A DNA stretch of 64,000 nucleotides from Candidatus Omnitrophota bacterium (GCA_016201735.1 JACQCH010000040.1:18822-82821); one strand, 5' to 3'; positions 1 to 64,000 are shown, numbered from the stretch's first letter. Notes: generated by a model from the sequence alone, not told the origin. A program made the numbers and translations.

Positions 1-8962: not shown

Positions 8963-9744
8963 CGGACCTTTCCGGGCGCAGGGCCCTGGTCACAGGGGCC
9001 GCGGGGAAGATCGGCTCCATGGTTTCTCAGACCCTCTCGGAGATGGGAGCAAAGGTGGTTCTCCTGGATCTGGAACCGGAGGCCTGCCGCAAAAGCGCTG
9101 AATTGGTTTCCCAACAGGGAAATGGCAAAGGGATCGCTCTCACCTGCAATCTCGAGGAGGAGAAGGCCACCCGTCGGACCATCCGGGAAGCGGTTCAGGC
9201 GCTGGGAGGGTTGGAGATCCTGGTTCACTGTGCCGCCTATGTGGGAACGACTCCAACTCCCGGTTGGGCGGTCCCGTTCGAGCAGCAGAGCGTGGCGGCC
9301 TGGGAGGCCGCCTTGCGGGTGAATCTCACCTCGGCGTTTGTCATGGTGCAGGAGGCCAAAGAGGCGCTTGTTTCTTCAGGGCATGGCAGCGTGATCTTTT
9401 TCTCCTCCATCTATGGGCTGATGGGGCCTGATTTCCGGCTTTACGAAGGGACCTCGATGAACAACCCGGCGGCCTACGGGGCCTCCAAAGGGGGACTGCT
9501 CCAGTTGACCCGATATCTGGCCACCCTGTTGGCGCCGAAGGTGCGCGTCAACGCGATCACACCGGGCGGGGTCTGGCGGGATCAGCCGGACTCTTTCCAC
9601 CAGCAGTACGTTTCCAGGACTCCCCTGGGGCGGATGGCCACGGAAGAGGACTTGAAAGGAGCCGTGCTGTATCTCGCCAGTGATCTGTCGGCTTACGTGA
9701 CGGGACAGAATCTGGTGGTGGATGGAGGATGGACGGCATGGTGA
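8941..9744 (+). CDS. Short-chain dehydrogenase/reductase (SDR)
   Basis: ATG 8941 after a GGAGG. 'ALVTGAAGKIGS' Rossmann motif and 'YGASKGGL' Y-x3-K active site. Confidence 0.65.
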   Translation: MRSIGQLTDLSGRRALVTGAAGKIGSMVSQTLSEMGAKVVLLDLEPEACRKSAELVSQQGNGKGIALTCNLEEEKATRRTIREAVQALGGLEILVHCAAYVGTTPTPGWAVPFEQQSVAAWEAALRVNLTSAFVMVQEAKEALVSSGHGSVIFFSSIYGLMGPDFRLYEGTSMNNPAAYGASKGGLLQLTRYLATLLAPKVRVNAITPGGVWRDQPDSFHQQYVSRTPLGRMATEEDLKGAVLYLASDLSAYVTGQNLVVDGGWTAW

Positions 9745-10763
9745 CTCCGATCGAGGTAGCCGGCCGAAGGATCGGGCCGGGGGAACCCTGTTTCATCATC
9801 GCCGAGGCGGGGGTCAACCACAACGGCAAGATCGAGTCGGCCAAGCGGCTGGTGGACCGGGCGGCGGAGGCCGGCGCCGACTCGGTCAAGTTCCAGACCT
9901 TCCGGGCCGACCGGCTGGCCAGTGACCAGACCCGGACGATGCTCAAGCAGCTGGAACTGTCCGAGCGGGATCATCGAGAGCTATTGGAACATTGCCGCAA
10001 GAGAGGAATCCAGTTTCTCTCCACCCCGTTCGAGGAGGAGAGCGCCGATTTTCTGGAACAACTCGGCGTGGCGGCATTCAAGATTCCGTCGGGGGAGGTG
10101 ACGAATCTTTCGTTCCTCTCCCATCTGGCGCGGAAGGGGAAACCGCTGATTCTCTCGACGGGGATGTCCACCTTGGAGGAGGTGGAAGAAGCGGTGCGGG
10201 TCATCCGGGAGACCGGGAATCGAAAGCTGGTCCTGCTTCACTGCGTCAGCCGCTACCCGGCCGATCCGAAGGAGGCCAACCTGCGGGCGATGGTGACGAT
10301 GGGGTCCCGGTTTTCCGTCCCGATTGGATATTCGGATCATACCTTGGGGAGTGAAGTCGCGCTGGCGGCAGTCGCCTTGGGGGCCTGCGTTATCGAAAAA
10401 CATTTCACCCTGGACCGGAACCTGCCGGGACCGGACCACCGGGCCTCTTTGGAACCGGCGGAGCTGGCGGCGCTGGTCAAAGGAATCCGGGTGGTCGAAT
10501 CGGCGCTGGGGCACGGGCGGAAAGAGCCGTCGGTCTCCGAAGCAGAAACGGCCCGGATTGCCCGGAAGAGTCTCGTGGCGCTCAGGGACATTCCGGCGGG
10601 GACCTCGTTGACGCGGAAATTCATCGGCGTCAAACGTCCGGGAGACGGTCTGCCTCCTTCCATGCTGACTCGGGTCATCGGTCAGATCGCCAAGGCGGAC
10701 ATCCCGGCCGACACCCTGCTCACCCTGGAGATGCTTACTAGAGGAAAAGAGGGGCTGGGATGA
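9738..10763 (+). CDS. legI: Nonulosonic acid synthase (NeuB/LegI family)
   Basis: 'IGPGEPCFIIAEAGVNHNGKIESAKRLVDRAAEAGADSVKFQTF' is the classic NeuB-family N-terminus. A C-terminal SAF-like domain is present. Confidence 0.8.
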   Translation: MVTPIEVAGRRIGPGEPCFIIAEAGVNHNGKIESAKRLVDRAAEAGADSVKFQTFRADRLASDQTRTMLKQLELSERDHRELLEHCRKRGIQFLSTPFEEESADFLEQLGVAAFKIPSGEVTNLSFLSHLARKGKPLILSTGMSTLEEVEEAVRVIRETGNRKLVLLHCVSRYPADPKEANLRAMVTMGSRFSVPIGYSDHTLGSEVALAAVALGACVIEKHFTLDRNLPGPDHRASLEPAELAALVKGIRVVESALGHGRKEPSVSEAETARIARKSLVALRDIPAGTSLTRKFIGVKRPGDGLPPSMLTRVIGQIAKADIPADTLLTLEMLTRGKEGLG

Positions 10764-11974
10764 GGACGATTGGAGTGGTCACGGTGGGGCGGTCCGACTA
10801 CGGAATCCTGGTTCCGATCTTAAGAAGGATCCAGCATGATCCGGAACTTGAACTTTATCTGTTTGTCGGGGGAACTCATCTGTCTTCGGAATTCGGCCGG
10901 ACCGTTCGGGCCATTGAAGCGGACGGTTTTCCAATTGAGTCCCGGATCAGGATGGATCTCTCTTCGGATGCACCGGAAGGGATCACCCGATCAATGGGCT
11001 CGGGGATGCGCGGATTTGGTCGGGCCTTTGTTTCTTCCCGCCCGGACCTGTTGCTGGTCACCGGAGATCGCTTCGAGATGTTCTCTGCGGCGGCCGCCTC
11101 GGTGCCGCTGAATCTTCCCCTGGCGCATCTTCATGGCGGAGAGATCTCCGAAGGGGCGATGGACGACCGTTTCCGCCATGCGATCACGAAACTGAGCCAC
11201 TTGCATTTCGCCGCCACGGGGGAAGCCAAGAATCGGATCCTTCGGATGGGGGAGGAACCATGGCGGGTGACCGTCTCAGGGGCTCCCAGCTTGGACAATC
11301 TCCACTCCATGCCTCTTCTGGATCCTCGAGACCTGGAGGCCCGGTTCGGGCTCCGACTCAAAGAGCCCCCCCTTCTGGTGACCTACCATCCGGTCACCTT
11401 AGAGTGGGAGCAGACCGATGTGCAGATCCAGGATCTGCTTCAGGCTCTGGGCCGCGCGGATCTGCCGGTGGTCTTCACTCAGACCAACGCGGACACCTCC
11501 GGTCGAACGATTCAAAGAAGGATTCGGGAATTTGTGAAAAGCAACCCGAGCCGGGCGCAGATCGCCAATAACCTGGGAACTCAAGGATACTTCAGCCTCA
11601 TGGCCGCGGCCGCCGCAATGGTCGGAAATTCTTCGAGCGGTTTTGTGGAGGCGCCGTCGTTCGGGCTTCCTGTGGTCAACGTGGGAAAGCGCCAGCAGGG
11701 AAGGCTCCGGGCCGCGAATGTGATCGATGTCGAGTGCGGGGAGGAGGCGATCGCGGATGGAATCCGCAGAGCGATCGCCCCGGAATTCCGGGCCTCGTTG
11801 AAAGGGTTGAAAAATCCCTACGGGGAAGGGAAGGCCTCGGAGATCATTGTCCGGGGATTAAAAGAAGTTGAGTTGGGTCAACGGTTGATCATCAAAAGGT
11901 TTATCCCATGGTCCGATGCCTCCTCTTGGGCGGGGGCGGTCACGCCCGCGTCCTCATCGACTGCATCCGTTTAA
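10760..11974 (+). CDS. legG: Hydrolysing nucleotide-sugar 2-epimerase (NeuC/LegG family)
   Basis: 'MRTIGVVTVGRSDYGIL...HLHGGE...' matches the UDP-GlcNAc 2-epimerase fold family. ATGA overlap with the upstream gene. Confidence 0.75.
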   Translation: MRTIGVVTVGRSDYGILVPILRRIQHDPELELYLFVGGTHLSSEFGRTVRAIEADGFPIESRIRMDLSSDAPEGITRSMGSGMRGFGRAFVSSRPDLLLVTGDRFEMFSAAAASVPLNLPLAHLHGGEISEGAMDDRFRHAITKLSHLHFAATGEAKNRILRMGEEPWRVTVSGAPSLDNLHSMPLLDPRDLEARFGLRLKEPPLLVTYHPVTLEWEQTDVQIQDLLQALGRADLPVVFTQTNADTSGRTIQRRIREFVKSNPSRAQIANNLGTQGYFSLMAAAAAMVGNSSSGFVEAPSFGLPVVNVGKRQQGRLRAANVIDVECGEEAIADGIRRAIAPEFRASLKGLKNPYGEGKASEIIVRGLKEVELGQRLIIKRFIPWSDASSWAGAVTPASSSTASV

Positions 11975-12570
11975 GCCAAGCGGCGGATCCGGTGGGCATC
12001 CTGGACTCCGACCCGGTTCTTTGGGGCTCGGAACGGATGGAGGTGCCCATTCGCGGTTCGGATGAGCTCCTTTCCAAGATGAAACAGGAGGGGGTTACCC
12101 ATTTCGTCGTTGGATTGGGCGGCGTCGGGGATAATCAACCCCGACGCCGTCTGTTCGACCTGGGGGTTGCGCATGGGTTGGTCCCCTTGACGGTGTGTCA
12201 CCCGCGGGCGATCCTTTCGATGTGGGCCTCCATCGGTGCGGGTTGCGCAATCCTGCCTGGAGCGGTGGTTAATGCGGGCGCTCATCTGGGCGTTAACGTG
12301 ATCGTTAACTCCGGAGCGATTGTGGAGCATGACTGCCGGATTGAGGATCACGTTCACGTGGCCAGCGGGGCGAGGCTCGCCTCCACCGTCCATGTGAAAG
12401 CCGGCGCCCACATTGGAGCGGGGGCGACCGTCCGACAGGGCTTATCCATCGGGGAAAGAGCCGTCGTTGGGGCGGGAGCCGTGGTCGTTAAGAATGTGGA
12501 GCCCGGGACGGTCGTGACCGGGGTCCCGGCCAGGGAATGGAGCCGAGCGGAACGAGGAGGGGATTCCTAA
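11908..12570 (+). CDS. Hexapeptide-repeat sugar N-acetyltransferase (NeuD/PglD/LegH family)
   Basis: 'MVRCLLLGGGGHARVLIDCI' N-terminal Rossmann-like domain plus a C-terminal left-handed beta-helix with repeats 'IGAGA..V..G..IG'. Confidence 0.7.
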   Translation: MVRCLLLGGGGHARVLIDCIRLSQAADPVGILDSDPVLWGSERMEVPIRGSDELLSKMKQEGVTHFVVGLGGVGDNQPRRRLFDLGVAHGLVPLTVCHPRAILSMWASIGAGCAILPGAVVNAGAHLGVNVIVNSGAIVEHDCRIEDHVHVASGARLASTVHVKAGAHIGAGATVRQGLSIGERAVVGAGAVVVKNVEPGTVVTGVPAREWSRAERGGDS

Positions 12571-12572
12571 CC

Positions 12573-13658
12573 ATGTATACGGATCTAAGTCAATTCTGCA
12601 TCGATAAAGAAAAAATCCTTCAGGAAGCCATTACCTTGGTGGACCGAAGTCGGTTAGGAATCGTGTTGGTCGTGGATGAAGAGCGACATCTGATAGGTAC
12701 CATCACCGATGGAGATGTGCGGCGGGCTATGCTGGCCAAGTTTGATATGTCCCAGCCCCTGACTGCTCTTCTGGAAAGAAAAGCCCGCACGGTTCACGCC
12801 CACCCCATCGCAGCTCCGGCAGGAGCCGATCGATCAGTCTATCTGAATCTGCTGAGAACCCATGGGATTCTCCACCTTCCGATTCTGGATGAAATGGGGC
12901 AAGTGACCGGACTGGTGACCATGCAGGAATTCCTGCCGGAACAGGTACTTCCGCTCCACGCGGTGGTCATGGCCGGCGGATTGGGGACTCGCCTGCATCC
13001 GTTGACGGAAGACACGCCAAAGCCGATGCTGCGGGTCGGAGATCGTCCCCTGCTGGAGATCATCATCCGCCAGTTGCGTGAAGCGGGGATTCGAGAGGTC
13101 AAAATCACTACCCATCATAAGCCGGAAAAGATCGAGGCCCATTTCGGAGATGGAAAGAATTTCGGCGTAAAGCTCTCGTATGTGGAGGAGAACCAGCCGT
13201 TGGGAACCATTGGGAGTTTGGGGCTTTTAGAAGTTCCCCAAGAAACGACGCTCGTCATCAACGGGGATATCCTGACGCGGTTGGACATTCGAGCGATGTT
13301 GGCGTTTCACAAGGAGCACAAGGCAGATCTGACTGTGGCGGTCCGCCATTACGATGTCAAGGTCCCTTACGGCGTTATCGAATGTGAGGGACCCGTTGTT
13401 CGGAAGGTAAGCGAAAAGCCAGTGATCGGATTTTTTGTGAACGCCGGAATCTATCTTTTGGATCCGGCCGTCTATCAATACATCCCATGCGGACAGCGGT
13501 TTGACATGACCGATTTGATCCAACGCATTCTCAAGGAGGGCCGACCGGTCATCAGCTTCCCGATACGTGAGTACTGGCTGGATATCGGCCAGCACGCCGA
13601 TTACGAGGAGGCGCAGGGACAGGTCAAGGATTGGGAACTATTGCAAGATGGCCGATAA
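12573..13658 (+). CDS. ptmE: CBS-domain nucleotidyltransferase (PtmE-like; GlcN/GlcNAc-1-P guanylyltransferase candidate)
   Basis: ATG 12573 after a GGAGG. N-terminal CBS pair ('IVLVVDEERHLIGTITDGDVRRAM'), then 'AVVMAGGLGTRLHPLTEDTPKPML', the NTP-transferase motif. Confidence 0.65.
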   Translation: MYTDLSQFCIDKEKILQEAITLVDRSRLGIVLVVDEERHLIGTITDGDVRRAMLAKFDMSQPLTALLERKARTVHAHPIAAPAGADRSVYLNLLRTHGILHLPILDEMGQVTGLVTMQEFLPEQVLPLHAVVMAGGLGTRLHPLTEDTPKPMLRVGDRPLLEIIIRQLREAGIREVKITTHHKPEKIEAHFGDGKNFGVKLSYVEENQPLGTIGSLGLLEVPQETTLVINGDILTRLDIRAMLAFHKEHKADLTVAVRHYDVKVPYGVIECEGPVVRKVSEKPVIGFFVNAGIYLLDPAVYQYIPCGQRFDMTDLIQRILKEGRPVISFPIREYWLDIGQHADYEEAQGQVKDWELLQDGR

Positions 13659-14652
13659 ATCGAAGGAAGGTTTTTGGAAAGACAAGCGGGTTCTCGTGAC
13701 CGGAGCCGGAGGATTCATCGGGAGTCACCTCGCCGAAAGGCTGGTTGAGCTTGGAGCGAAGACCCGGGCGTTCGTCCATTACCGGGCCGACGGTTCCTGG
13801 GGATGGCTTAACAACTCTCCTTGGAAGGATCGAATGGAAGTCCTTGCCGGCGACATTTGCGATAGGGACAGCGTGTTCCAGGCGGTGGAAGGAATGGAGA
13901 TCGTTTTTCATTTGGCGGCCCTTATCGCCATTCCTTATTCGTATCATGCGCCCTATTCCTATTATCGAACCAACGTGGAGGGGACGCTCCACCTCCTGCA
14001 GGCCGCCAGGGCATGCCGCCCCCATCGCATCATTCATACCTCGACCAGCGAGGTGTATGGGACCGCCCAATACTGTCCCATCAATGAGGGGCATCCGTTA
14101 CAAACACAGTCCCCTTATGCGGCCAGTAAATGCGGAGCGGACAAACTCGTGGAAGCCTTTTTCCATTCCTATGAACTTCCGGTGGTTACCGTCCGTCCCT
14201 TCAATACCTTTGGGCCGCGTCAATCGAGTCGGGCCATTGTACCGGCCATCATTACTCAATGCCTGACCCGTGAGACCATTCGGCTGGGGAACCTGCATCC
14301 CACCCGAGACCTTAATTTCGTCGAGGACATTGTGGAAGGATTCCTTTGCGCCGCCATCGCCGAAAAAGCGGTGGGTTGGACGGTGAACCTGGGTACCGGC
14401 AGGGAAATATCGATTCAGACATTGGCTGAAAAGATCGCCGAACTGACCTCCCATTCCATAGCTCTCGAACAAGATTCGAAACGGGTTCGGCCCCAACACA
14501 GCGAGGTGGAGCGGTTGGTGGCGGACAATTCGTTGGCTCGGCAGCTTTTGGGATGGGCTCCTAAGATTAGGTTGGAAGAGGGGCTTAAAGTTACCATTGA
14601 CTGGACAAGGGAGCATTTGGATGGCTATCGGCCAGGCGTCTACGTTCTCTGA
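13648..14652 (+). CDS. NAD-dependent nucleotide-sugar 4,6-dehydratase (LegB-like)
   Basis: 'KRVLVTGAGGFIGSHLAERL' Rossmann motif and 'YAASK' catalytic dyad. Extended SDR, 334 aa. Confidence 0.65.
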   Translation: MADKSKEGFWKDKRVLVTGAGGFIGSHLAERLVELGAKTRAFVHYRADGSWGWLNNSPWKDRMEVLAGDICDRDSVFQAVEGMEIVFHLAALIAIPYSYHAPYSYYRTNVEGTLHLLQAARACRPHRIIHTSTSEVYGTAQYCPINEGHPLQTQSPYAASKCGADKLVEAFFHSYELPVVTVRPFNTFGPRQSSRAIVPAIITQCLTRETIRLGNLHPTRDLNFVEDIVEGFLCAAIAEKAVGWTVNLGTGREISIQTLAEKIAELTSHSIALEQDSKRVRPQHSEVERLVADNSLARQLLGWAPKIRLEEGLKVTIDWTREHLDGYRPGVYVL

Positions 14653-15808
14653 AATCCCACTGTCGGTTCCGCTCTTTCAGGGGAATGAGTGGAAGTACCT
14701 GAAGGAATGCCTGGACGCCGGTTGGGTTTCTTCAGCAGGCAGTTTTGTAGACCGGTTTGAGCGGGAAATAACCTCCGCTGTGGAGGCTCCGTATGCGGTG
14801 GCGACGGTCAATGGAACGGCTGCCTTGCACATTGCCCTGAAAACGACAGGCCTGGAACCTGAGGAAGAAGTATTGGTTTCCGATCTGACCTTTATCGCCC
14901 CGGTGAATGCGATACGGTACTGCGGCGCGCATCCGGTGCTGGTGGATTCCGATCCATCCTCCTGGCAAATGGATACAGAGCGGTTGGAGCAATTTCTGCA
15001 GGAAGGGTGCGTCTTTAAAGAGGGCAAGCTGTTCAATAGGAAAACGCTCCGCCGGGTCCGAACCATCCTGCCGGTACATATCTTGGGACTCACTTGTGAA
15101 ATCGACCGAATCGCGGCATTGGCGAGTCAATTTCGATTAAGCGTCGTTGAAGATGCTGCGGAAGCCCTCGGCGTGCGGTATCAAGACAGACACGTCGGCA
15201 CTTTTGGAGATGTCGGCGTGCTGAGTTTCAATGGAAACAAGGTAGTTACGGCTGGAGGAGGCGGCATGCTGGTGACCCGTCATAAGGAACTGGCCCGTTG
15301 CGCCCGATATTTAACCACTCAGGCCAAGGATGACGATTTTGAATCCATCCATCACGAGATAGGATACAACTATCGATTAACCAACCTCCAGGCCGCCTTG
15401 GGTGTGGCGCAGTTAGAACAATTGCCGGCCTTCCTTGTCAAGAAACGTTGGATCGCCCAATCGTATGCGGACCGTCTAAAGGATCTGGAAGGATTGACCT
15501 TGATGCCGGTCCCGAGCCATACAGAGCCGACCTTCTGGTTGTATACGGTGCTTCTACCCGAAGGGACAGCGTTGTCCCAGCGCAATCGTATCTTAATGGG
15601 AATGCGGGAGCAGGGGATTGGCGCAAGACCCCTTTGGCATCCGATTCATGGGCAACCCCCTTATCAGAAATGCGAGGTCCTGGGGGGAGAGATCGCTACG
15701 GACCTTTACCATCGAGGCATCAGTCTTCCTTCCTCAGTCGGACTCTCTGAAGAAGAGCTGACCCGGTGCGTCGAGGTGTTTCGGCAGGAGTTTCGGGTCT
15801 CCGGATGA
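14621..15808 (+). CDS. DegT/DnrJ/EryC1/StrS PLP-dependent sugar aminotransferase (LegC/PseC-like)
   Basis: 'IPLSVPLFQGNEWKYLKECLDAGWVSS' is the family N-terminus. The PLP-lysine region 'SFNGNKVVTAGGGG' is present. Confidence 0.75.
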   Translation: MAIGQASTFSEIPLSVPLFQGNEWKYLKECLDAGWVSSAGSFVDRFEREITSAVEAPYAVATVNGTAALHIALKTTGLEPEEEVLVSDLTFIAPVNAIRYCGAHPVLVDSDPSSWQMDTERLEQFLQEGCVFKEGKLFNRKTLRRVRTILPVHILGLTCEIDRIAALASQFRLSVVEDAAEALGVRYQDRHVGTFGDVGVLSFNGNKVVTAGGGGMLVTRHKELARCARYLTTQAKDDDFESIHHEIGYNYRLTNLQAALGVAQLEQLPAFLVKKRWIAQSYADRLKDLEGLTLMPVPSHTEPTFWLYTVLLPEGTALSQRNRILMGMREQGIGARPLWHPIHGQPPYQKCEVLGGEIATDLYHRGISLPSSVGLSEEELTRCVEVFRQEFRVSG

Positions 15809-17820
15809 CGATTTTTGTAGAATATCTAACACTCCTAAAGGAACTCACCTTCGTTTTCCCCCGGCTCGGACGGGGAAGCAAATGCTTTTTTATCGATGCG
15901 ACCCGACCGGCCCTCATCCTTGCCAAGGTTTTCGAGCGGATCGTCGGGACGGAAATTCGCGCGCTCTCATTCCGTCTGATTGACATCCGGGATGAAAAAG
16001 GTCAGTTTTTGCGATGGCGGCTCCACTACAAGGACCTCATCGAGGTCCGGGCGGAGATCCTGAAAGATCCGGAATTCCGGCGTCTGCTGGAAGGATCTTT
16101 AAATGAGGACCGGCTGCCCACCTTCCTGGCCAAGGCCCTGAGTCTCTTCACTTTTTCCAATCGGCAGACCCTCTGGCGGGCCTTGTTAGTCATTCAGATT
16201 TTTGTCTGGAAGGCGCGACGCGAACAGATAGAGAAACCGGTGCTTCTTTTGGAGCGCCGGCCATGGTTTTACATCCTTCAACGATATGCCTCTCGATTTG
16301 GTCTTCAACTGGTTCCAGGGCCTCCCTCTTGGCGGTCGGATCTGCGGTCGATGTTGAAAAGCGTGCTCGGGCCGGGAGGATCCGCGTTGAAGCGGTTTCT
16401 TGTGTATAAGAAGAACCGTGTGGACTCGTTGGGAGCGGCCGACTCTTCCGGCTTTAAGATCGCCGTAGAATATTATGGCCATCTCAATCTCAAGCGGCCC
16501 GAATATTATTCGGACATGTTTTTCTTGCGCGGCCCTGAGCTGTCCGCTCGGAATCTGCTGGTTCTGTTTGGAATACCGCAAGATCCTTTAACCCCTCAGA
16601 AATGGGAGGAGATTTCCAGTCTTGGAATCTCCGCATTGGCGACTCATCCCAAAGCAACGGAAGTATCGAATGCGCCGCTCTTCGAGCCCCAGATTCGATG
16701 GAAGGCCGGTCGGCGGGAAAAAGAATTGCTTGCCGGCCTTTCCCCATCGATCGAAGGCCGGTGGTTAAAAAGCCATCTCCACCAATATTTCGCATCGCGT
16801 GCTTTTTGGGAAGATCTATTTGCTCAACATCGAGTGAAGCTTTTCATCACCTGGTATAAATACGATGGGGCTCATTGCCCGATTGCCGATGCCTTAGAAG
16901 GTTTAGGAGGAGTGACCGCCATCTATCAGCGGGCCTACGAGGCGCATCCCTCGGCGGAGACCCTCGTGGCGGTGGATCTGCTTTTTGCTTTCTCCCCCCG
17001 GATGGCTGAGATGGAACGGCGCTCTGGGTCGAAGATCCGGTATCACGTGGCGACGGGATATGTTGGGGATTATCGTTTTCCCCTCCTCAAGGAAGGGGCT
17101 CAGAAGATCCGGCAGCAGCTTCAGCGCCATGGGGCCCGCCGGATCTTGGCCTTCACCGATGAAGGTTCCATCGATGATACCCGGTGGCACACCGGTCATG
17201 AATTCCAGAGAGAAAACTACGCCTTCCTGCTGCAAAAAGTCCTTCGGGAGTCATGGTTTGGACTGGCGATCAAACCCAAAGACCCTTCCTCCTTGCGTCG
17301 AAGGTTGGGGAAGGTGAGTAAGCTCCTTGAAGAAGCGGAAAAGACCGGTCGGTGTTTCGTCTATCAAGAAGGAGGCCTTAACAGCTCCATCCCTCCCGCG
17401 GCGGCTGCCTTAGCCTCCGATGCGCTGATTCATGGACACCTGAGTGCGGGAACAGCCGCTGTCGAGTCGGCGTTGGTCGGTGTGCCCACCCTATTGCTCG
17501 ACCGAGAGGGGTGGCCTCTTTCGCCGCTGTACCGATTGGGGTTGGGGAAAGTGGTTTTCAACGATTGGGATACCTTCTGGGCCATTCTTTATGAGCACTG
17601 GCATCGGCCCGAAGGAGTCCCTGGATTTGGAGATTGGACTCTTATTCTGGAAGAGATGGATCCATTCCGAGACGGACGAGCCGCTGAACGGATCGGGACG
17701 TATCTTGCTTGGCTCTTGGACGGATTTAAGGGAGGGTTGTCCCGGGAAACAGTCTTGGCGGATGCCGCTCAAAGATATGCTGAGCGATGGGGGGCGGATA
17801 AGGTGACCAGCGTCTTATGA
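15805..17820 (+). CDS. Hypothetical ~670-aa protein, paralog A (putative GT-B-like C-terminal domain); candidate nonulosonic-acid transferase
   Basis: ATG 15805 (ATGA overlap) gives 'MTIFVEYLT...', which aligns with the start of paralog B. C-terminus 'ASDALIHGHLSAGTAAVESALVGVPTLL' resembles the GT-B C-terminal donor-binding region. No named family recognised. Confidence 0.55.
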   Translation: MTIFVEYLTLLKELTFVFPRLGRGSKCFFIDATRPALILAKVFERIVGTEIRALSFRLIDIRDEKGQFLRWRLHYKDLIEVRAEILKDPEFRRLLEGSLNEDRLPTFLAKALSLFTFSNRQTLWRALLVIQIFVWKARREQIEKPVLLLERRPWFYILQRYASRFGLQLVPGPPSWRSDLRSMLKSVLGPGGSALKRFLVYKKNRVDSLGAADSSGFKIAVEYYGHLNLKRPEYYSDMFFLRGPELSARNLLVLFGIPQDPLTPQKWEEISSLGISALATHPKATEVSNAPLFEPQIRWKAGRREKELLAGLSPSIEGRWLKSHLHQYFASRAFWEDLFAQHRVKLFITWYKYDGAHCPIADALEGLGGVTAIYQRAYEAHPSAETLVAVDLLFAFSPRMAEMERRSGSKIRYHVATGYVGDYRFPLLKEGAQKIRQQLQRHGARRILAFTDEGSIDDTRWHTGHEFQRENYAFLLQKVLRESWFGLAIKPKDPSSLRRRLGKVSKLLEEAEKTGRCFVYQEGGLNSSIPPAAAALASDALIHGHLSAGTAAVESALVGVPTLLLDREGWPLSPLYRLGLGKVVFNDWDTFWAILYEHWHRPEGVPGFGDWTLILEEMDPFRDGRAAERIGTYLAWLLDGFKGGLSRETVLADAAQRYAERWGADKVTSVL

Positions 17821-18722
17821 GTATCCGCATCATTCCCCGTTTAGATATCAAGGGACCCAATGTGGTCAAGGGCGTTCATTTAGAGGGCTTGCGCGTCATG
17901 GGGGTTCCCGAGCTGTTTGCTGCCCAATACTATCAGGATGGAGCGGATGAGTTAATCTACATCGATGTGGTAGCCAGTCTTTACGGCCGCAACAGCCTTG
18001 ACGAGGTTGTTCGGCGTGCGGCGCAGAACATCTTTATCCCCCTAACCGTCGGCGGTGGTATCCGAACGATCGATGACATCCGTCGTTTACTAAGAGCCGG
18101 CGCGGACAAGGTAGCGATCAATACCGCCGCAATCAAGAATCCAAAACTGATCCAAGAAGCCGCCCGCGCCTTCGGTTCTCAGTGCATTGTGCTTTATATC
18201 GAAGCCAAGAAACGGGGGCCGGGCAGATATGAATGTTTAACGGATAACGGTCGGGAATCGACCGGCTGCGACGTGTTTGAGTGGGTGAGGCAAGCAGTTC
18301 ATTTGGGTGCGGGAGAGATTCTCCTCACCTCCATCGATCAGGAAGGGACCGGAAAGGGTTATGACTTAGAGTTGACCGCGGAGGTGGCCCAGCGTGTTGA
18401 TGTACCGGTGATTGCCTCCGGAGGGGCCGGAGCACCCGAACACATTCGAGACGCCGTTCTCTTGGGCAAGGCAGACGCCGTTTGCGCAGCGTCCGTATTT
18501 CACTACCAATTAATTCAGACAGGGGAAGCCTCGCTTAACCCCATCCGGTTTGAAGAAGGGAACGTTGAGTTTTTAAAGGGGCGGCTTCCCATCGCCGCGT
18601 TTACCCGGCAGCGAATCGCGCCCTTGAGGATTCCGGAAATTAAAGAGTACCTGGAGAAAGCCGGGATCCCCATTCGCCGACTCAATCTGGAGTCCATGAG
18701 CAACTCAAGGAAAATGGAATAA
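17817..18722 (+). CDS. wbuZ: Imidazole-glycerol-phosphate synthase cyclase subunit homolog (HisF-like, WbuZ-type)
   Basis: 'IIPRLDIKGPNVVKGVHLEGLRVMGVPELFAAQYYQDGADELIYIDV' is a HisF TIM-barrel signature. Its position in a glycan locus next to a HisH-like gene fits a sugar-modification role. Confidence 0.75.
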   Translation: MSIRIIPRLDIKGPNVVKGVHLEGLRVMGVPELFAAQYYQDGADELIYIDVVASLYGRNSLDEVVRRAAQNIFIPLTVGGGIRTIDDIRRLLRAGADKVAINTAAIKNPKLIQEAARAFGSQCIVLYIEAKKRGPGRYECLTDNGRESTGCDVFEWVRQAVHLGAGEILLTSIDQEGTGKGYDLELTAEVAQRVDVPVIASGGAGAPEHIRDAVLLGKADAVCAASVFHYQLIQTGEASLNPIRFEEGNVEFLKGRLPIAAFTRQRIAPLRIPEIKEYLEKAGIPIRRLNLESMSNSRKME

Positions 18723-18725
18723 ATA

Positions 18726-19445
18726 ATGGATAGATCCCCGCACCCATCCCGAGTGCTTATTGTCGATTACGGCTCGGGCAATCTCTTCAGCATCGAAAGG
18801 GCCCTGCACTCTTTAGGGGCGGAGGTTGAGATCAGCGCTGATCCCGACGCGCTCCGGCGCGCTCCGGGAGTGATTTTGCCTGGTGTGGGCGCCTTCGGAG
18901 ACGGAATGAAAAATTTAAGGGAAAAGGGATTGCTGACCCCCTTGGCGGAATACGCCCAATCCGGTCTGCCCCTGCTGGGTATCTGTCTGGGGATGCAGCT
19001 CCTATTCACGGAGAGCCAAGAATTTGGCCGTCATGAGGGACTCGGACTTATCCCCGGGAAGGTCGTGAACCTTCGGCCGACGGACCCTCAAGGGAGAAGA
19101 GTCAAAATCCCGCATGTGGGGTGGAGCCAATTAATGTGTCCACCTTCTCGTCCGCATTGGAACGATACAATCCTCATGGGTTTGCCGGTGGGGGAAGCCA
19201 TGTATTTTGTCCATTCTTTTATTCCCGTTCCTGAGGATTCTGCCGTTGTCGCCCAGATGATCTATGGCGGACATCTTTACTGTGCTGTTGTGGAAAGACG
19301 AAACATGATAGGATGCCAGTTTCATCCAGAAAAGAGCGGTCCTGTGGGCTTGCGTTTCTTGCGGAATTTCTTAACTCGAATCAAACCACCCAAAGAAGAG
19401 TTCACCGCGGTAAATCCTGCCGCAGTAATAAGGAGACGTGAATGA
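18726..19445 (+). CDS. wbuY: Class I glutamine amidotransferase (HisH-like, WbuY-type)
   Basis: 'VLIVDYGSGNLFSIERAL', 'LPGVGAFGD' and 'GICLGMQLL' (catalytic Cys) form a HisH signature. Confidence 0.75.
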   Translation: MDRSPHPSRVLIVDYGSGNLFSIERALHSLGAEVEISADPDALRRAPGVILPGVGAFGDGMKNLREKGLLTPLAEYAQSGLPLLGICLGMQLLFTESQEFGRHEGLGLIPGKVVNLRPTDPQGRRVKIPHVGWSQLMCPPSRPHWNDTILMGLPVGEAMYFVHSFIPVPEDSAVVAQMIYGGHLYCAVVERRNMIGCQFHPEKSGPVGLRFLRNFLTRIKPPKEEFTAVNPAAVIRRRE

Positions 19446-20653
19446 GCCTTGTGATGGGGATAAACCCTGTGGTTGGAGGAATGGAGAAACAACTGCTCAC
19501 TCAGCCCCAGGAGGTGAAGTTCTGCAGGCGATGCGTGGTTTCCAATCAAAGGCCGCGAATCCGGTTCGATGAGGAAGGAGTTTGCAGTGCGTGCCGGTTC
19601 GCTTACGAGAAGTATCACGTCGTCGATTGGGGGAGCCGCGAGGCGCAGTTGGAACAACTCTTGGAAAAACACCGAAGGAAAGACGGCACTTGGGATGTGA
19701 TCGTTCCCTGCAGCGGTGGGAAGGATTCTTCCTATGTGGCCCATCAGCTTAAGGCCAAATACGGAATGCATCCCTTGACAGTCACCTGGGCTCCTTTCCG
19801 CTCCACGGAGATCGGCTATAAAAACTTTCTTTCCTTCGTCGATTCCGGTTTCAATAATTTAACGGCCTATCCCAACGGCCGTTTCCATCGCAAGTTAGCC
19901 CGGCTTTCACTCGAGGAGTTGGGCGATGCCTGGCAGCCGTTTACCTACGGCCAAATGTGCTACGCCTTTCATATCGCAAAGCGTTTCAACATCAACCTCA
20001 TATTCTTTGGCGAAAACGGAGAAGCGGAATATGGGGGGGATCCGAAAAACAATTACCGACCCTATATGCCGTTCGAAGATTGGGCCCTGCTTTATTTCAA
20101 GGGCACAACGATTGATGAACTTGTTCAATTCGGACTCAAGCACAAGAATTACTTGACGGCTCAGGACTTCGACCCATCGGATCTCACCTTTTATCGACCC
20201 CCGGCGATCGAGCAGCTTGACCTGACGGGGATTCAGATGCACTGGTATTCCTACTATCACAAATGGGTTCCCCAAGAAAATTATTATTACAGCATTGATC
20301 ATACGGGCTTCTGCGCCAATCCCGAGCGGTCAGAAGGGACCTATTCGAAATATGCCAGCCTCGATGACCGGATGGACGGATTCCACTTTTACATGGGATA
20401 CATCAAATTTGGTATCGGCCGGACTACCTCTGATGTCGCCCATGAGATTCGGGACGGTCATCTGACACGGGAAGAAGGGGTGCGGCTGGTTCGGCGCTAC
20501 GATGGGGAATTCCCTTCAAAATACTTTGCAGAATTTCTTGCCTACCTGGATATCGATGAAAACCATTTTTGGAAAGTGGCCGAGCATTACCGGCAGCCTC
20601 ACCTATGGGAGAAAATCAACGGGGAATGGAAGCTGACGCACCAGGTGAGCTAG
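19442..20653 (+). CDS. wbuX: N-acetyl sugar amidotransferase (PP-loop ATP-pyrophosphatase, WbuX/PseA/PtmG family), copy 1
   Basis: N-terminal Zn ribbon 'CRRC...CSAC' and PP-loop 'VPCSGGKDSSY'. 403 aa. Visibly lower GC than its neighbours. Confidence 0.7.
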   Translation: MSLVMGINPVVGGMEKQLLTQPQEVKFCRRCVVSNQRPRIRFDEEGVCSACRFAYEKYHVVDWGSREAQLEQLLEKHRRKDGTWDVIVPCSGGKDSSYVAHQLKAKYGMHPLTVTWAPFRSTEIGYKNFLSFVDSGFNNLTAYPNGRFHRKLARLSLEELGDAWQPFTYGQMCYAFHIAKRFNINLIFFGENGEAEYGGDPKNNYRPYMPFEDWALLYFKGTTIDELVQFGLKHKNYLTAQDFDPSDLTFYRPPAIEQLDLTGIQMHWYSYYHKWVPQENYYYSIDHTGFCANPERSEGTYSKYASLDDRMDGFHFYMGYIKFGIGRTTSDVAHEIRDGHLTREEGVRLVRRYDGEFPSKYFAEFLAYLDIDENHFWKVAEHYRQPHLWEKINGEWKLTHQVS

Positions 20654-20728
20654 AGGATTCCCGCTGGAGTTTACCCTCGGCTCCAACCGAGGGTGGGAAT
20701 GACACGCAGCGGTAGAGGAGGGCCATGA

Positions 20729-21958
20729 ATGGCTGAGCAAGCGGTGAAGGAATCGGAGCGGCTGGAGTCCAGGTACGGTCTGCCGGAGAAGGTGATTTTC
20801 TGCAAATGGTGCCTGATATCCAACCAGCGCCCCTGTTCCTCGGTGGAGTTCAAGCATGGGAAGGACCGGCAGCACCGCAGCCTCCACATTGATGAAGAAG
20901 GAATCTGCGACGCCTGCCGTTTTGCGGAGCAGAAGGAACAGGTCGACTGGGCTGACCGGGAGAAGGAGCTCGTCAAACTTCTGGACAAGCACCGCCGGAA
21001 AGACGGCGGCTACGACTGCGTCGTCCCCGGAAGCGGCGGCAAGGACAGCTGTTATACTTCCCACGTCTTGAAATACAAATACGGGATGCATCCCTTGACC
21101 GTCACCTGGCCTCCCATCCTTTATACCGACATCGGGTGGAAAAATTTCCTGGGCTGGATCGAGGTGGGGGGCTTTGACAACATCACCTACAGGCCGAACG
21201 GGCGGGTTCACCGCCTGCTCACCCGGCTTTCCATCGAGAATCTTCTGCATCCCTTCCAGACCTTTATCCTGGGGCAGAAGAACCTGGCTCCCAAGATGGC
21301 GCTTCAGATCCAGGTGCCGCTGATCTTCTATGGAGAGAACGAAGCCGAATATGGGAACCCGATCGCGGACAATTCCACCTCCCTGCGGGACAAATCGTAC
21401 TACACGATGAACCATCTCTCGGAGATCTCCCTGGCCGGCCTGCCGGTTCCGGAGCTGATGGAGCGGCACGGCCTGTCCCTGAATGATCTGAAAGCCTATC
21501 TGCCGGCGGACAGCCGGGAGCTGGAGCGATTCCCCATGGAGGTCCATTACCTGGGTTATTACCTGAAATGGACTCCGCAGGAGAGCTATTACTACGCCGT
21601 CGAGCACACGGGCTTCGAGGCCAACCCGGTTCGGACGGAAGGGACCTACAGCAAGTACAACAGCTTGGATGACAAGATTGATGGACTGCACTATTTTACT
21701 ACTTTTATTAAATTTGGCCTTGGGCGGGCCACGTACGATGCTTCCCAGGAGATCCGGAACAAACACCTCACCCGGGAAGAGGGAGTGGCCTTGGTCCGGC
21801 GATTTGACGGGGAGTTTCCCCAACGGTATTTCCAAGAGGTGATGGAGGCGATCGGAATGAAAGAGGAGCGATTCCTTGAGCTGTGCGATCAGTTCCGATC
21901 GCCTCACCTCTGGAAAAAGGAGGAGGGCCGGTGGCAATTGCGGCATCAGGTTTCGTGA
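20729..21958 (+). CDS. wbuX: N-acetyl sugar amidotransferase (WbuX/PseA family), copy 2
   Basis: 'CKWC...CDAC' Zn ribbon and 'VPGSGGKDSCY' PP-loop. It is a paralog of copy 1, about 55-60% aa identity by eye. Confidence 0.7.
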   Translation: MAEQAVKESERLESRYGLPEKVIFCKWCLISNQRPCSSVEFKHGKDRQHRSLHIDEEGICDACRFAEQKEQVDWADREKELVKLLDKHRRKDGGYDCVVPGSGGKDSCYTSHVLKYKYGMHPLTVTWPPILYTDIGWKNFLGWIEVGGFDNITYRPNGRVHRLLTRLSIENLLHPFQTFILGQKNLAPKMALQIQVPLIFYGENEAEYGNPIADNSTSLRDKSYYTMNHLSEISLAGLPVPELMERHGLSLNDLKAYLPADSRELERFPMEVHYLGYYLKWTPQESYYYAVEHTGFEANPVRTEGTYSKYNSLDDKIDGLHYFTTFIKFGLGRATYDASQEIRNKHLTREEGVALVRRFDGEFPQRYFQEVMEAIGMKEERFLELCDQFRSPHLWKKEEGRWQLRHQVS

Positions 21959-22007
21959 GAGGGTATCCTGCACCTTCCGATCCTTAGCCGATGCTCCAGG
22001 AATCCCT

Positions 22008-24083
22008 ATGACGATCTTTGTTGAGAATCTAACTTTTAAAAGCTGGCTGACGGCCGTGCTCCCTCGGTTGAGGCGGGGCGGGCGTTGCCTCTTTATTTAT
22101 TCCACCCCAACCGCTCGGGTTCTCACCCGATTTTCCGATCGGTTCTTGGGAACGGAGACTCGGTTGTTTGAGTTCCGGTTGATCGATGTCCGTGATGAAA
22201 AGGGGCAGCTCCTGCGTTGGAGAATCACTTATCAGGATTTGGCGGAGGTTCAACAGGAGATATTGAACGATCCCCGATTCCGGTTCTTGCTGGAGGGCCC
22301 ATTGAATCAGGGCCGGCTTCCTACCTTCTTCGCGAAGGATCTGGGCACGATCAGTCTCTCCGATCGAAAAACGCTCTGGCGGGTCCTGCTCACCATCCAG
22401 ATTTGCGTCTGGAAGAGCCGGCGCGATCGGATCGAAGGGCCGATCCTTGTGATGGAGCGCCGCCCTTGGTTTGATATCCATCAGCGGTATGCCTCCCGGT
22501 TTGGGCTTCGGCTGATTCCGGCTTCTCCCTATCAGCGGGGGAATCTCCGACAGACCCTGAAAAGATGGCTGGGACCGGGTGGGGTGGTATTAAAACGGTT
22601 TGTTCGGCGGTCATCCTCGCTCTCGATGACGCTCGAGGGCGGGAATGACAACAAATCAGGTCCAAAGCTGGCCGTGGAATATTACGGCCATCTGAACTTG
22701 AGACAGCCGGAATGCTACTCGGATTTATTCTTCTGGCACCGGTCTGCCTTGTCCGGACAGGATTTGTTGGTTCTGTTTGGAGTTCTCGACGACCCTTTAA
22801 ATTCCAAGAAGTGGGAGGAGATCACGAGCTTAGGGATTTCCGCTCTTGTGACTCATCCGAAGGCAACGAGAATCTCCGAGGCCCCGATTTTTATCCCAAG
22901 GGTTCGATGGACGCCGCATCGACTTGAAAGAGATCTTCTGGCCTCTCTTCCTCGGTCTAGGGAAGGTCAGTGGATGAAAAGAGAGATCCGCCATTACCTC
23001 TGCCAGCGTGCCTTTTGGGAAGATCTGTTCGCCCAACAGAAGGTGAAGCTCTTTATTGCCTGGTACAAATACGATGGGGCCCATTGCGCAATCGCCGACG
23101 CCTTGGAGAGTTTAGGGGGAGTCACCGCCATCTATCAGCGGGCCTATGAGGTGCACCCATCGGCGGAGACTACCGTGGCGGTGGATCTGGTTTTTGGTTT
23201 CTCCCCCCAGGGGGTCGAGCTGGAACGGCGCTGTAGCTCGAAGATTCGGTATTACGTGACCACCGGATATGTCGGGGATTATCGTTTCCCACTCCTCAAG
23301 GAAGGATCTCAGAAGATCCGGCAGCAGCTTCAGGGCCATGGGGCCCGGCGCATCCTGGCCTTCACTGATGAAAGTTCCGCCGGCGATTCCCGGTGGCACA
23401 GCGGTCATGAATTCCAGAGAGAAAATTATGCCTTTCTGCTCACCAAGGTTCTCCAGGAACCTTGGTTTGGCCTGACGATCAAGCCAAAGGCCCCGGTCTC
23501 TTTGCGCCGGCGGTTGGGGCCGACGGCCCGACTCCTTGAGGAAGCGGAAGCCACCGGTCGCTGTTTTGTTTATGAGGGGGAGAGCCTCCACGGCTCGGCC
23601 CCCGTGGCGGCCGCGGCGTTGGCCGCCGATGCGCTGATTCATGGGCACTTATGTGCCGGAACTGCCGGGATGGAATCGGCCTTAGCCGGCGTGCCGACCT
23701 TGATGCTGGATCGGGAAGGATGGCCGCCGTCACCGCTGTACCGGTTGGGGGAAGGCCAAGTGGTTTTTAAGGACTGGGATCTTTTTTGGAAGGTTCTCGT
23801 TGAACATTGGACCCGGCCCGGTGGGGTTCCCGGATTTGGAGACTGGTCGCCGATCTTGGAGGAGCTGGATCCGTTTCGAGATGGGCGGGCGGCCGAGCGG
23901 ATCGGAATGTATCTTTCCTGGCTTTTGGAGGGGTTCAAGGCCGGGTTGTCCCGGGAGACAGTCATGGCCGACGCGGCCAACCGGTATGCCCAGCGGTGGG
24001 GGAGGGATAAGGTGACTCAAGTTGACGGGAAAGCTCTTCTTTCTCCTGTCCCCGCCGAGATTCCTGTGAGGAGCGGGGTTTAA
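22008..24083 (+). CDS. Hypothetical ~690-aa protein, paralog B of 15805..17820
   Basis: 'MTIFVENLTF...'. The C-terminal ~320 aa are nearly identical to paralog A ('WYKYDGAHC.IADALE.LGGVTAIYQRAYE.HPSAET...'). Confidence 0.55.
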   Translation: MTIFVENLTFKSWLTAVLPRLRRGGRCLFIYSTPTARVLTRFSDRFLGTETRLFEFRLIDVRDEKGQLLRWRITYQDLAEVQQEILNDPRFRFLLEGPLNQGRLPTFFAKDLGTISLSDRKTLWRVLLTIQICVWKSRRDRIEGPILVMERRPWFDIHQRYASRFGLRLIPASPYQRGNLRQTLKRWLGPGGVVLKRFVRRSSSLSMTLEGGNDNKSGPKLAVEYYGHLNLRQPECYSDLFFWHRSALSGQDLLVLFGVLDDPLNSKKWEEITSLGISALVTHPKATRISEAPIFIPRVRWTPHRLERDLLASLPRSREGQWMKREIRHYLCQRAFWEDLFAQQKVKLFIAWYKYDGAHCAIADALESLGGVTAIYQRAYEVHPSAETTVAVDLVFGFSPQGVELERRCSSKIRYYVTTGYVGDYRFPLLKEGSQKIRQQLQGHGARRILAFTDESSAGDSRWHSGHEFQRENYAFLLTKVLQEPWFGLTIKPKAPVSLRRRLGPTARLLEEAEATGRCFVYEGESLHGSAPVAAAALAADALIHGHLCAGTAGMESALAGVPTLMLDREGWPPSPLYRLGEGQVVFKDWDLFWKVLVEHWTRPGGVPGFGDWSPILEELDPFRDGRAAERIGMYLSWLLEGFKAGLSRETVMADAANRYAQRWGRDKVTQVDGKALLSPVPAEIPVRSGV

Positions 24084-24085
24084 GG

Positions 24086-26021
<1,936 letters not shown>

Positions 26022-26939
26022 GTGAAGGTTCTCGTCACAGGAGGTTCCGGCCTTTTGGGCGCTCACCTGCTGGTTGGACTGCAGGGGCGGCGATACGATG
26101 TCGTGGGGACCGATCGGAATCCCTGGTGGGGGGACGTTCCGGTGGATTTTCGCGTGGGAGATTTGAGCGATCCGGAATTTTTGAAATCGCTGATCCGTTC
26201 CGTCCGGCCGGAACTTTTGATTCACTGCGCGGCCCTGGTGGACGTGGAGGCCTGTGAACGCAGGCCCGAGGAGGCCTCCCGGATCAACGGGAAATTGCCC
26301 GGGTTTTTGGCCGGGGCGGCGGGAGACCGCTGCCGGGTGGTTTTTCTTTCAACCGATTCGGTCTTCTCTGGGGAGAAGGCCTTTTCTTCAGAGGAGGATC
26401 TTCCATCGCCTCGCAATGCCTACGCCAGTTCCAAACGGGAAGGGGAAGAGCAGGTCCAGCGCCGCGCCCCGCATTGCCTGATCCTTCGAACCAACTTCTA
26501 CGGGTGGTCTTCAGGAAGGAAAAAGACCTCCGCTGAATGGATGGTCCGATCTCTTCAGACCCAACAGCCGATGACTCTATTTGAGGATCTGTTTTTCACT
26601 CCCATCTATGTGCCTGATCTGGTGGAGGGGCTGATCCGCCTTTTGGAATGCCAGGTGGAGGGGATCTTTCACCTGGGGGGGCGGGATCGGGTCTCGAAGT
26701 ACCAGTTCGGACAGCTTCTGGCCGAGGAGCTGGGAGTTTCGATGGACCGGGTTCAACGAGGTTCGGTGGAGAGGGCCGGGTTCGCCGCCGAACGGCCCAG
26801 GGATATCTCGTTGAACAGCCAACGGTACTGTGAGATCACAGGGGCGGATCTGCCCGGATGCAGGGAAGGAATCCGCCGGTTCGCCGCCGACGGTTCCAAA
26901 CCGCTGTCGCAGAGGTTCCAATGTCCGGTCCTTCGGTAA
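26022..26939 (+). CDS. RmlD-like nucleotide-sugar 4-reductase (dTDP-4-dehydrorhamnose reductase family; WbvR-like)
   Basis: GTG start. 'MKVLVTGGSGLLGAHL' Rossmann motif and 'YASSK'. About 305 aa, typical for the RmlD substrate-binding fold. Confidence 0.6.
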   Translation: MKVLVTGGSGLLGAHLLVGLQGRRYDVVGTDRNPWWGDVPVDFRVGDLSDPEFLKSLIRSVRPELLIHCAALVDVEACERRPEEASRINGKLPGFLAGAAGDRCRVVFLSTDSVFSGEKAFSSEEDLPSPRNAYASSKREGEEQVQRRAPHCLILRTNFYGWSSGRKKTSAEWMVRSLQTQQPMTLFEDLFFTPIYVPDLVEGLIRLLECQVEGIFHLGGRDRVSKYQFGQLLAEELGVSMDRVQRGSVERAGFAAERPRDISLNSQRYCEITGADLPGCREGIRRFAADGSKPLSQRFQCPVLR

Positions 26940-27814
26940 CGGTCTTGATGGCCGCTCACAACGCCGCTCCCTTTTTGCGGCCGGCGGTGGATTCAGTCTT
27001 GAATCAGAGCTTCTCGGACTTCCGACTGCTGGTGGTCAACGACGCCTCCACGGACGACACCAGGGAGATTCTCCGGTCCTACCGGGATAACCGGATCCAG
27101 CTTTTGAATCTTCCGAAAAACGGGGGGCAGACCCATGCCCTGAACGTCGGGCTGGAACGGATCTCCACCCCTTGGATTGCCCGGATGGACGGCGATGACA
27201 TCTGCGCCCCGGATCGACTGGAGGAGCAGATGAAAGCGGTCCGCACGGATCCGCGGCTGGGCTGCGTGGGCACGTTCGCCTGGTGTTTTACTCAAGATCC
27301 GCAGCATCAGGAGGGAGTGATCGAGAAGCCCCTGGAGGATGCCGCGATCCGCTCGGAACTGCTCCGGGGAACCCCAATAATTCACGGGACGCTCCTGATC
27401 CATCGGGAAGCGCTGCTGGCTGTCGGTGGATACGATGAGCGGTACCGATACTCGGCCGACCGGGCCCTGTTCAACCGTCTGTTCCATCTGCCCGGTTTCC
27501 TTGGGCGGAATCTGCCCGTTCCTTTGTTGGGAGTCCGGCGCCACCCGGCCCAGGGATCCTTTTGCCGCCGGGCCGCGGATGAAAACATTGAGATCTTCTC
27601 GGAGATGCTCCAGGAGAAGGGGCGACCTTGGGCTGAGAGGCGAGTCCTTCAGGAGAGTCTTTCCTTTTCGTACCGCTTCCGGGCCCGGTGCAGCCGGTCG
27701 GAAGGGAAGTTCACTAAGATTCCCGGTGATCTGCTTCATGCCCTTCGGGTTCGTTCCGCCTCTTGGATGGAAGATCTCCGGAAAGGGAGCCGCCATGTTC
27801 CGGTGGATGGTTAA
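26921..27814 (+). CDS. Glycosyltransferase family 2
   Basis: Internal ATG gives 'MSGPSVTVLMAAHNAAPFLRPAVDSVLNQSFSDFRLLVVNDASTDDT'. It is a paralog of the 24086 GT2. Confidence 0.7.
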   Translation: MSGPSVTVLMAAHNAAPFLRPAVDSVLNQSFSDFRLLVVNDASTDDTREILRSYRDNRIQLLNLPKNGGQTHALNVGLERISTPWIARMDGDDICAPDRLEEQMKAVRTDPRLGCVGTFAWCFTQDPQHQEGVIEKPLEDAAIRSELLRGTPIIHGTLLIHREALLAVGGYDERYRYSADRALFNRLFHLPGFLGRNLPVPLLGVRRHPAQGSFCRRAADENIEIFSEMLQEKGRPWAERRVLQESLSFSYRFRARCSRSEGKFTKIPGDLLHALRVRSASWMEDLRKGSRHVPVDG

Positions 27815-28646
27815 ACCGTTTCTGGTTGTTTTTGTCTACCATGATGTCTCGGAGAAGCCCAGCCCCTTCAACCGGCGGTTCGGATTGAACGTGCCGCCGC
27901 GGCTGTTCTCTCGGCAGATGGATATGATCCGGGAACTGTTCCATCTGGTCGACCCGGCCCAACTACGCCGTGGAAGGTTCCCCACGCCGGCGGCATTGAT
28001 CACGTTCGATGATGGGAACTCGAGTTACTTTAAAACGGCCCTTCCCATCCTGAAAGAAAGGGAGATTCCCTCCCTGTCGTTTCTGAACCTGGGTCCGATC
28101 CGCGGGGAGATCTGCTGGTCGGGATTGGCCTCTTACCTTCAAACCGAAGAGCCGGCGTTTCGATCCTCTGATGGGGACCCATCACCGGATGCCTTCTGCC
28201 GGTTCACCCAGGAGGAAGTGGCCCGCTACCTGGACTCGGTGGACCAGGCCAAACTCTTTGAACGGGTCCGGGCTTTTCGAGGTCTCATGGCGACAGAGGC
28301 GGAACTGGCGGCGGCGGCCGATGAACCGTTGGTCGGTCTGGGAAATCATCTGTACAATCATTACAACGCCACCCTGCTGGGAGATCGGCTCCGAAAGGAA
28401 TATCGGGTGAATCAAGAGGTTTTGGACGCCCATCCCCGCGGGTTTCGGTTTTTCAGCTTTCCCTTCAGCCGGATGGATCGCCGGGCGATCCGGATGATCC
28501 GTGAGGAGGGAGCCGACGCGATCTTCTCGGGAAGGGGTTTTGCCAATCTCCCCGGTCAGGAGCGGGTTTATTCCCGAATGGAGATGAAGGAGTCCATAAT
28601 GGAACCGAAAGAGTTGATGGCTCATGTCCTTAGAAATCTCATCTGA
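27795..28646 (+). CDS. Polysaccharide deacetylase (NodB homology / CE4) family protein
   Basis: ATG 27795 after an AAAGGGAG. 'FVYHDVSE...', 'ITFDDGNSS' and 'HLYNH' are NodB-domain-like motifs. The long 5' extension of ORF 27426 is rejected. Confidence 0.5.
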   Translation: MFRWMVKPFLVVFVYHDVSEKPSPFNRRFGLNVPPRLFSRQMDMIRELFHLVDPAQLRRGRFPTPAALITFDDGNSSYFKTALPILKEREIPSLSFLNLGPIRGEICWSGLASYLQTEEPAFRSSDGDPSPDAFCRFTQEEVARYLDSVDQAKLFERVRAFRGLMATEAELAAAADEPLVGLGNHLYNHYNATLLGDRLRKEYRVNQEVLDAHPRGFRFFSFPFSRMDRRAIRMIREEGADAIFSGRGFANLPGQERVYSRMEMKESIMEPKELMAHVLRNLI

Positions 28647-30243
28647 AGAGCAGGCCGTTCTTCCGTTGAAGGAAGAGGTCCATGCCCGGTGGATCGACCG
28701 ATACCGGGAGTTCGCCGATCTGGCGGACCGGATTATTCGGGAAAACCCCCAACGGGCGGTCCTGGCCATTCCGCTGCTTCGTCCAAGACATTGGCCTCCT
28801 CCCAACCAGTTGAAGGTGCTGGATCAATGGGTCCGCGGCGAGGTGAGAATTCCATCCCTGCGGAGCTTGCTCAAGGAGTGGCTCTGGAGTTTGGCCTTTG
28901 CCACTCGAGATACGGTCAGCCTCCTTTTGGCTCAATGGATCACTTGGCCTTTCTTCAGCAGGATGAAAAAAAGGCCGGTGGATCTGTTGATCAAATCGTG
29001 GGGATTCGACTGCCGCAGCTTGGGAGGAGCCGACTTTTACTTTGGAACACTGACGGATCAGCTCGGGGACAGGGGCTTGCGCACCCTGCTTTTGATCGGA
29101 GTCGGATTGGGAAGGTTCGATCCCAATTTCGGTCTGGCGGTCGCGGTCTTTCGAAAGAGCCGCTTCGGGGCTATTCCGGAGTCGGTGCTGATCCCCTGGT
29201 GGGCTCCTTGGAACGTCGCCTTCCAACAGCTGTCTGCCGGGATCGCACTGCGCCGGAGGGCGAATGAGGCCGCCGACCCGAAGATGCAAATCCTTTTGGC
29301 GGCGGCGTGTCGGAACGCCGTTCAGCCGGGTGCCCTGCGGAGCCATCTTTCATTTTATTGGAGCCGCCGGGCGGTCCGCCGATGGAAGCCTAAGGTGTTT
29401 ATGTCTCTCTATGAGGGACAGCCCTGGGAACAGATGGCTTGGGCTGGAGTGAAGGCGTCGGATCCGGACTGTGTGACGGTCGGCTTCCAGCACACCGTCG
29501 TGCTGCCCCATTCCTTGGCCGTTCTTTCTCCCCCTTTGAATTCTCGAGACCCTTCCGCCCCTGAGGTGGTCCTCTGTTTGGGAGAAGCCACTCGAAGGAT
29601 GCTCCAACCCGGCCATGCCCGGAAGGGAACCCGTCTGGTTCTCTTCGGCTCTTTTCGGAGGAGCTCCGGATCATGGGATGAGAACTCTCTGCCCAACCCC
29701 GGGCGCCGGACCGTTCTGGTGTTGCCTGAAGGGATCCCCGAAGAAGTGAAGATCCTGTTCCACTTCGCCACTCGATGCGCCGCGGCCCTGCCCGATGTCC
29801 GGTTCCTGTTCCGATGTCATCCGTTCTTGCCGTTCGATTTAGTCCGTCCCTATCTGGAGATCGTGCCGGAGGATTTTCCAAACATCGAGATTTCTCGGGA
29901 ACCAGCGATTTTAAACGATTTCAAACGGGCCTCGGCGATCCTGTATCGGGGCTCTTCGGCGGTGTTGTATGGTATCCTGGAAGGGCTTAAACCGATCTAC
30001 CTGGATTTAGGAGACGGCCCCGAGGTGGATCCCCTGTTTGAGATGGGCCAGTGGAGAGAGAGGGCCGGTTCGGTCCAGCAGATGGAAGAGGTTCTTCAGC
30101 GGTACGAGGAAGCTTCTTCAGAGGATCTCACCCGGTCTTGGCAGGCGGCGTATGCTTACGTGAACAGCTATTCCCAGCCGGTGGACGAGGGATCCATTGA
30201 CCGATTCCTTCAGGCCCTCGATGAAGCCCGCAGGGGCTCCTAA
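28624..30243 (+). CDS. Hypothetical protein with TagF/KpsS-like GT-B C-terminal features
   Basis: 539 aa. C-terminus 'FRCHPF...AILYRGSSAVLYGILEGLKPIYL' resembles the CDP-glycerol glycerophosphotransferase / capsule-biosynthesis GT-B C-terminal domain. Weak call. Confidence 0.4.
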   Translation: MSLEISSEEQAVLPLKEEVHARWIDRYREFADLADRIIRENPQRAVLAIPLLRPRHWPPPNQLKVLDQWVRGEVRIPSLRSLLKEWLWSLAFATRDTVSLLLAQWITWPFFSRMKKRPVDLLIKSWGFDCRSLGGADFYFGTLTDQLGDRGLRTLLLIGVGLGRFDPNFGLAVAVFRKSRFGAIPESVLIPWWAPWNVAFQQLSAGIALRRRANEAADPKMQILLAAACRNAVQPGALRSHLSFYWSRRAVRRWKPKVFMSLYEGQPWEQMAWAGVKASDPDCVTVGFQHTVVLPHSLAVLSPPLNSRDPSAPEVVLCLGEATRRMLQPGHARKGTRLVLFGSFRRSSGSWDENSLPNPGRRTVLVLPEGIPEEVKILFHFATRCAAALPDVRFLFRCHPFLPFDLVRPYLEIVPEDFPNIEISREPAILNDFKRASAILYRGSSAVLYGILEGLKPIYLDLGDGPEVDPLFEMGQWRERAGSVQQMEEVLQRYEEASSEDLTRSWQAAYAYVNSYSQPVDEGSIDRFLQALDEARRGS

Positions 30244-31248
30244 GTGAATATTCTCTTATTCGGGTATGGGTACATGGGCAAGATCCGCCACGCGGTCCTG
30301 CGCCGGCATCCGGCGGTCCGGCGGGTCACCATTGTGGATCCATTCATCGATCCGAAGATGTTGGATCTCGATGGGGCCGTCCTGCCGCCGTGCGCTCCGG
30401 TTCCCTGGGAGGAGCACGACGCCGCGTTCATCTGCACTCCGAACAACGTGACGGCAGACCTCTGCGCGCAGAGCCTGAGGCGGCTGCGCCGCGTTTTCTG
30501 TGAGAAGCCGCCGGGCCGAAACTGGGAAGAGTTTTGTCAGATTGACGAGGCGGCCCGGTCCGTCCCGGATCACGTGCTGGCGTTCGGCTTCAATCACCGG
30601 CTGCACCCGTCGATTCAGGCCGCTTTGGCCCTTTTAGGGGAGGGGGGTTTAGGGGAGGTCTTGTACGTTAAGGGGACCTATGGGAAGTCGGGCGGCAGCC
30701 AATATCGAGAGAGCTGGCGGAACAACCGGGAGGTCTCCGGGGGGGGAATTCTTTTGGATCAGGGAATCCACATGCTGGACCTGTTCCAACTTTTCCTCGG
30801 ACCCTTGACGGTAGTGGAAGCCGTTTTGACCGATTCATTCTGGAAGTGCGGGGTGGAGGACAACGCCTTCGTGCTGTTGAAGGGCGGCAGGGGGCAGCCG
30901 GCCTTCCTCCATTCCTCCGCCACGCTCTGGAAGCACACGTTCCGAATTGAGATCGGCTGCGAGAATGGATACCTCAAGGCCAGCGGATTCCTCTCCAAGA
31001 CCGGAAGCTACGGGAGGGAGCAGTTGGTCATCGGCAAACGCCAGTTCGAAGATGAAGCATTCTCTCTGGGAAATCCCCGGGAGGAGATCATCCATTTCGA
31101 CCGGGACGAGTCCTGGGACAAGGAGGTTCATGAATTTTTGGCGGCGGTTCAAGAAGGGCGGCCTCCCCATCACGGGTCTTTGGAAGAGGCCCGGCAGGTG
31201 ATGAAACTGGTTCATGACATTTACGCGATGACACCCGTCACTCAATAA
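30244..31248 (+). CDS. Gfo/Idh/MocA family oxidoreductase
   Basis: GTG start. 'ILLFGYGYMGKIRHAVL' Rossmann motif, 'FCEKPPG' (the EKP motif of the family) and a C-terminal alpha/beta domain. Confidence 0.65.
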   Translation: MNILLFGYGYMGKIRHAVLRRHPAVRRVTIVDPFIDPKMLDLDGAVLPPCAPVPWEEHDAAFICTPNNVTADLCAQSLRRLRRVFCEKPPGRNWEEFCQIDEAARSVPDHVLAFGFNHRLHPSIQAALALLGEGGLGEVLYVKGTYGKSGGSQYRESWRNNREVSGGGILLDQGIHMLDLFQLFLGPLTVVEAVLTDSFWKCGVEDNAFVLLKGGRGQPAFLHSSATLWKHTFRIEIGCENGYLKASGFLSKTGSYGREQLVIGKRQFEDEAFSLGNPREEIIHFDRDESWDKEVHEFLAAVQEGRPPHHGSLEEARQVMKLVHDIYAMTPVTQ

Positions 31249-31257
31249 GGAGTTCGC

Positions 31258-32217
31258 ATGCGGTCTGTTGAAACCAACAGCTCATTTCCTTTATCGGCGG
31301 TAAAGCCGCTGGAGGAGCTTGCCAGCTACCGGGAATTCTGCCTTTCACAAACCCTCAAGGCGCTTCAACAAGGCCGGCGAAAACGGCAGATCTCTCCGGT
31401 CACCCATCAGCCGCTTGAGCCGTGCGGAGAGACGGCGGGGCTGGAGTACGGCCGCTGTTCCCAAACCGGATCTTTCTTCCTGATGACCCTTCCGCCCGCG
31501 TCCGCCTGGACACAGCTTCTTGAAGAGGTGAACCGGTTTCGGCATTCCCCGGAGGCCTTCCACTTTACCCATGCCCGCTCCCGGTCGGATAGGGTGTATC
31601 TGCCGAAGCTGGAGTGGATTCAGGAGACCTTGAGGTTTCAGCGGCTGGTTTCTCCCGCCGTTTTAGAGGTGGCTCCTTCTCCAAGCGATCTGATGCCGCT
31701 GTTGAAAGAGAGTGGCCTCTTCTCCAAGGGGTTTACCTCCTCAGAACAAGATGCTTCCAAATCTTCTTTGGATCAGGAGCCGGTGGAGGTGGCTCTTCTG
31801 CTGGAGGCGCTGGACCGAAGCGACGATCCGGAGGCCCTGCTGGAGGCAGTTCGAAAAAGGATGGTGACGGGAGGGCTCCTGTTCGTGACCGCCCTGGTGG
31901 TTTCCGGATTTGACATGGCGGTCTTGGGGATGAACAACCTCTACTGGGTTCCACCGGATCGGGCCAATGGGTTCAGCCTGAAGGGGTTGACCCAGTTCCT
32001 GACGCGGTTCGGCTTTAACCTGCTGGAGGTTTCCACGCCGGGCGTCCTCGATCTGGAGATCGTCCAAGCCCATCGACAGAGGGATCCCTCGATCCCTCTG
32101 TCTGTATTCGAGCGGCAGCTTTTGGAATCCGACGAACAGACTCGCATGGGGTTTCAATCCTTTCTTCAGCAGCAGGGTTTGAGTTCTTTTGCCCGTCTGG
32201 TTGCGAGGAAGGCCTAA
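31258..32217 (+). CDS. Hypothetical protein, possibly a divergent class I methyltransferase
   Basis: Perfect AAGGAG RBS 6 bp upstream. Weak motif-I-like 'VLEVAPSPSD' and 'LLFVTALVVSGFD'. No confident family. Confidence 0.35.
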   Translation: MRSVETNSSFPLSAVKPLEELASYREFCLSQTLKALQQGRRKRQISPVTHQPLEPCGETAGLEYGRCSQTGSFFLMTLPPASAWTQLLEEVNRFRHSPEAFHFTHARSRSDRVYLPKLEWIQETLRFQRLVSPAVLEVAPSPSDLMPLLKESGLFSKGFTSSEQDASKSSLDQEPVEVALLLEALDRSDDPEALLEAVRKRMVTGGLLFVTALVVSGFDMAVLGMNNLYWVPPDRANGFSLKGLTQFLTRFGFNLLEVSTPGVLDLEIVQAHRQRDPSIPLSVFERQLLESDEQTRMGFQSFLQQQGLSSFARLVARKA

Positions 32218-32221
32218 CGTT

Positions 32222-32851
32222 ATGGAGGGGAAGGTGAATTTTTCTTACTTGGAGCAGCACTTCAAGGAAACCGCCGAGATCGCCCATCGGTTGGATGTGG
32301 AGATTCTCGACCGAATGGTGGAGCGGCTGATCCGCCTCCGCCAGGAAGGGGGGCGGCTGTTTCTCTGCGGGGTCGGAGGATCTGCGGGGAATTGTTCCCA
32401 CGCGGTCAACGACTTCCGAAAGCTGACCGGGATCGACGCATCTACACCGGTGGATAACGTGTCGGAATTGACGGCCCGAACCAACGATGAAGGATGGGAA
32501 ACCGTGTTCGCCGAGTGGCTGAAGGTGAGCCGCGCCTGCGACAAGGACCTGCTGATGATTTTTTCCGTGGGTGGGGGAAGCCGGGAACGGAACATCAGCG
32601 CCAATCTCGTGGCGGCGATCGACGAAGCCAAACGCCGGGGGATGGCGGTGCTTGGAGTGGTTGGCAGGGATGGGGGCTATACCCGGCAGAAGGGAGACAT
32701 TGTGCTTGTCATCCCAACGGTGAATCCTCAACAGGTGACCCCCCATGCGGAAGCGTTTCAGTCCGTCGTCTGGCACGCGCTCGTGTGCGATCCTCGATTG
32801 ATGGTTCAGGAAAATAAATGGGAAGCTCTTATGGGGGAGCGTTCGAGATGA
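32222..32851 (+). CDS. gmhA: SIS-domain sedoheptulose-7-phosphate isomerase (GmhA-like)
   Basis: 'GRLFLCGVGGSAGNCSHAVNDFRKL' is the SIS/GmhA signature. 209 aa. Confidence 0.7.
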   Translation: MEGKVNFSYLEQHFKETAEIAHRLDVEILDRMVERLIRLRQEGGRLFLCGVGGSAGNCSHAVNDFRKLTGIDASTPVDNVSELTARTNDEGWETVFAEWLKVSRACDKDLLMIFSVGGGSRERNISANLVAAIDEAKRRGMAVLGVVGRDGGYTRQKGDIVLVIPTVNPQQVTPHAEAFQSVVWHALVCDPRLMVQENKWEALMGERSR

Positions 32852-33543
32852 GAGCGTTGACAGGAATCTTTTTGGACACCAGCAACATCGACGAGATTCG
32901 GAAATATCATGAGCTGGGGATTATTCGCGGCGTGACGACCAACCCGACGATTCTGGTCAAGGATGGGGCTTCCGGGTGGTCCGAGGTGGAGCGCCGATGC
33001 AAACGGATCGCGCAGGCGGTCAGCCCCCTGCCGGTCTCGGTGGAGGTGACCACCAACCATCCCGATGAGATGTTGGCCCAGGCGAAGCTGTTCTCCTCGT
33101 GGGCGGACAACATCAACGTCAAGATCACGGTTCACGGCCCGGAGGGAGGGGTGGAGAATCTGAGGATGATCCACGAATTAGAAACCAACCAGAACATCCG
33201 GATCAACGTGACGGCGATGATGTCCGCTCAACAGTGCCTGCTGGCCGCGATGGCGGGGGCGACGTACGTTTCCATCTTCGGGGGAAGGGTCAACAACATG
33301 GGGTACGATTCCCGGCAGGAGATTCGGCGCTTGAGGCAGCTCCTGGACTCCTTTAACCTGCCGGCGAAGATCATCGTCGGCTCCACACGGGAGGTGCTCA
33401 ACATCATCGAGTGGTTTGAGGCAGGCGCGGATATCGTGACCGCGGTTCCCTCACTCATTGAAGTGATGTTGGTTCATCCCTACAGCAAAGAGACAGTCCG
33501 GATGTTCCTCGAGGACGGCCGAAAGCTGCGCGCGAATGCTTGA
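32848..33543 (+). CDS. Transaldolase / fructose-6-phosphate aldolase family (Tal-MipB subfamily)
   Basis: ATGA overlap. 'IFLDTSNIDEIRKYHELGIIRGVTTNPTIL' and 'NVKIT' (Schiff-base Lys region) are typical of short transaldolases. Confidence 0.7.
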   Translation: MRALTGIFLDTSNIDEIRKYHELGIIRGVTTNPTILVKDGASGWSEVERRCKRIAQAVSPLPVSVEVTTNHPDEMLAQAKLFSSWADNINVKITVHGPEGGVENLRMIHELETNQNIRINVTAMMSAQQCLLAAMAGATYVSIFGGRVNNMGYDSRQEIRRLRQLLDSFNLPAKIIVGSTREVLNIIEWFEAGADIVTAVPSLIEVMLVHPYSKETVRMFLEDGRKLRANA

Positions 33544-34507
33544 GGCATTTCCCTGTCTAAGGCGGGAAGGGATGGGAGTTATTGACGTCGGCTCCCGGGG
33601 AGGGATCCATCCCCGCCTACGGCCGATCGCTTCGATTATTGATGTGGTCGGTTTTGAGCCTGATGCGGAGGAGGTCCGCCGCCTACAAGGGGAAGAGACC
33701 GGGCTGTTCCGATCCGTTCGGCATCTTCCTTATGCCTTGGGTCAAACCGACGGCCGTCAGACCCTTCATTTGTGCCGTTCCCGGGGGACCAGCTCCTTCT
33801 TAAAACCGAACCGCCCGTTCCTGGATCGCTTTCCGGATGCCTCCCGTTTTGATGTGGAAACGGCGCAGTCGGTAGAGGTGAAATCGCTGGATGGTTTGAT
33901 TCAAGGTTTCAGCGGCGGGTTGCCGCGCCAAATCGATTTTCTGAAGCTGGACACCCAGGGGTCGGAGTTGCTTGTCCTCAAAGGAGCGCATCAGACCTTG
34001 AGGTCGCAGGTGGTCGCTCTCGATATAGAGGTGGAGTTTGCCCCCCTCTATGAATCTCAGCCCCTCTTTCGGGATGTTGACGCATACCTGGCGGAATGCG
34101 GATTCACCCTGTTTAAATTGCGGAGGATGGAATGGGTCCGGCGCGGCTATGCCGAGCGGCCGTATCGCAGCGGTGGCCAGATCGTTTTCGGCGAGGCGGT
34201 TTATTTGAAGGACCCTCTGTCCAATGAGCAGTGGAGTCCTACTGCCCATCAGGTGGAGGCGCTAGTCCTTCTGGCGATCCTGTACGGCCAGCATGACTTT
34301 GTCAAGGAACTGATGGAACTGGCCCCGATCCAGGGCCGATGCGATGTTCCGGCGATCCGGGCGGTCCTGGAGCGAAACAGCCGCCGATCCAATTTCGAGA
34401 TGGGGACAAATCCGCTCCGACAGGCCTGGCGTTCGATGGGAACTCTCTGGGACCAATTCCGCCGCCGCTCTTCTTGGGGACGGGGGGATCCATGGGTTGG
34501 GAATTAA
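33536..34507 (+). CDS. FkbM-family SAM-dependent methyltransferase
   Basis: 'GVIDVGSRGGIHP' and 'VVGFEPD' form the FkbM motif. 323 aa. Confidence 0.55.
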   Translation: MLEAFPCLRREGMGVIDVGSRGGIHPRLRPIASIIDVVGFEPDAEEVRRLQGEETGLFRSVRHLPYALGQTDGRQTLHLCRSRGTSSFLKPNRPFLDRFPDASRFDVETAQSVEVKSLDGLIQGFSGGLPRQIDFLKLDTQGSELLVLKGAHQTLRSQVVALDIEVEFAPLYESQPLFRDVDAYLAECGFTLFKLRRMEWVRRGYAERPYRSGGQIVFGEAVYLKDPLSNEQWSPTAHQVEALVLLAILYGQHDFVKELMELAPIQGRCDVPAIRAVLERNSRRSNFEMGTNPLRQAWRSMGTLWDQFRRRSSWGRGDPWVGN

Positions 34508-34525
34508 GCAGATGAGGGGGTAAGA

Positions 34526-35323
34526 GTGGTCCAGGGAAATCATTCGTTGAAACGAAAACTGCGGGCCCGTGAGCCGGTCTTAGGGGCTTGGACCTCGTTG
34601 GCCCATCCCTCCATCACGGAGATTTTTGCCGCCTGCGGGGTGGACTTTGTCGGCATCGATATGGAGCATAGCACCATCACGCTCGAACAGGCCCAACAGG
34701 TGATGGCCGCCTCCCAGGCAGGCCAAGCGGCTTGCCTGCCGCGGGTCTCCTCTCACAATGGAGAGCAGATCCGGCGCCTCCTAGATTCCGGCGCGGATGG
34801 GATTATTGTCCCCAACGTCTCCTCGGCCAAGGAGGCGATCCCTCTTATCGAGTGGTGCAAGTATCCCCCTGTGGGCAAGCGCAGCTACGGGATCGCGCGT
34901 GCGCAGGGGTACGGCTTTCAATTTGAGGAATACACCCGGACATGGAACGAGCGCTCGGTCTTACTCCTTCAGATCGAGTCCGAGCAGGGGGCAGGCAGGA
35001 TTAACGAGCTTCTTCAATTCGACGCCGTGGATGGAGTCATGATCGGTCCCTACGATATGTCCGGTTCATTGGGAATTCCAGGCCAACTCGATCATCCTCT
35101 GATTTTAGAAGCCTGCCGGGGAGTCATCGACGCGGCCCGGCGGCACCGAAAGGCCTGCGGCACGCAGGTCGTGGACCCGACAGAGGAGAACGTGGCGGCC
35201 GCCTTTGAGGCGGGGTATACCTTTGTGGTATTGGCCTCGGACATCTTTATCCTTTGGAAATGGAGCCAAAGGATGCGGACGCTTACTGAGAACCTCAAAG
35301 CAGGGCTTCAACCCAAGACCTAA
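34526..35323 (+). CDS. HpcH/HpaI-family class II (pyruvate) aldolase
   Basis: 'VLGAWTSLAHPSITEIFAACGVDFVGIDMEHSTI' and 'DGVMIGPYDMSGSLGIPGQ' are the HpcH/HpaI/2-dehydro-3-deoxy-sugar-acid aldolase motifs. Confidence 0.7.
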   Translation: MVQGNHSLKRKLRAREPVLGAWTSLAHPSITEIFAACGVDFVGIDMEHSTITLEQAQQVMAASQAGQAACLPRVSSHNGEQIRRLLDSGADGIIVPNVSSAKEAIPLIEWCKYPPVGKRSYGIARAQGYGFQFEEYTRTWNERSVLLLQIESEQGAGRINELLQFDAVDGVMIGPYDMSGSLGIPGQLDHPLILEACRGVIDAARRHRKACGTQVVDPTEENVAAAFEAGYTFVVLASDIFILWKWSQRMRTLTENLKAGLQPKT

Positions 35324-36106
35324 ATGGCCAACAAAATTCCAATCGGAGTTGAGAAACGGTTCAATCTGCGGGGGAAGGTGGCGGCGGTGGTCGGGGGAGC
35401 AGGGTATCTGTGCTCCATGCTTGCCCGGGCCATGTGCGAGTCGGGTATGAAGGTGGTGGTCCTGGATCTGGCTCCATTTCCAAAGGGGAAAGGTTCCTCC
35501 GGTTTCAAGGATGGACCCCGCAGCCTCCCCTGCGACATCCTGGACAAGAAAGGCCTGATCCGATGCCGGGATGAAATCCTTAAAATGCATGGGCGGGTGG
35601 ACGTCTTGTTAAACGGGGCGGGAACCAATGCCCCGACCCCTTTCTCAGACATCACCCATGAGGAATTTCAGAAGATCGTAGGAGTGAATCTGTTGGGAAC
35701 CCTCTACGGATGCCAGGCCTTCGGGGAAAGCATGATCCGGCAGAAATCGGGGAGCATCATCAACTTCGCTTCCGTTTCTTCAGGGCCCCCTTTGTCAAAG
35801 GCCTTTGTCTACTCCGCGGCGAAATCCGGGGTGGTGAGTTTAACCCAGAACCTGGCCCGGGAATGGGCTCCTTTTCGGGTGCGGGTCAACGCGCTCCGGC
35901 CGGGGTTCTTTCCGACGAAGTGGAGCATGGAACATTTCATTGATCGGGATCGAAAGGCCAAGATCTTAAATCATACTCCCATGGGGCGTTTTGGCAGGCC
36001 CGAAGAGCTCATTGGCCCGGTCTTGTGGCTGGCTTCCGATGCCGCCAGTTTTGTGACCGGTTCGGTGGTGGCCGTGGACGGCGGTTTTACCGCCATGACG
36101 ATATGA
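35324..36106 (+). CDS. Short-chain dehydrogenase/reductase (SDR)
   Basis: 'KVAAVVGGAGYLCSMLA' Rossmann motif and 'YSAAKSGV' catalytic Y-x3-K. Confidence 0.65.
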   Translation: MANKIPIGVEKRFNLRGKVAAVVGGAGYLCSMLARAMCESGMKVVVLDLAPFPKGKGSSGFKDGPRSLPCDILDKKGLIRCRDEILKMHGRVDVLLNGAGTNAPTPFSDITHEEFQKIVGVNLLGTLYGCQAFGESMIRQKSGSIINFASVSSGPPLSKAFVYSAAKSGVVSLTQNLAREWAPFRVRVNALRPGFFPTKWSMEHFIDRDRKAKILNHTPMGRFGRPEELIGPVLWLASDAASFVTGSVVAVDGGFTAMTI

Positions 36107-36861
36107 CCCCCCCAAGAGACAGGCGGGTGGTGGCCGTCACAGGAGGGACTCGGGGCATTGGGCGGGCCATCTCAGAACTGTTCCTCGAGCGGGGTGACCA
36201 GGTCTGTGTCTGCGCCCGCTCTTTAGACGAGAACGATCTGCCGAAGGAGATGGCCCGCTTCTCCGTGGATGTCCGTCATCCTTCCGAGTTGGAAGGTTTT
36301 GCGCGGGCGGTGAAGAGTCGGTTTGGATCGCTGGACGTTTTTGTCAACTCCGCAGGGATATCCCAGTGGAGGCCCATTGGGGAATTGGACGAAGCCTTCG
36401 TTAAGGAAATAGTGGAAACCAACCTCTTGGGCACCCTCTGGGGATGCCGCTCGGCGGCCGGAGTGATGAAGGCGGGAGGGGCCATCGTCAACATCTCCAG
36501 CCTGGCCGGTAAAAGAGGCTCTGCCAACAACAGTGCTTACTGCGCGTCAAAATTTGCCGTCAATGGAATCACACAATCCCTGGCGAAGGAACTGGGACCC
36601 CAGGGGATCCGGGTCAACGCGGTCTGTCCCGTCTACGTCCGTACGGAAGAGCTGACAAAGGCTCTTTCGAAACCGGATTCGCCGGTGAAGGATCAGGCGG
36701 TGGAGGCGTATCTGACTTCCTTCGCCGCAACCCAAACGGCCCTTAGGCGGCTGCCGGAGGCCCTGGAGGTGGCTGGGGTAGTTTACTTTCTGGCCAGCCC
36801 CGATGCTTCCGCCGTGACCGGGCAGTGCATCAACGTGGACTGCGGGACCTTTCCCCAGTAG
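36103..36861 (+). CDS. Short-chain dehydrogenase/reductase (SDR, FabG-like)
   Basis: ATGA overlap. 'VVAVTGGTRGIGRAI' and 'YCASKFAV'. The N-terminal extension of ORF 36025 is rejected. Confidence 0.65.
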   Translation: MTPPRDRRVVAVTGGTRGIGRAISELFLERGDQVCVCARSLDENDLPKEMARFSVDVRHPSELEGFARAVKSRFGSLDVFVNSAGISQWRPIGELDEAFVKEIVETNLLGTLWGCRSAAGVMKAGGAIVNISSLAGKRGSANNSAYCASKFAVNGITQSLAKELGPQGIRVNAVCPVYVRTEELTKALSKPDSPVKDQAVEAYLTSFAATQTALRRLPEALEVAGVVYFLASPDASAVTGQCINVDCGTFPQ

Positions 36862-36868
36862 TGGAGCC

Positions 36869-37648
36869 GTGAGACCGATCCGAGTCGTGGCTGTGATCCC
36901 TGCGCGGATCAACTCCACCCGATTCCCCGGGAAACCTCTTTTGGAGGTTCAGGGGCTTCCGATGGTGGAGCATGTGCGGCGGCGGGCGCTGCTGGCCAAA
37001 GGATTTTGTTGCGTGGTCGTGGCGACCTGTGATCGGTCCATCGCAGAGGCGGTGGAACATTTTGGAGGGCAGGTGGTGATGACCTCGGCCGCCCACCCGG
37101 CTGCGACGGATCGGGTGGCGGAAGCGGCCCGGCATCTGGAGTGCACTCATGTGGTGAACGTTCAGGGGGATGAAATCCTGGTGCTCCCTTCCGATCTGGA
37201 AAAGATGCTGCGGGCGATGGAGAAGAACCCGGATCTTCCGGCTTGGAACGGAGTCGCCCCCCTTGTGGATCCTAAAGAGCTGACGGACCCTTCGGTGGTC
37301 AAATGCGCGGTCTCCCGAAGCGGCAGGATCCTGTTCTGCTCCAGGGTTTTTTCCGGAGGACGATTGGGGAATCCCTTACCGAGAACCCCGCTGCGCCGGG
37401 TCTTAGGCATCCTGGGGTACCGGAAGGAGTTCCTGGACCGGTACGGAACCCTCTCCAGGACCCCTTTGGAAACGGCTGAGTCCATTGACCAGTCCCGCAT
37501 CATCGAACATGATTTCCCCCTGCAGTCCGTGGAGTTTTCCAACGGTTATCCAGGGATCAATGAACCCCGCGAGATCGAGATGGTTCACACGGTTCTCCGG
37601 GAAGATCCGCTGCAGGAGACGGTTCTGAAGGAGGTGCTGGCCGGATGA
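36869..37648 (+). CDS. KdsB-family cytidylyltransferase (CMP-3-deoxy-2-ulosonic acid synthetase-like)
   Basis: 'RVVAVIPARINSTRFPGKPLLEVQGLPMVEHV' is near-canonical KdsB. 259 aa. Confidence 0.75.
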   Translation: MRPIRVVAVIPARINSTRFPGKPLLEVQGLPMVEHVRRRALLAKGFCCVVVATCDRSIAEAVEHFGGQVVMTSAAHPAATDRVAEAARHLECTHVVNVQGDEILVLPSDLEKMLRAMEKNPDLPAWNGVAPLVDPKELTDPSVVKCAVSRSGRILFCSRVFSGGRLGNPLPRTPLRRVLGILGYRKEFLDRYGTLSRTPLETAESIDQSRIIEHDFPLQSVEFSNGYPGINEPREIEMVHTVLREDPLQETVLKEVLAG

Positions 37649-38580
37649 AACCGAGGGTGGTGTACATCGCCCTGCAGCAGTTTTGCGAACAGGAGGGCCA
37701 TGCCCGCGAAACCTTGGAAGAAGCCGGGTTTCAGATCCTTCAGAATCAATTGGGCCGGCGGCTCCAGAGGGAGGAGATGCCGGAGATCCTTAAGGAAGCG
37801 GACGCGGTCCTGGCCGGTGTGGAACCTTACGATGCTCAACTGATTGCCGCTCTGCCCAAACTTAAATGCATCAGCCGCTGCGGCGTGGGAACCGAATCGG
37901 TGGACCTGGAGGCGGCCCGTCTCCATCGGATCGCCGTGTTGACCACTCCGGAGGAGGTGGTGGAGCCGGTGGCGCAGATGACCATCGGGATGATCCTCGC
38001 CCTGGCCAGGAACTTCCCGCAGCATCTGTCCGACGCCCGCCAGGGTCTCTGGAAGAAGCGGGTCGGATTCCTCCTTTCCGAATGGACGATCGGGATGGTG
38101 GGATTCGGTCGGATTGGGAGGGCAGTGGAACGAATTCTTCGAATCTTTGGTCCCAAGATTCGGGTGACCGATCCGAAGGCCGATCCGAGAAGCTTGCCCC
38201 CGGGCGTTGAGACCCGTGAGCTTTCCGCGCTGCTCGCGGAATCGGATCTGGTTTCCCTGCACGCCAGCCGCCGGCCGGAAGAAGGGCCTTTGCTGGGAGA
38301 GAGGGAGCTCCACCAGATGAGGCAGGGAAGTTATCTGGTCAACACCGCGCGGGGATCTCTGGTGGATGAAGCGGCGTTGGTTCGGGCGCTCGCCTCCGGG
38401 CATCTGGCGGCGGCCGCGTTGGATGTTTTCCAAACGGAGCCGGCCCAGAGCAGCCCGCTGTTTCAAATGCCGCAGGTCCTGTGCACTCCCCATGTAGGGA
38501 GTCTCACCCGGGCCTCCCGGGCGGCGATGGAGCTTAAATGCGCAAAAAACGTTGTGGAATTTTTTAATGGGTCCGCTTAG
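37645..38580 (+). CDS. D-isomer-specific 2-hydroxyacid dehydrogenase (SerA/GhrA/HprA-like)
   Basis: 'GMVGFGRIGRAVERIL' NAD-binding motif and a catalytic His region 'TPHVGSLT'. ATGA overlap. Confidence 0.75.
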   Translation: MKPRVVYIALQQFCEQEGHARETLEEAGFQILQNQLGRRLQREEMPEILKEADAVLAGVEPYDAQLIAALPKLKCISRCGVGTESVDLEAARLHRIAVLTTPEEVVEPVAQMTIGMILALARNFPQHLSDARQGLWKKRVGFLLSEWTIGMVGFGRIGRAVERILRIFGPKIRVTDPKADPRSLPPGVETRELSALLAESDLVSLHASRRPEEGPLLGERELHQMRQGSYLVNTARGSLVDEAALVRALASGHLAAAALDVFQTEPAQSSPLFQMPQVLCTPHVGSLTRASRAAMELKCAKNVVEFFNGSA

Positions 38581-39076
38581 TCTCGGCTGCGACCTGTGCC
38601 GGATCGGCGAGATGGATCGGATGCTCAAGGAGGATCCGGCCTCCACCCAGCGCCTATTTCATCCCGAGGAATGGGAATACGCCTTTTCTCGGACTCGACC
38701 GGAACAGCATCTGGCCGGTTTCTTCGCGGCCAAAGAGGCCCTGGCCAAGGCGATCCGGGAATCGACCCTGTTGGGAAAGTATCGCCAGGAAGTGATCGTC
38801 CGCCATCGAGAGGACGGCGCTCCCTACCTGGTCCTCTCCGATTCCTTGTCTGAAACCTTTTCGAATCTGGGGATGAAAATCCTGGATCTTTCCGTTTCCC
38901 ACGATGGGGACTACGCCATGGCCGCCGTCATCGTCCGGACACAGCCCCTGCAGTGCGCCAAGTGCTTGTTAAGCATAGACCATTTGAGGACCCAGCGGGT
39001 GGCGGAATGGCTGATGCCGGTAGAAACACGTGAGGGGACCCGGTTTCTTTGTCCCCCATGCCTGAGAGGTTGGTAG
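38567..39076 (+). CDS. acpS: AcpS-type 4'-phosphopantetheinyl transferase with C-terminal Cys-rich tail
   Basis: 'LGCDLCRIGEM' (Mg site) and 'FFAAKEALAKA' are AcpS motifs. A C-terminal ~45 aa extension carries 'CAKC...CPPC'. Confidence 0.55.
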   Translation: MGPLSLGCDLCRIGEMDRMLKEDPASTQRLFHPEEWEYAFSRTRPEQHLAGFFAAKEALAKAIRESTLLGKYRQEVIVRHREDGAPYLVLSDSLSETFSNLGMKILDLSVSHDGDYAMAAVIVRTQPLQCAKCLLSIDHLRTQRVAEWLMPVETREGTRFLCPPCLRGW

Positions 39077-39077
39077 G

Positions 39078-39317
39078 ATGGATCCGGCTCAAAGATTAAA
39101 AGAGACCATCTCCCGATACTGGAACCTGCCGGCGGAGCAGATCGATTGGGACATGGAATTCAACGACCGCAGGCTCGCGGCTTTCTCTTCGCTGCGGATG
39201 CTCCGTTTTTTGGCCAGCGTGGAGGAGCAGTTTCAGATCAACATCCAGGATTCGGATGCGGTCAAACGGTTCAAAGACCTCTGGATCCTTGTGGAGGGCA
39301 GATGCTCCGGCTCATAA
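39078..39317 (+). CDS. Acyl carrier protein
   Basis: 79 aa. '[24 protein letters not shown]' fits the ACP helix II pattern with Ser in the 'DSL' position. Immediately downstream of the PPTase. Confidence 0.6.
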
Positions 39318-40024
39318 AAAAGAGCGCCCATCTCCCGTTTCGTTGGGCCTTCTTTAAGAGACTCGAAGGCCGGGTTGAGATTGGAAAGGCCTGCCGGGTC
39401 CCTTTTCATAACATCCGTTTCACCGTGCGCCGCTTGGTGGTCGGCGACTACGTCCGGTTTGGGGACCGGCTGTTCCTACAGGGAAACTCCTTCGTCTTCG
39501 GGAACCACTTCTTCTGCGGACCGGATGTTCAAATCACAGGGGTGGGCGGGACCTTTGAGGTGGGCAAATTCAGCTCCTTTGGATCGGACGTCCGGTTCCT
39601 CTTGGGCAAAGGAAATCATCGGATCCACTCCCTGTCCAGTTTTCCCTTCGGTAATCTGCCTCAGTTTGATGAGCCGGGATGGAGAGAGGCCTTTGCCCAC
39701 GAAGAGGAATCGAACACCTTCTGCAAGGTGGGGAATGACGTCTGGATTGGGATCGGAAGCGTGATCCTCCCCAACGTCACCATCGGGCATGGGGCCATCG
39801 TCACCGCCGGATCGGTGGTGACCGCCGACGTGCCCCCCTACGCCGTGGTGGGGGGGAATCCGGCGCAGATTATTTGCTTTCGATTCAAACAGATTCTGAT
39901 TCAGGAGCTTTTGGAAATCTGCTGGTGGGACTGGCCGGTGGAGAAGATCCGTCGGAACAAATCGTTCTTCACCCGGAACCTGTCCACCCGAACTTCTCTG
40001 GAATCCGTGGAGATCGCCCCCTAG
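39302..40024 (+). CDS. Hexapeptide-repeat (left-handed beta-helix) acyltransferase
   Basis: Internal ATG 39302 overlaps the ACP stop. Repeats '[31 protein letters not shown]'. The ORF 39146 5' extension across the ACP gene is rejected. Confidence 0.65.
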
Positions 40025-40025
40025 G

Positions 40026-41867
40026 ATGTCGGACCTGGCCGCGTTGAAACAAAAAATTCTTCAGGTGATGGCGGAGGCCTCCGAATCGGACGCCGCCTAC
40101 GTCCAGGCGGCGGACCTCCTCCAGGGAGCGTCTCTCGAAGGGCTCCCCCCGCTGCGGCTGGCGGTCCTGCGCTCCTTCACCATTGAACCCCTGATCGAGG
40201 TCTTGAAGGTTAAGCTCTTCCTCGAAGGATACCGGCTCGAACTGTTTTTGAACGAGTTTAACCAGGTGGAGCAGGAGATCCTCGATCCTCAGAGCCGGTT
40301 TTACCGGTTCTCTCCCCAAGTCGTTTTCTTGGCCGTCCGGCTGGAGGAACTGTGCCCGGCTCTGTTGAAGGGGAGATCCCGCTTGAGTCCCCCGCAGTTG
40401 GAGGAGATGGAGAAGGAGGTTCTCTCAACCCTTTCCGGCTGGATTGAGATGATGATCCGTCAGGGAATACCCAACTTCCTGCTTTCCAACTTCTTGGTTC
40501 CTCCCGCGGGACCCCAGGGGATTTTCGACCTCCAGACTCCCGCCGGCCAGATCCCGGTGATCCGCCGACTGAATTTAAAACTCCTCTCCCTGCGGGAACC
40601 GTTTCCGCAGATGATTCTTTTTGACCTGGAGTTGTTGGCCTCCGGCCTGGGCAAAGCTCAGTTCCTGGATCCGCTTCAGTATTATCGGATGTCCAATCCG
40701 TACGCCCTGTCTGCCTATCCGGCCTATGGGGAATTCCTGTTGAGACATCTGAAAGCCCTGCTGGGCCACCGCCGGAAATGCCTCGTGTTAGACCTGGACG
40801 ACACCCTTTGGGGAGGGGTCCTCGGGGAGGAGGGAATCCAAGGGGTGAAACTCTCCGACACCTATCCTGGAAACTGCTACAAGGATTTCCAGAAGGGCCT
40901 TCTGGAGCTTCACGACCGGGGGATCTTGTTGGCCGTCAACAGCAAAAACAATCTTGACGAGGCATTGGCGATGATCCGGACTCACCCGGAGATGATCCTC
41001 CGGGAGGAGTCCTTCAGCGCCGTTCGGATCAACTGGAAGGACAAGGCCGAAAACCTTCTGGAGATCGCCCAGGAGCTGAACCTGGGGCTGGATGCGTTCG
41101 TCTTCATGGACGATAGCCCTGCGGAATGTCAGAGAATCCGGGAGGCCTTCCCGGAAGTGATGGTCGCTGAGCTGTCCAAGCAGGCGCATCGGTTCCGATC
41201 GGTCCTGGAGAACTTGGGCTGTTTCGAACAGATCGCACTGACTCCCGAGGATCGGTCCCGGACCGATTTGTACCGAACTCAAGGACAGCGGCAGAAACTT
41301 GCCTCACAGTCCGGGAATCTGGAGGAGTTTTACGCGGGCCTGAAGATGTGCGCCACGCTGTACCGCAATGATCCCCGTCATGTTTCCCGGATCGCCCAGA
41401 TCACTCAGAAAACCAATCAGTTTAATCTCACCACGCGGCGATACACCGAATCGGAGATCCTCCGATTCATGAAGCAAGGAATGGTGTACGCCCTCCGGCT
41501 GGAGGACCGGTTCGGGGACAACGGAATTATCGCCGCCGCTATTGTTCTTCCCAAGGGTACGAGTGGAGAGTGGGTCATTGATTCGTTTCTCATGAGCTGC
41601 CGGGTGATCCTGCGGACCGTTGAGGATACCTTCCTGGGGATCATCGCTCAGGAGGCGGAAGAAGCGGGCAAAAAACAATTGGTCGGAATCTACCTCCCTA
41701 CGGCTCGCAACGGCATGGTGAATGAATTTTATCTCAAGCGAGGGTTCCGACTGCGGCGGCAAGAGCCTTCCGGTGAGATGGAATACCTCCTGGAGCTGGG
41801 TGGTCCAGAGGGGGTGAGGCCTTCCCCTTGGATCCAGCTTAAAACAGAGGTGGAGATCCCCCGGTGA
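40026..41867 (+). CDS. FkbH-like HAD-superfamily protein (glyceryl-ACP-forming phosphatase/transferase family)
   Basis: 'CLVLDLDDTLWGGVLGEEG' is the HAD motif I, which is the FkbH signature. 613 aa, consistent with FkbH-domain proteins. Confidence 0.7.
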   Translation: MSDLAALKQKILQVMAEASESDAAYVQAADLLQGASLEGLPPLRLAVLRSFTIEPLIEVLKVKLFLEGYRLELFLNEFNQVEQEILDPQSRFYRFSPQVVFLAVRLEELCPALLKGRSRLSPPQLEEMEKEVLSTLSGWIEMMIRQGIPNFLLSNFLVPPAGPQGIFDLQTPAGQIPVIRRLNLKLLSLREPFPQMILFDLELLASGLGKAQFLDPLQYYRMSNPYALSAYPAYGEFLLRHLKALLGHRRKCLVLDLDDTLWGGVLGEEGIQGVKLSDTYPGNCYKDFQKGLLELHDRGILLAVNSKNNLDEALAMIRTHPEMILREESFSAVRINWKDKAENLLEIAQELNLGLDAFVFMDDSPAECQRIREAFPEVMVAELSKQAHRFRSVLENLGCFEQIALTPEDRSRTDLYRTQGQRQKLASQSGNLEEFYAGLKMCATLYRNDPRHVSRIAQITQKTNQFNLTTRRYTESEILRFMKQGMVYALRLEDRFGDNGIIAAAIVLPKGTSGEWVIDSFLMSCRVILRTVEDTFLGIIAQEAEEAGKKQLVGIYLPTARNGMVNEFYLKRGFRLRRQEPSGEMEYLLELGGPEGVRPSPWIQLKTEVEIPR

Positions 41868-43083
41868 CCATGAACTGCTGGCCGGTGGTATAAGCCGTAT
41901 ATGGAGAGGCAAGGATGAGGATGGCTTTTGCCACGTCCAAAGGCTGGCAGTTCCGCTTCATCGGGGTGGAATCGGCGATTCGCTGGAACGCCTGGTCGGA
42001 AAGGGTGTTGGTCAAATCGGTGGGAGTGATGTTCGGAGTGACCAGGTTGACCCGGATGTTGCGCCCGGCATATTCGGCAGCGAGGGCACGGCTGAGACCA
42101 ACCAGTCCCGACTTGGAGGTGATGTACCGAACCTGGTGGGGAACCGGAGACTCCACGAAAACGGTGGAGACATTGACGATGTTTCCTCCTCCCTGGCGAA
42201 GCATCGAAGGGATCACCCCTTGACAGCACAAGAAGGCCCCTTTCACGGTCACGTTGAGTTCTTCCTGCAGGGCCTCCCAGGTCAGCTCTTCAAACCGCAG
42301 GGGGCTGGCATCGCGGACGGCGTTGTTGACCAGCACATCAATCCGCTTAAACTCCGCCAGGGTCTTCTCCACCATGGCCTCCACCTCGCTGGGGACCGAG
42401 ACGTCCGCGCCGACGGCGATGGCCCGCCGTTTGTGGGCGGTGATCTCCCGGACAATGGCTTCCGCGTCCGATTTTCCGTTCCGGTAATTCACCACGACGT
42501 TGGCGCCGCGCGAGGCGAACAGCTTAGCCGTCGTCTCGCCGATCCCCCGGCTGGCCCCCGTGATCAGGACGGTCCGATCGGTGAAATCCAGGTTCAAATC
42601 CAGATCTTGAAGTTCAGACATGGTGACTCCTTTTTTTGCCGGGGGAGAGACGTAGACCTCGATCTTTCCCTCCGTGATCGGTTGTTGCGTCGAGAGATTC
42701 GTCAACAAAACGTGGAGCTTGATGATCCTTGTTCCGATGCTCTTGGACACCACCCGGCCCGAAACCCGAATCCGATCCCCGATGCGCGCGGGAGCCAAAA
42801 AGGAGGCTTCCACCCCCAAGAGGATGGCGTTTTTACCGGGAAGAACCATCCCCACCATGGCCGAGAGGGCGGTGAAGGGAAGCATCCCGTGGACCACCCG
42901 CCCCCGGAAACGGCTGCGTCTTGCAAATTCGGAATCCAGGTGCAAGTCGGAGAAATCCCCTGACAGATGGGCAAAGCTCTGCACATCCTGCTCCTCCACC
43001 AAGAGATCGAACTGGGCCTTGAGGTCCACCTCAATCTCTTCGAGCGTGTAGGAATTGTGCCGCATCTCCGAGAGGATTTGCAT
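41839..43083 (-). CDS. MaoC-like (hotdog) dehydratase fused to FabG-like 3-oxoacyl reductase (SDR)
   Basis: N-terminus 'SGDFSDLHLDSEFA' is the MaoC motif. C-terminus 'VLITGASRGIGETTAKLFASRGANVVV' and 'YITSKSGL' are SDR motifs. The only minus-strand gene in the window. Confidence 0.7.
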   Translation of the reverse strand: MQILSEMRHNSYTLEEIEVDLKAQFDLLVEEQDVQSFAHLSGDFSDLHLDSEFARRSRFRGRVVHGMLPFTALSAMVGMVLPGKNAILLGVEASFLAPARIGDRIRVSGRVVSKSIGTRIIKLHVLLTNLSTQQPITEGKIEVYVSPPAKKGVTMSELQDLDLNLDFTDRTVLITGASRGIGETTAKLFASRGANVVVNYRNGKSDAEAIVREITAHKRRAIAVGADVSVPSEVEAMVEKTLAEFKRIDVLVNNAVRDASPLRFEELTWEALQEELNVTVKGAFLCCQGVIPSMLRQGGGNIVNVSTVFVESPVPHQVRYITSKSGLVGLSRALAAEYAGRNIRVNLVTPNITPTDLTNTLSDQAFQRIADSTPMKRNCQPLDVAKAILILASPYTAYTTGQQFMVTGGSPPLF

Positions 43084-43102
43084 CGAGGGTTTTCATTTTA
43101 CC

Positions 43103-44035
43103 ATGGCAAGACCAACGGTTTCAGTAATCATTCCAGCCTACAATAAGGCGCGAACGATCCGGGCCGCGGTCCGATCCGTCCTGGAGCAGACGTTCACCGA
43201 TCTGGAGATCCTGGTCGTGGACGACGGCTCCACGGACGAGACGCCCGTGAGGATTCAGGGATTGAGCCCCCGGGTCCGATATTTCCGCCAGGACAGGCAA
43301 GGGGTCTCCGAGGCCAGAAATCGGGGGATCCGGGAAGCCCAGGGGGAGATCGTGGCCTTTTTGGATGGGGATGATTTGTGGCTTCCCGAGAAACTCCAGC
43401 GGCAAATGGGGGTATTGGAACAGGAGCCCCGCGTCGACGCCGTCCAGTGTAGCGTCTATCTGGTCAACGACGCCCTGGAGGTGCTCTCGGCCCGCCGCTG
43501 TGATCCGAAACAAGATGCCCTGTTGGATTTTCTTCTGTTCCGGAATCTCCCCGGGTTCGGGTCCACCCTGTTGGCCCGCAAGCGGCGGATCGAGAGCTGC
43601 GGGGGATTTGGGCGGGATCTGGTGATCTTGGAAGATTGGGACTTGGCCTGCCGCTTGTCTCGGGACAACGCCTTGAAAAGCCTTCCGGACTTTCTGGTCC
43701 TGTACCGCCAACATGCCGGGAATAGAAGCCGTCAGGTGGAGATCCACGTCGAGCCCGGATTCCGCTCTTTAGAGAGGCTCTTTTCGGATCCCACTCTGGA
43801 GAGCTCCATCCGCAGCCGGGAGGACCGGATCTGGGCCCGTTTCTTTGCCATGCTGGCCGGCGGATACGCTCAGAACCGCCAATGGAAAGAAACCTTGTAC
43901 TGGGGCGCCCGGGCCGTGGGAAAATCTCCCCAGGTGCTCGGATACTTGGCGGGCCTCCCCGTTCGATGGGTCGATCGGTTTTCTATGCGAAACAAACGGA
44001 TCACGCTGGATGAGAGCCTGTCCCATCTGTCGTAA
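43103..44035 (+). CDS. Glycosyltransferase family 2
   Basis: 'PTVSVIIPAYNKARTIRAAVRSVLEQTFTDLEILVVDDGSTDET' and 'LDGDD'. Confidence 0.7.
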   Translation: MARPTVSVIIPAYNKARTIRAAVRSVLEQTFTDLEILVVDDGSTDETPVRIQGLSPRVRYFRQDRQGVSEARNRGIREAQGEIVAFLDGDDLWLPEKLQRQMGVLEQEPRVDAVQCSVYLVNDALEVLSARRCDPKQDALLDFLLFRNLPGFGSTLLARKRRIESCGGFGRDLVILEDWDLACRLSRDNALKSLPDFLVLYRQHAGNRSRQVEIHVEPGFRSLERLFSDPTLESSIRSREDRIWARFFAMLAGGYAQNRQWKETLYWGARAVGKSPQVLGYLAGLPVRWVDRFSMRNKRITLDESLSHLS

Positions 44036-44897
44036 CACGAATCCCGATCGGTTCCCAGCGGGAGAGGAGCCGTCGAATCTGCTCAGGTGTCGTCGGTGCA
44101 GGGCGGCCTATTGGGAAACCGGTTGGGACGAGACCCAAGTCGCCACTCATTACTCCCATTACTACTCCGCCGACGGCGTCCGCTACGACCCTTTGACGCA
44201 GAGACGGTATCTGAGCTTGCTGGATCGGTTCGAACGACATCTTCCGGTGGGACGACTGCTGGACATCGGCTGCGGGGCAGGGCATTTTCTGGCCGTGGCC
44301 GAATCCAGAGGTTGGAAAGCGGTGGGGATGGAGGTTTCTCGGTCCGCCCTGGAGATGCTGACCCGGTTAAAACAGGAGAACCGTCTTCACTTTGCGATTC
44401 TGAACAAGCCGCATGAATTGGCCGGTCTTCCGGATGGCTGTTTTCAGGTGGTGACCCTTTTTGAAGTCCTGGAGCATTTGGAGAACCCGCTGGATATTCT
44501 CCAGCAGGCCTACCGGGTATTGTCCCCAGGGGGGATTTTGTATTTGACGACGCCTAATTTTAACAGCCTCTCGCGGTTTCTGTTAGGCCGCCGCTGGAGG
44601 GTCATCGATGAGGAACACCGGTGTTTATTGACTCCAAGGGCGTTGGTCTGGGCCTTAAACAACGTCGGTTTCCATCCCCATCAGACCCTCACGAAGAATC
44701 TGGACATCCCGGAGATGATCTCCAAGGGCCTGAGAAAGAAGAATGCAAAACACCCGACGGCCGCCGATTCCGCTTCCCAACGGTTCCGGCAGACCGTGGA
44801 AGAGAACCGATGGCTGAAAGGGCTCAAAGGGACCGCCAACGCGGCTTTGAACATCTTTCGGTGCGGGGACACCATTGAGGTTCTGGCTCTGAAATGA
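44010..44897 (+). CDS. Class I SAM-dependent methyltransferase with N-terminal zinc-ribbon
   Basis: 'CPICR...CRRC', then 'RLLDIGCGAGHFL' (motif I) and 'VVTLFEVLEHLENP' (motif II/III). Confidence 0.65.
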   Translation: MRACPICRNTNPDRFPAGEEPSNLLRCRRCRAAYWETGWDETQVATHYSHYYSADGVRYDPLTQRRYLSLLDRFERHLPVGRLLDIGCGAGHFLAVAESRGWKAVGMEVSRSALEMLTRLKQENRLHFAILNKPHELAGLPDGCFQVVTLFEVLEHLENPLDILQQAYRVLSPGGILYLTTPNFNSLSRFLLGRRWRVIDEEHRCLLTPRALVWALNNVGFHPHQTLTKNLDIPEMISKGLRKKNAKHPTAADSASQRFRQTVEENRWLKGLKGTANAALNIFRCGDTIEVLALK

Positions 44898-46276
44898 AGA
44901 TTCGAAACCTTCTGATCGGTTTAGGAGGAGCCTTGGGGTTGTGGATGACCTTTTCACCTGGGTCTTTATTTATTTTTTTTATGGCTGCCGGAACCGGCGG
45001 ACTGCTCTGGAGGTGTAGCCATCCGGAAGATCGCCGATTTCTTCTGGCCCTGTTCTTGGCCGGGTTTCTCATCCGGTGCATGGTGTCGCTCAGCTTGGAT
45101 GGATTGGCCTTCTATGTTGAAAGGGGCCGGCCGTTCCAGAAAGGTCAGGCCATGGAATCCGGGATCGAGATCTTTGACCATACTCGGCGCTCGATACAGA
45201 TGGGGGACAGCGACTATTACTCCGAACGGGGATACGCCCTGGCCCAACACGCCAAAGGGACACTCTCCTCCCTTCCTGCTTCTTACCGGGCCGAATATGG
45301 GCGCAGCGGCTATCTCCACATCATCGGAGCCTTCTACTACCTCTTTGATTTTAGCCCAATTGCCGTGAAGTTCATCAACTGCCTGTTGGGGGCCTTGTTG
45401 GGGCCCATTCTGTTTTACCTCGGAAAGGAATGTTTCTCTAGAGAGGTGGCCCGCTGGGCCAGCGGGACGGCCAGTTTCTTTCCCTCTCTCATCCTCTGGT
45501 CGGCCAGCAATTTGAAAGATACCCTCCTGATTCTTTTGACCGGGTTGATCTTCCTTGTTTTTGTCAAGATCCGGAAGGCCTCCCAGTGGACCAAGACTCT
45601 GGGCGGCTCTGTGGTATTCGGCGGCTTGCTGGCCATTCATACGACGCTGCGCTCATCGGCCTACTCAATGCTGCTGGTCGGGGCCTTGCTCCTTTCGATC
45701 TTTTTCACAAGTCGGATTCGTCGGATCGTTAAGGGGGAATTCCTCTTTTTCCTGACGGCGGGATTGCTTTATTATCAGACCCATCTCAAGCGGTTCCTGG
45801 CGTCTCTTTTCCTAATCCATGTGGGGCATATCACCACTCAGGGAACCACCTACCGGTTCCTCCCGGACGAACTTTACATCCGTGAGATCCTGACGGCCTG
45901 GAGCCGTTCAAGTGGATGGGGCCTGTCCATTCTGTCCTGGGTGGGGAAGGCCCTGTTTCATTACCTTCTGGAACCTCTTCCCGGAAAGATCTCGGGCCTC
46001 TTTTTATCGCTGGCTTACCCTCAGACGATCCTCTGGTATCTTCTTCTACCGTTCATCATTTGGGGGGTGCTTCTTTCACTTCGATGGAATTTTCGTCGGT
46101 CCTTTTTTCTGGTCGGTTCACTGGGAGGATGGATTCTCCTAACCGCGCTGACCAGCGGCAACATCGGGACCGTCTTTCGGATGCGGGACATGGTGACGCC
46201 GTTTCTGTTCCTGTTCGGGTGGGTGGGGATTCGTCATTTCCTGAAAGGAGAAAGGCCGGATGCCGTGGGTGGATGA
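44894..46276 (+). CDS. Polytopic integral membrane protein (possible O-unit polymerase or GT-C-type)
   Basis: More than 10 hydrophobic segments, 460 aa, ATGA overlap. No diagnostic motif recognised. Confidence 0.45.
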   Translation: MKIRNLLIGLGGALGLWMTFSPGSLFIFFMAAGTGGLLWRCSHPEDRRFLLALFLAGFLIRCMVSLSLDGLAFYVERGRPFQKGQAMESGIEIFDHTRRSIQMGDSDYYSERGYALAQHAKGTLSSLPASYRAEYGRSGYLHIIGAFYYLFDFSPIAVKFINCLLGALLGPILFYLGKECFSREVARWASGTASFFPSLILWSASNLKDTLLILLTGLIFLVFVKIRKASQWTKTLGGSVVFGGLLAIHTTLRSSAYSMLLVGALLLSIFFTSRIRRIVKGEFLFFLTAGLLYYQTHLKRFLASLFLIHVGHITTQGTTYRFLPDELYIREILTAWSRSSGWGLSILSWVGKALFHYLLEPLPGKISGLFLSLAYPQTILWYLLLPFIIWGVLLSLRWNFRRSFFLVGSLGGWILLTALTSGNIGTVFRMRDMVTPFLFLFGWVGIRHFLKGERPDAVGG

Positions 46277-46289
46277 GAAGGGGCGTTTC

Positions 46290-47282
46290 ATGGGAAGGGT
46301 GAATCTGATCGATGCCCTGGCCGCCGCGGTTGGACTTCTCTTCCTTTTACCCATGGCCTATTACGGATACCGAAATCTCTCCGGATGGGATCTGGAGATC
46401 GAATCAGTCAATCCGGCGGTGATCCAGGCCGGAAAGGGGGGGGCCCTTTCCATCTTCGGAAGAAACTTTAACAAACAGTCTACCGTCCGGCTTGGAAACC
46501 ACCGACTGGCCGATCTCCTCTGCGACAAGCCAAGAAACATCCTGGCCAAAGTTCCTTCTTCTTTCCCTCCCGGACAATACCCACTGATCATCGAGAACCC
46601 ACAAGGGGGCAAGGCGGTCTTGGAGAAGGGGGTGGTGGTCGTGGGGAACCCGGTGATCCTGGAGGTCCAGCCGAAACGGTTCTTGGCAACTCAGGAAACC
46701 TTGGTGACGTTGACTGGAAAGAATTTTGATTCGGCTGGCACCGTCCGGGTAGGACCCCTCATTTTTTCGAAGGTTGAATTCCTCTCTCCGGAGCGCCTCC
46801 GGATAAAGATTCATCCGGAAGAGATCCTGCCCGGGAGATATCTTGTCTTCGTCGACGACCGTTACGGATACCGTTCCTCCGAGAAAATCCACATCGACGC
46901 GGTCGGCGGAGGGGTGGTCATTGCGGCGTTGATATGGGCAGACGAAAAACAATCCTCGCTGCTGAGATCCATCTGCGCCCAGTGGGAGAGCCGGCAGCCG
47001 GAACAGATTCGGATCGTGGATATTCTGGAGGGAGATCTTCCCACCAATCCAATTCCGGTCAAGGAACTCGGAAAGAAATCGGCTCTCATCGCGAATGTGG
47101 TTCTTCCGGATAGATTTCTGGAACTGGCTGACCCGATGACGTACCTGTACCAGGGGAAGCCCTTGGTCTATGGAGCTGACATTCTTTTACCCATGCCGGA
47201 GGTCACGCTAAAAGCAAAGGTCATCTCCAAACCGATTTCGTTAAGTTCCTATGATCGAAGAGCCTTTGAAAACTCTAACTAG
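46290..47282 (+). CDS. Membrane-anchored protein with two IPT/TIG-like Ig-fold domains
   Basis: N-terminal TM helix, then 'VNPAVIQAGKGGALSIFGRNF...VRLG' and 'VQPKRFLATQETLVTLTGKNFDSAGTVRVG', which are IPT/TIG-like. Confidence 0.4.
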   Translation: MGRVNLIDALAAAVGLLFLLPMAYYGYRNLSGWDLEIESVNPAVIQAGKGGALSIFGRNFNKQSTVRLGNHRLADLLCDKPRNILAKVPSSFPPGQYPLIIENPQGGKAVLEKGVVVVGNPVILEVQPKRFLATQETLVTLTGKNFDSAGTVRVGPLIFSKVEFLSPERLRIKIHPEEILPGRYLVFVDDRYGYRSSEKIHIDAVGGGVVIAALIWADEKQSSLLRSICAQWESRQPEQIRIVDILEGDLPTNPIPVKELGKKSALIANVVLPDRFLELADPMTYLYQGKPLVYGADILLPMPEVTLKAKVISKPISLSSYDRRAFENSN

Positions 47283-47605
47283 ACGGGATCTCCTGGCCGG
47301 CAGCCGCTTTGCCGCTTTCGTGCGGGGGCGGTTCACCCGATGGTCCAATCCCCCCCCCTGGCTCCGCCCTTTTCGAGAGGAGCTGCTTGGAGGAATCAGG
47401 CCCGCGCCGCTCAAAACCATTGGGATTGTTTTGGTGACGGCGATGCCGACCCATCTCTTGACAGCGATCCTTGCAGGCAAACCGCCCGGCGCCGTGAGAC
47501 TTGGGTTCCTAGGGCTGCTGTTTCTTCTTGGATGCTGGGGGTTGAGGGACAACCGCCCCTGGGGAAAAATCAGGGAAGGAAGCCTGCTCTTAAGGCGGCT
47601 GACGA

Positions 47606-50563
47606 ATGAGTAGAGGCCGGATCCTGTTCATTGCCACGCATCCGAAAGAGGTGGCCAGCACCCGATACCGAGTTTTGGCCTATCTCCCCGCTTTGGAGAA
47701 GGCCGGCTTTGAGGTCCAGGTGGAGCCGTTCTTCTCCTCAGAGGATTTGCAGGGGACCTATCGTCCCCAAGGACCGGATGGAAAAATGGGCAAGGTCCTG
47801 AAGGCCAGTTGGAAACGTTGGATGAAGCTGCGCCGCAGCAGCGCCGATCTGATCTTTATTCACCGGGAGCTGTTCCCCTGGGGGGTCGCCGGCGGGATGG
47901 CCCTTTTGTTTCCTCTTTTGAGAGAAAAGGGTCGCCCCCTCATTTACGATTTTGATGACGCGGTGTACCTCCCTCACCGGCAGCACCATCCGTTTCTGGG
48001 AAAACTGGAAAATCCGGCCAGCGTGAACCACCTGCTGACCGCCTGTCACCAGATCATCGCGGGAAATCTCCATCTGGCCCAGTACGCCCATCGGTGGAAC
48101 TCCCGTGTGGAGTATCTTCCCACGCCGGTGGATACCGACCGGCTTTTCCCCTCTTCCCGAATTCCAAAGACAACCCCCTGCACCATCGGCTGGATCGGCT
48201 CGCCCTTCACGGCTAAATACCTTGAGAGCCTTCTGCCGGCCCTGGATGCCTTGGCCCAGAAAAGGGCTTTCCGCTTAAAAGTTATCGGAGCGGGCAAGCC
48301 CATTCACCTGCACCATGCCCAGGTCGAAAACCGCCCTTGGAACCTGTTCACGGAAGCGGAGGAGTTTCGCAGCTGTGATATTGGAGTCTACCCCTTATGG
48401 GATGACGAATGGTCAAAAGGAAAGTGCGGTTTCAAGGCGCTCCAATTTATGGCCTCGGGCGTTCCCGTGGTGGCCTCTGCGGTTGGAATGAACGTCCAGA
48501 TCCTCCAACACGGCAAGAATGGGTTCCTCGCCAAAACCCCGGAGGATTGGCTTGCCCATCTTGCCCGGATGATCGACGACCCGTCTCTTCGACGGGAGAT
48601 GAGCCTGTCGGGGCGGCAGACGGTGGAAGAGGATTTCTCACTTCGCCGTCTGACCCCGCGATTTCTCCAGACCATTGAGAACACCTTGGATGGGAAAGCG
48701 AAGACGGCCTTCCCAGCCCTTCCTTCTGCGATGAGGGCCTCTTCGAAGCGCCATGCGATTCTCTGTTTTTCTTCGATTGACTGGGATTTCGTATGGCAGG
48801 GGCACCAGGAGATTATGAGCAGTCTGGCGGAACAGGGGCATCGTGTTCTGTTCATTGAAAACACGGGAGTGAGGAATCCCCGGTTCACGGATCTGCCTCG
48901 GATCAAACATCGGCTCCACCAATGGCGCTTCAGCCTTCAGGGGTTCCGGAGGGAGAATGAGAATCTGTACGTTTTCTCTCCCCTGGTGATTCCGTTTCCT
49001 TACTCCCGCCTGGCCCGCTGGATCAACCGATGGCTGCTGGCCTCGGCTCTCCAGCGTTGGGTGCGCTATATGGACTTCGACAAGCCGATCTGTTGGGTCT
49101 TTCTCCCGACCCCCATCACATGGGAGGTGAGCCGGGAGATCCCGTGCAAGGCCCTGATCTATTACTGCATCGACAGCTTTCCCGACAGCACCCCGGCGGC
49201 GCAGCGAATCGTCCCCAGCGAAGACCGGTTCCTCCATCAGGCGGATCTGGTGTTTGTGACTTCTCAGAAACTGTACGAGCGGGCCTCTCGGCAGAATCGC
49301 GAAGTGCATCTGTTCCCCTTCGGGGTCAATCTCGAAGTCTTCGATAGGGCTCGGAACCAACCGATGGAACCAATGGAAGAATTAAAGGATCTCCGTCGGC
49401 CGATCGTCGGGTACGTGGGAGGGGTTCACCAGTGGGTAGATCAAGAGCTGCTCGGCCGGTTGGCCCGCCGCTGCCGGAATTACTCCTTTGTCTTGGTCGG
49501 CCCTGCTCAGTCGGACACGGAACGCCTCCAGCGGGAGCCGAACATCTTTCTGCTGGGCCAAAAGCCTCACGACGAACTGCCTCGGTACTTGAAGGAATTT
49601 GATGTGGGGATCATTCCGTATCGGATCACCGAATACACTAAAAACGTCTACCCCACCAAACTCAACGAGTACCACGCCATGGGAAAGCCGGTGGTTTCCA
49701 CTCCTCTGCCGGAGGTCCTTTCCTTTAACCGGCGCTACGGGGATCTGGTTCGGATCGGATCCAATGAAGAAACGTTTCATGCCGCCATCGAGCGGGTCCT
49801 TCATGAGAACACCCCTCAACAGACCGAGCAGAGGATCCGAGCCGCTCAAGACAATTCCTGGAATTGCCGAATCGAGCAAATGCAGGCCCTTATCGAGAAG
49901 GCAATCGCTCGAAAGCAAACTCCAAGCGCGCAGGCCCCCCAGGAAAGGACCGCGGCCCGGTGGATCGTCCGTTCCTTTGCGGCGGCGGGACTCTTCGCCT
50001 TGGCCCTCTTCCACACCCCGATGGTTTGGTGGGTCGCAGAGTCCCTCACGGTGACCGCAGAGCCGCGGTCGGCCGATGCCATCGTGGTCTTTGCCGGTGG
50101 GGTCGGGGAATCCGGCGAGGTCAGCGAAGCGTATCAATACCGGGTCAAACAGGCAGTGGAGCTGTATCACCAGGGATATGCCCCAAAAATCCTCTATGTT
50201 TCCGGATACACCTGGACCTTCCGGGAGGCCGAAATCATGCGGCTTTTGACGGAGTCCCTGGAGGTGCCTTCAGAGAAGGTTTTGACGGAGACGGAAGTTA
50301 GAAACACCTATGATTATGTCCTTCATGTCAAAGAGCTCAGCCGTCGAAACCGATGGAAGACGATTCTGCTGGTCACCCCCTCCTACCATGCCCGTCGAGC
50401 CTGGCTGACCTTCGCCCGGAACGCTCCAGGCCTGACCGTGATTCCCGTCTCTGCCCGATCGAATTATTACACCCACCGGTGGGGAATCAGCCTGAGGCAG
50501 CTCAGAGGAATCCTCCAAGAATTCGTCAGCCTGGGCCTGTACAAGTGGAGGGGATGGATCTAA
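47606..50563 (+). CDS. Tri-domain protein: GT4 glycosyltransferase + second GT4-like domain + C-terminal DUF218 (YdcF/ElyC/SanA-like)
   Basis: 985 aa. First GT-B domain 'FMASGVPVVASAVGMN...'; second 'ILCFSSIDWDFVWQGHQE...PYRITEYTKNVYPTKLNEYHAMGKPVV'. C-terminus 'AIVVFAGGVG...ILYVSGYT...LLVTPSYHARRA' is DUF218. Confidence 0.6.
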   Translation: MSRGRILFIATHPKEVASTRYRVLAYLPALEKAGFEVQVEPFFSSEDLQGTYRPQGPDGKMGKVLKASWKRWMKLRRSSADLIFIHRELFPWGVAGGMALLFPLLREKGRPLIYDFDDAVYLPHRQHHPFLGKLENPASVNHLLTACHQIIAGNLHLAQYAHRWNSRVEYLPTPVDTDRLFPSSRIPKTTPCTIGWIGSPFTAKYLESLLPALDALAQKRAFRLKVIGAGKPIHLHHAQVENRPWNLFTEAEEFRSCDIGVYPLWDDEWSKGKCGFKALQFMASGVPVVASAVGMNVQILQHGKNGFLAKTPEDWLAHLARMIDDPSLRREMSLSGRQTVEEDFSLRRLTPRFLQTIENTLDGKAKTAFPALPSAMRASSKRHAILCFSSIDWDFVWQGHQEIMSSLAEQGHRVLFIENTGVRNPRFTDLPRIKHRLHQWRFSLQGFRRENENLYVFSPLVIPFPYSRLARWINRWLLASALQRWVRYMDFDKPICWVFLPTPITWEVSREIPCKALIYYCIDSFPDSTPAAQRIVPSEDRFLHQADLVFVTSQKLYERASRQNREVHLFPFGVNLEVFDRARNQPMEPMEELKDLRRPIVGYVGGVHQWVDQELLGRLARRCRNYSFVLVGPAQSDTERLQREPNIFLLGQKPHDELPRYLKEFDVGIIPYRITEYTKNVYPTKLNEYHAMGKPVVSTPLPEVLSFNRRYGDLVRIGSNEETFHAAIERVLHENTPQQTEQRIRAAQDNSWNCRIEQMQALIEKAIARKQTPSAQAPQERTAARWIVRSFAAAGLFALALFHTPMVWWVAESLTVTAEPRSADAIVVFAGGVGESGEVSEAYQYRVKQAVELYHQGYAPKILYVSGYTWTFREAEIMRLLTESLEVPSEKVLTETEVRNTYDYVLHVKELSRRNRWKTILLVTPSYHARRAWLTFARNAPGLTVIPVSARSNYYTHRWGISLRQLRGILQEFVSLGLYKWRGWI

Positions 50564-50566
50564 ACC

Positions 50567-52408
50567 ATGTGCGGGTTTGCCGGGATCATCCACTGGAACG
50601 GGGAAACGGTTTTTCCAGAGGAGCTGGGCCAAATGGCCGGGCGGATCCGGCACCGGGGCCCGGACCGATGGCAAACCGCTTTCCCTTCGAAGAACATCGG
50701 GTTGGCCCACACCCGGTTAAAAGTGATCGACCTCTCGGATGCCGCTGACCAGCCTATGGCGAACGACTCCAGAGAAATCTGGATTGTGTTCAACGGAGAG
50801 ATCTATAATTTCCGGGAGCTTCAGCGGGAACTTCGCGCAAAAGGTTTCCATTTCCGGAGCCAATCGGACACCGAGGTGTTTCTTCGGGCCTACGAAGCGT
50901 GGGGCGTGGAAGCGGTTCAGAAACTCGAGGGGATGTTCGCTGCAGCCATCTGGGATGGACGAACGCAGGAACTGTGGCTGATCCGGGACAGGGTGGGGAA
51001 GAAACCCCTGTTCTATTGGACCGACGGTCGATGCCTTGCGTTCGGGTCGGAGATCAAGGCGCTGCTGGCGCACCCGCATGTTCCGAATGAAATTCATGAA
51101 GAGATTATTTCCCATCTGTTGGCATTCGGGTACCCGCCGACCGGCCAGACCTGTTATCAGGGAATTCACCAGCTTCCCCCCGCAAGCGTCATCGGCTTGA
51201 GCCAGCGGAATCCTCTTGGAGGACCCAAGCCGTATTGGGATCTTTGTCTGAAGTCCTCTCACGCACCCGCTTCCGATAAAAAAGCGGCTATGGAACTTCG
51301 GGAGCTTCTCTCATCTGCAGTGGACCGCCGTCTTGTATCCGACGTCCCCCTGGGGGCGTTCCTCAGTGGAGGAATCGATTCAACGATCGTGGTAGGCTTG
51401 ATGTCCAAGAGGATCGCAGACCGTCCCGTGAAAACCTTCAGCATCGGTTTTTCTTCGGATCCCCGCTTCAACGAAACCCATTACGCCGAACTGGCGGCGA
51501 AACGATTTGGAACCCAGCATACAACGTTCACCGTTACACCTCAGTCGTTTGATCTGTTGGAGAAACTGGTTTGGCATTATGACCAGCCGTTCGGGGATTC
51601 CTCTGCCATCCCCATGTATCTGCTCTGCCGGTTAGCCCGTGAGCATGTCACCGTGGCCCTCTCTGGGGATGGAGGAGATGAGTCCTTCGCCGGATACGAC
51701 CGGTTCCTGGCCGCGCTCTGGGCCGATTTCCTGCCCCCCGGAGCATTGAACTGGGCCAGCCGCCTGGTGGAGATCCTGCCCACCGCGCATGAGCGCTCCT
51801 GGATGGCGCGGGCGAAACGATTCGCCGCGGTGTCCAGCCTGCCTCTGCCGGAACGGTACCTTCGTTTGTCCACCTATATCGATTATTCTTCGTCTCCCTC
51901 GATCGCACAGCTGTGGGAACGATCCAAGGGGTTGTCCCCGCTTTCCAGACTCCTCGATCTGAACTTCAAGGAATATCTCCCCAATGACTTGATGGTTAAG
52001 ACCGACCGATGCAGCATGGCTCATGGTTTGGAGGTTCGGTCACCGCTGCTGGACACTCCTTTGATCGAGTATGCGGCGGCGCTTCCCGACCGCTTCAAGG
52101 TCCGAGGGTGCCAAACCAAGGTATTATTGAAGAAGGCCTGCGCAGATCTGCTCCCACCAGAGATCCGAAATCGAAAGAAGATGGGCTTTGGCGTTCCTCT
52201 GGGAACCTGGTTTCGCCAACAGTGGCGGGAGCCACTCCAAGACACCTTGGGTTCCAGACAGGCAAGGGTGAACCGCTATTTGGAACCCTCTCGAATCCAG
52301 TCGCTCATCGACTCGCATCTGGAGGAGAAAGAGGATGCCGGCCATCGGCTGTGGCTCCTGATGACCCTTGAAGTTTGGCTGCGCCAAAGAGAAGGTTCCC
52401 AGGGATGA
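50567..52408 (+). CDS. Asparagine synthetase (glutamine-hydrolysing) family amidotransferase, second copy
   Basis: 'MCGFAGIIHWNGE' has the Cys2 nucleophile. 'SGGIDST' PP-loop. 613 aa. Confidence 0.8.
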   Translation: MCGFAGIIHWNGETVFPEELGQMAGRIRHRGPDRWQTAFPSKNIGLAHTRLKVIDLSDAADQPMANDSREIWIVFNGEIYNFRELQRELRAKGFHFRSQSDTEVFLRAYEAWGVEAVQKLEGMFAAAIWDGRTQELWLIRDRVGKKPLFYWTDGRCLAFGSEIKALLAHPHVPNEIHEEIISHLLAFGYPPTGQTCYQGIHQLPPASVIGLSQRNPLGGPKPYWDLCLKSSHAPASDKKAAMELRELLSSAVDRRLVSDVPLGAFLSGGIDSTIVVGLMSKRIADRPVKTFSIGFSSDPRFNETHYAELAAKRFGTQHTTFTVTPQSFDLLEKLVWHYDQPFGDSSAIPMYLLCRLAREHVTVALSGDGGDESFAGYDRFLAALWADFLPPGALNWASRLVEILPTAHERSWMARAKRFAAVSSLPLPERYLRLSTYIDYSSSPSIAQLWERSKGLSPLSRLLDLNFKEYLPNDLMVKTDRCSMAHGLEVRSPLLDTPLIEYAAALPDRFKVRGCQTKVLLKKACADLLPPEIRNRKKMGFGVPLGTWFRQQWREPLQDTLGSRQARVNRYLEPSRIQSLIDSHLEEKEDAGHRLWLLMTLEVWLRQREGSQG

Positions 52409-53610
52409 CCCTAGCCCTCCTGGCGCTCCTGCCGCGCCTGTGCCTCGTGGGATTCCGTTTACTGCAGGGACAGCCGCCTGATCTTTATGAGTACGATGAC
52501 CTTGCCCGGAATCTGCTGGCGGGGAAAGGATATCTTTATTTTCATTACGGAACGCCGTATCTGGGTTTTCACAGCTCTTTTCCTTACGTTTTTTTGACCG
52601 CTTTCATCTACCGACTGACCGGCTTTTCTCAAACGGCGGTCTTGATGGTTCAGTGCCTCATGGGCGCCGCCTTGGCCTTTGTGATCCGCTCACTGGGAAT
52701 TCGGATCGTTGGAAAGCAGGGAGGGGGATTCGCCGGAACCCTCACCGCCCTTCATCCAGGTCTGCTTTATTACGACACCCATAAACTGCATCCCTTAAGT
52801 TTCGACGCCTTGGCGGTGGCCTGCGCGACGCTTGCCCTCTGGCAGCTCTTCACGGCTCCTTCTCTTCGACGATTCGCTGCGGCCGGTTTTTTAAGTGGCC
52901 TGGCCCTGCTGGAGAGAGGGACTTTTATCCCCGTTATCCCGGTTTGTGTGGCCGTTCTTTTTTGGAAATCTGAAAATAAACGGGCTGTTTTCCGAGGCAC
53001 CCTGGTCTTTTTCGTGGGCTTGAGTTTCCTGACGGCTCCCTGGATCCTAAGAAACAATCGAATCTTTGGCGTCCCGGTGCTGATGACGACCATCGGCGAA
53101 CATCTCTGGCGCGGAAATAATCCGAATGCCACAGGAACTTCCTTGACACGGGAAGGGATGCCGATGATCCAGACCGCGGATCCAAGATTCCAGGAGCAGC
53201 TGAATTCACTCCATGAGATGGGGCAGATGCGGCTCTTTCTCGATGCGGGGAGGCGCTACATCGCCGAACACCCTGGGCGGTTCGTTAAAAATATCGTGAA
53301 ACGGGTCTTCTATTTTTTCTGGTTTTCCCCAACGGCCGGCGCCCTCTACCCTGCATGGGCTTTCGTCGTCTACCGAGCCTACTACGCAGCCATGCTTCTA
53401 TTTGCGGGCTGGGGGATGGCGTCCCTCCACCGACAGCAGCGGATGGGGCTGTTCCTCGTGGGAGGGGTCTGGCTCTGCGTGGGTCTTATGCAGAGCTTCT
53501 TCTACGTTGAAACCCGCCACCGGTGGGGCGTGGAAGGGCTGATGCTCATTTTTTCGGCGGCAGGAATTCTTCGTTTCTATGAGCTTGGAAAAACCTCAAC
53601 CAACCCCTGA
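52405..53610 (+). CDS. GT-C-type membrane glycosyltransferase (ArnT/PMT family 39/83-like)
   Basis: ATGA overlap. About 11 TM segments; N-terminal loop 'YEYDDLARNLLAGKGY' is a DE-like motif typical of GT-C. Confidence 0.45.
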   Translation: MTLALLALLPRLCLVGFRLLQGQPPDLYEYDDLARNLLAGKGYLYFHYGTPYLGFHSSFPYVFLTAFIYRLTGFSQTAVLMVQCLMGAALAFVIRSLGIRIVGKQGGGFAGTLTALHPGLLYYDTHKLHPLSFDALAVACATLALWQLFTAPSLRRFAAAGFLSGLALLERGTFIPVIPVCVAVLFWKSENKRAVFRGTLVFFVGLSFLTAPWILRNNRIFGVPVLMTTIGEHLWRGNNPNATGTSLTREGMPMIQTADPRFQEQLNSLHEMGQMRLFLDAGRRYIAEHPGRFVKNIVKRVFYFFWFSPTAGALYPAWAFVVYRAYYAAMLLFAGWGMASLHRQQRMGLFLVGGVWLCVGLMQSFFYVETRHRWGVEGLMLIFSAAGILRFYELGKTSTNP

Positions 53611-54313
53611 ACTTTCCGTCGTCATCCTTTGTTATCAGGAACAAGATCGGATCCCTGAACGCCTGGAACAGATCGAGGCTGAGGTTCGAGCACTGGGGAT
53701 TCCCTATGAAATCATCCTGGTGGTGAATTACTTTCCGGACCGACAGGACCGGTCTCCTCAGATTGCCCTCGAGCTGGGAAGGAAGAATCCCCGGATTAAA
53801 CCGATCGTGAAGCCAAAAGAGGGGATGATGGGCTGGGACATGCGGATGGGTTTGGAAGCCGCCCGAGGAGACCTGTTGGCCGTCTTGGATGGAGATGGCC
53901 AGATTCCTCCCAACGATATCGTAAGGGTCTACCGGGAGCTGCGCGCCCGAGATCTGGACGTTTGCCAGACGTTCCGGGCAAAACGGGAGGATGGACGGGT
54001 CCGAACACTGATCTCCCGGATTTACAATAGCCTCTTTCGCATTTTGTTTCCGGGCACTCCGGTCCACGACGTGAACGCCAAACCCAAGATCATGAAGCGA
54101 GAGGCCTATCAGCTCCTGCGGCTAAGCTCCAGAGACTGGTTCATTGATGCGGAGATTCTGATTCAGGCCCGCTGGAACCGGCTGAGGATCGGGGAGATTC
54201 CCTCGGTCTTCGGAAAAAGCCACGGGAGGGCTTCTTACATAACAGGAATCACCCTGTTGGAATTCATCAAGAACCTGATTTTGTTCCGCATCCGGGAGTT
54301 CAGCCGGCGGTGA
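53579..54313 (+). CDS. GT2 polyprenyl-phosphate sugar synthase (ArnC/GtrB/DPM1-like)
   Basis: 'LSVVILCYQEQDRIPERL', 'VNYFPDRQDRS' and 'DGDGQ'. Short (244 aa), no membrane tail, which is typical of DPM1-like enzymes. Confidence 0.6.
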   Translation: MSLEKPQPTPELSVVILCYQEQDRIPERLEQIEAEVRALGIPYEIILVVNYFPDRQDRSPQIALELGRKNPRIKPIVKPKEGMMGWDMRMGLEAARGDLLAVLDGDGQIPPNDIVRVYRELRARDLDVCQTFRAKREDGRVRTLISRIYNSLFRILFPGTPVHDVNAKPKIMKREAYQLLRLSSRDWFIDAEILIQARWNRLRIGEIPSVFGKSHGRASYITGITLLEFIKNLILFRIREFSRR

Positions 54314-55239
54314 GAACGATCCTGGTTACGGGAGGAACCGGCTTTCTGGGCCGGGCCGTGGTAAACCACCTGATGACTCACCCAGATTTTTCCCAAACGA
54401 GGATCCGCCTCCTCGTCCGGAACCGGCAAAAGGTGATCCCCCTGTGGCGCGTTGAAATCAAACAGGGAGACCTCCTGGATCCTACCGTGGTCAGGGAAGC
54501 GACCTCCGGGTGCGATTCAATCCTCCATCTGGCGGGACTGACCTATGCCGCGTCGCCACGGCAGTATCATCGGGTCAATACGGAGGGAACCCAAATCCTG
54601 ATTGAGGCGGCGCAACAGCACGGCATCCGCCGACTGCTGTTCGCCAGCACTTGGGCGATTGATCCGTCCGGCGGAGGATACTCGGCAAGCAAGCGAACCG
54701 CGGAAGCCCTTATCGCAAAGGGAATGGATGATTTCTTGATTGTCCGCCTGCCGGATCTCTACGGCGAGCCAGGAAGCAGAGGGGTCGGAGAACTGATCAC
54801 CTGGATGCAGCGCCACCGGTGGATCCCCTTGATCGGAGCAGGGGATCAGGCGCTTTCTCCTCTACACGTCGAGGATGCAGCCGTCATTCTGGTCCGGCTC
54901 TTTCAAACCGGAAGCGGCCGGCGAGTGTACGCGCTGACGGGCCCGGAACAACTCACCTTCTCTGAATTGGTGGATTCCATCGCCCATACTTTACAGACTA
55001 AACCCCGGAAGGTGTTCATCCCCTTTTTTCTCGCCCAAGCGGGGATCCAGCTTGCCGCGGTTTGTTTTCCTCGACGGTTCGGGTACGACCAGGTTTCCCG
55101 CCTGGTTTCTCCCAAACCGGATTCAAACGGAGGATTGGATATCCTGAACGACATGACCTGGACCCTTCGCCGATTTTCGGAGGAGCTGCCCAAGCTGGTT
55201 TTTAAAAGGGGACCGCGCTATAATGTCAGAATCTCATGA
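54310..55239 (+). CDS. NAD-dependent epimerase/dehydratase family protein
   Basis: GTG start (GTGA overlap). 'ILVTGGTGFLGRAVVNHL' and 'YSASK'. Confidence 0.6.
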   Translation: MRTILVTGGTGFLGRAVVNHLMTHPDFSQTRIRLLVRNRQKVIPLWRVEIKQGDLLDPTVVREATSGCDSILHLAGLTYAASPRQYHRVNTEGTQILIEAAQQHGIRRLLFASTWAIDPSGGGYSASKRTAEALIAKGMDDFLIVRLPDLYGEPGSRGVGELITWMQRHRWIPLIGAGDQALSPLHVEDAAVILVRLFQTGSGRRVYALTGPEQLTFSELVDSIAHTLQTKPRKVFIPFFLAQAGIQLAAVCFPRRFGYDQVSRLVSPKPDSNGGLDILNDMTWTLRRFSEELPKLVFKRGPRYNVRIS

Positions 55240-56228
55240 GTAAATCCCATTATCTCATCACAGGAGGAGCCGGTTTTATCGGCTCCCATCTGAGCGATCT
55301 GCTTCTCTCACAAGGCGCCCAGGTGACCGTGATTGATGACTTTTCCACAGGCCGTCTGGAGAATGTGGCGCACCTAGACGGTCACGCCAATTTCCATCTG
55401 GTCACCGGTTCCATTCTGAACGAAATCCTGATGGATAAACTGGTTGAGCGGGTGGACGGCGTCCTCCATCTGGCCGCAGCCGTAGGGGTGGACCTGATCG
55501 TCAAAAAGCCTCTCCAGTCGCTGGCAACCAACATCCGCGGAAGCGAGGTTGTTCTGGAAATGGCCTACCGCTACCGAAAGAAGGTCCTGATCACCTCCAC
55601 CTCCGAGATCTATGGAAAGAACACCAACGGCCCCTTAAAGGAAGATGAGGACCGGATCTTGGGTTCCCCGCTGAAAAGCCGATGGTCCTATTCCACGGCG
55701 AAGGCCATTGACGAAATCCTTGCTTACACCTACTGGAAGGAAAAGGGGATTCCCACCGTGATCCTTCGCCTGTTCAACACCGTGGGTCCTCGTCAAACTG
55801 GGGCTTACGGGATGGTGATCCCCCGCTTTGTCCAACAGGCCCTGCGGGGGGAACCGATGACGGTCTATGGAAACGGGAAACAGTCCCGCTGTTTTCTCCA
55901 CGTTAAGGACGCCATTCATGCGATGACCGCCTTGATGGATCTGCCGGCAGCCGCCGGGGAGGCCTTCAACATCGGAAGCCAGGAGGAGGTGACGATTGAG
56001 GGGTTGGCTCAGCGGGTCATCGAATTGACCGGATCCCATTCAAAGATCTCTTATCTGCCTTACGATGAGGCTTACGAGGAGGGTTTTGAGGACATGGCGC
56101 GCCGGCTGCCGGACACCTCGAAGGCTAAGCGCTTTGTCGGGTTTGTCCCCTCCATGAAGCTGAACGACATCCTGACCAGCGTCATTGAGTATTATAAAAA
56201 TAGAGGCGTTTATACTGTCCCCCTTTAA
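55236..56228 (+). CDS. NAD-dependent nucleotide-sugar decarboxylase/epimerase (UXS/ArnA C-terminal domain-like)
   Basis: 'YLITGGAGFIGSHL', 'TSTSEIYG' and 'RWSYSTAKAIDE'. The R-x-x-Y-x3-K arrangement is typical of UDP-GlcA decarboxylases. Confidence 0.6.
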   Translation: MSKSHYLITGGAGFIGSHLSDLLLSQGAQVTVIDDFSTGRLENVAHLDGHANFHLVTGSILNEILMDKLVERVDGVLHLAAAVGVDLIVKKPLQSLATNIRGSEVVLEMAYRYRKKVLITSTSEIYGKNTNGPLKEDEDRILGSPLKSRWSYSTAKAIDEILAYTYWKEKGIPTVILRLFNTVGPRQTGAYGMVIPRFVQQALRGEPMTVYGNGKQSRCFLHVKDAIHAMTALMDLPAAAGEAFNIGSQEEVTIEGLAQRVIELTGSHSKISYLPYDEAYEEGFEDMARRLPDTSKAKRFVGFVPSMKLNDILTSVIEYYKNRGVYTVPL

Positions 56229-56240
56229 GAGAAGGATAAA

Positions 56241-57185
56241 ATGGCCCGAGATTCAAAAGCCCTCGCCGCCTTGACCCGCGCGCGGATCCCGCATGTGGAG
56301 GAATACTACGACCTGTTGGAATATGAAACAGCCCCTCTGGGGGGGTACCGGTTACGCCGGAATCAACGGTTGCCGCATGTGACCATCAACGAAAATGGCT
56401 ACCGTGGAAAACCCTTGAGCGGCTCGGAGACGATTCTGCTGCTGGGGGATTCGGTCACCTTTGGGGTGGGGGCCTCCTCCGATCATGCTTGTTTTTCCCG
56501 TTTCCTGGAAGCCGTCAGCCAGCAGCCGACTGCCGATGCATCCGTTCGTGCCTATCGGGTCTCTCAACATTACGGCCGACTCCCCATTCTGCTTCAGCAG
56601 TTGCCCATGCTTCAACAGGTATTTCTTTGGTGTGGCTATGTCGATTTGGTGTTTTGGGTGATTTCTGGTGGTTCGATCGAGGGAGCTTTCCATTTCGGGC
56701 AGAAGTACGCCGCGGGCTCTTCTCGAGTCGGAATCTCAGCTTATTGGATGAGATTCCTCCAAAAGGTCCATCGGGGCAGGCCGGCCGTTTCAAACTCGGA
56801 ACCGGAAGCGGGAACTTTAGAAGAGCTGGTGACCCAGGTGATGACCCATATCCGCGCCATACGGGATCTTCTCACCGCAAGGGGAATTGATTTTTCGGTT
56901 CTGCTGCAGCCTTTTATCCGGACGAGGCCCAAGGAGCCCCAGTTGCAGTTCATCCTAGACGGCTATGATCAAAAGGCCCGGGAGAAATTCGGTACCGGCT
57001 GGTACGATCTGTCGGACCGGTTTATCGATCTTTTCCGGAGTGAGTTGCAACAGAACGTTCCAGATCATTGGGTCGATTGCCAATCCTTCGTGACAGAGTC
57101 CGATTTCCTGGATCAGGTGCATCTCAAGGAAGGGGCGGCAGAGAAAATTGCCCGTTGCGTGGTTCAGAAGCAGTTCAGCATCTGA
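56241..57185 (+). CDS. SGNH/GDSL hydrolase-like protein
   Basis: 'ILLLGDSVTFGVGA' (block I GDS) and a late 'DQVHLKE' (possible DxxH). Weak. Confidence 0.4.
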   Translation: MARDSKALAALTRARIPHVEEYYDLLEYETAPLGGYRLRRNQRLPHVTINENGYRGKPLSGSETILLLGDSVTFGVGASSDHACFSRFLEAVSQQPTADASVRAYRVSQHYGRLPILLQQLPMLQQVFLWCGYVDLVFWVISGGSIEGAFHFGQKYAAGSSRVGISAYWMRFLQKVHRGRPAVSNSEPEAGTLEELVTQVMTHIRAIRDLLTARGIDFSVLLQPFIRTRPKEPQLQFILDGYDQKAREKFGTGWYDLSDRFIDLFRSELQQNVPDHWVDCQSFVTESDFLDQVHLKEGAAEKIARCVVQKQFSI

Positions 57186-57209
57186 AGGAGAAAGGATGGT
57201 AGTTCTTCA

Positions 57210-59006
57210 TTGCTGTTGAATATGTTCCTGGTTGGATGGGGGGCATGGATCCTCGTTTTTCTTTCGATTCCCTGGATCAGGAAGCTGGCCGTTTCCATCG
57301 GATGCGTGGCCCATCCTGTGAACGACCGGTGGGGGCGCAGGGTCATTCCCCGCCTGGGAGGGCTTCCGATCGCGTGCGTTTTCCTGGCCGCCGTCGGCTG
57401 GAGCGCATTCCGGGATCACCGACTCATCGGTCTATTGATTGCCGGATGGGTGATGCTCGCTACCGGATTGGCCGACGACCTGAAACCCCTTCATCCTTAT
57501 TCCAAGTTGATCGCGCAGATTGTTGCCGGTTGTCTGGTCATTCTCTCCAATGTTCAGATGGAGATCGGAGTCCCTTGGTGGATCATCCCATTCGACATCG
57601 CCTGGCTGGTGCTGGTCATCAACGCCTTTAATCTGATGGACAACATGGATGGGCTGTCCGCAGGGATCGGAGCCATCGGAGCCGCCTTGTGCACCTGGCA
57701 CGCCTTTCAGGGGAATCAATGGCTGATGGCGATCGTTTCAGCATCTCTTGTTGGGGCCACCCTCGGGTTTCTCCGGTATAACCTTTCGCCGGCGAAGATC
57801 TTCATGGGGGACACGGGCAGCCAGGTCTTGGGGCTTGGGTTAGGCGCCATCGCCCTGATGGGGAACATCTCGCACTCCACGCGGCTTCTGGGGATTCTGG
57901 CCTTGCCGACGCTTCTCTTGGCGGTGCCAATCTTCGATACTCTCTTCGTCACCCTTCAAAGGATCCTTCATCGGCGGCACCCGTTCCAGGGGGGAACCGA
58001 CCATCTGTCCCATCGGCTGGGAATCCTGGGGCTCACCACCCGACAGGTCGTATTTACACTCTACGGCCTAAGCGCTGCCTTCGGCGCCCTGTCGGTCGTC
58101 CTCTCCTACCAAAGTTCCATCGTCATCACCGGAATATGGCTCCTGATGATCGGACTCCTCCTTCTCATTGGGATGTATCTAGCCCGCGTCCGGGTCTATA
58201 CCGGGCCGACCCTCTTGCCCGCGCGAACACAGGTCACCTGGGTCGATACCATGCTGCTGCACAAACGGCGGATTATGGAGGTCTGCGTTGATTTTGTCCT
58301 GATCTGCGCCTCGTACGTCACTGCCTTTGCGCTGCGCTTCGAAGCGAACATCACGGGGGATCTTGAGCTCTTGATCTTGAAGTCTCTGCCCTGGGTGATC
58401 GCGGTCCAGATGCTTTGCTCCTTCACTTACGGCCTCTACCGGGGGATACGGAAATACACCGGCCTTTCCGACCTCATCGCCATCTTTCGGGCGGTGGCCA
58501 TCGGGACCGTCCTCTCTGCCTTGATCGTGCTTTTCCTATGGCGATTTCAAGGATATTCCCGGGCCGTTTTTATCATCTATGGCCTGCTTCTTTTCGTGAC
58601 CATCAGCGGGGCCCGGGTGGCGGAGCGGCTGCTCAACGAATGGATCACCGCTTCGATTTTGGCAGGGGCCTCTCCGGTTCTTATCATCGGAGCAGGGGAC
58701 AGGGGAGAGCTTCTCCTCCGGCATCTGAAGTACCATTCTCCGCCCAAATATCGAGTCGTTGGATTCCTCGATGATGATCCGGAAAAGAAAGGAGTCCTCA
58801 TCCATGGAACCCAAGTCCTGGGATCCCGACAGGATATGGGACGAATCGTCCAACAAGCGAAGATTCAAGAGGTTTTTATCGCCATTGGGCAACCTCCCGA
58901 GGAGTTGATCCAACAAATTCAAGGATACTGCGAGGAGAACGGCCTGGTCTGGAGATGGATAAAGGGAATGGCCTCCATCGAATCCAAGTCATCCCTCGAG
59001 CTATGA
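57210..59006 (+). CDS. Polyprenyl-phosphate N-acetylhexosamine-1-phosphate transferase (WecA/MraY family) with C-terminal Rossmann-like extension
   Basis: 'ADDLKP' and 'NAFNLMDNMDGL' are WecA/MraY motifs. The C-terminal ~200 aa, 'VLIIGAGDRGELLLRHL', resemble the CapD/WbaP-type CoA-binding-like domain. TTG start. Confidence 0.65.
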   Translation: MLLNMFLVGWGAWILVFLSIPWIRKLAVSIGCVAHPVNDRWGRRVIPRLGGLPIACVFLAAVGWSAFRDHRLIGLLIAGWVMLATGLADDLKPLHPYSKLIAQIVAGCLVILSNVQMEIGVPWWIIPFDIAWLVLVINAFNLMDNMDGLSAGIGAIGAALCTWHAFQGNQWLMAIVSASLVGATLGFLRYNLSPAKIFMGDTGSQVLGLGLGAIALMGNISHSTRLLGILALPTLLLAVPIFDTLFVTLQRILHRRHPFQGGTDHLSHRLGILGLTTRQVVFTLYGLSAAFGALSVVLSYQSSIVITGIWLLMIGLLLLIGMYLARVRVYTGPTLLPARTQVTWVDTMLLHKRRIMEVCVDFVLICASYVTAFALRFEANITGDLELLILKSLPWVIAVQMLCSFTYGLYRGIRKYTGLSDLIAIFRAVAIGTVLSALIVLFLWRFQGYSRAVFIIYGLLLFVTISGARVAERLLNEWITASILAGASPVLIIGAGDRGELLLRHLKYHSPPKYRVVGFLDDDPEKKGVLIHGTQVLGSRQDMGRIVQQAKIQEVFIAIGQPPEELIQQIQGYCEENGLVWRWIKGMASIESKSSLEL

Positions 59007-61438
59007 TCGAAACCACCCGGTTTTTCTCTCAAAGAGCCGCCCGTGCACTTCTCTACTGCTTGCTCTTTACCATTCCTCTCTCCGTGGCAGCCATTGAGAT
59101 CCTTTTCCCCCTCCTATTGATCGCGTGGCTGCTGGGGTGGAGTCCTGGGATAAAGCGGGGTTCCTCATCCATCTGGAGCTTAGCGGCCGGCCGGACCGTC
59201 CTAACTCCTCTACTCATCTACATCGCCATCTGCGCTGTGTCGGTTCTCTTCAGCACCGATCCTGTCTTAAGTCTAACCGGCCTGGTTGGAAAAACCTTGG
59301 AGTACATCCTGTTCTTCCTCATCGCCAGCGATGTGGTGGATCGACCTCTTGTGGCCCGACGCTGTGTCCGAATCCTCCTGGGTTCCGCTTTGGTGGTGGG
59401 GCTTTACGCCCTTCTCCAGCAGATCGTCGGCCACGATCCGATCCTGAATCGTCCCTTGGTCTACGGCCGGATGGTGGGCCCTTACCGAAACCCCAACGAC
59501 TTAGCCACTTTCCTTTTGGTGATCCTGATTATCGTCGCCGCGCAGATCGTTGGAAATCGGAAACGCCTTCAGATGGGACATTGTCTGCTGGGAGCTCTTC
59601 TGATCTATTGCCTTGTAAAAACGCTATCCCGAGGGGCCCTCGTGGGCTTGGTCCCGGCACTTTTCTTACTGTTTCTTATCTTCCCACTTCCGAAATGGCT
59701 CCGGTGGACGACCGCGTCGGCGGTCTTGCTCATGGGGGCCTTGATCTTCCTTCACAAGGGCCAGCTGACCCAAGTTCTCTCCTTCTCGGATTCCGGCTCC
59801 ATGGAACGGAAAGTCATGTGGGAGGCGGCGTGGCGGATGATCCAGGACCAGCCGCTGACGGGGACCGGGCTGAATACCTTTATGGCCAACTATCTTCATT
59901 ACACGACTGGTCATAATCAGGGACCTGCGTACGCGCACAATTGTTTTCTCCAGATCGCCGCGGAGACCGGCATCATGAGCCTTGCCTTTTTCCTCCTGTT
60001 CCTCGGAGTGCTCTTCTCTACGTATTGGTGTTCCCTGAAGAAAACCTTGAATCTCCGCTGGGCGTTCCTCAGACCAGTACTTTCCGGATTGGCGATTGCC
60101 CTATTTGCCTTTCTGATTCAATCGGCCTTCGACACAAACCTTTATTCCCTCCGGCAGGCAACTCTTTTCTGGACCTTGGCCGGTGTGGCCTTCGGAACCA
60201 GCCAAATGATGGCCCAGCGGTCCCTTTCTCAGGACAGTAAGAACCGGAAGATCGTCCGGATCATCACCCGGATGAATATCGGGGGGCCGGCTCAGCAGGC
60301 CGCGGCTCTTTCGGACCGTTTGACGGCGTTCGGATGGCAGACCCTCCTCATCACCGGTCGATTGGAGTCCGGAGAAGGGGATATGCGGTATCTGCTGATG
60401 GATCGGGTGAGGACCGTCGATCTGCCGTCGCTCCGGAGAAAAATCGATCCGGTCAGAGATCCGCGGGCTTTTTGGAGCATTCTGCGGCGCCTCTGGATTG
60501 AGCGGCCGATCCTGCTCCACACCCACACCGCTAAAGCCGGCGCTCTGGGCCGAGCCGCAGGCGGCATCTACCGGCTGGCGACCGGCGCGCCGCTGGTCAT
60601 GGTCCACACCTTTCACGGCCACATCTTCGATGGGTATTTCTCTCCCGCTGCCGCCCGGATCTTCTGCGGGATAGAACGGTTCCTTGCCCGGTTCACCGAC
60701 TCCGTCATCGCGGTGAGCCCAACGGTGAAAAAAGAGTTGGTCGCCTTGAGGATCGCCCCTTCCAAAAAAATCCGGGTCATTCCTTTGGCTCCTTCTCTGG
60801 ACCGTTTCCTGAAAATGGATCCGCCGACGTTCCAAGGACCCCTGGGAGTTGGGCTGGTCGGCCGGCTCACCCCGATCAAGAACCATCGGCTCCTCTTTGA
60901 AGCGGCCCGCATTCTTCGGGAAGCCGCCCAGTTGAACGGAACCCAATTCCTCCTTGTGGGAGACGGGGAACTGCGGCCCTCCCTGGAATCCGCCGTCAAT
61001 CAGATGAATCTCCTTCCTCACGTTCAATTTCTCGGATGGCAGACGGATCTGCCTTCTGTTTATCGATCGTTCCATATCCTCTGCATCACCTCGAAGAACG
61101 AGGGAACGCCGGTCGCGGTTCTCGAAGCGATGGCGGCCGCGCGGCCTGTCGTGGCGACTGACGTGGGAGGGGTTCGAGACCTGCTGGGCAGACCTAAACG
61201 ACTGGAATCCACTGGGACCAATGGGGGTTTTGAAATTTGTGAACGGGGCATCCTGGTTCCCTCGGAGGATGCCCAGACTCTCTCGGAGGCACTCCAGTTC
61301 CTGATGACGCACCCGGAAGTCGGTCTCCAAATGGGAGCCGCGGGCAGGGAATTTGTCCGTCACTCCTTTTCCCCCGAACAGCTTGACCTCACCATTCATC
61401 AGCTGTACTTAAAATTATCGCGTCGTTGGCTCTGCTAG
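59003..61438 (+). CDS. O-antigen ligase/polymerase-like membrane domain fused to GT4 glycosyltransferase
   Basis: ATGA overlap. About 12 TM N-terminal half with a large periplasmic loop (Wzy_C-like). C-terminus 'EGTPVAVLEAMAAARPVVATDVGG' is the GT4 E-x7-E motif. Confidence 0.55.
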   Translation: MIETTRFFSQRAARALLYCLLFTIPLSVAAIEILFPLLLIAWLLGWSPGIKRGSSSIWSLAAGRTVLTPLLIYIAICAVSVLFSTDPVLSLTGLVGKTLEYILFFLIASDVVDRPLVARRCVRILLGSALVVGLYALLQQIVGHDPILNRPLVYGRMVGPYRNPNDLATFLLVILIIVAAQIVGNRKRLQMGHCLLGALLIYCLVKTLSRGALVGLVPALFLLFLIFPLPKWLRWTTASAVLLMGALIFLHKGQLTQVLSFSDSGSMERKVMWEAAWRMIQDQPLTGTGLNTFMANYLHYTTGHNQGPAYAHNCFLQIAAETGIMSLAFFLLFLGVLFSTYWCSLKKTLNLRWAFLRPVLSGLAIALFAFLIQSAFDTNLYSLRQATLFWTLAGVAFGTSQMMAQRSLSQDSKNRKIVRIITRMNIGGPAQQAAALSDRLTAFGWQTLLITGRLESGEGDMRYLLMDRVRTVDLPSLRRKIDPVRDPRAFWSILRRLWIERPILLHTHTAKAGALGRAAGGIYRLATGAPLVMVHTFHGHIFDGYFSPAAARIFCGIERFLARFTDSVIAVSPTVKKELVALRIAPSKKIRVIPLAPSLDRFLKMDPPTFQGPLGVGLVGRLTPIKNHRLLFEAARILREAAQLNGTQFLLVGDGELRPSLESAVNQMNLLPHVQFLGWQTDLPSVYRSFHILCITSKNEGTPVAVLEAMAAARPVVATDVGGVRDLLGRPKRLESTGTNGGFEICERGILVPSEDAQTLSEALQFLMTHPEVGLQMGAAGREFVRHSFSPEQLDLTIHQLYLKLSRRWLC

Positions 61439-62442
61439 ATTCCACCCCCACAATCCGGAAGATCCTCATCATCCGGAACGACCGGATGGGAGATTTGTTG
61501 ATGTGCCTCCCGGCCATCCACGAGCTCCGCAGGGGGTTTCCGGAAGCGGCTCTGACCCTGCTTCTAAAAAAAGAGTTGGAACCTCTGATCGAAGGGCACC
61601 CGGATCTGGACCGGCTTCTCCCTTGGAATCCCGCGGAAGGACAGGGGTGGACGGCTTCTCTGCGATGGGCCGGGGAATTCCGAAAGGAGCGGTTCGACGC
61701 CGTCATTGTATTCAATCCGACCCGGCTGTTCCATCTGGCCGCCTTCTTGGCGGGGATTCCGCTCCGGATCGGCTACCGGCGAAAACTTGGATTCCTCCTC
61801 ACCCGATCGATCCCCGATACCAAGGTCTCAAGGGTCCTCCACGAAATGGAGTACAACGTTGAGCTGGTCCGCCTCTTTGGAATCTCAACTTCAACTCCGC
61901 TCCTCTCCCTCCCAAAGCGCCCGGAAAGTGAGGCCGAGGCGGCTCGAATCTTGGATTCCTATGGTATTCCCTCGTCCACCCGCCCCATCGCGTTTCACCC
62001 CTGGACAAGCGATTTTGCCAAGACGCGGCATCGGCGCTGGCCTTTGGAGTCGTTCCAAGATCTGGCGACAAATCTTCATGCCTGCGGCCAACCAGTTTTG
62101 GTGGTTGGAGGCCAAGAATTCAGACCTCTGATGGACCAATGGAAGGCGAAGGAAGCCCCTGGCATCATCGATCTGGTGGGCCGGGTTCCGTTAAGAACGC
62201 TTCCGGCTCTGCTCAGGCGCTGCGCGGTCTTGATATCGAACGACAGCGGCCCCGCCCACATCGCGGTCGCCGTCGGCACCCCCACGATCGTCGTCGCCTC
62301 GAAGTCCCAGGCCTCCACCTTAAACCGGTGGGGACCCCGAGGGCCAAGACACCGGATCCTTCTCTCCCCGACCGTTGAGGAAGCGGCCGCCGCCCTCCGG
62401 GCATGCCTGGCTGAAACGGGCCTGGGAGCGATGAACCGATGA
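61426..62442 (+). CDS. Glycosyltransferase family 9 (LPS heptosyltransferase-like)
   Basis: 'ILIIRNDRMGDLLMCLPAI' and 'NDSGPAHIA' are GT9 signatures. TTG start. Confidence 0.7.
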   Translation: MALLDSTPTIRKILIIRNDRMGDLLMCLPAIHELRRGFPEAALTLLLKKELEPLIEGHPDLDRLLPWNPAEGQGWTASLRWAGEFRKERFDAVIVFNPTRLFHLAAFLAGIPLRIGYRRKLGFLLTRSIPDTKVSRVLHEMEYNVELVRLFGISTSTPLLSLPKRPESEAEAARILDSYGIPSSTRPIAFHPWTSDFAKTRHRRWPLESFQDLATNLHACGQPVLVVGGQEFRPLMDQWKAKEAPGIIDLVGRVPLRTLPALLRRCAVLISNDSGPAHIAVAVGTPTIVVASKSQASTLNRWGPRGPRHRILLSPTVEEAAAALRACLAETGLGAMNR

Positions 62443-63506
62443 GAGTCCTGATCGCCAACCCGTTCGGTATCGGGGACGTCCTTTTTTCCCTGCCCCTTCT
62501 TCATGCCCTTCGGGAAGAGAATTCCAAGACCTTCATCGGGTATCTGTGCAACCGCCGCACCGAAGAGATTGTGGGCCACTCTTTTCCCATTGATTGGCAT
62601 CTTGTCTTCGAAAAGGATGAGTTCCGAAAGGCCTGGCGGCGATCCAAGCCGGCGGGGATCAGGGAGCTTGGCTCTCTGATCCGGGCAATTTCCGGAATCC
62701 AGTTCGACACGCTCATCGACCTGTCCTTGGGATGGCATTACGGGTTGGGGGGAGCTTTATCCGGCATCCCCAAGCGAGTCGGATTTGATTTCCGCGGGCG
62801 AGGTCGATTTCTAACCCACCGACTTTCCCTCCAAGGGTTCCACGATCAACCGGTCAGCGAATATTATCTGGATCTGCTGTCCCTTCTGGATCTGCCGCGG
62901 CCCAACCAAATACGCCATTCATTGACTCTCAATGGATCTGTCGGAACCCAAGTCGCGGAGTATTTGAAAACTCAAGAAGTCCATCCAAGAGAAAAACTTA
63001 TCGCCATCGTTCCAGGAGGAGGAGCCAGTTGGGGTCCCAACGCGCTCTATAAACAATGGCCGCCGGACCGTTTCATGGAGACAGCGAACCACCTGGCTTC
63101 CCAGTATCAAGCCAGGATCCTTTTAATCGGAGACGCCCAGGAAGAGTCCCTCTGCCGGATGATTGCCAAGGGATTAAAGAGCCCCTCGATCCTGGCCGGG
63201 ATTCCATCCCTTTTGCTTCTGGCCGGCCTGCTCAAACGCTGCGATTTGGTGATCGGCAACGACAGCGGCCCCATGCACCTGGCGGCCTGCGTCGGAACAA
63301 AGACCGTCGCCATCTATGGACCGGTGGATGGCTCCGTCTACGGGCCTCTCTCAGATCCATCCATCCATCGAGTCGTTGTTCACGGCCTGGCCTGCCGGCC
63401 CTGCTATCAGGGGTTCCGTTTTCCCCCGTGCCCCTGGGACAACGCCTGCTTGAAACAATTGGACCCCTCCCGGGTCATCACCGCCGCGGAGGAACTCCTT
63501 GACTAA
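62439..63506 (+). CDS. Glycosyltransferase family 9 (LPS heptosyltransferase-like), second copy
   Basis: 'VLIANPFGIGDVLFSLPLL' and 'NDSGPMHLAA'. ATGA overlap. Confidence 0.7.
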   Translation: MRVLIANPFGIGDVLFSLPLLHALREENSKTFIGYLCNRRTEEIVGHSFPIDWHLVFEKDEFRKAWRRSKPAGIRELGSLIRAISGIQFDTLIDLSLGWHYGLGGALSGIPKRVGFDFRGRGRFLTHRLSLQGFHDQPVSEYYLDLLSLLDLPRPNQIRHSLTLNGSVGTQVAEYLKTQEVHPREKLIAIVPGGGASWGPNALYKQWPPDRFMETANHLASQYQARILLIGDAQEESLCRMIAKGLKSPSILAGIPSLLLLAGLLKRCDLVIGNDSGPMHLAACVGTKTVAIYGPVDGSVYGPLSDPSIHRVVVHGLACRPCYQGFRFPPCPWDNACLKQLDPSRVITAAEELLD

Positions 63507-64000
63507 GAAATTGAGGCAGGCCCGCGGGGATCCGTGGCTCCTTCTCCTGCTCGGGGCAGGGGCTTTGCTGCTGTTATCGAATCTAGGCAACGGACGGCTC
63601 TGGCAGGATGAGGCCGAGACCGCCGTCTTGGGAAGGAATGTCCTGCATTACGGATACCCCAGAGCATTCGACGGGATAAACCAGGTGAACCCGGCTCTCC
63701 CCCTTCAGGATGGGTATGCCTGGACTTACCACAGCTGGCTTCCGATCTACCTTGCGGCCGGCTCCTTTGCCCTGTTCGGAGTCGACACCACCTCGGCCCG
63801 CCTTCCGTTTGCCCTGTTGGGTTTGGGGGCCCTTTGGCTGGGGTATCGAGCCGCCCAACGCTTGACCGGCGATCGGTGGATCAGCCGGCTCACCCTCTTG
63901 ACGCTGACAACCTCCGTTCCATTCCTCCTTCATATGCGCCAGTGCAGGTATTACGCCCCGGAGGTCTTCTTCACTCTCTGGGCCATCTTGGCCTATTGGC
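63497..64000 (+). CDS. GT-C membrane glycosyltransferase (ArnT/PMT-like), 3'-truncated by the window edge
   Basis: TTG 63497. 'WQDEAETAVLGRNVLHYGYP' is the DE motif of GT39/83. Hydrophobic segments follow. No stop before the window end. Confidence 0.5.

Follow-up and report, generated by a model that had tools for sequence, protein, structure and literature searches.

In the OzmB-type mechanism of FkbH proteins, 1,3-bisphosphoglycerate is converted to a phosphoglyceryl thioester, and its dephosphorylation leads to glyceryl-ACP (PMC9057759). The FkbH loading modules of trans-AT polyketide synthases (PKS) have been modelled as forming D-lactate-ACP from 1,3-bisphosphoglycerate and ACP (PMC7901079), and OocJ has the architecture DH-MT-FkbH-ACP (PMC4552970). 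Among glycans, nonulosonates bearing glyceroyl or di-O-methylglyceroyl groups occur, and the responsible genes have yet to be identified (PMC5378307, PMC6120980, PMC3068675); the gene for the glyceroyl modification of pseudaminic acid was described as elusive by the authors of the T. forsythia work (PMC6120980, PMC5378307). Antigenicity, recognition by phages and lectins, and the function of flagella are all influenced by the N-acyl groups that sialic-acid-like sugars carry, and for most of the non-acetyl substituents the genes are unknown. An FkbH-domain gene, cj1302, is located in the flagellin glycosylation locus of C. jejuni (PMC7099621), which is the nonulosonate locus of an organism that makes di-O-methylglyceroyl-Pse (PMC7099621, PMC3068675, SugarBase preprint 10.64898/2026.04.20.719630). 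In the searchable literature, we found no publication that ties cj1302 functionally to the glyceroyl group and, as the first-pass annotation of the DNA studied here had supposed, no described FkbH/ACP route to glyceroyl-nonulosonates. The neighbours of cj1302 presumably include acpP2/3 and fabH2.

The window analyzed here is a stretch of 64,000 nucleotides from a Candidatus Omnitrophota bacterium (GCA_016201735.1 JACQCH010000040.1:18822-82821). Positions 38567-43083 contained a module of five genes, encoding a 4'-phosphopantetheinyl transferase (PPTase), an acyl carrier protein (ACP), a hexapeptide-repeat (LbH) acyltransferase, an FkbH-like protein, and a convergent MaoC::SDR fusion. All five had been named in the first-pass annotation; each was found where it had been placed, and the domains were matched in HMM searches. 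With moderate confidence, we regard the module as a self-contained, carrier-protein-dependent system for producing a C3 acyl donor with which a glycan precursor is decorated. This reading builds on the observed domain identities, catalytic motifs, gene coupling, conserved synteny, and association with NeuB loci, while the substrates, the order of the steps, and the acceptor are taken from family knowledge and gene context.

The gene junctions were read from the sequence. The PPTase gene overlaps the preceding 2-hydroxyacid dehydrogenase gene by 14 nt and is separated from the ACP gene by 1 nt; the ACP and LbH genes overlap by 16 nt, with GGAGGG 5' of the LbH start; a gap of 1 nt separates LbH from FkbH; and the FkbH and MaoC::SDR genes converge with the overlap of 29 nt that the first-pass annotation had reported. 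Independent gene calls on a public contig of identical sequence gave the same coordinates for the module. All six loci with the FkbH of the window or a homologue of 54-63% identity contained the PPTase-ACP-LbH-FkbH block in synteny, and the 29-nt overlap was kept in four of these six. Since the four-gene block is kept in every close-clade locus while the flanks are rearranged, the arrangement exceeds chance.

The FkbH-like protein (613 aa; 40026-41867, + strand) matched TIGR01686 with 301.1 bits against 146.65, over positions 3-321 of the 323 in the model, and TIGR01681 with 69.6 bits (cut-off 35.75), together with HAD-IIIC and FkbH_N. It has three domains: a degenerate SGNH-like domain at the N terminus, a HAD-IIIC phosphatase domain containing the motif LDLDDTLWGG, and a GNAT-fold domain, a putative glyceryl-transferase domain. 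Each of the HAD motifs D256/D258/T260 (DxDxT), S306, K340, and D362/D363 was retained by 135 or more of the 142 homologues. Residues SCR524-526 were invariant or nearly so, with C525, the candidate carrier of the (phospho)glyceryl thioester, present in all 142, and the motif around this cysteine, LMSCRV, was shared with a 359-aa FkbH-type protein from an NRPS/PKS cluster of B. cereus, to which the protein was 31% identical along all of those 359 aa. Gene order suggests that the B. cereus protein is ZmaN. The TIGR01686 score, the complete set of HAD motifs, and Cys525 identify the ORF at 40026 as a genuine member of the FkbH family rather than a generic HAD phosphatase. A reading in which the protein is a mere KdsC-like sugar-phosphate phosphatase of the adjacent ulosonic-acid pathway, the LbH protein is an ordinary O-acetyltransferase that uses acetyl-CoA, and the ACP and PPTase belong to another process would agree with the phosphatase fold of the HAD-IIIC domain and with the use of acetyl-CoA by XAT-class enzymes; moreover, the HpcH/KdsB sub-cluster of the window has no separate HAD phosphatase, while those of loci L164 and L002 have one. 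Against it stand the invariant SCR cysteine of the GNAT-fold domain, the match along the full TIGR01686 model, the translationally coupled dedicated PPTase, and the presence, in 111 of 155 loci, of an ACP-like ORF no more than 1.5 kb from FkbH, and we consider it very unlikely.

The PPTase (38567-39076, + strand) is of the AcpS type, with 44.6 bits to PF01648 and 70.4 bits to TIGR00556 (cut-off 45.35). Its catalytic D (GCDLC) and E (AAKEA motif) were conserved in six loci, as was a Cys4 tail, CxxC...CPxC-RGW, at the C terminus. It scored under the AcpS equivalog cut-offs and is thus a divergent AcpS-type member. Its activation target is presumed to be the adjacent ACP (79 aa; 39078-39317, + strand), whose Pfam match was weak (PF00550, 23.7 bits vs 20.8) and which fell beneath every NCBIfam ACP cut-off (20.4 vs 66). 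A 10-residue motif of the ACP was kept in six orthologues, and the second Ser of this motif, S38, which was kept in all six, aligned with E. coli AcpP Ser36, where helix 2 begins. The serine that a phosphopantetheinylatable carrier must have is therefore present, and Ser38 is the predicted attachment site.

The LbH protein (240 aa; 39302-40024, + strand; PF00132, 38.7 bits) belongs to the XAT/CatB/Vat class, as its best PDB matches were 1xat, 3eev, and 1khr at E values of about 1e-28 (7.5e-29 for 1xat). Its NHR aligned with the GHR of 1xat, the His of which we take to be the catalytic His of PaXAT, and a C-terminal WWDWP motif was common to both. Against the curated models of resistance enzymes, it remained well under the cut-offs (Vat, 128.5 vs 300; CatB, 116.6 vs 350). 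The analogy to LpxA and LpxD that had been drawn in the first-pass annotation was not supported: the LpxA model NF003657 gave 31 bits against a cut-off of 226, with the match confined to generic hexapeptide repeats, and the closest relatives of the protein are the acetyl-CoA-dependent XAT enzymes. From its family and position, the LbH protein is presumed to move the ACP-borne acyl group onto a sugar. The characterised proteins nearest to it take acetyl-CoA, which is a counterpoint to an acyl-ACP donor; however, acetyl-CoA is probably not its donor, because its gene is coupled to that of the ACP.

The fusion of a MaoC hotdog hydratase/dehydratase with a FabG-like SDR (41839-43083, - strand; MaoC, 62 bits; adh_short_C2, 189 bits) lies on the opposite strand to the rest of the module. 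In the stretch FAHLSGDFSDLHLDSEFA, the MaoC domain retains G-D-x4-H, presumably the hydratase-2 motif that bears the catalytic Asp and His, with S-D in place of N-P; in L044, the homologue shows the motif in its canonical form, GDYNPLH. The SDR domain contains TGASRGIG (TGxxxGxG), NVSTV with the catalytic Ser, and YITSK (YxxxK). The closest PDB matches of the fusion were FabG, and its score against the FabG equivalog model stayed under the cut-off (199 vs 298). Over its full length, it was 38% identical to a co-directional fusion directly 5' of FkbH in the acidobacterial NeuB locus of Solibacter.

Two other roles of this fusion were weighed. The first, which the first-pass annotation had offered as an option, is that MaoC::FabG makes an (R)-3-hydroxyacyl group, such as 3-hydroxybutyryl, from crotonyl or acetoacetyl thioesters and that the LbH protein puts this group, not the FkbH-derived unit, on the amine of a nonulosonate. 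The resemblance of the SDR domain to FabG and the retained hydratase Asp and His agree with it, and 3-hydroxybutyryl-substituted Pse and Leg are well known chemically. However, it leaves unexplained why MaoC, with or without the SDR, is directly beside FkbH-ACP in 32 loci, and it would make hydratase and ketoreductase a redundant double route to one product. The window yielded neither KAS III nor thiolase, and only one of the 17 MaoC-adjacent loci had KAS III near FkbH. This option is weakened by these observations and appears improbable. It is proposed, as the more plausible role, that the fusion acts on ACP-bound glyceryl, since it has a fixed place beside FkbH-ACP across many loci and KAS III is scarce; we know of no MaoC-type hydratase that acts on 2,3-dihydroxyacyl thioesters. 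The second is that the final group is a plain glyceroyl, linked as amide or ester, and that MaoC::SDR is unrelated or acts elsewhere, on a sugar keto group or a lipid. In two of the six close-clade loci, the four-gene block occurs without MaoC::SDR; one of them, L003, has in its place a TylF-type O-methyltransferase directly 3' of FkbH, which recalls di-O-methylglyceroyl-Pse (PMC3068675). Nonulosonates with a glyceroyl group are also known (PMC5378307). With the 29-bp overlap kept in the other four loci and the fusion adjoining FkbH in other phyla too, a plain glyceroyl product is unlikely, although it deserves to be kept in view.

Two pathways in the window are candidates for supplying the acceptor. 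One is marked by a KdsB-like CMP-ulosonate cytidylyltransferase (36869-37648, + strand; NF003952, 209.5 bits vs cut-off 193) and spans 30244-37648. Between this gene and the PPTase lies a PGDH-like D-2-hydroxyacid dehydrogenase (37645-38580, + strand; PF02826, 173 bits), translationally coupled to the PPTase and possibly an accessory enzyme; a cytidylyltransferase gene with a 2-Hacid_dh gene after it was seen again in L164 and L044, and the set SIS / FSA / HpcH / CTP_transf_3 accompanies the module again in L164-L166. The other candidate consists of the legionaminic-acid-type genes (9729-15808, + strand; TIGR models), encoding NeuB (TIGR03569, 426 vs 400), NeuC (TIGR03568, 431 vs 236), a NeuD/PglD-type N-acetyltransferase (above cut-off with TIGR03570, 212 bits), a CBS-nucleotidyltransferase, LegB (TIGR04180, 426.5 bits, under the cut-off of 475), and LegC (TIGR04181, 465.6 vs 420), with a LegF-like cytidylyltransferase in the ORF at 7766-8962. 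The legionaminic-acid context that had been read from the sequence is thus real, with LegC, NeuC, and NeuB above cut-off. As the target of acylation, this sugar is not secure: its genes exist, but they occupy about 5.5-15.8 kb of the window, 23-33 kb upstream of the module, whereas the genes coupled directly upstream are those of the KdsB-like cytidylyltransferase and the 2-hydroxyacid dehydrogenase, next to a second pathway that includes an HpcH aldolase. Local coupling points to this second, KdsB-type ulosonic-acid pathway as the source of the acceptor. A polysaccharide deacetylase (27426-28646, + strand; PF01522), homologous (E 2e-40) to one that adjoins MaoC::SDR in L164, is a possible de-N-acetylase that would free an amine ahead of re-acylation. 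All annotatable neighbours of the module have functions in glycan biosynthesis, and no ketosynthase, acyltransferase domain, or thioesterase was found at the locus. Both observations speak against a small lipid, polyketide-like compound, or lipid anchor as the product in place of a sugar substituent, a possibility raised by distant FkbH loci that pair with KAS III, malonyl-CoA:ACP transacylase, and UbiA-type genes (L004) and which we regard as highly improbable.

There are thousands of FkbH-like genes, many of them in glycan loci, and cj1302 is a published case (PMC7099621); the first-pass view of FkbH and ACP as foreign to such loci in the normal case is not supported. Of 155 loci, 32 had MaoC no farther than 1.5 kb from FkbH, and in 17 of these 32 there was an SDR match as well. 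Among the 68 FkbH loci with full flanks, NeuB was present in the flank of 13 of 17 with adjacent MaoC and 2 of 51 without it (Fisher p = 7e-9), counts that are not independent events because several related acidobacterial genomes are included. Within 2.5 kb of FkbH, a GNAT was found in 9/17 MaoC-type loci and 1/51 others, and a deacetylase in 8/17 and 2/51. FkbH-ACP-MaoC modules were strongly enriched beside NeuB/NeuC genes in several phyla, which fits the acylation of nonulosonic acids. The PPTase, FkbH, ACP, and LbH genes were clustered also in Asgard archaea and Bathyarchaeia. In the cultured Clostridium moutaii, the module sits in a Maf/pseudaminic-acid flagellin island, in the order Maf, a short CTP_transf_3-matching ORF, FkbH, ACP, MaoC, GNAT, PseF-like cytidylyltransferase, and NeuB, followed by an unannotated ORF, methyltransferase, PseB-like dehydratase, TPR protein, and PseG-like protein.

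The pathway that we propose would begin with the conversion of the apo-ACP to holo-ACP at Ser38 by the AcpS-type PPTase. The FkbH-like enzyme would then react with glycolytic 1,3-bisphosphoglycerate to form a phosphoglyceryl thioester on Cys525 of the GNAT-fold domain, and its HAD domain would strip the phosphate before the glyceryl group is handed to holo-ACP, as in OzmB-type enzymes (PMC9057759). Where MaoC::SDR is present, its hotdog domain may dehydrate glyceryl-S-ACP, a 3-hydroxyacyl thioester, to enol-pyruvoyl/pyruvoyl-S-ACP, which the FabG-like domain would reduce to lactyl-S-ACP. This step is the least certain of the mechanism, and the final group may remain glyceroyl; we know of no N-lactyl nonulosonate. 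Finally, the XAT-class LbH protein would move the acyl group off the ACP and onto an ulosonic-acid sugar, or a precursor of it, at an amino or hydroxyl position. This sugar could be a Leg-type nonulosonate or what the adjacent KdsB-like pathway produces, and de-N-acetylation by the PF01522 deacetylase may come before the transfer. Of the acyl-decoration idea in the first-pass annotation, the core has been retained, given a real FkbH, the ACP serine, a conserved unit, and NeuB/NeuC enrichment, while the 3-hydroxyacyl option has lost ground and the LpxA analogy has been dropped.

More tentatively, and with somewhat less than an even expectation of being right, FkbH-ACP with or without MaoC/SDR, a variable acyltransferase (XAT-LbH, GNAT, MBOAT), and a PF01522 deacetylase may constitute a widespread bacterial and archaeal cassette that replaces N-acetyl groups or esterifies hydroxyls of nonulosonic or related ulosonic acids with a glycolysis-derived C3 acyl group (glyceroyl, pyruvoyl, lactyl). 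If so, it would provide the genes that have been missing for the glyceroyl-type substituents of pseudaminic, legionaminic, and fusaminic acids and predict new lactyl/pyruvoyl nonulosonates in Acidobacteriota, Omnitrophota, Clostridium, and Nitrososphaeria. Should the module work in the way proposed above, a polyketide-style loading enzyme would tap glycolysis directly for a glycan-decorating acyl donor, and FkbH with ACP and acyltransferase beside NeuB would be a simple genomic marker for unusual nonulosonates, usable on thousands of uncultured genomes, archaea included. New donor-forming enzymes would also become available for the chemoenzymatic synthesis of modified nonulosonates, and Clostridium moutaii MT-5, with its module in the Maf/Pse flagellin island, is a cultured organism available for testing.

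Among the known systems, the XAT-class acetyltransferases (PaXAT, CatB, Vat) resemble the LbH protein in overall match, aligned His, and WWDWP motif, whereas the protein here carries about 80 additional N-terminal residues, is encoded by an ACP-coupled gene, and scores 128 against the curated cut-off of 300. The loading module of BryA has the order DH-KR-FkbH-ACP, and trans-AT PKS loading modules in general bring together FkbH, ACP, hotdog dehydratase, and ketoreductase, as does the module here; in the latter, however, these are discrete proteins, the dehydratase is of the MaoC type rather than a PKS DH, and the product would reach a sugar, not a ketosynthase. In Vibrio cholerae O1, RfbK-N attach a tetronate to the perosamine of the O-antigen in a carrier-protein-dependent manner. 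Group II of the Aeromonas flagellar glycosylation island contains ACP, 3-oxoacyl-ACP reductase, AMP-ligase, and LuxC/E in a pseudaminic-acid locus (PMC7874193). Both systems, like the module here, place a dedicated ACP and fatty-acid-type enzymes inside a glycan locus, but their ACP is loaded by an adenylating ligase without FkbH, and the acyl units differ. The FkbH/OzmB/ZmaN-type polyketide systems share with this locus the HAD-IIIC domain, the Cys-bearing C-terminal domain (TIGR01686), and a small dedicated ACP adjoining, while the protein here is extended at its N terminus by an SGNH-like domain of about 245 aa and its module is without FkbI/K/G-type oxidation or methylation enzymes and without a PKS. 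OzmB-type pathways lead to methoxymalonyl-/hydroxymalonyl-ACP and tetronate polyketides, whereas the partners of FkbH here are a sugar-type acyltransferase and the genes of a glycan locus.

The genes of the module were identified from an ORF list and HMM scans of the window, and every gene named in the first-pass annotation was present. The PPTase gene (38567-39076, plus strand) matched PF01648 with 44.6 bits and TIGR00556 with 70.4 bits (cut-off 45.35), and it was followed on the same strand by the genes for the 79-aa ACP (39078-39317; PF00550, 23.7 bits against 20.8), the hexapeptide acyltransferase LbH (39302-40024) and a 613-aa FkbH-like protein (40026-41867), which matched TIGR01686 with 301.1 bits (cut-off 146.65) over model positions 3-321 of 323 and was also recognized by the HAD-IIIC and FkbH_N models. 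The MaoC::SDR fusion was encoded on the minus strand (41839-43083). As read from the sequence, the upstream 2-hydroxyacid dehydrogenase gene overlapped the PPTase start by 14 nt, the PPTase and ACP genes were spaced by 1 nt, as were those of LbH and FkbH, and the ACP gene ran 16 nt into the LbH gene, whose ATG has GGAGGG six bases before it. The convergent FkbH and MaoC::SDR genes overlapped by the 29 nt reported earlier (41839-41867). A public contig of identical sequence, annotated independently, has the module genes at these coordinates.

The FkbH assignment was supported by conserved residues as well as by the model score. Across 142 homologues with 30-100% identity, the DxDxT motif (256-260), S306, K340, the DD pair (362-363) and the SCR triplet with C525 were invariant or nearly so, and the ORF at 40026 belongs to the FkbH family rather than to the generic HAD phosphatases. 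Residues 251-601 aligned end to end with a 359-aa FkbH-type protein of B. cereus (31% identity, E 2e-35), the LMSCRV segment included. This protein is encoded in a plasmid NRPS/PKS cluster, which resembles the zwittermicin cluster in gene order, and presumably corresponds to ZmaN. In polyketide pathways it is well established that FkbH loads a glyceryl unit onto ACP. The 366-aa OzmB-type enzymes have been described to form a phosphoglyceryl-S-enzyme from 1,3-bisphosphoglycerate, and after dephosphorylation to pass the glyceryl group to ACP (PMC9057759). The N-terminal SGNH-like domain of the window protein is probably non-catalytic because a conserved nucleophile and His are absent; in many homologues Asp or Asn takes the place of the block-I Ser, and the block-V His was not conserved, which made an active esterase or acyltransferase unlikely.

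The carrier protein shared one ACP motif with its orthologues, six in all, and the second Ser of this motif, S38, was kept in each of them. S38 aligned with Ser36 of E. coli AcpP, and therefore the ACP does not lack a phosphopantetheinylatable Ser. The PPTase retained the catalytic Asp and the AAKEA motif of AcpS. Its C-terminus (38940-39076) carried an extension of some 45 aa, in which four Cys residues are conserved in the arrangement CxxC...CPxC and which ends in RGW; it was present in all six close-clade loci and absent from B. subtilis AcpS. The four Cys residues may form a zinc ribbon.

PaXAT, CatB and Vat, which are acetyl-CoA-dependent enzymes, were the nearest relatives of LbH (E about 1e-28), with the catalytic His aligned, and the LpxA model gave 31 bits (cut-off 226). 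The proposed analogy with LpxA and LpxD therefore failed, and acyl-ACP is presumed to be the donor from the genetic context. The MaoC::SDR fusion retained the hydratase Asp and His in one half and TGxxxGxG, Ser and YxxxK in the other, the SDR half being closest to FabG.

In the proposed mechanism, the ACP would be primed by the PPTase and FkbH would transfer a glyceryl unit from 1,3-bisphosphoglycerate to it via Cys525 and the HAD domain. The ACP-bound unit would then probably be acted on by MaoC::SDR, and the acyltransferase would move the acyl group to an amine or hydroxyl of a sugar, perhaps after de-N-acetylation, a step considered possible because a deacetylase recurs near FkbH. Decoration of a glycan with a C3 acyl group derived from FkbH and ACP is the general mechanism that we hold with slightly better than even confidence. 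Within it, a lactyl or pyruvoyl-type final group is put forward tentatively. Glyceryl-S-ACP, being a 3-hydroxyacyl thioester, could be converted by the hotdog dehydratase to enol-pyruvoyl or pyruvoyl-S-ACP and by the ketoreductase to lactyl-S-ACP, and by this route MaoC::SDR may make a lactyl group. The D-2-hydroxyacid dehydrogenase might reduce a pyruvoyl group to D-lactyl. BryA contains a DH-KR-FkbH-ACP module. A DH-MT-FkbH-ACP module occurs in OocJ (PMC4552970), and the FkbH loading modules of trans-AT PKSs have been modelled as forming D-lactate-ACP from 1,3-bisphosphoglycerate and ACP (PMC7901079). Within the same mechanism the group could also stay plain glyceroyl, which is considered less probable than a lactyl or pyruvoyl-type group. 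The first-pass annotation had also offered a 3-hydroxyacyl group made by the MaoC/FabG fusion, and the fusion does hold both sets of catalytic residues, but this reading is less parsimonious, since it does not account for MaoC being so constantly adjacent to FkbH, and KAS III was found near FkbH in only one of 17 MaoC-type loci. Neither KAS III nor malonyl transacylase, looked for as a source of C4 chain extension, was found within the window, and a C4 unit made in this way was rejected. Overall, the interpretation in the first-pass annotation is partly supported; it held for the FkbH identity and the carrier Ser.

The closest FkbH clade (54-63% identity) is known from metagenomes only; its loci (L002, L003 and L164-L166) were found by exact-protein look-ups, and close relatives were nearly absent from scans of metagenome and genome contigs, where the best matches had 52% (partial) and 42% identity. 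The order PPTase-ACP-LbH-FkbH was kept in all six loci, namely the window contig (L001), L002, L003, L164, L165 and L166, with an IS element between LbH and FkbH in L165. The convergent overlap of FkbH and MaoC::SDR was exactly 29 nt in four of them (window 41839-41867, L002 11814-11842, L164 3583-3611 and L166 5036-5064). The DNA around this overlap was unusually conserved although the proteins were only 54-63% identical, and GTGACCATGA was invariant in the four loci. MaoC::SDR was absent from L003 and L165. In L003, FkbH was followed by a TylF-type O-methyltransferase and a deacetylase, with Leg-type genes directly upstream, and the final group could be O-methylglyceroyl where the methyltransferase replaces MaoC::SDR in this manner. 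Parts of a SIS, FSA, HpcH, CTP_transf_3 and 2-Hacid_dh set were found at rearranged positions in L164, L165 and L166. A cytidylyltransferase gene with a D-2-hydroxyacid dehydrogenase gene directly after it recurred in Omnitrophota-type and acidobacterial FkbH-module loci (window 36869-38580, L164 12599-13611 and the Candidatus Solibacter locus L044 15243-16923).

The FkbH-like family proved very large, with E <= 1e-10 for 7,919 of 8,000 scored candidates and at least 590 relatives in one-per-species genomes; among the matches listed were Asgard, Bathyarchaeia and Nitrososphaeria archaea. We surveyed 155 FkbH-containing loci with our own ORF calling and phmmer/hmmsearch. Within 1.5 kb of FkbH, an ACP-like ORF was found in 111 loci and MaoC in 32, 17 of which had an SDR match too. 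PPTase, ACP and LbH occurred together in 11 loci, including Asgard and Bathyarchaeia; in the archaeal MAGs L008, L014, L016, L030 and L033 (about 9-12.5 kb), PPTase-FkbH-ACP was accompanied by a convergent short LbH, and NeuB was not found within 10 kb. To our knowledge, a dedicated ACP/PPTase pair is unusual for archaea. For 68 loci, both flanks extended to 8 kb or more; in this set NeuB was present in the flank of 13 of the 17 MaoC-adjacent loci versus 2 of the 51 others (Fisher p = 7e-9), counts that are not phylogenetically independent because several loci are from related Acidobacteriota. A NeuA-like cytidylyltransferase in the flank showed the same tendency (13/17 versus 3/51), as did GNAT (9/17 versus 1/51) and the PF01522 deacetylase (8/17 versus 2/51) within 2.5 kb, and the association was seen across at least five phyla.

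Representative loci differed in their acyltransferases. In L044, the order was PglF-like dehydratase, ABC-2 transporter, MaoC::SDR (38% identical to that of the window over the full length), FkbH, ACP, GNAT, deacetylase, NeuB, NeuC, CTP_transf_3 and 2-Hacid_dh. In the cultured Clostridium moutaii MT-5 (L052, 7684-19693), the module is within a flagellin pseudaminic-acid island, which runs through the flagellin glycosyltransferase gene Maf, a short CTP_transf_3-matching ORF, FkbH, ACP, MaoC, GNAT, a PseF-like cytidylyltransferase, NeuB (PseI-like), an unannotated ORF, a methyltransferase, a PseB-like dehydratase, a TPR protein and a PseG-like protein. This strain is a ready experimental system, and a 2026 survey of Clostridium flagellar pseudaminic acids does not mention such FkbH-ACP-MaoC-GNAT genes (PMC13317340). 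On S. meliloti pSymB (L167, 8043-13077), an MBOAT gene, one intervening gene, ACP and a 628-aa FkbH-like protein lie together, some 10 kb away from capsule genes (rkpR among them); the MBOAT and carrier protein layout resembles that of the Dlt system and by analogy suggests extracytoplasmic acylation of a polysaccharide. Thus FkbH-ACP is the constant core, and the acyltransferase partner is variable (XAT-LbH, GNAT or MBOAT).

The entire 64-kb window is a glycan biosynthesis locus. A Leg-type set at about 5.5-15.8 kb comprised a NeuB-type synthase, a NeuC-type epimerase, a NeuD/PglD-type N-acetyltransferase, a CBS-nucleotidyltransferase, LegB and LegC, and the ORF at 7766-8962 held a LegF-like cytidylyltransferase, which ruled out the KdsB-like gene as the sole cytidylyltransferase and hence as CMP-Leg synthetase. 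Directly 5' of the module and coupled to it, a different sub-cluster (30244-38580) encoded a GFO/IDH/MocA oxidoreductase, two methyltransferases (one FkbM-type), two SDRs, a GmhA-like SIS protein, an FSA/TalC-like aldolase, an HpcH/HpaI class-II pyruvate aldolase, the KdsB-like cytidylyltransferase (NF003952, 209.5 bits against 193) and a PGDH-like 2-hydroxyacid dehydrogenase. It may make a CMP-activated ulosonic acid by way of a pyruvate aldolase, independently of PEP, and we know of no described pathway of this composition. Since the Leg-type set is distinct from the KdsB-like set that is coupled to the module, two CMP-activated ulosonic acids seem to be made by the locus. The placement of the module inside a nonulosonic-acid locus accordingly stands at the scale of the window but not locally, where the coupled genes are the KdsB-like set. 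As for the acceptor, the cross-phylum data point to a nonulosonate, whereas the genes coupled locally favour what the KdsB-like pathway makes. The PF01522 deacetylase at 27426-28646 was homologous to that beside MaoC::SDR in L164 (E 2e-40). On the main coding strand, no Pfam match was obtained for six ORFs with lengths of 314-735 aa (15766-17820, 19442-20653, 20729-21958, 21876-24083, 28624-30243 and 56241-57185), and L003 encodes a 725-aa protein, likewise without a Pfam match, at the equivalent place after the LegC-type aminotransferase. Candidate enzymes for modifying the sugars with acetimidoyl or amide groups are two AsnB-type glutamine amidotransferases and a HisF/HisH-like pair (2079-4097, 50567-52408 and 17817-19445); an AnsB-domain protein has been proposed for the acetamidino group of T. 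forsythia (PMC6120980).

The open-access full-text literature yielded no description of glyceroyl or hydroxybutyryl nonulosonates being made through FkbH and ACP, in agreement with the first-pass annotation. Glyceroyl-bearing nonulosonates occur in T. forsythia ATCC 43037 (Pse5Am7Gra) and in F. nucleatum ATCC 23726 (fusaminic acid). In C. jejuni, which makes di-O-methylglyceroyl-Pse (PMC3068675; SugarBase preprint), cj1302 has been named as an FkbH-domain gene of the flagellar glycosylation locus (PMC7099621). For T. forsythia, Tomek et al. described the gene behind the glyceroyl modification as elusive (PMC6120980), and Friedrich et al. called the genetic basis a major challenge (PMC5378307); no open-access paper linking FkbH/ACP to glyceroyl-type substituents was found. 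FkbH-ACP genes commonly carry the annotation "HAD-IIIC family phosphatase" or "FkbH-like protein", and the window is unexceptional because thousands of loci have such pairs. It contributes a clear variant of four to five genes that includes a PPTase of its own, and an answer to this open question that can be put to the test. The novelty is the proposed use for glycan decoration of an FkbH-ACP donor module known from polyketide pathways. A dedicated ACP in a glycan locus, as in the window module, also serves tetronate synthesis in V. cholerae O1. The same feature is shared by the flagellar glycosylation islands of Aeromonas, which contain dedicated ACPs (PMC7874193).

Follow-up and report, generated by a model that had tools for sequence, protein, structure and literature searches.

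Introduction

Proteins with a DUF218 domain, such as ElyC and SanA, influence the synthesis of peptidoglycan and ECA as well as antibiotic permeability in enterobacteria, and no substrate or reaction has yet been defined for any of them (PMC12176290, PMC13251401, PMC12212991). In papers from 2025-2026 the biochemical role of the domain is still unresolved, as an earlier note on the DNA studied here had stated (PMC12176290, PMC13251401). Within the stretch of 64,000 nucleotides that we analysed (hereafter, the window), from an uncultured Omnitrophota bacterium, a single gene joins a DUF218 domain to two glycosyltransferases. This raises the questions of whether such a polypeptide is real, on which side of the membrane its parts reside, and what it tells about the role of DUF218.

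Results and discussion

A 985-residue protein with two glycosyltransferases and a DUF218 domain

The gene (Table 1) starts with ATG and runs uninterrupted to a stop codon at 50561-50563. The N-terminus of the deduced product agrees with those of its homologues, and an NCBI protein from a Candidatus Omnitrophica MAG (P0001) is 100% identical to it. In Pfam searches the product matched Glyco_trans_1_4 (E 2e-29, 103 bits) and Glycos_transf_1 (77 bits), each in two stretches, and also DUF218 (PF02698) at residues 824-973, spanning model positions 1-131 of 133 (E 5e-22; 78.7 bits for a gathering score of 27.6). The AlphaFold2 (AF2) model contains three confident domains (mean pLDDT 89.1), with low-confidence linkers at residues 373-379 and 774-781, and its pTM of 0.58 leaves the relative placement of the domains uncertain. 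Both glycosyltransferase domains, designated here GT1 and GT2 by their order and not by family, exceed the Pfam thresholds and show the two-Rossmann fold of GT-B enzymes. In Foldseek comparisons of the full-length model, the top match was Cps3D from A. pleuropneumoniae (8qoy), and the best matches included the GT4 GT-B enzymes MshA, BshA, PimA and PglA, with TM-scores on the target of up to 0.75.

Both the Pfam matches and the AF2 domains agree with the order GT4-like, GT4-like and DUF218 proposed in the earlier note, and the peptides it quoted (VVFAGGVG, YVSGYT and VTPSYHARRA) all occur in the translation. The domain junctions, which it had guessed at about 48700 and 49850, are placed by the model and the prediction of a transmembrane (TM) helix at ca. 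48722-48742 and, for the junction comprising the second linker and this helix, at ca. 49925-50047.

Table 1. Features of the tri-domain gene and its immediate surroundings, in coordinates of the window.
Feature	Position	Strand	Basis
TIG/DUF4330 protein	46260-47282	+	Pfam
120-aa ORF, overlapping the start of the tri-domain gene by 8 nt	47251-47613	+	Precedes the tri-domain gene in L008 as well
Whole gene, 985-aa GT / GT / TM / DUF218 protein	47606-50563	+	ORF list and translation
GT1, aa 1-372, GT-B / GT4-like glycosyltransferase	47606-48721	+	Pfam, homologues, high AF2 pLDDT
Variable low-confidence linker, aa 373-382	48722-48751	+	pLDDT below 50 at aa 373-379; two-domain relatives start here
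GT2, aa 383-772, TuaH-like GT-B glycosyltransferase, invariant partner of DUF218	48752-49921	+	NCBIfam TuaH, invariant residues, loci
Predicted single membrane-spanning helix and short conserved TPxxWW helix, aa 779-814	49940-50047	+	Hydropathy, conservation, AF2
DUF218 domain, aa 824-982, predicted periplasmic	50075-50551	+	Pfam PF02698, invariant columns, fold match
AsnB-like glutamine amidotransferase, immediately downstream	50567-52408	+	Pfam Asn_synthase and GATase_7
PMT_2 protein (GT-C, ArnT-like fold family) and small GT2-family enzyme (weakly ArnC-like)	52375-54313	+	Pfam, NCBIfam

The fusion is genuine and extends a widespread two-domain protein

Two facts could favour the reading, already raised in the earlier note, that adjacent genes for two glycosyltransferases and a DUF218 protein were joined here by a frameshift or a mis-assembly: the sequence derives from a metagenome-assembled genome, and at least one further genome (L011) encodes GT1 in a gene of its own, apart from GT2-DUF218. 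This reading is contradicted by the occurrence of the full architecture in at least 26 protein clusters, with 41-61% identity and 98-100% coverage, from independent assemblies deposited in NCBI, ENA, JGI and Logan; such conservation indicates that the gene is not an artefact of this contig. Likewise, the tri-domain protein is encoded in a single frame in five further GTDB species loci, and among relatives the linkers are variable in sequence yet their reading frame is always open. Moreover, in 80 GTDB loci drawn from the 214 matching species genomes, GT2 was directly upstream of DUF218 in all but one (79/80), and the two shared a reading frame in 77. We thus conclude that the fusion is genuine, and that an artefactual origin is effectively refuted.

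The list of homologues is dominated by a shorter form of ca. 613 residues, with the architecture TuaH-like GT – TM – DUF218, which is present in at least 214 GTDB species genomes, mainly from Omnitrophota and Acidobacteriota/Vicinamibacterales. These two-domain relatives begin exactly at the linker between GT1 and GT2, as deduced from the occupancy of the alignment, which rises from about 26 to 113-115 sequences at residue 383. This widespread protein is the ancestral unit, and in the lineage studied here a neighbouring glycosyltransferase from the cluster became fused to its N-terminus; such an extra N-terminal domain is found in some Omnitrophota. In L011, one cluster contains a two-domain gene (47% identity) and, separated from it by a single gene, a standalone orthologue of GT1 (55% identity), with an AsnB gene after them. 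Another GT4 gene precedes the two-domain gene in around 20 of 69 loci; those neighbouring the two-domain genes of L003 and L004 were rejected as orthologues of GT1, with only weak matches (E 1e-4 to 1e-7), the true orthologue being that of L011. The architecture, described as unusual in the earlier note, is therefore so only in part: the fusion of a glycosyltransferase to DUF218, present in at least 214 GTDB species genomes, is not rare, and it is the extra N-terminal glycosyltransferase alone that is restricted to a lineage.

Alternative fusions also exist. A GT-A (GT2-family) enzyme precedes a domain of the same DUF218 subfamily in P0340, and P0044, P0059 and P0068 have an additional N-terminal domain, either a polysaccharide deacetylase or a methyltransferase, so that the fusion partners of this subfamily are all glycan-assembly enzymes. 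The fused domain has also standalone relatives of ca. 210 residues, consisting of a TM helix and DUF218 as in SanA (P0259). All carriers of the fusion are uncultured (MAGs), and our literature searches for fusions of glycosyltransferases with DUF218 retrieved nothing relevant. The architecture already receives names in automatic annotation, for instance 'YdcF family protein' or 'glycosyltransferase / YcdF'.

Two non-paralogous glycosyltransferase domains with conserved variant motifs

The earlier note had described the two glycosyltransferase domains as arranged in tandem. A BlastP comparison of GT1 with GT2 yielded only a 38-residue match (E 0.004), and we rejected the tandem duplication of a single domain: GT1 and GT2 are not paralogous, and GT2 is TuaH-like. 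Residues 534-761 of GT2 align with positions 147-382 of the NCBIfam model for TuaH (NF047676; E 1.3e-36), but with 126 bits for a cutoff of 550 and over only the C-terminal 60% of the model, for which we call the domain TuaH-like and not TuaH. Its invariant residues in 115 relatives include C387, D392, W393, Q398, E418-G421, K685 and E703, and a search of PDB sequences with GT2 as a single query retrieved no homologue. In turn, Pfam places Glyco_transf_4 at residues 27-179 of GT1, and Glycos_transf_1 / Glyco_trans_1_4 at 193-338, with a second stretch in GT2, and the GT1 domain has signatures of its own (YDFDDA and GKCGFK). The complete protein also falls below the cutoffs for the PEP-CTERM/XrtA glycosyltransferases stp1 (TIGR03087; 56 versus 317 bits) and stp3 (TIGR04063; 53 versus 442 bits).

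The canonical acidic EX7E motif is absent from GT1 and partly kept in GT2 (Asn680...Glu688), with substitutions that are conserved within each family. Gln280 of GT1 occupies, in a phmmer alignment to 7fg9, the place of the usual GT4 Glu in the 'EAMA' motif, the second Glu of EX7E, and the translation contains no Glu eight residues upstream. With Gly/Lys and Gln at the two EX7E Glu positions, and Gln also at a third conserved Glu, one of the glycosyltransferases, most likely GT1, might be catalytically dead and serve as a scaffold or acceptor-binding module, leaving an effectively mono-functional protein. However, the substitutions of GT1 are strictly conserved and are accompanied by many invariant polar residues in the best 120 of more than 2000 homologues (E<=1e-15), among them R20, R22, R87, E88, D115, D117, D118, N154, D258, K273, K277, N296 and R337; those homologues listed are mostly standalone proteins of ca. 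365 residues. Such a pattern is typical of a family of active enzymes with a variant active site, and we consider a dead GT1 improbable.

The DUF218 domain retains residues critical in SanA

Modelled alone with AF2, the DUF218 domain (pLDDT 88.9, pTM 0.85) shows the Rossmann-like alpha/beta fold of YdcF, and in Foldseek searches of the PDB its best match was YdcF itself (3CA8; E 1.8e-6, TM-score of 0.59 on the query), which to our knowledge is the only solved DUF218 structure. The next matches were generic Rossmann-like/HUP-type proteins (RecA, universal stress proteins and PPAT). YdcF was found by the fold search alone; single-sequence and profile searches of PDB sequences with this domain detected neither YdcF nor anything else of relevance. 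The domain does not belong to an ElyC orthologue, as it reaches 20.4 bits with the NCBIfam equivalog model NF007794, whose cutoff is 205. The C-terminal helix, examined as an equivalent of the amphipathic helix of SanA, has an unremarkable muH of 0.38. A search for a second DUF218 domain within the window was negative.

Mutation of R69, T125, H149, R152 or E182 abolishes the function of SanA (PMC12176290, PMC13251401). As MAFFT did not reliably align the domain with SanA, ElyC and YdcF when given these four sequences, we used the family HMM and an alignment obtained with --add, where the first four of these residues correspond to R846, T901, H928 and R931 of the fusion protein, and occupy the same columns as R108, T165, H189 and R192 of ElyC. 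R846 is nearly invariant (114 of 118 sequences) and the other three are present in all 118, being part of the set of invariant residues of the domain together with G831, G832, G834, E874, E972 and Y979. From the likeness of their motifs (REF and QEF), E972 probably corresponds to E182 of SanA, a pair that the automatic alignment left unmatched. Because residues that are invariant in 115-118 relatives coincide with those critical in SanA, the DUF218 domain is likely to be functionally competent.

A conserved membrane helix predicts a periplasmic DUF218 domain

Hydropathy analysis predicted a TM helix between GT2 and DUF218 that had been overlooked in the earlier note. Two segments passed the screen, but one of them (residues 282-300) is inside the GT1 fold, and residues 779-814 thus form the only plausible membrane segment, where AF2 models two helices (779-803 and 806-814). 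This segment is conserved in 115 relatives, with a median Kyte-Doolittle value of 1.86, and 98 of these proteins have a single such segment; Lys plus Arg residues beside it amount to 5.0 in the N-terminal flank and 1.5 in the C-terminal one. From hydrophobicity and the positive-inside rule, both glycosyltransferases are predicted to be cytoplasmic and DUF218 periplasmic. With the domains on opposite sides of the membrane, direct channeling of a substrate between packed domains, as envisaged in the earlier note, is unlikely.

Channeling would again be permitted if DUF218 were cytoplasmic, as YdcF, with the hydrophobic segment as a peripheral or re-entrant anchor, and modified a sugar or nucleotide-sugar next to the glycosyltransferases, for instance in a SAM-dependent reaction. 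YdcF, the best structural match, is cytoplasmic and binds SAM, as cited in PMC3879167 and PMC12176290, and the helix of the 985-aa protein is itself only moderately hydrophobic (Kyte-Doolittle 1.5). Nevertheless, profile scores bring the domain nearer to ElyC (2e-14) and SanA (2e-11) than to YdcF (6e-8), which contains Cys and Met in the columns of the conserved Thr and His. Furthermore, a hydrophobic helix of about 20-25 residues with a strong positive-inside asymmetry is conserved in the family, and the standalone relatives share the organization of SanA. A cytoplasmic location appears therefore improbable, and we favour a periplasmic DUF218 domain.

The gene is part of a surface-glycan cluster

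In all, the product of this gene is a genuine multifunctional inner-membrane protein from a large LPS/O-antigen/EPS-type surface-glycan cluster. The fusion gene is usually found within glycan clusters, often beside an AsnB-like amidotransferase gene, which in the GTDB loci is frequent although not universal (within 10 kb in 49 of 80, directly downstream in 18 of 67). This amidotransferase gene immediately follows the fusion gene in loci L001, L008, L009 and L010, and its product in the window is closest to the XrtA/PEP-CTERM amidotransferase TIGR03108, with 578 bits and under the cutoff of 817. The pair formed by the TIG/DUF4330 gene and the small ORF also precedes the tri-domain gene in L008, and in L013 the standalone homologue of GT1 comes after an ORF of 116 aa. 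Genes similar to those for PMT_2 and the small GT2-family enzyme occur downstream of the two-domain gene of L004; the small enzyme matches the NCBIfam model for ArnC weakly (55 bits for a cutoff of 529), and the pair suggests a module in which a sugar would be loaded onto polyprenyl phosphate and then transferred in the periplasm. The window also encodes WecA-like and Wzy_C-GT4 fusions.

A proposed role for the fused DUF218 domain

We propose that the DUF218 domain is, with a probability of roughly 55%, a pathway-dedicated module similar to ElyC/SanA, whose target, either for action or for sensing, is the lipid-linked glycan that the attached glycosyltransferases have built and that has then been flipped. 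On the cytoplasmic side of the membrane, the two glycosyltransferase domains would extend an oligosaccharide linked to polyprenyl diphosphate by two sugars. The resulting glycan might contain uronic acids and be amidated later by the AsnB-like enzyme encoded alongside. Once flipped, the same lipid-linked intermediate would be bound at the outer face by the DUF218 pocket, formed by the Arg/Thr/His/Arg/Glu residues critical for SanA, and DUF218 would then either process it enzymatically or report its level to the attached glycosyltransferases. The whole would amount to a built-in control of the ElyC/SanA type, dedicated to the flux through one undecaprenyl-phosphate-dependent pathway of glycan synthesis. 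As there is no DUF218 protein with a known biochemical activity, the action on a flipped lipid-linked glycan is inferred.

Alternatively, DUF218 could be a non-catalytic periplasmic sensor or anchor that carries out no chemistry, binding a soluble or lipid-linked product and tuning the glycosyltransferases allosterically or merely localising them. ElyC has been described as a feedback regulator that responds to periplasmic ECA-CYC (PMC12212991, PMC8609368), arguments on the abundance of SanA leave binding open (PMC13251401), and a covalent link through one TM helix resembles a transmembrane signalling device. On the other hand, the invariant Thr, His and Glu, together with two Arg and a GGxGE loop (115-118 sequences), are shared with SanA/ElyC and look more like an active site than like a sensor specific for one ligand, given that the glycans to be sensed must vary from lineage to lineage. 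In addition, a single TM helix would be a weak allosteric conduit unless the protein oligomerises. We consider a purely non-catalytic role unlikely, although it deserves attention, and retain the proposal given above as the preferred reading.

That a periplasmic DUF218 domain of the same kind, critical residues included, is covalently joined to cytoplasmic enzymes of glycan assembly provides a classical Rosetta-stone clue, although one that does not reveal the chemistry. The suggestion in the earlier note that the fusion could help to assign a role to DUF218 is supported in that it ties the domain to one particular glycan pathway, although not in its version based on channeling, which the predicted topology makes unlikely. 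The clue suggests that DUF218 works in the lipid-linked glycan pathway itself, on the opposite side of the membrane from the glycosyltransferases. More generally, and tentatively, DUF218 domains might be periplasmic enzymes or tight binders specific for flipped polyprenyl-diphosphate-linked glycans, which in the family described here were repeatedly hard-wired to the glycosyltransferase that builds their substrate, whether of the GT-B TuaH-like or the GT-A GT2-family type, and with or without an extra glycosyltransferase, deacetylase or methyltransferase. If so, the fusions would reveal what kind of substrate is used throughout the ElyC/SanA superfamily, and would be a self-contained system for finding the long-sought activity of DUF218. 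A glycosyltransferase and DUF218 in one protein are also a tractable construct, with predictions on topology, point mutants and binding of Und-PP-glycans.

Comparison with known systems

The closest parallel in organization is SanA of E. coli (SfiX in Salmonella), where a single, N-terminal TM helix is likewise followed by a DUF218 domain that acts in the periplasm (PMC12176290), the location predicted here. Besides their remote sequence similarity, they differ in that about 780 predicted-cytoplasmic residues with two glycosyltransferases precede the TM helix in the fusion protein, and in that SanA has been connected with peptidoglycan and lipid II (PMC12176290, PMC13251401), whereas the fusion gene is in an LPS/EPS-type cluster. 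ElyC (YcbC), also periplasmic and the closest E. coli paralogue by profile score, controls a single Und-P-dependent glycan, ECA-PG (PMC8609368), and has been proposed to exert post-transcriptional feedback on it according to the levels of periplasmic cyclic ECA (PMC12212991, PMC8609368); a dedicated pathway is likewise proposed for the fusion. Unlike the fusion protein, ElyC crosses the membrane with two TM helices and is not fused to an enzyme, and the score with its equivalog model is far below the cutoff. YdcF resembles the modelled domain most in fold, but is cytoplasmic and soluble, and has neither the Thr nor the His of the SanA triad.

TuaH, involved in teichuronic acid synthesis in Bacillus subtilis, and GT4 enzymes such as MshA, BshA, PimA and PglA share the GT-B fold with the fusion protein; nevertheless, GT2 is far from the equivalog cutoff for TuaH, and the acidic EX7E pair of GT4 enzymes is missing in GT1 and partial in GT2. 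We know of no TuaH-type enzyme that has been described with a TM and DUF218 extension. Finally, Cps3D and the WecA-like and Wzy_C-GT4 fusions also gather several modules for glycan assembly on one polypeptide, but they join cytoplasmic catalytic domains, whereas in the protein described here the last module is predicted to be located across the membrane.

A single reading frame joins two glycosyltransferases to DUF218

The ORF list and its translation place a single unbroken ORF of 985 aa, with an ATG start, at 47606-50563 (plus strand), and the peptides quoted in the earlier note are found in it. An identical protein, from a Candidatus Omnitrophica MAG, is on record at NCBI (cluster P0001). 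Its N-terminal GT-B/GT4-like domain (GT1, aa 1-372) and its second GT-B domain (GT2, aa 383-772) have a fold in common and nothing more. Residues 534-761 resemble TuaH, a teichuronic-acid glycosyltransferase (NCBIfam, E 1.3e-36, yet far under the equivalog cutoff), and the NCBIfam ElyC model matches the protein weakly. An AlphaFold2 model, from a 115-sequence alignment, reached a mean pLDDT of 89.1, with low values confined to aa 373-379 and 774-781, which are inter-domain linkers, and aa 833-837.

The GT/GT/DUF218 fusion that the note had proposed is genuine. Besides the unbroken ORF here, a search of 5.8 billion proteins retrieved the full architecture in 26 further clusters (41-61% identity, 98-100% coverage) from NCBI, ENA, JGI and Logan assemblies, and five more tri-domain loci, each in a single frame, were found among 80 GTDB species genomes. 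Together with the confident AlphaFold2 model, these clusters and loci therefore exclude a frameshift or assembly artefact for the tri-domain family, and make one very unlikely for the copy in the window. At two of the 80 loci (L039 and L073) tblastn places GT2 and DUF218 in different frames (offset 2), for which a sequencing error, a pseudogene or a frameshift could account. The component domains are known families and the GT-DUF218 architecture already carries labels from annotation pipelines; our literature searches found no paper discussing the fusion.

A conserved two-domain core and its partners

The majority of homologues are ca. 613 aa long and span only aa ca. 383-985, their N-termini aligning exactly within the GT1/GT2 linker. 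When a single genome from each GTDB species was scanned with a pattern, relatives were found in 214 genomes, nearly all MAGs, mainly from Omnitrophota and Acidobacteriota/Vicinamibacterales and scattered among Nitrospira, Methylomirabilota, Dehalococcoidia and others; GT2 and DUF218 were contiguous in 79 of the best 80. Judged by these starting points and this contiguity, the core unit is a TuaH-like GT – TM – DUF218 protein, with the N-terminal GT as an add-on. The tri-domain form is a lineage-specific elaboration of a widespread, unstudied two-domain family.

Over 2000 proteins are homologous to GT1 at E<=1e-15; among the matches listed, standalone proteins of ca. 365 aa predominate. One locus, L011, contains a standalone GT1 (55% identical) and a two-domain gene (47% identical) one gene apart in the same cluster, followed by AsnB; the tri-domain protein therefore originated when neighbouring genes of a cluster fused. 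The two-domain unit has other N-terminal additions as well, and these, a polysaccharide deacetylase (P0044, P0059) and a methyltransferase (P0068), mirror genes that adjoin it elsewhere. Among tri-domain homologues P0002-P0030 (alignment A2), two types of GT1 (ca. 55% or ca. 37% identity to that of the window) and two of GT2 (ca. 60-68% or ca. 45-49%) occur in all four combinations, with DUF218 identity roughly 38-60% throughout. This indicates domain-level reassortment, and such swapping of modules is what one would expect where surface-glycan loci vary.

When all 1.84 billion representatives were searched exhaustively by HMMER for the TM+DUF218 region, 402 clusters were retrieved at E<=1e-10, the best 150 comprising GT fusions of ca. 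600-630 aa, fragments, and standalone TM+DUF218 proteins of ca. 190-230 aa (for instance P0259, 210 aa). The complete 514-aa protein P0340 carries a GT-A (GT2-family) enzyme before the same module, TM and 'TPxxWF' motif included. The cytoplasmic glycan-assembly enzymes to which this DUF218 subfamily has become joined are therefore of more than one kind.

Gene neighbourhood

All 64 kb of the window appear devoted to glycan biosynthesis. They encode NeuB, UDP-GlcNAc 2-epimerase, cytidylyltransferases, HisF/HisH-like proteins, many sugar dehydratases/epimerases, methyltransferases, several GT2-family enzymes, two GT-C (PMT_2) enzymes, two GT9 heptosyltransferases, a WecA-like initiating enzyme and a Wzy_C-GT4 fusion, the latter a second membrane-spanning glycan-assembly fusion within the cluster. 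The WecA-like protein is an odd hybrid of two initiating-enzyme classes: in NCBIfam the counterpart of its CoA_binding_3/PglD_N region is the non-catalytic N-terminal half of WbaP/WcaJ-type enzymes, and the protein contains no Bac_transf catalytic domain. Among the genes examined, only the MaoC-dehydratase fusion is on the minus strand, the remaining cluster being co-directional.

An AsnB-like gene lies directly downstream of the fusion gene in the window, as it does in each of the four Omnitrophota loci examined (L001, L008-L010). Recurrent neighbours of the two-domain gene are polysaccharide deacetylase, carbamoyltransferase, PMT_2 and GDSL-type acylhydrolases. By a crude ORF caller and tblastn, AsnB-like genes are within 10 kb in 49/80 GTDB loci and directly downstream in 18/67, and a canonical GT4 is directly upstream of the two-domain gene in ca. 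20/69; in GTDB loci L014-L093, a GDSL/SGNH-type acylhydrolase is the first downstream gene in 10/74, with carbamoyltransferases (3/69) and polysaccharide deacetylases (5/69) upstream.

Features of the 985-aa protein and of its gene cluster
Feature	Position	Strand	Remarks
GT4 N-terminal domain	aa 27-179		Pfam
Glycos_transf_1/Glyco_trans_1_4 domain	aa 193-338		Pfam
Second Glyco_trans_1_4 stretch	mid-protein		Pfam
DUF218	aa 824-973		Pfam, E 5e-22, 78.7 bits vs gathering score 27.6
TIG/DUF4330 ('choice-of-anchor Z' repeat) protein and ca. 116-120-aa ORF	46260-47613	+	Immediately upstream of GT1; small ORF overlaps gene start by 8 nt, no match in family searches; pair conserved in L008 (9043-10001), small ORF in L013 (7654-8004)
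AsnB-like amidotransferase paralogues (two)	2079-4097, 50567-52408	+	Nearest model XrtA/PEP-CTERM amidotransferase, under its cutoff
Hexapeptide acyltransferase	39146-40024		Near MaoC-dehydratase fusion
FkbH_N-like protein, 613 aa	40026-41867		Adjoins MaoC-dehydratase fusion
MaoC-dehydratase + short-chain dehydrogenase fusion	41839-43083	-	
WecA/MraY-type phosphoglycosyl transferase (PF00953) + CoA_binding_3/PglD_N region, 598 aa	57210-59006	+	Also L004, 21090-end
Wzy_C-GT4 fusion, 827 aa	58955-61438	+	Polytopic Wzy_C/O-antigen-ligase-like aa 213-347; canonical GT4 aa 442-799, stp2-like
Six ORFs (314-735 aa)	15766-17820, 19442-20653, 20729-21958, 21876-24083, 28624-30243, 56241-57185	+	No Pfam match at E<=1e-4 (56241-57185: E<=1e-3)

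Predicted topology and a possible mechanism

Two segments pass the hydropathy screen, aa 282-300 and aa ca. 786-811; the latter is the sole plausible membrane span, because the former sits within the GT1 fold. AlphaFold2 models helices at 779-803 and 806-814. One hydrophobic segment per protein was found in 98 of 115 relatives (median Kyte-Doolittle score 1.86), flanked across the 115 by 5.0 Lys+Arg on its N-terminal side vs 1.5 on its C-terminal side. From this asymmetry, the positive-inside rule predicts cytoplasmic GTs, where nucleotide-sugar enzymes must be, and a periplasmic DUF218. This agrees with the published topology of SanA and ElyC, two E. coli proteins with periplasmic DUF218 (PMC3879167, PMC12176290, PMC13251401). 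Physical substrate channeling between GTs and DUF218, suggested in the earlier note, which overlooked the span, is therefore unlikely, their predicted locations being on opposite sides of the membrane.

At the inner leaflet, the two GT domains might lengthen an oligosaccharide carried on polyprenyl-PP, and the periplasmic DUF218 pocket would engage the flipped lipid-linked intermediate, a picture to which we assign a probability of about 0.55. DUF218 could then either catalyse a step on the intermediate or sense it and feed back on the GTs; for ElyC, feedback in response to cyclic ECA has been proposed (PMC12212991). Catalysis is slightly favoured, because the invariant Thr/His/Glu + Arg constellation is common to lineages that would make different glycans. 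The fusion alone does not reveal DUF218 chemistry, and all of its carriers are uncultured; it would be useful chiefly as a Rosetta-stone clue to DUF218 and as a handle for experiments on this domain.

Comparison with SanA, ElyC and YdcF

Recent papers on SanA and ElyC still describe the biochemical function as unknown (PMC12176290, PMC13251401). The family HMM matches ElyC (2e-14), SanA (2e-11) and YdcF (6e-8), and the separately modelled domain (pLDDT 88.9, pTM 0.85) has YdcF (3CA8) as top PDB match. Among 115-118 relatives, G831, G832, G834, E874, T901, H928, R931, E972 and Y979 are invariant, and R846 nearly so. R846/T901/H928/R931 align with R69/T125/H149/R152 of SanA and R108/T165/H189/R192 of ElyC, and E972 (LQEF) is, by motif only, most likely the counterpart of SanA E182 (IREF). 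In SanA, T125A, H149A and E182A do not complement (PMC12176290), and R69E, R152E and E182R lose function (PMC13251401). YdcF, in contrast, lacks this Thr and His. On these alignments, the domain is best classed as a SanA/ElyC-type DUF218 that keeps everything known to matter for function.
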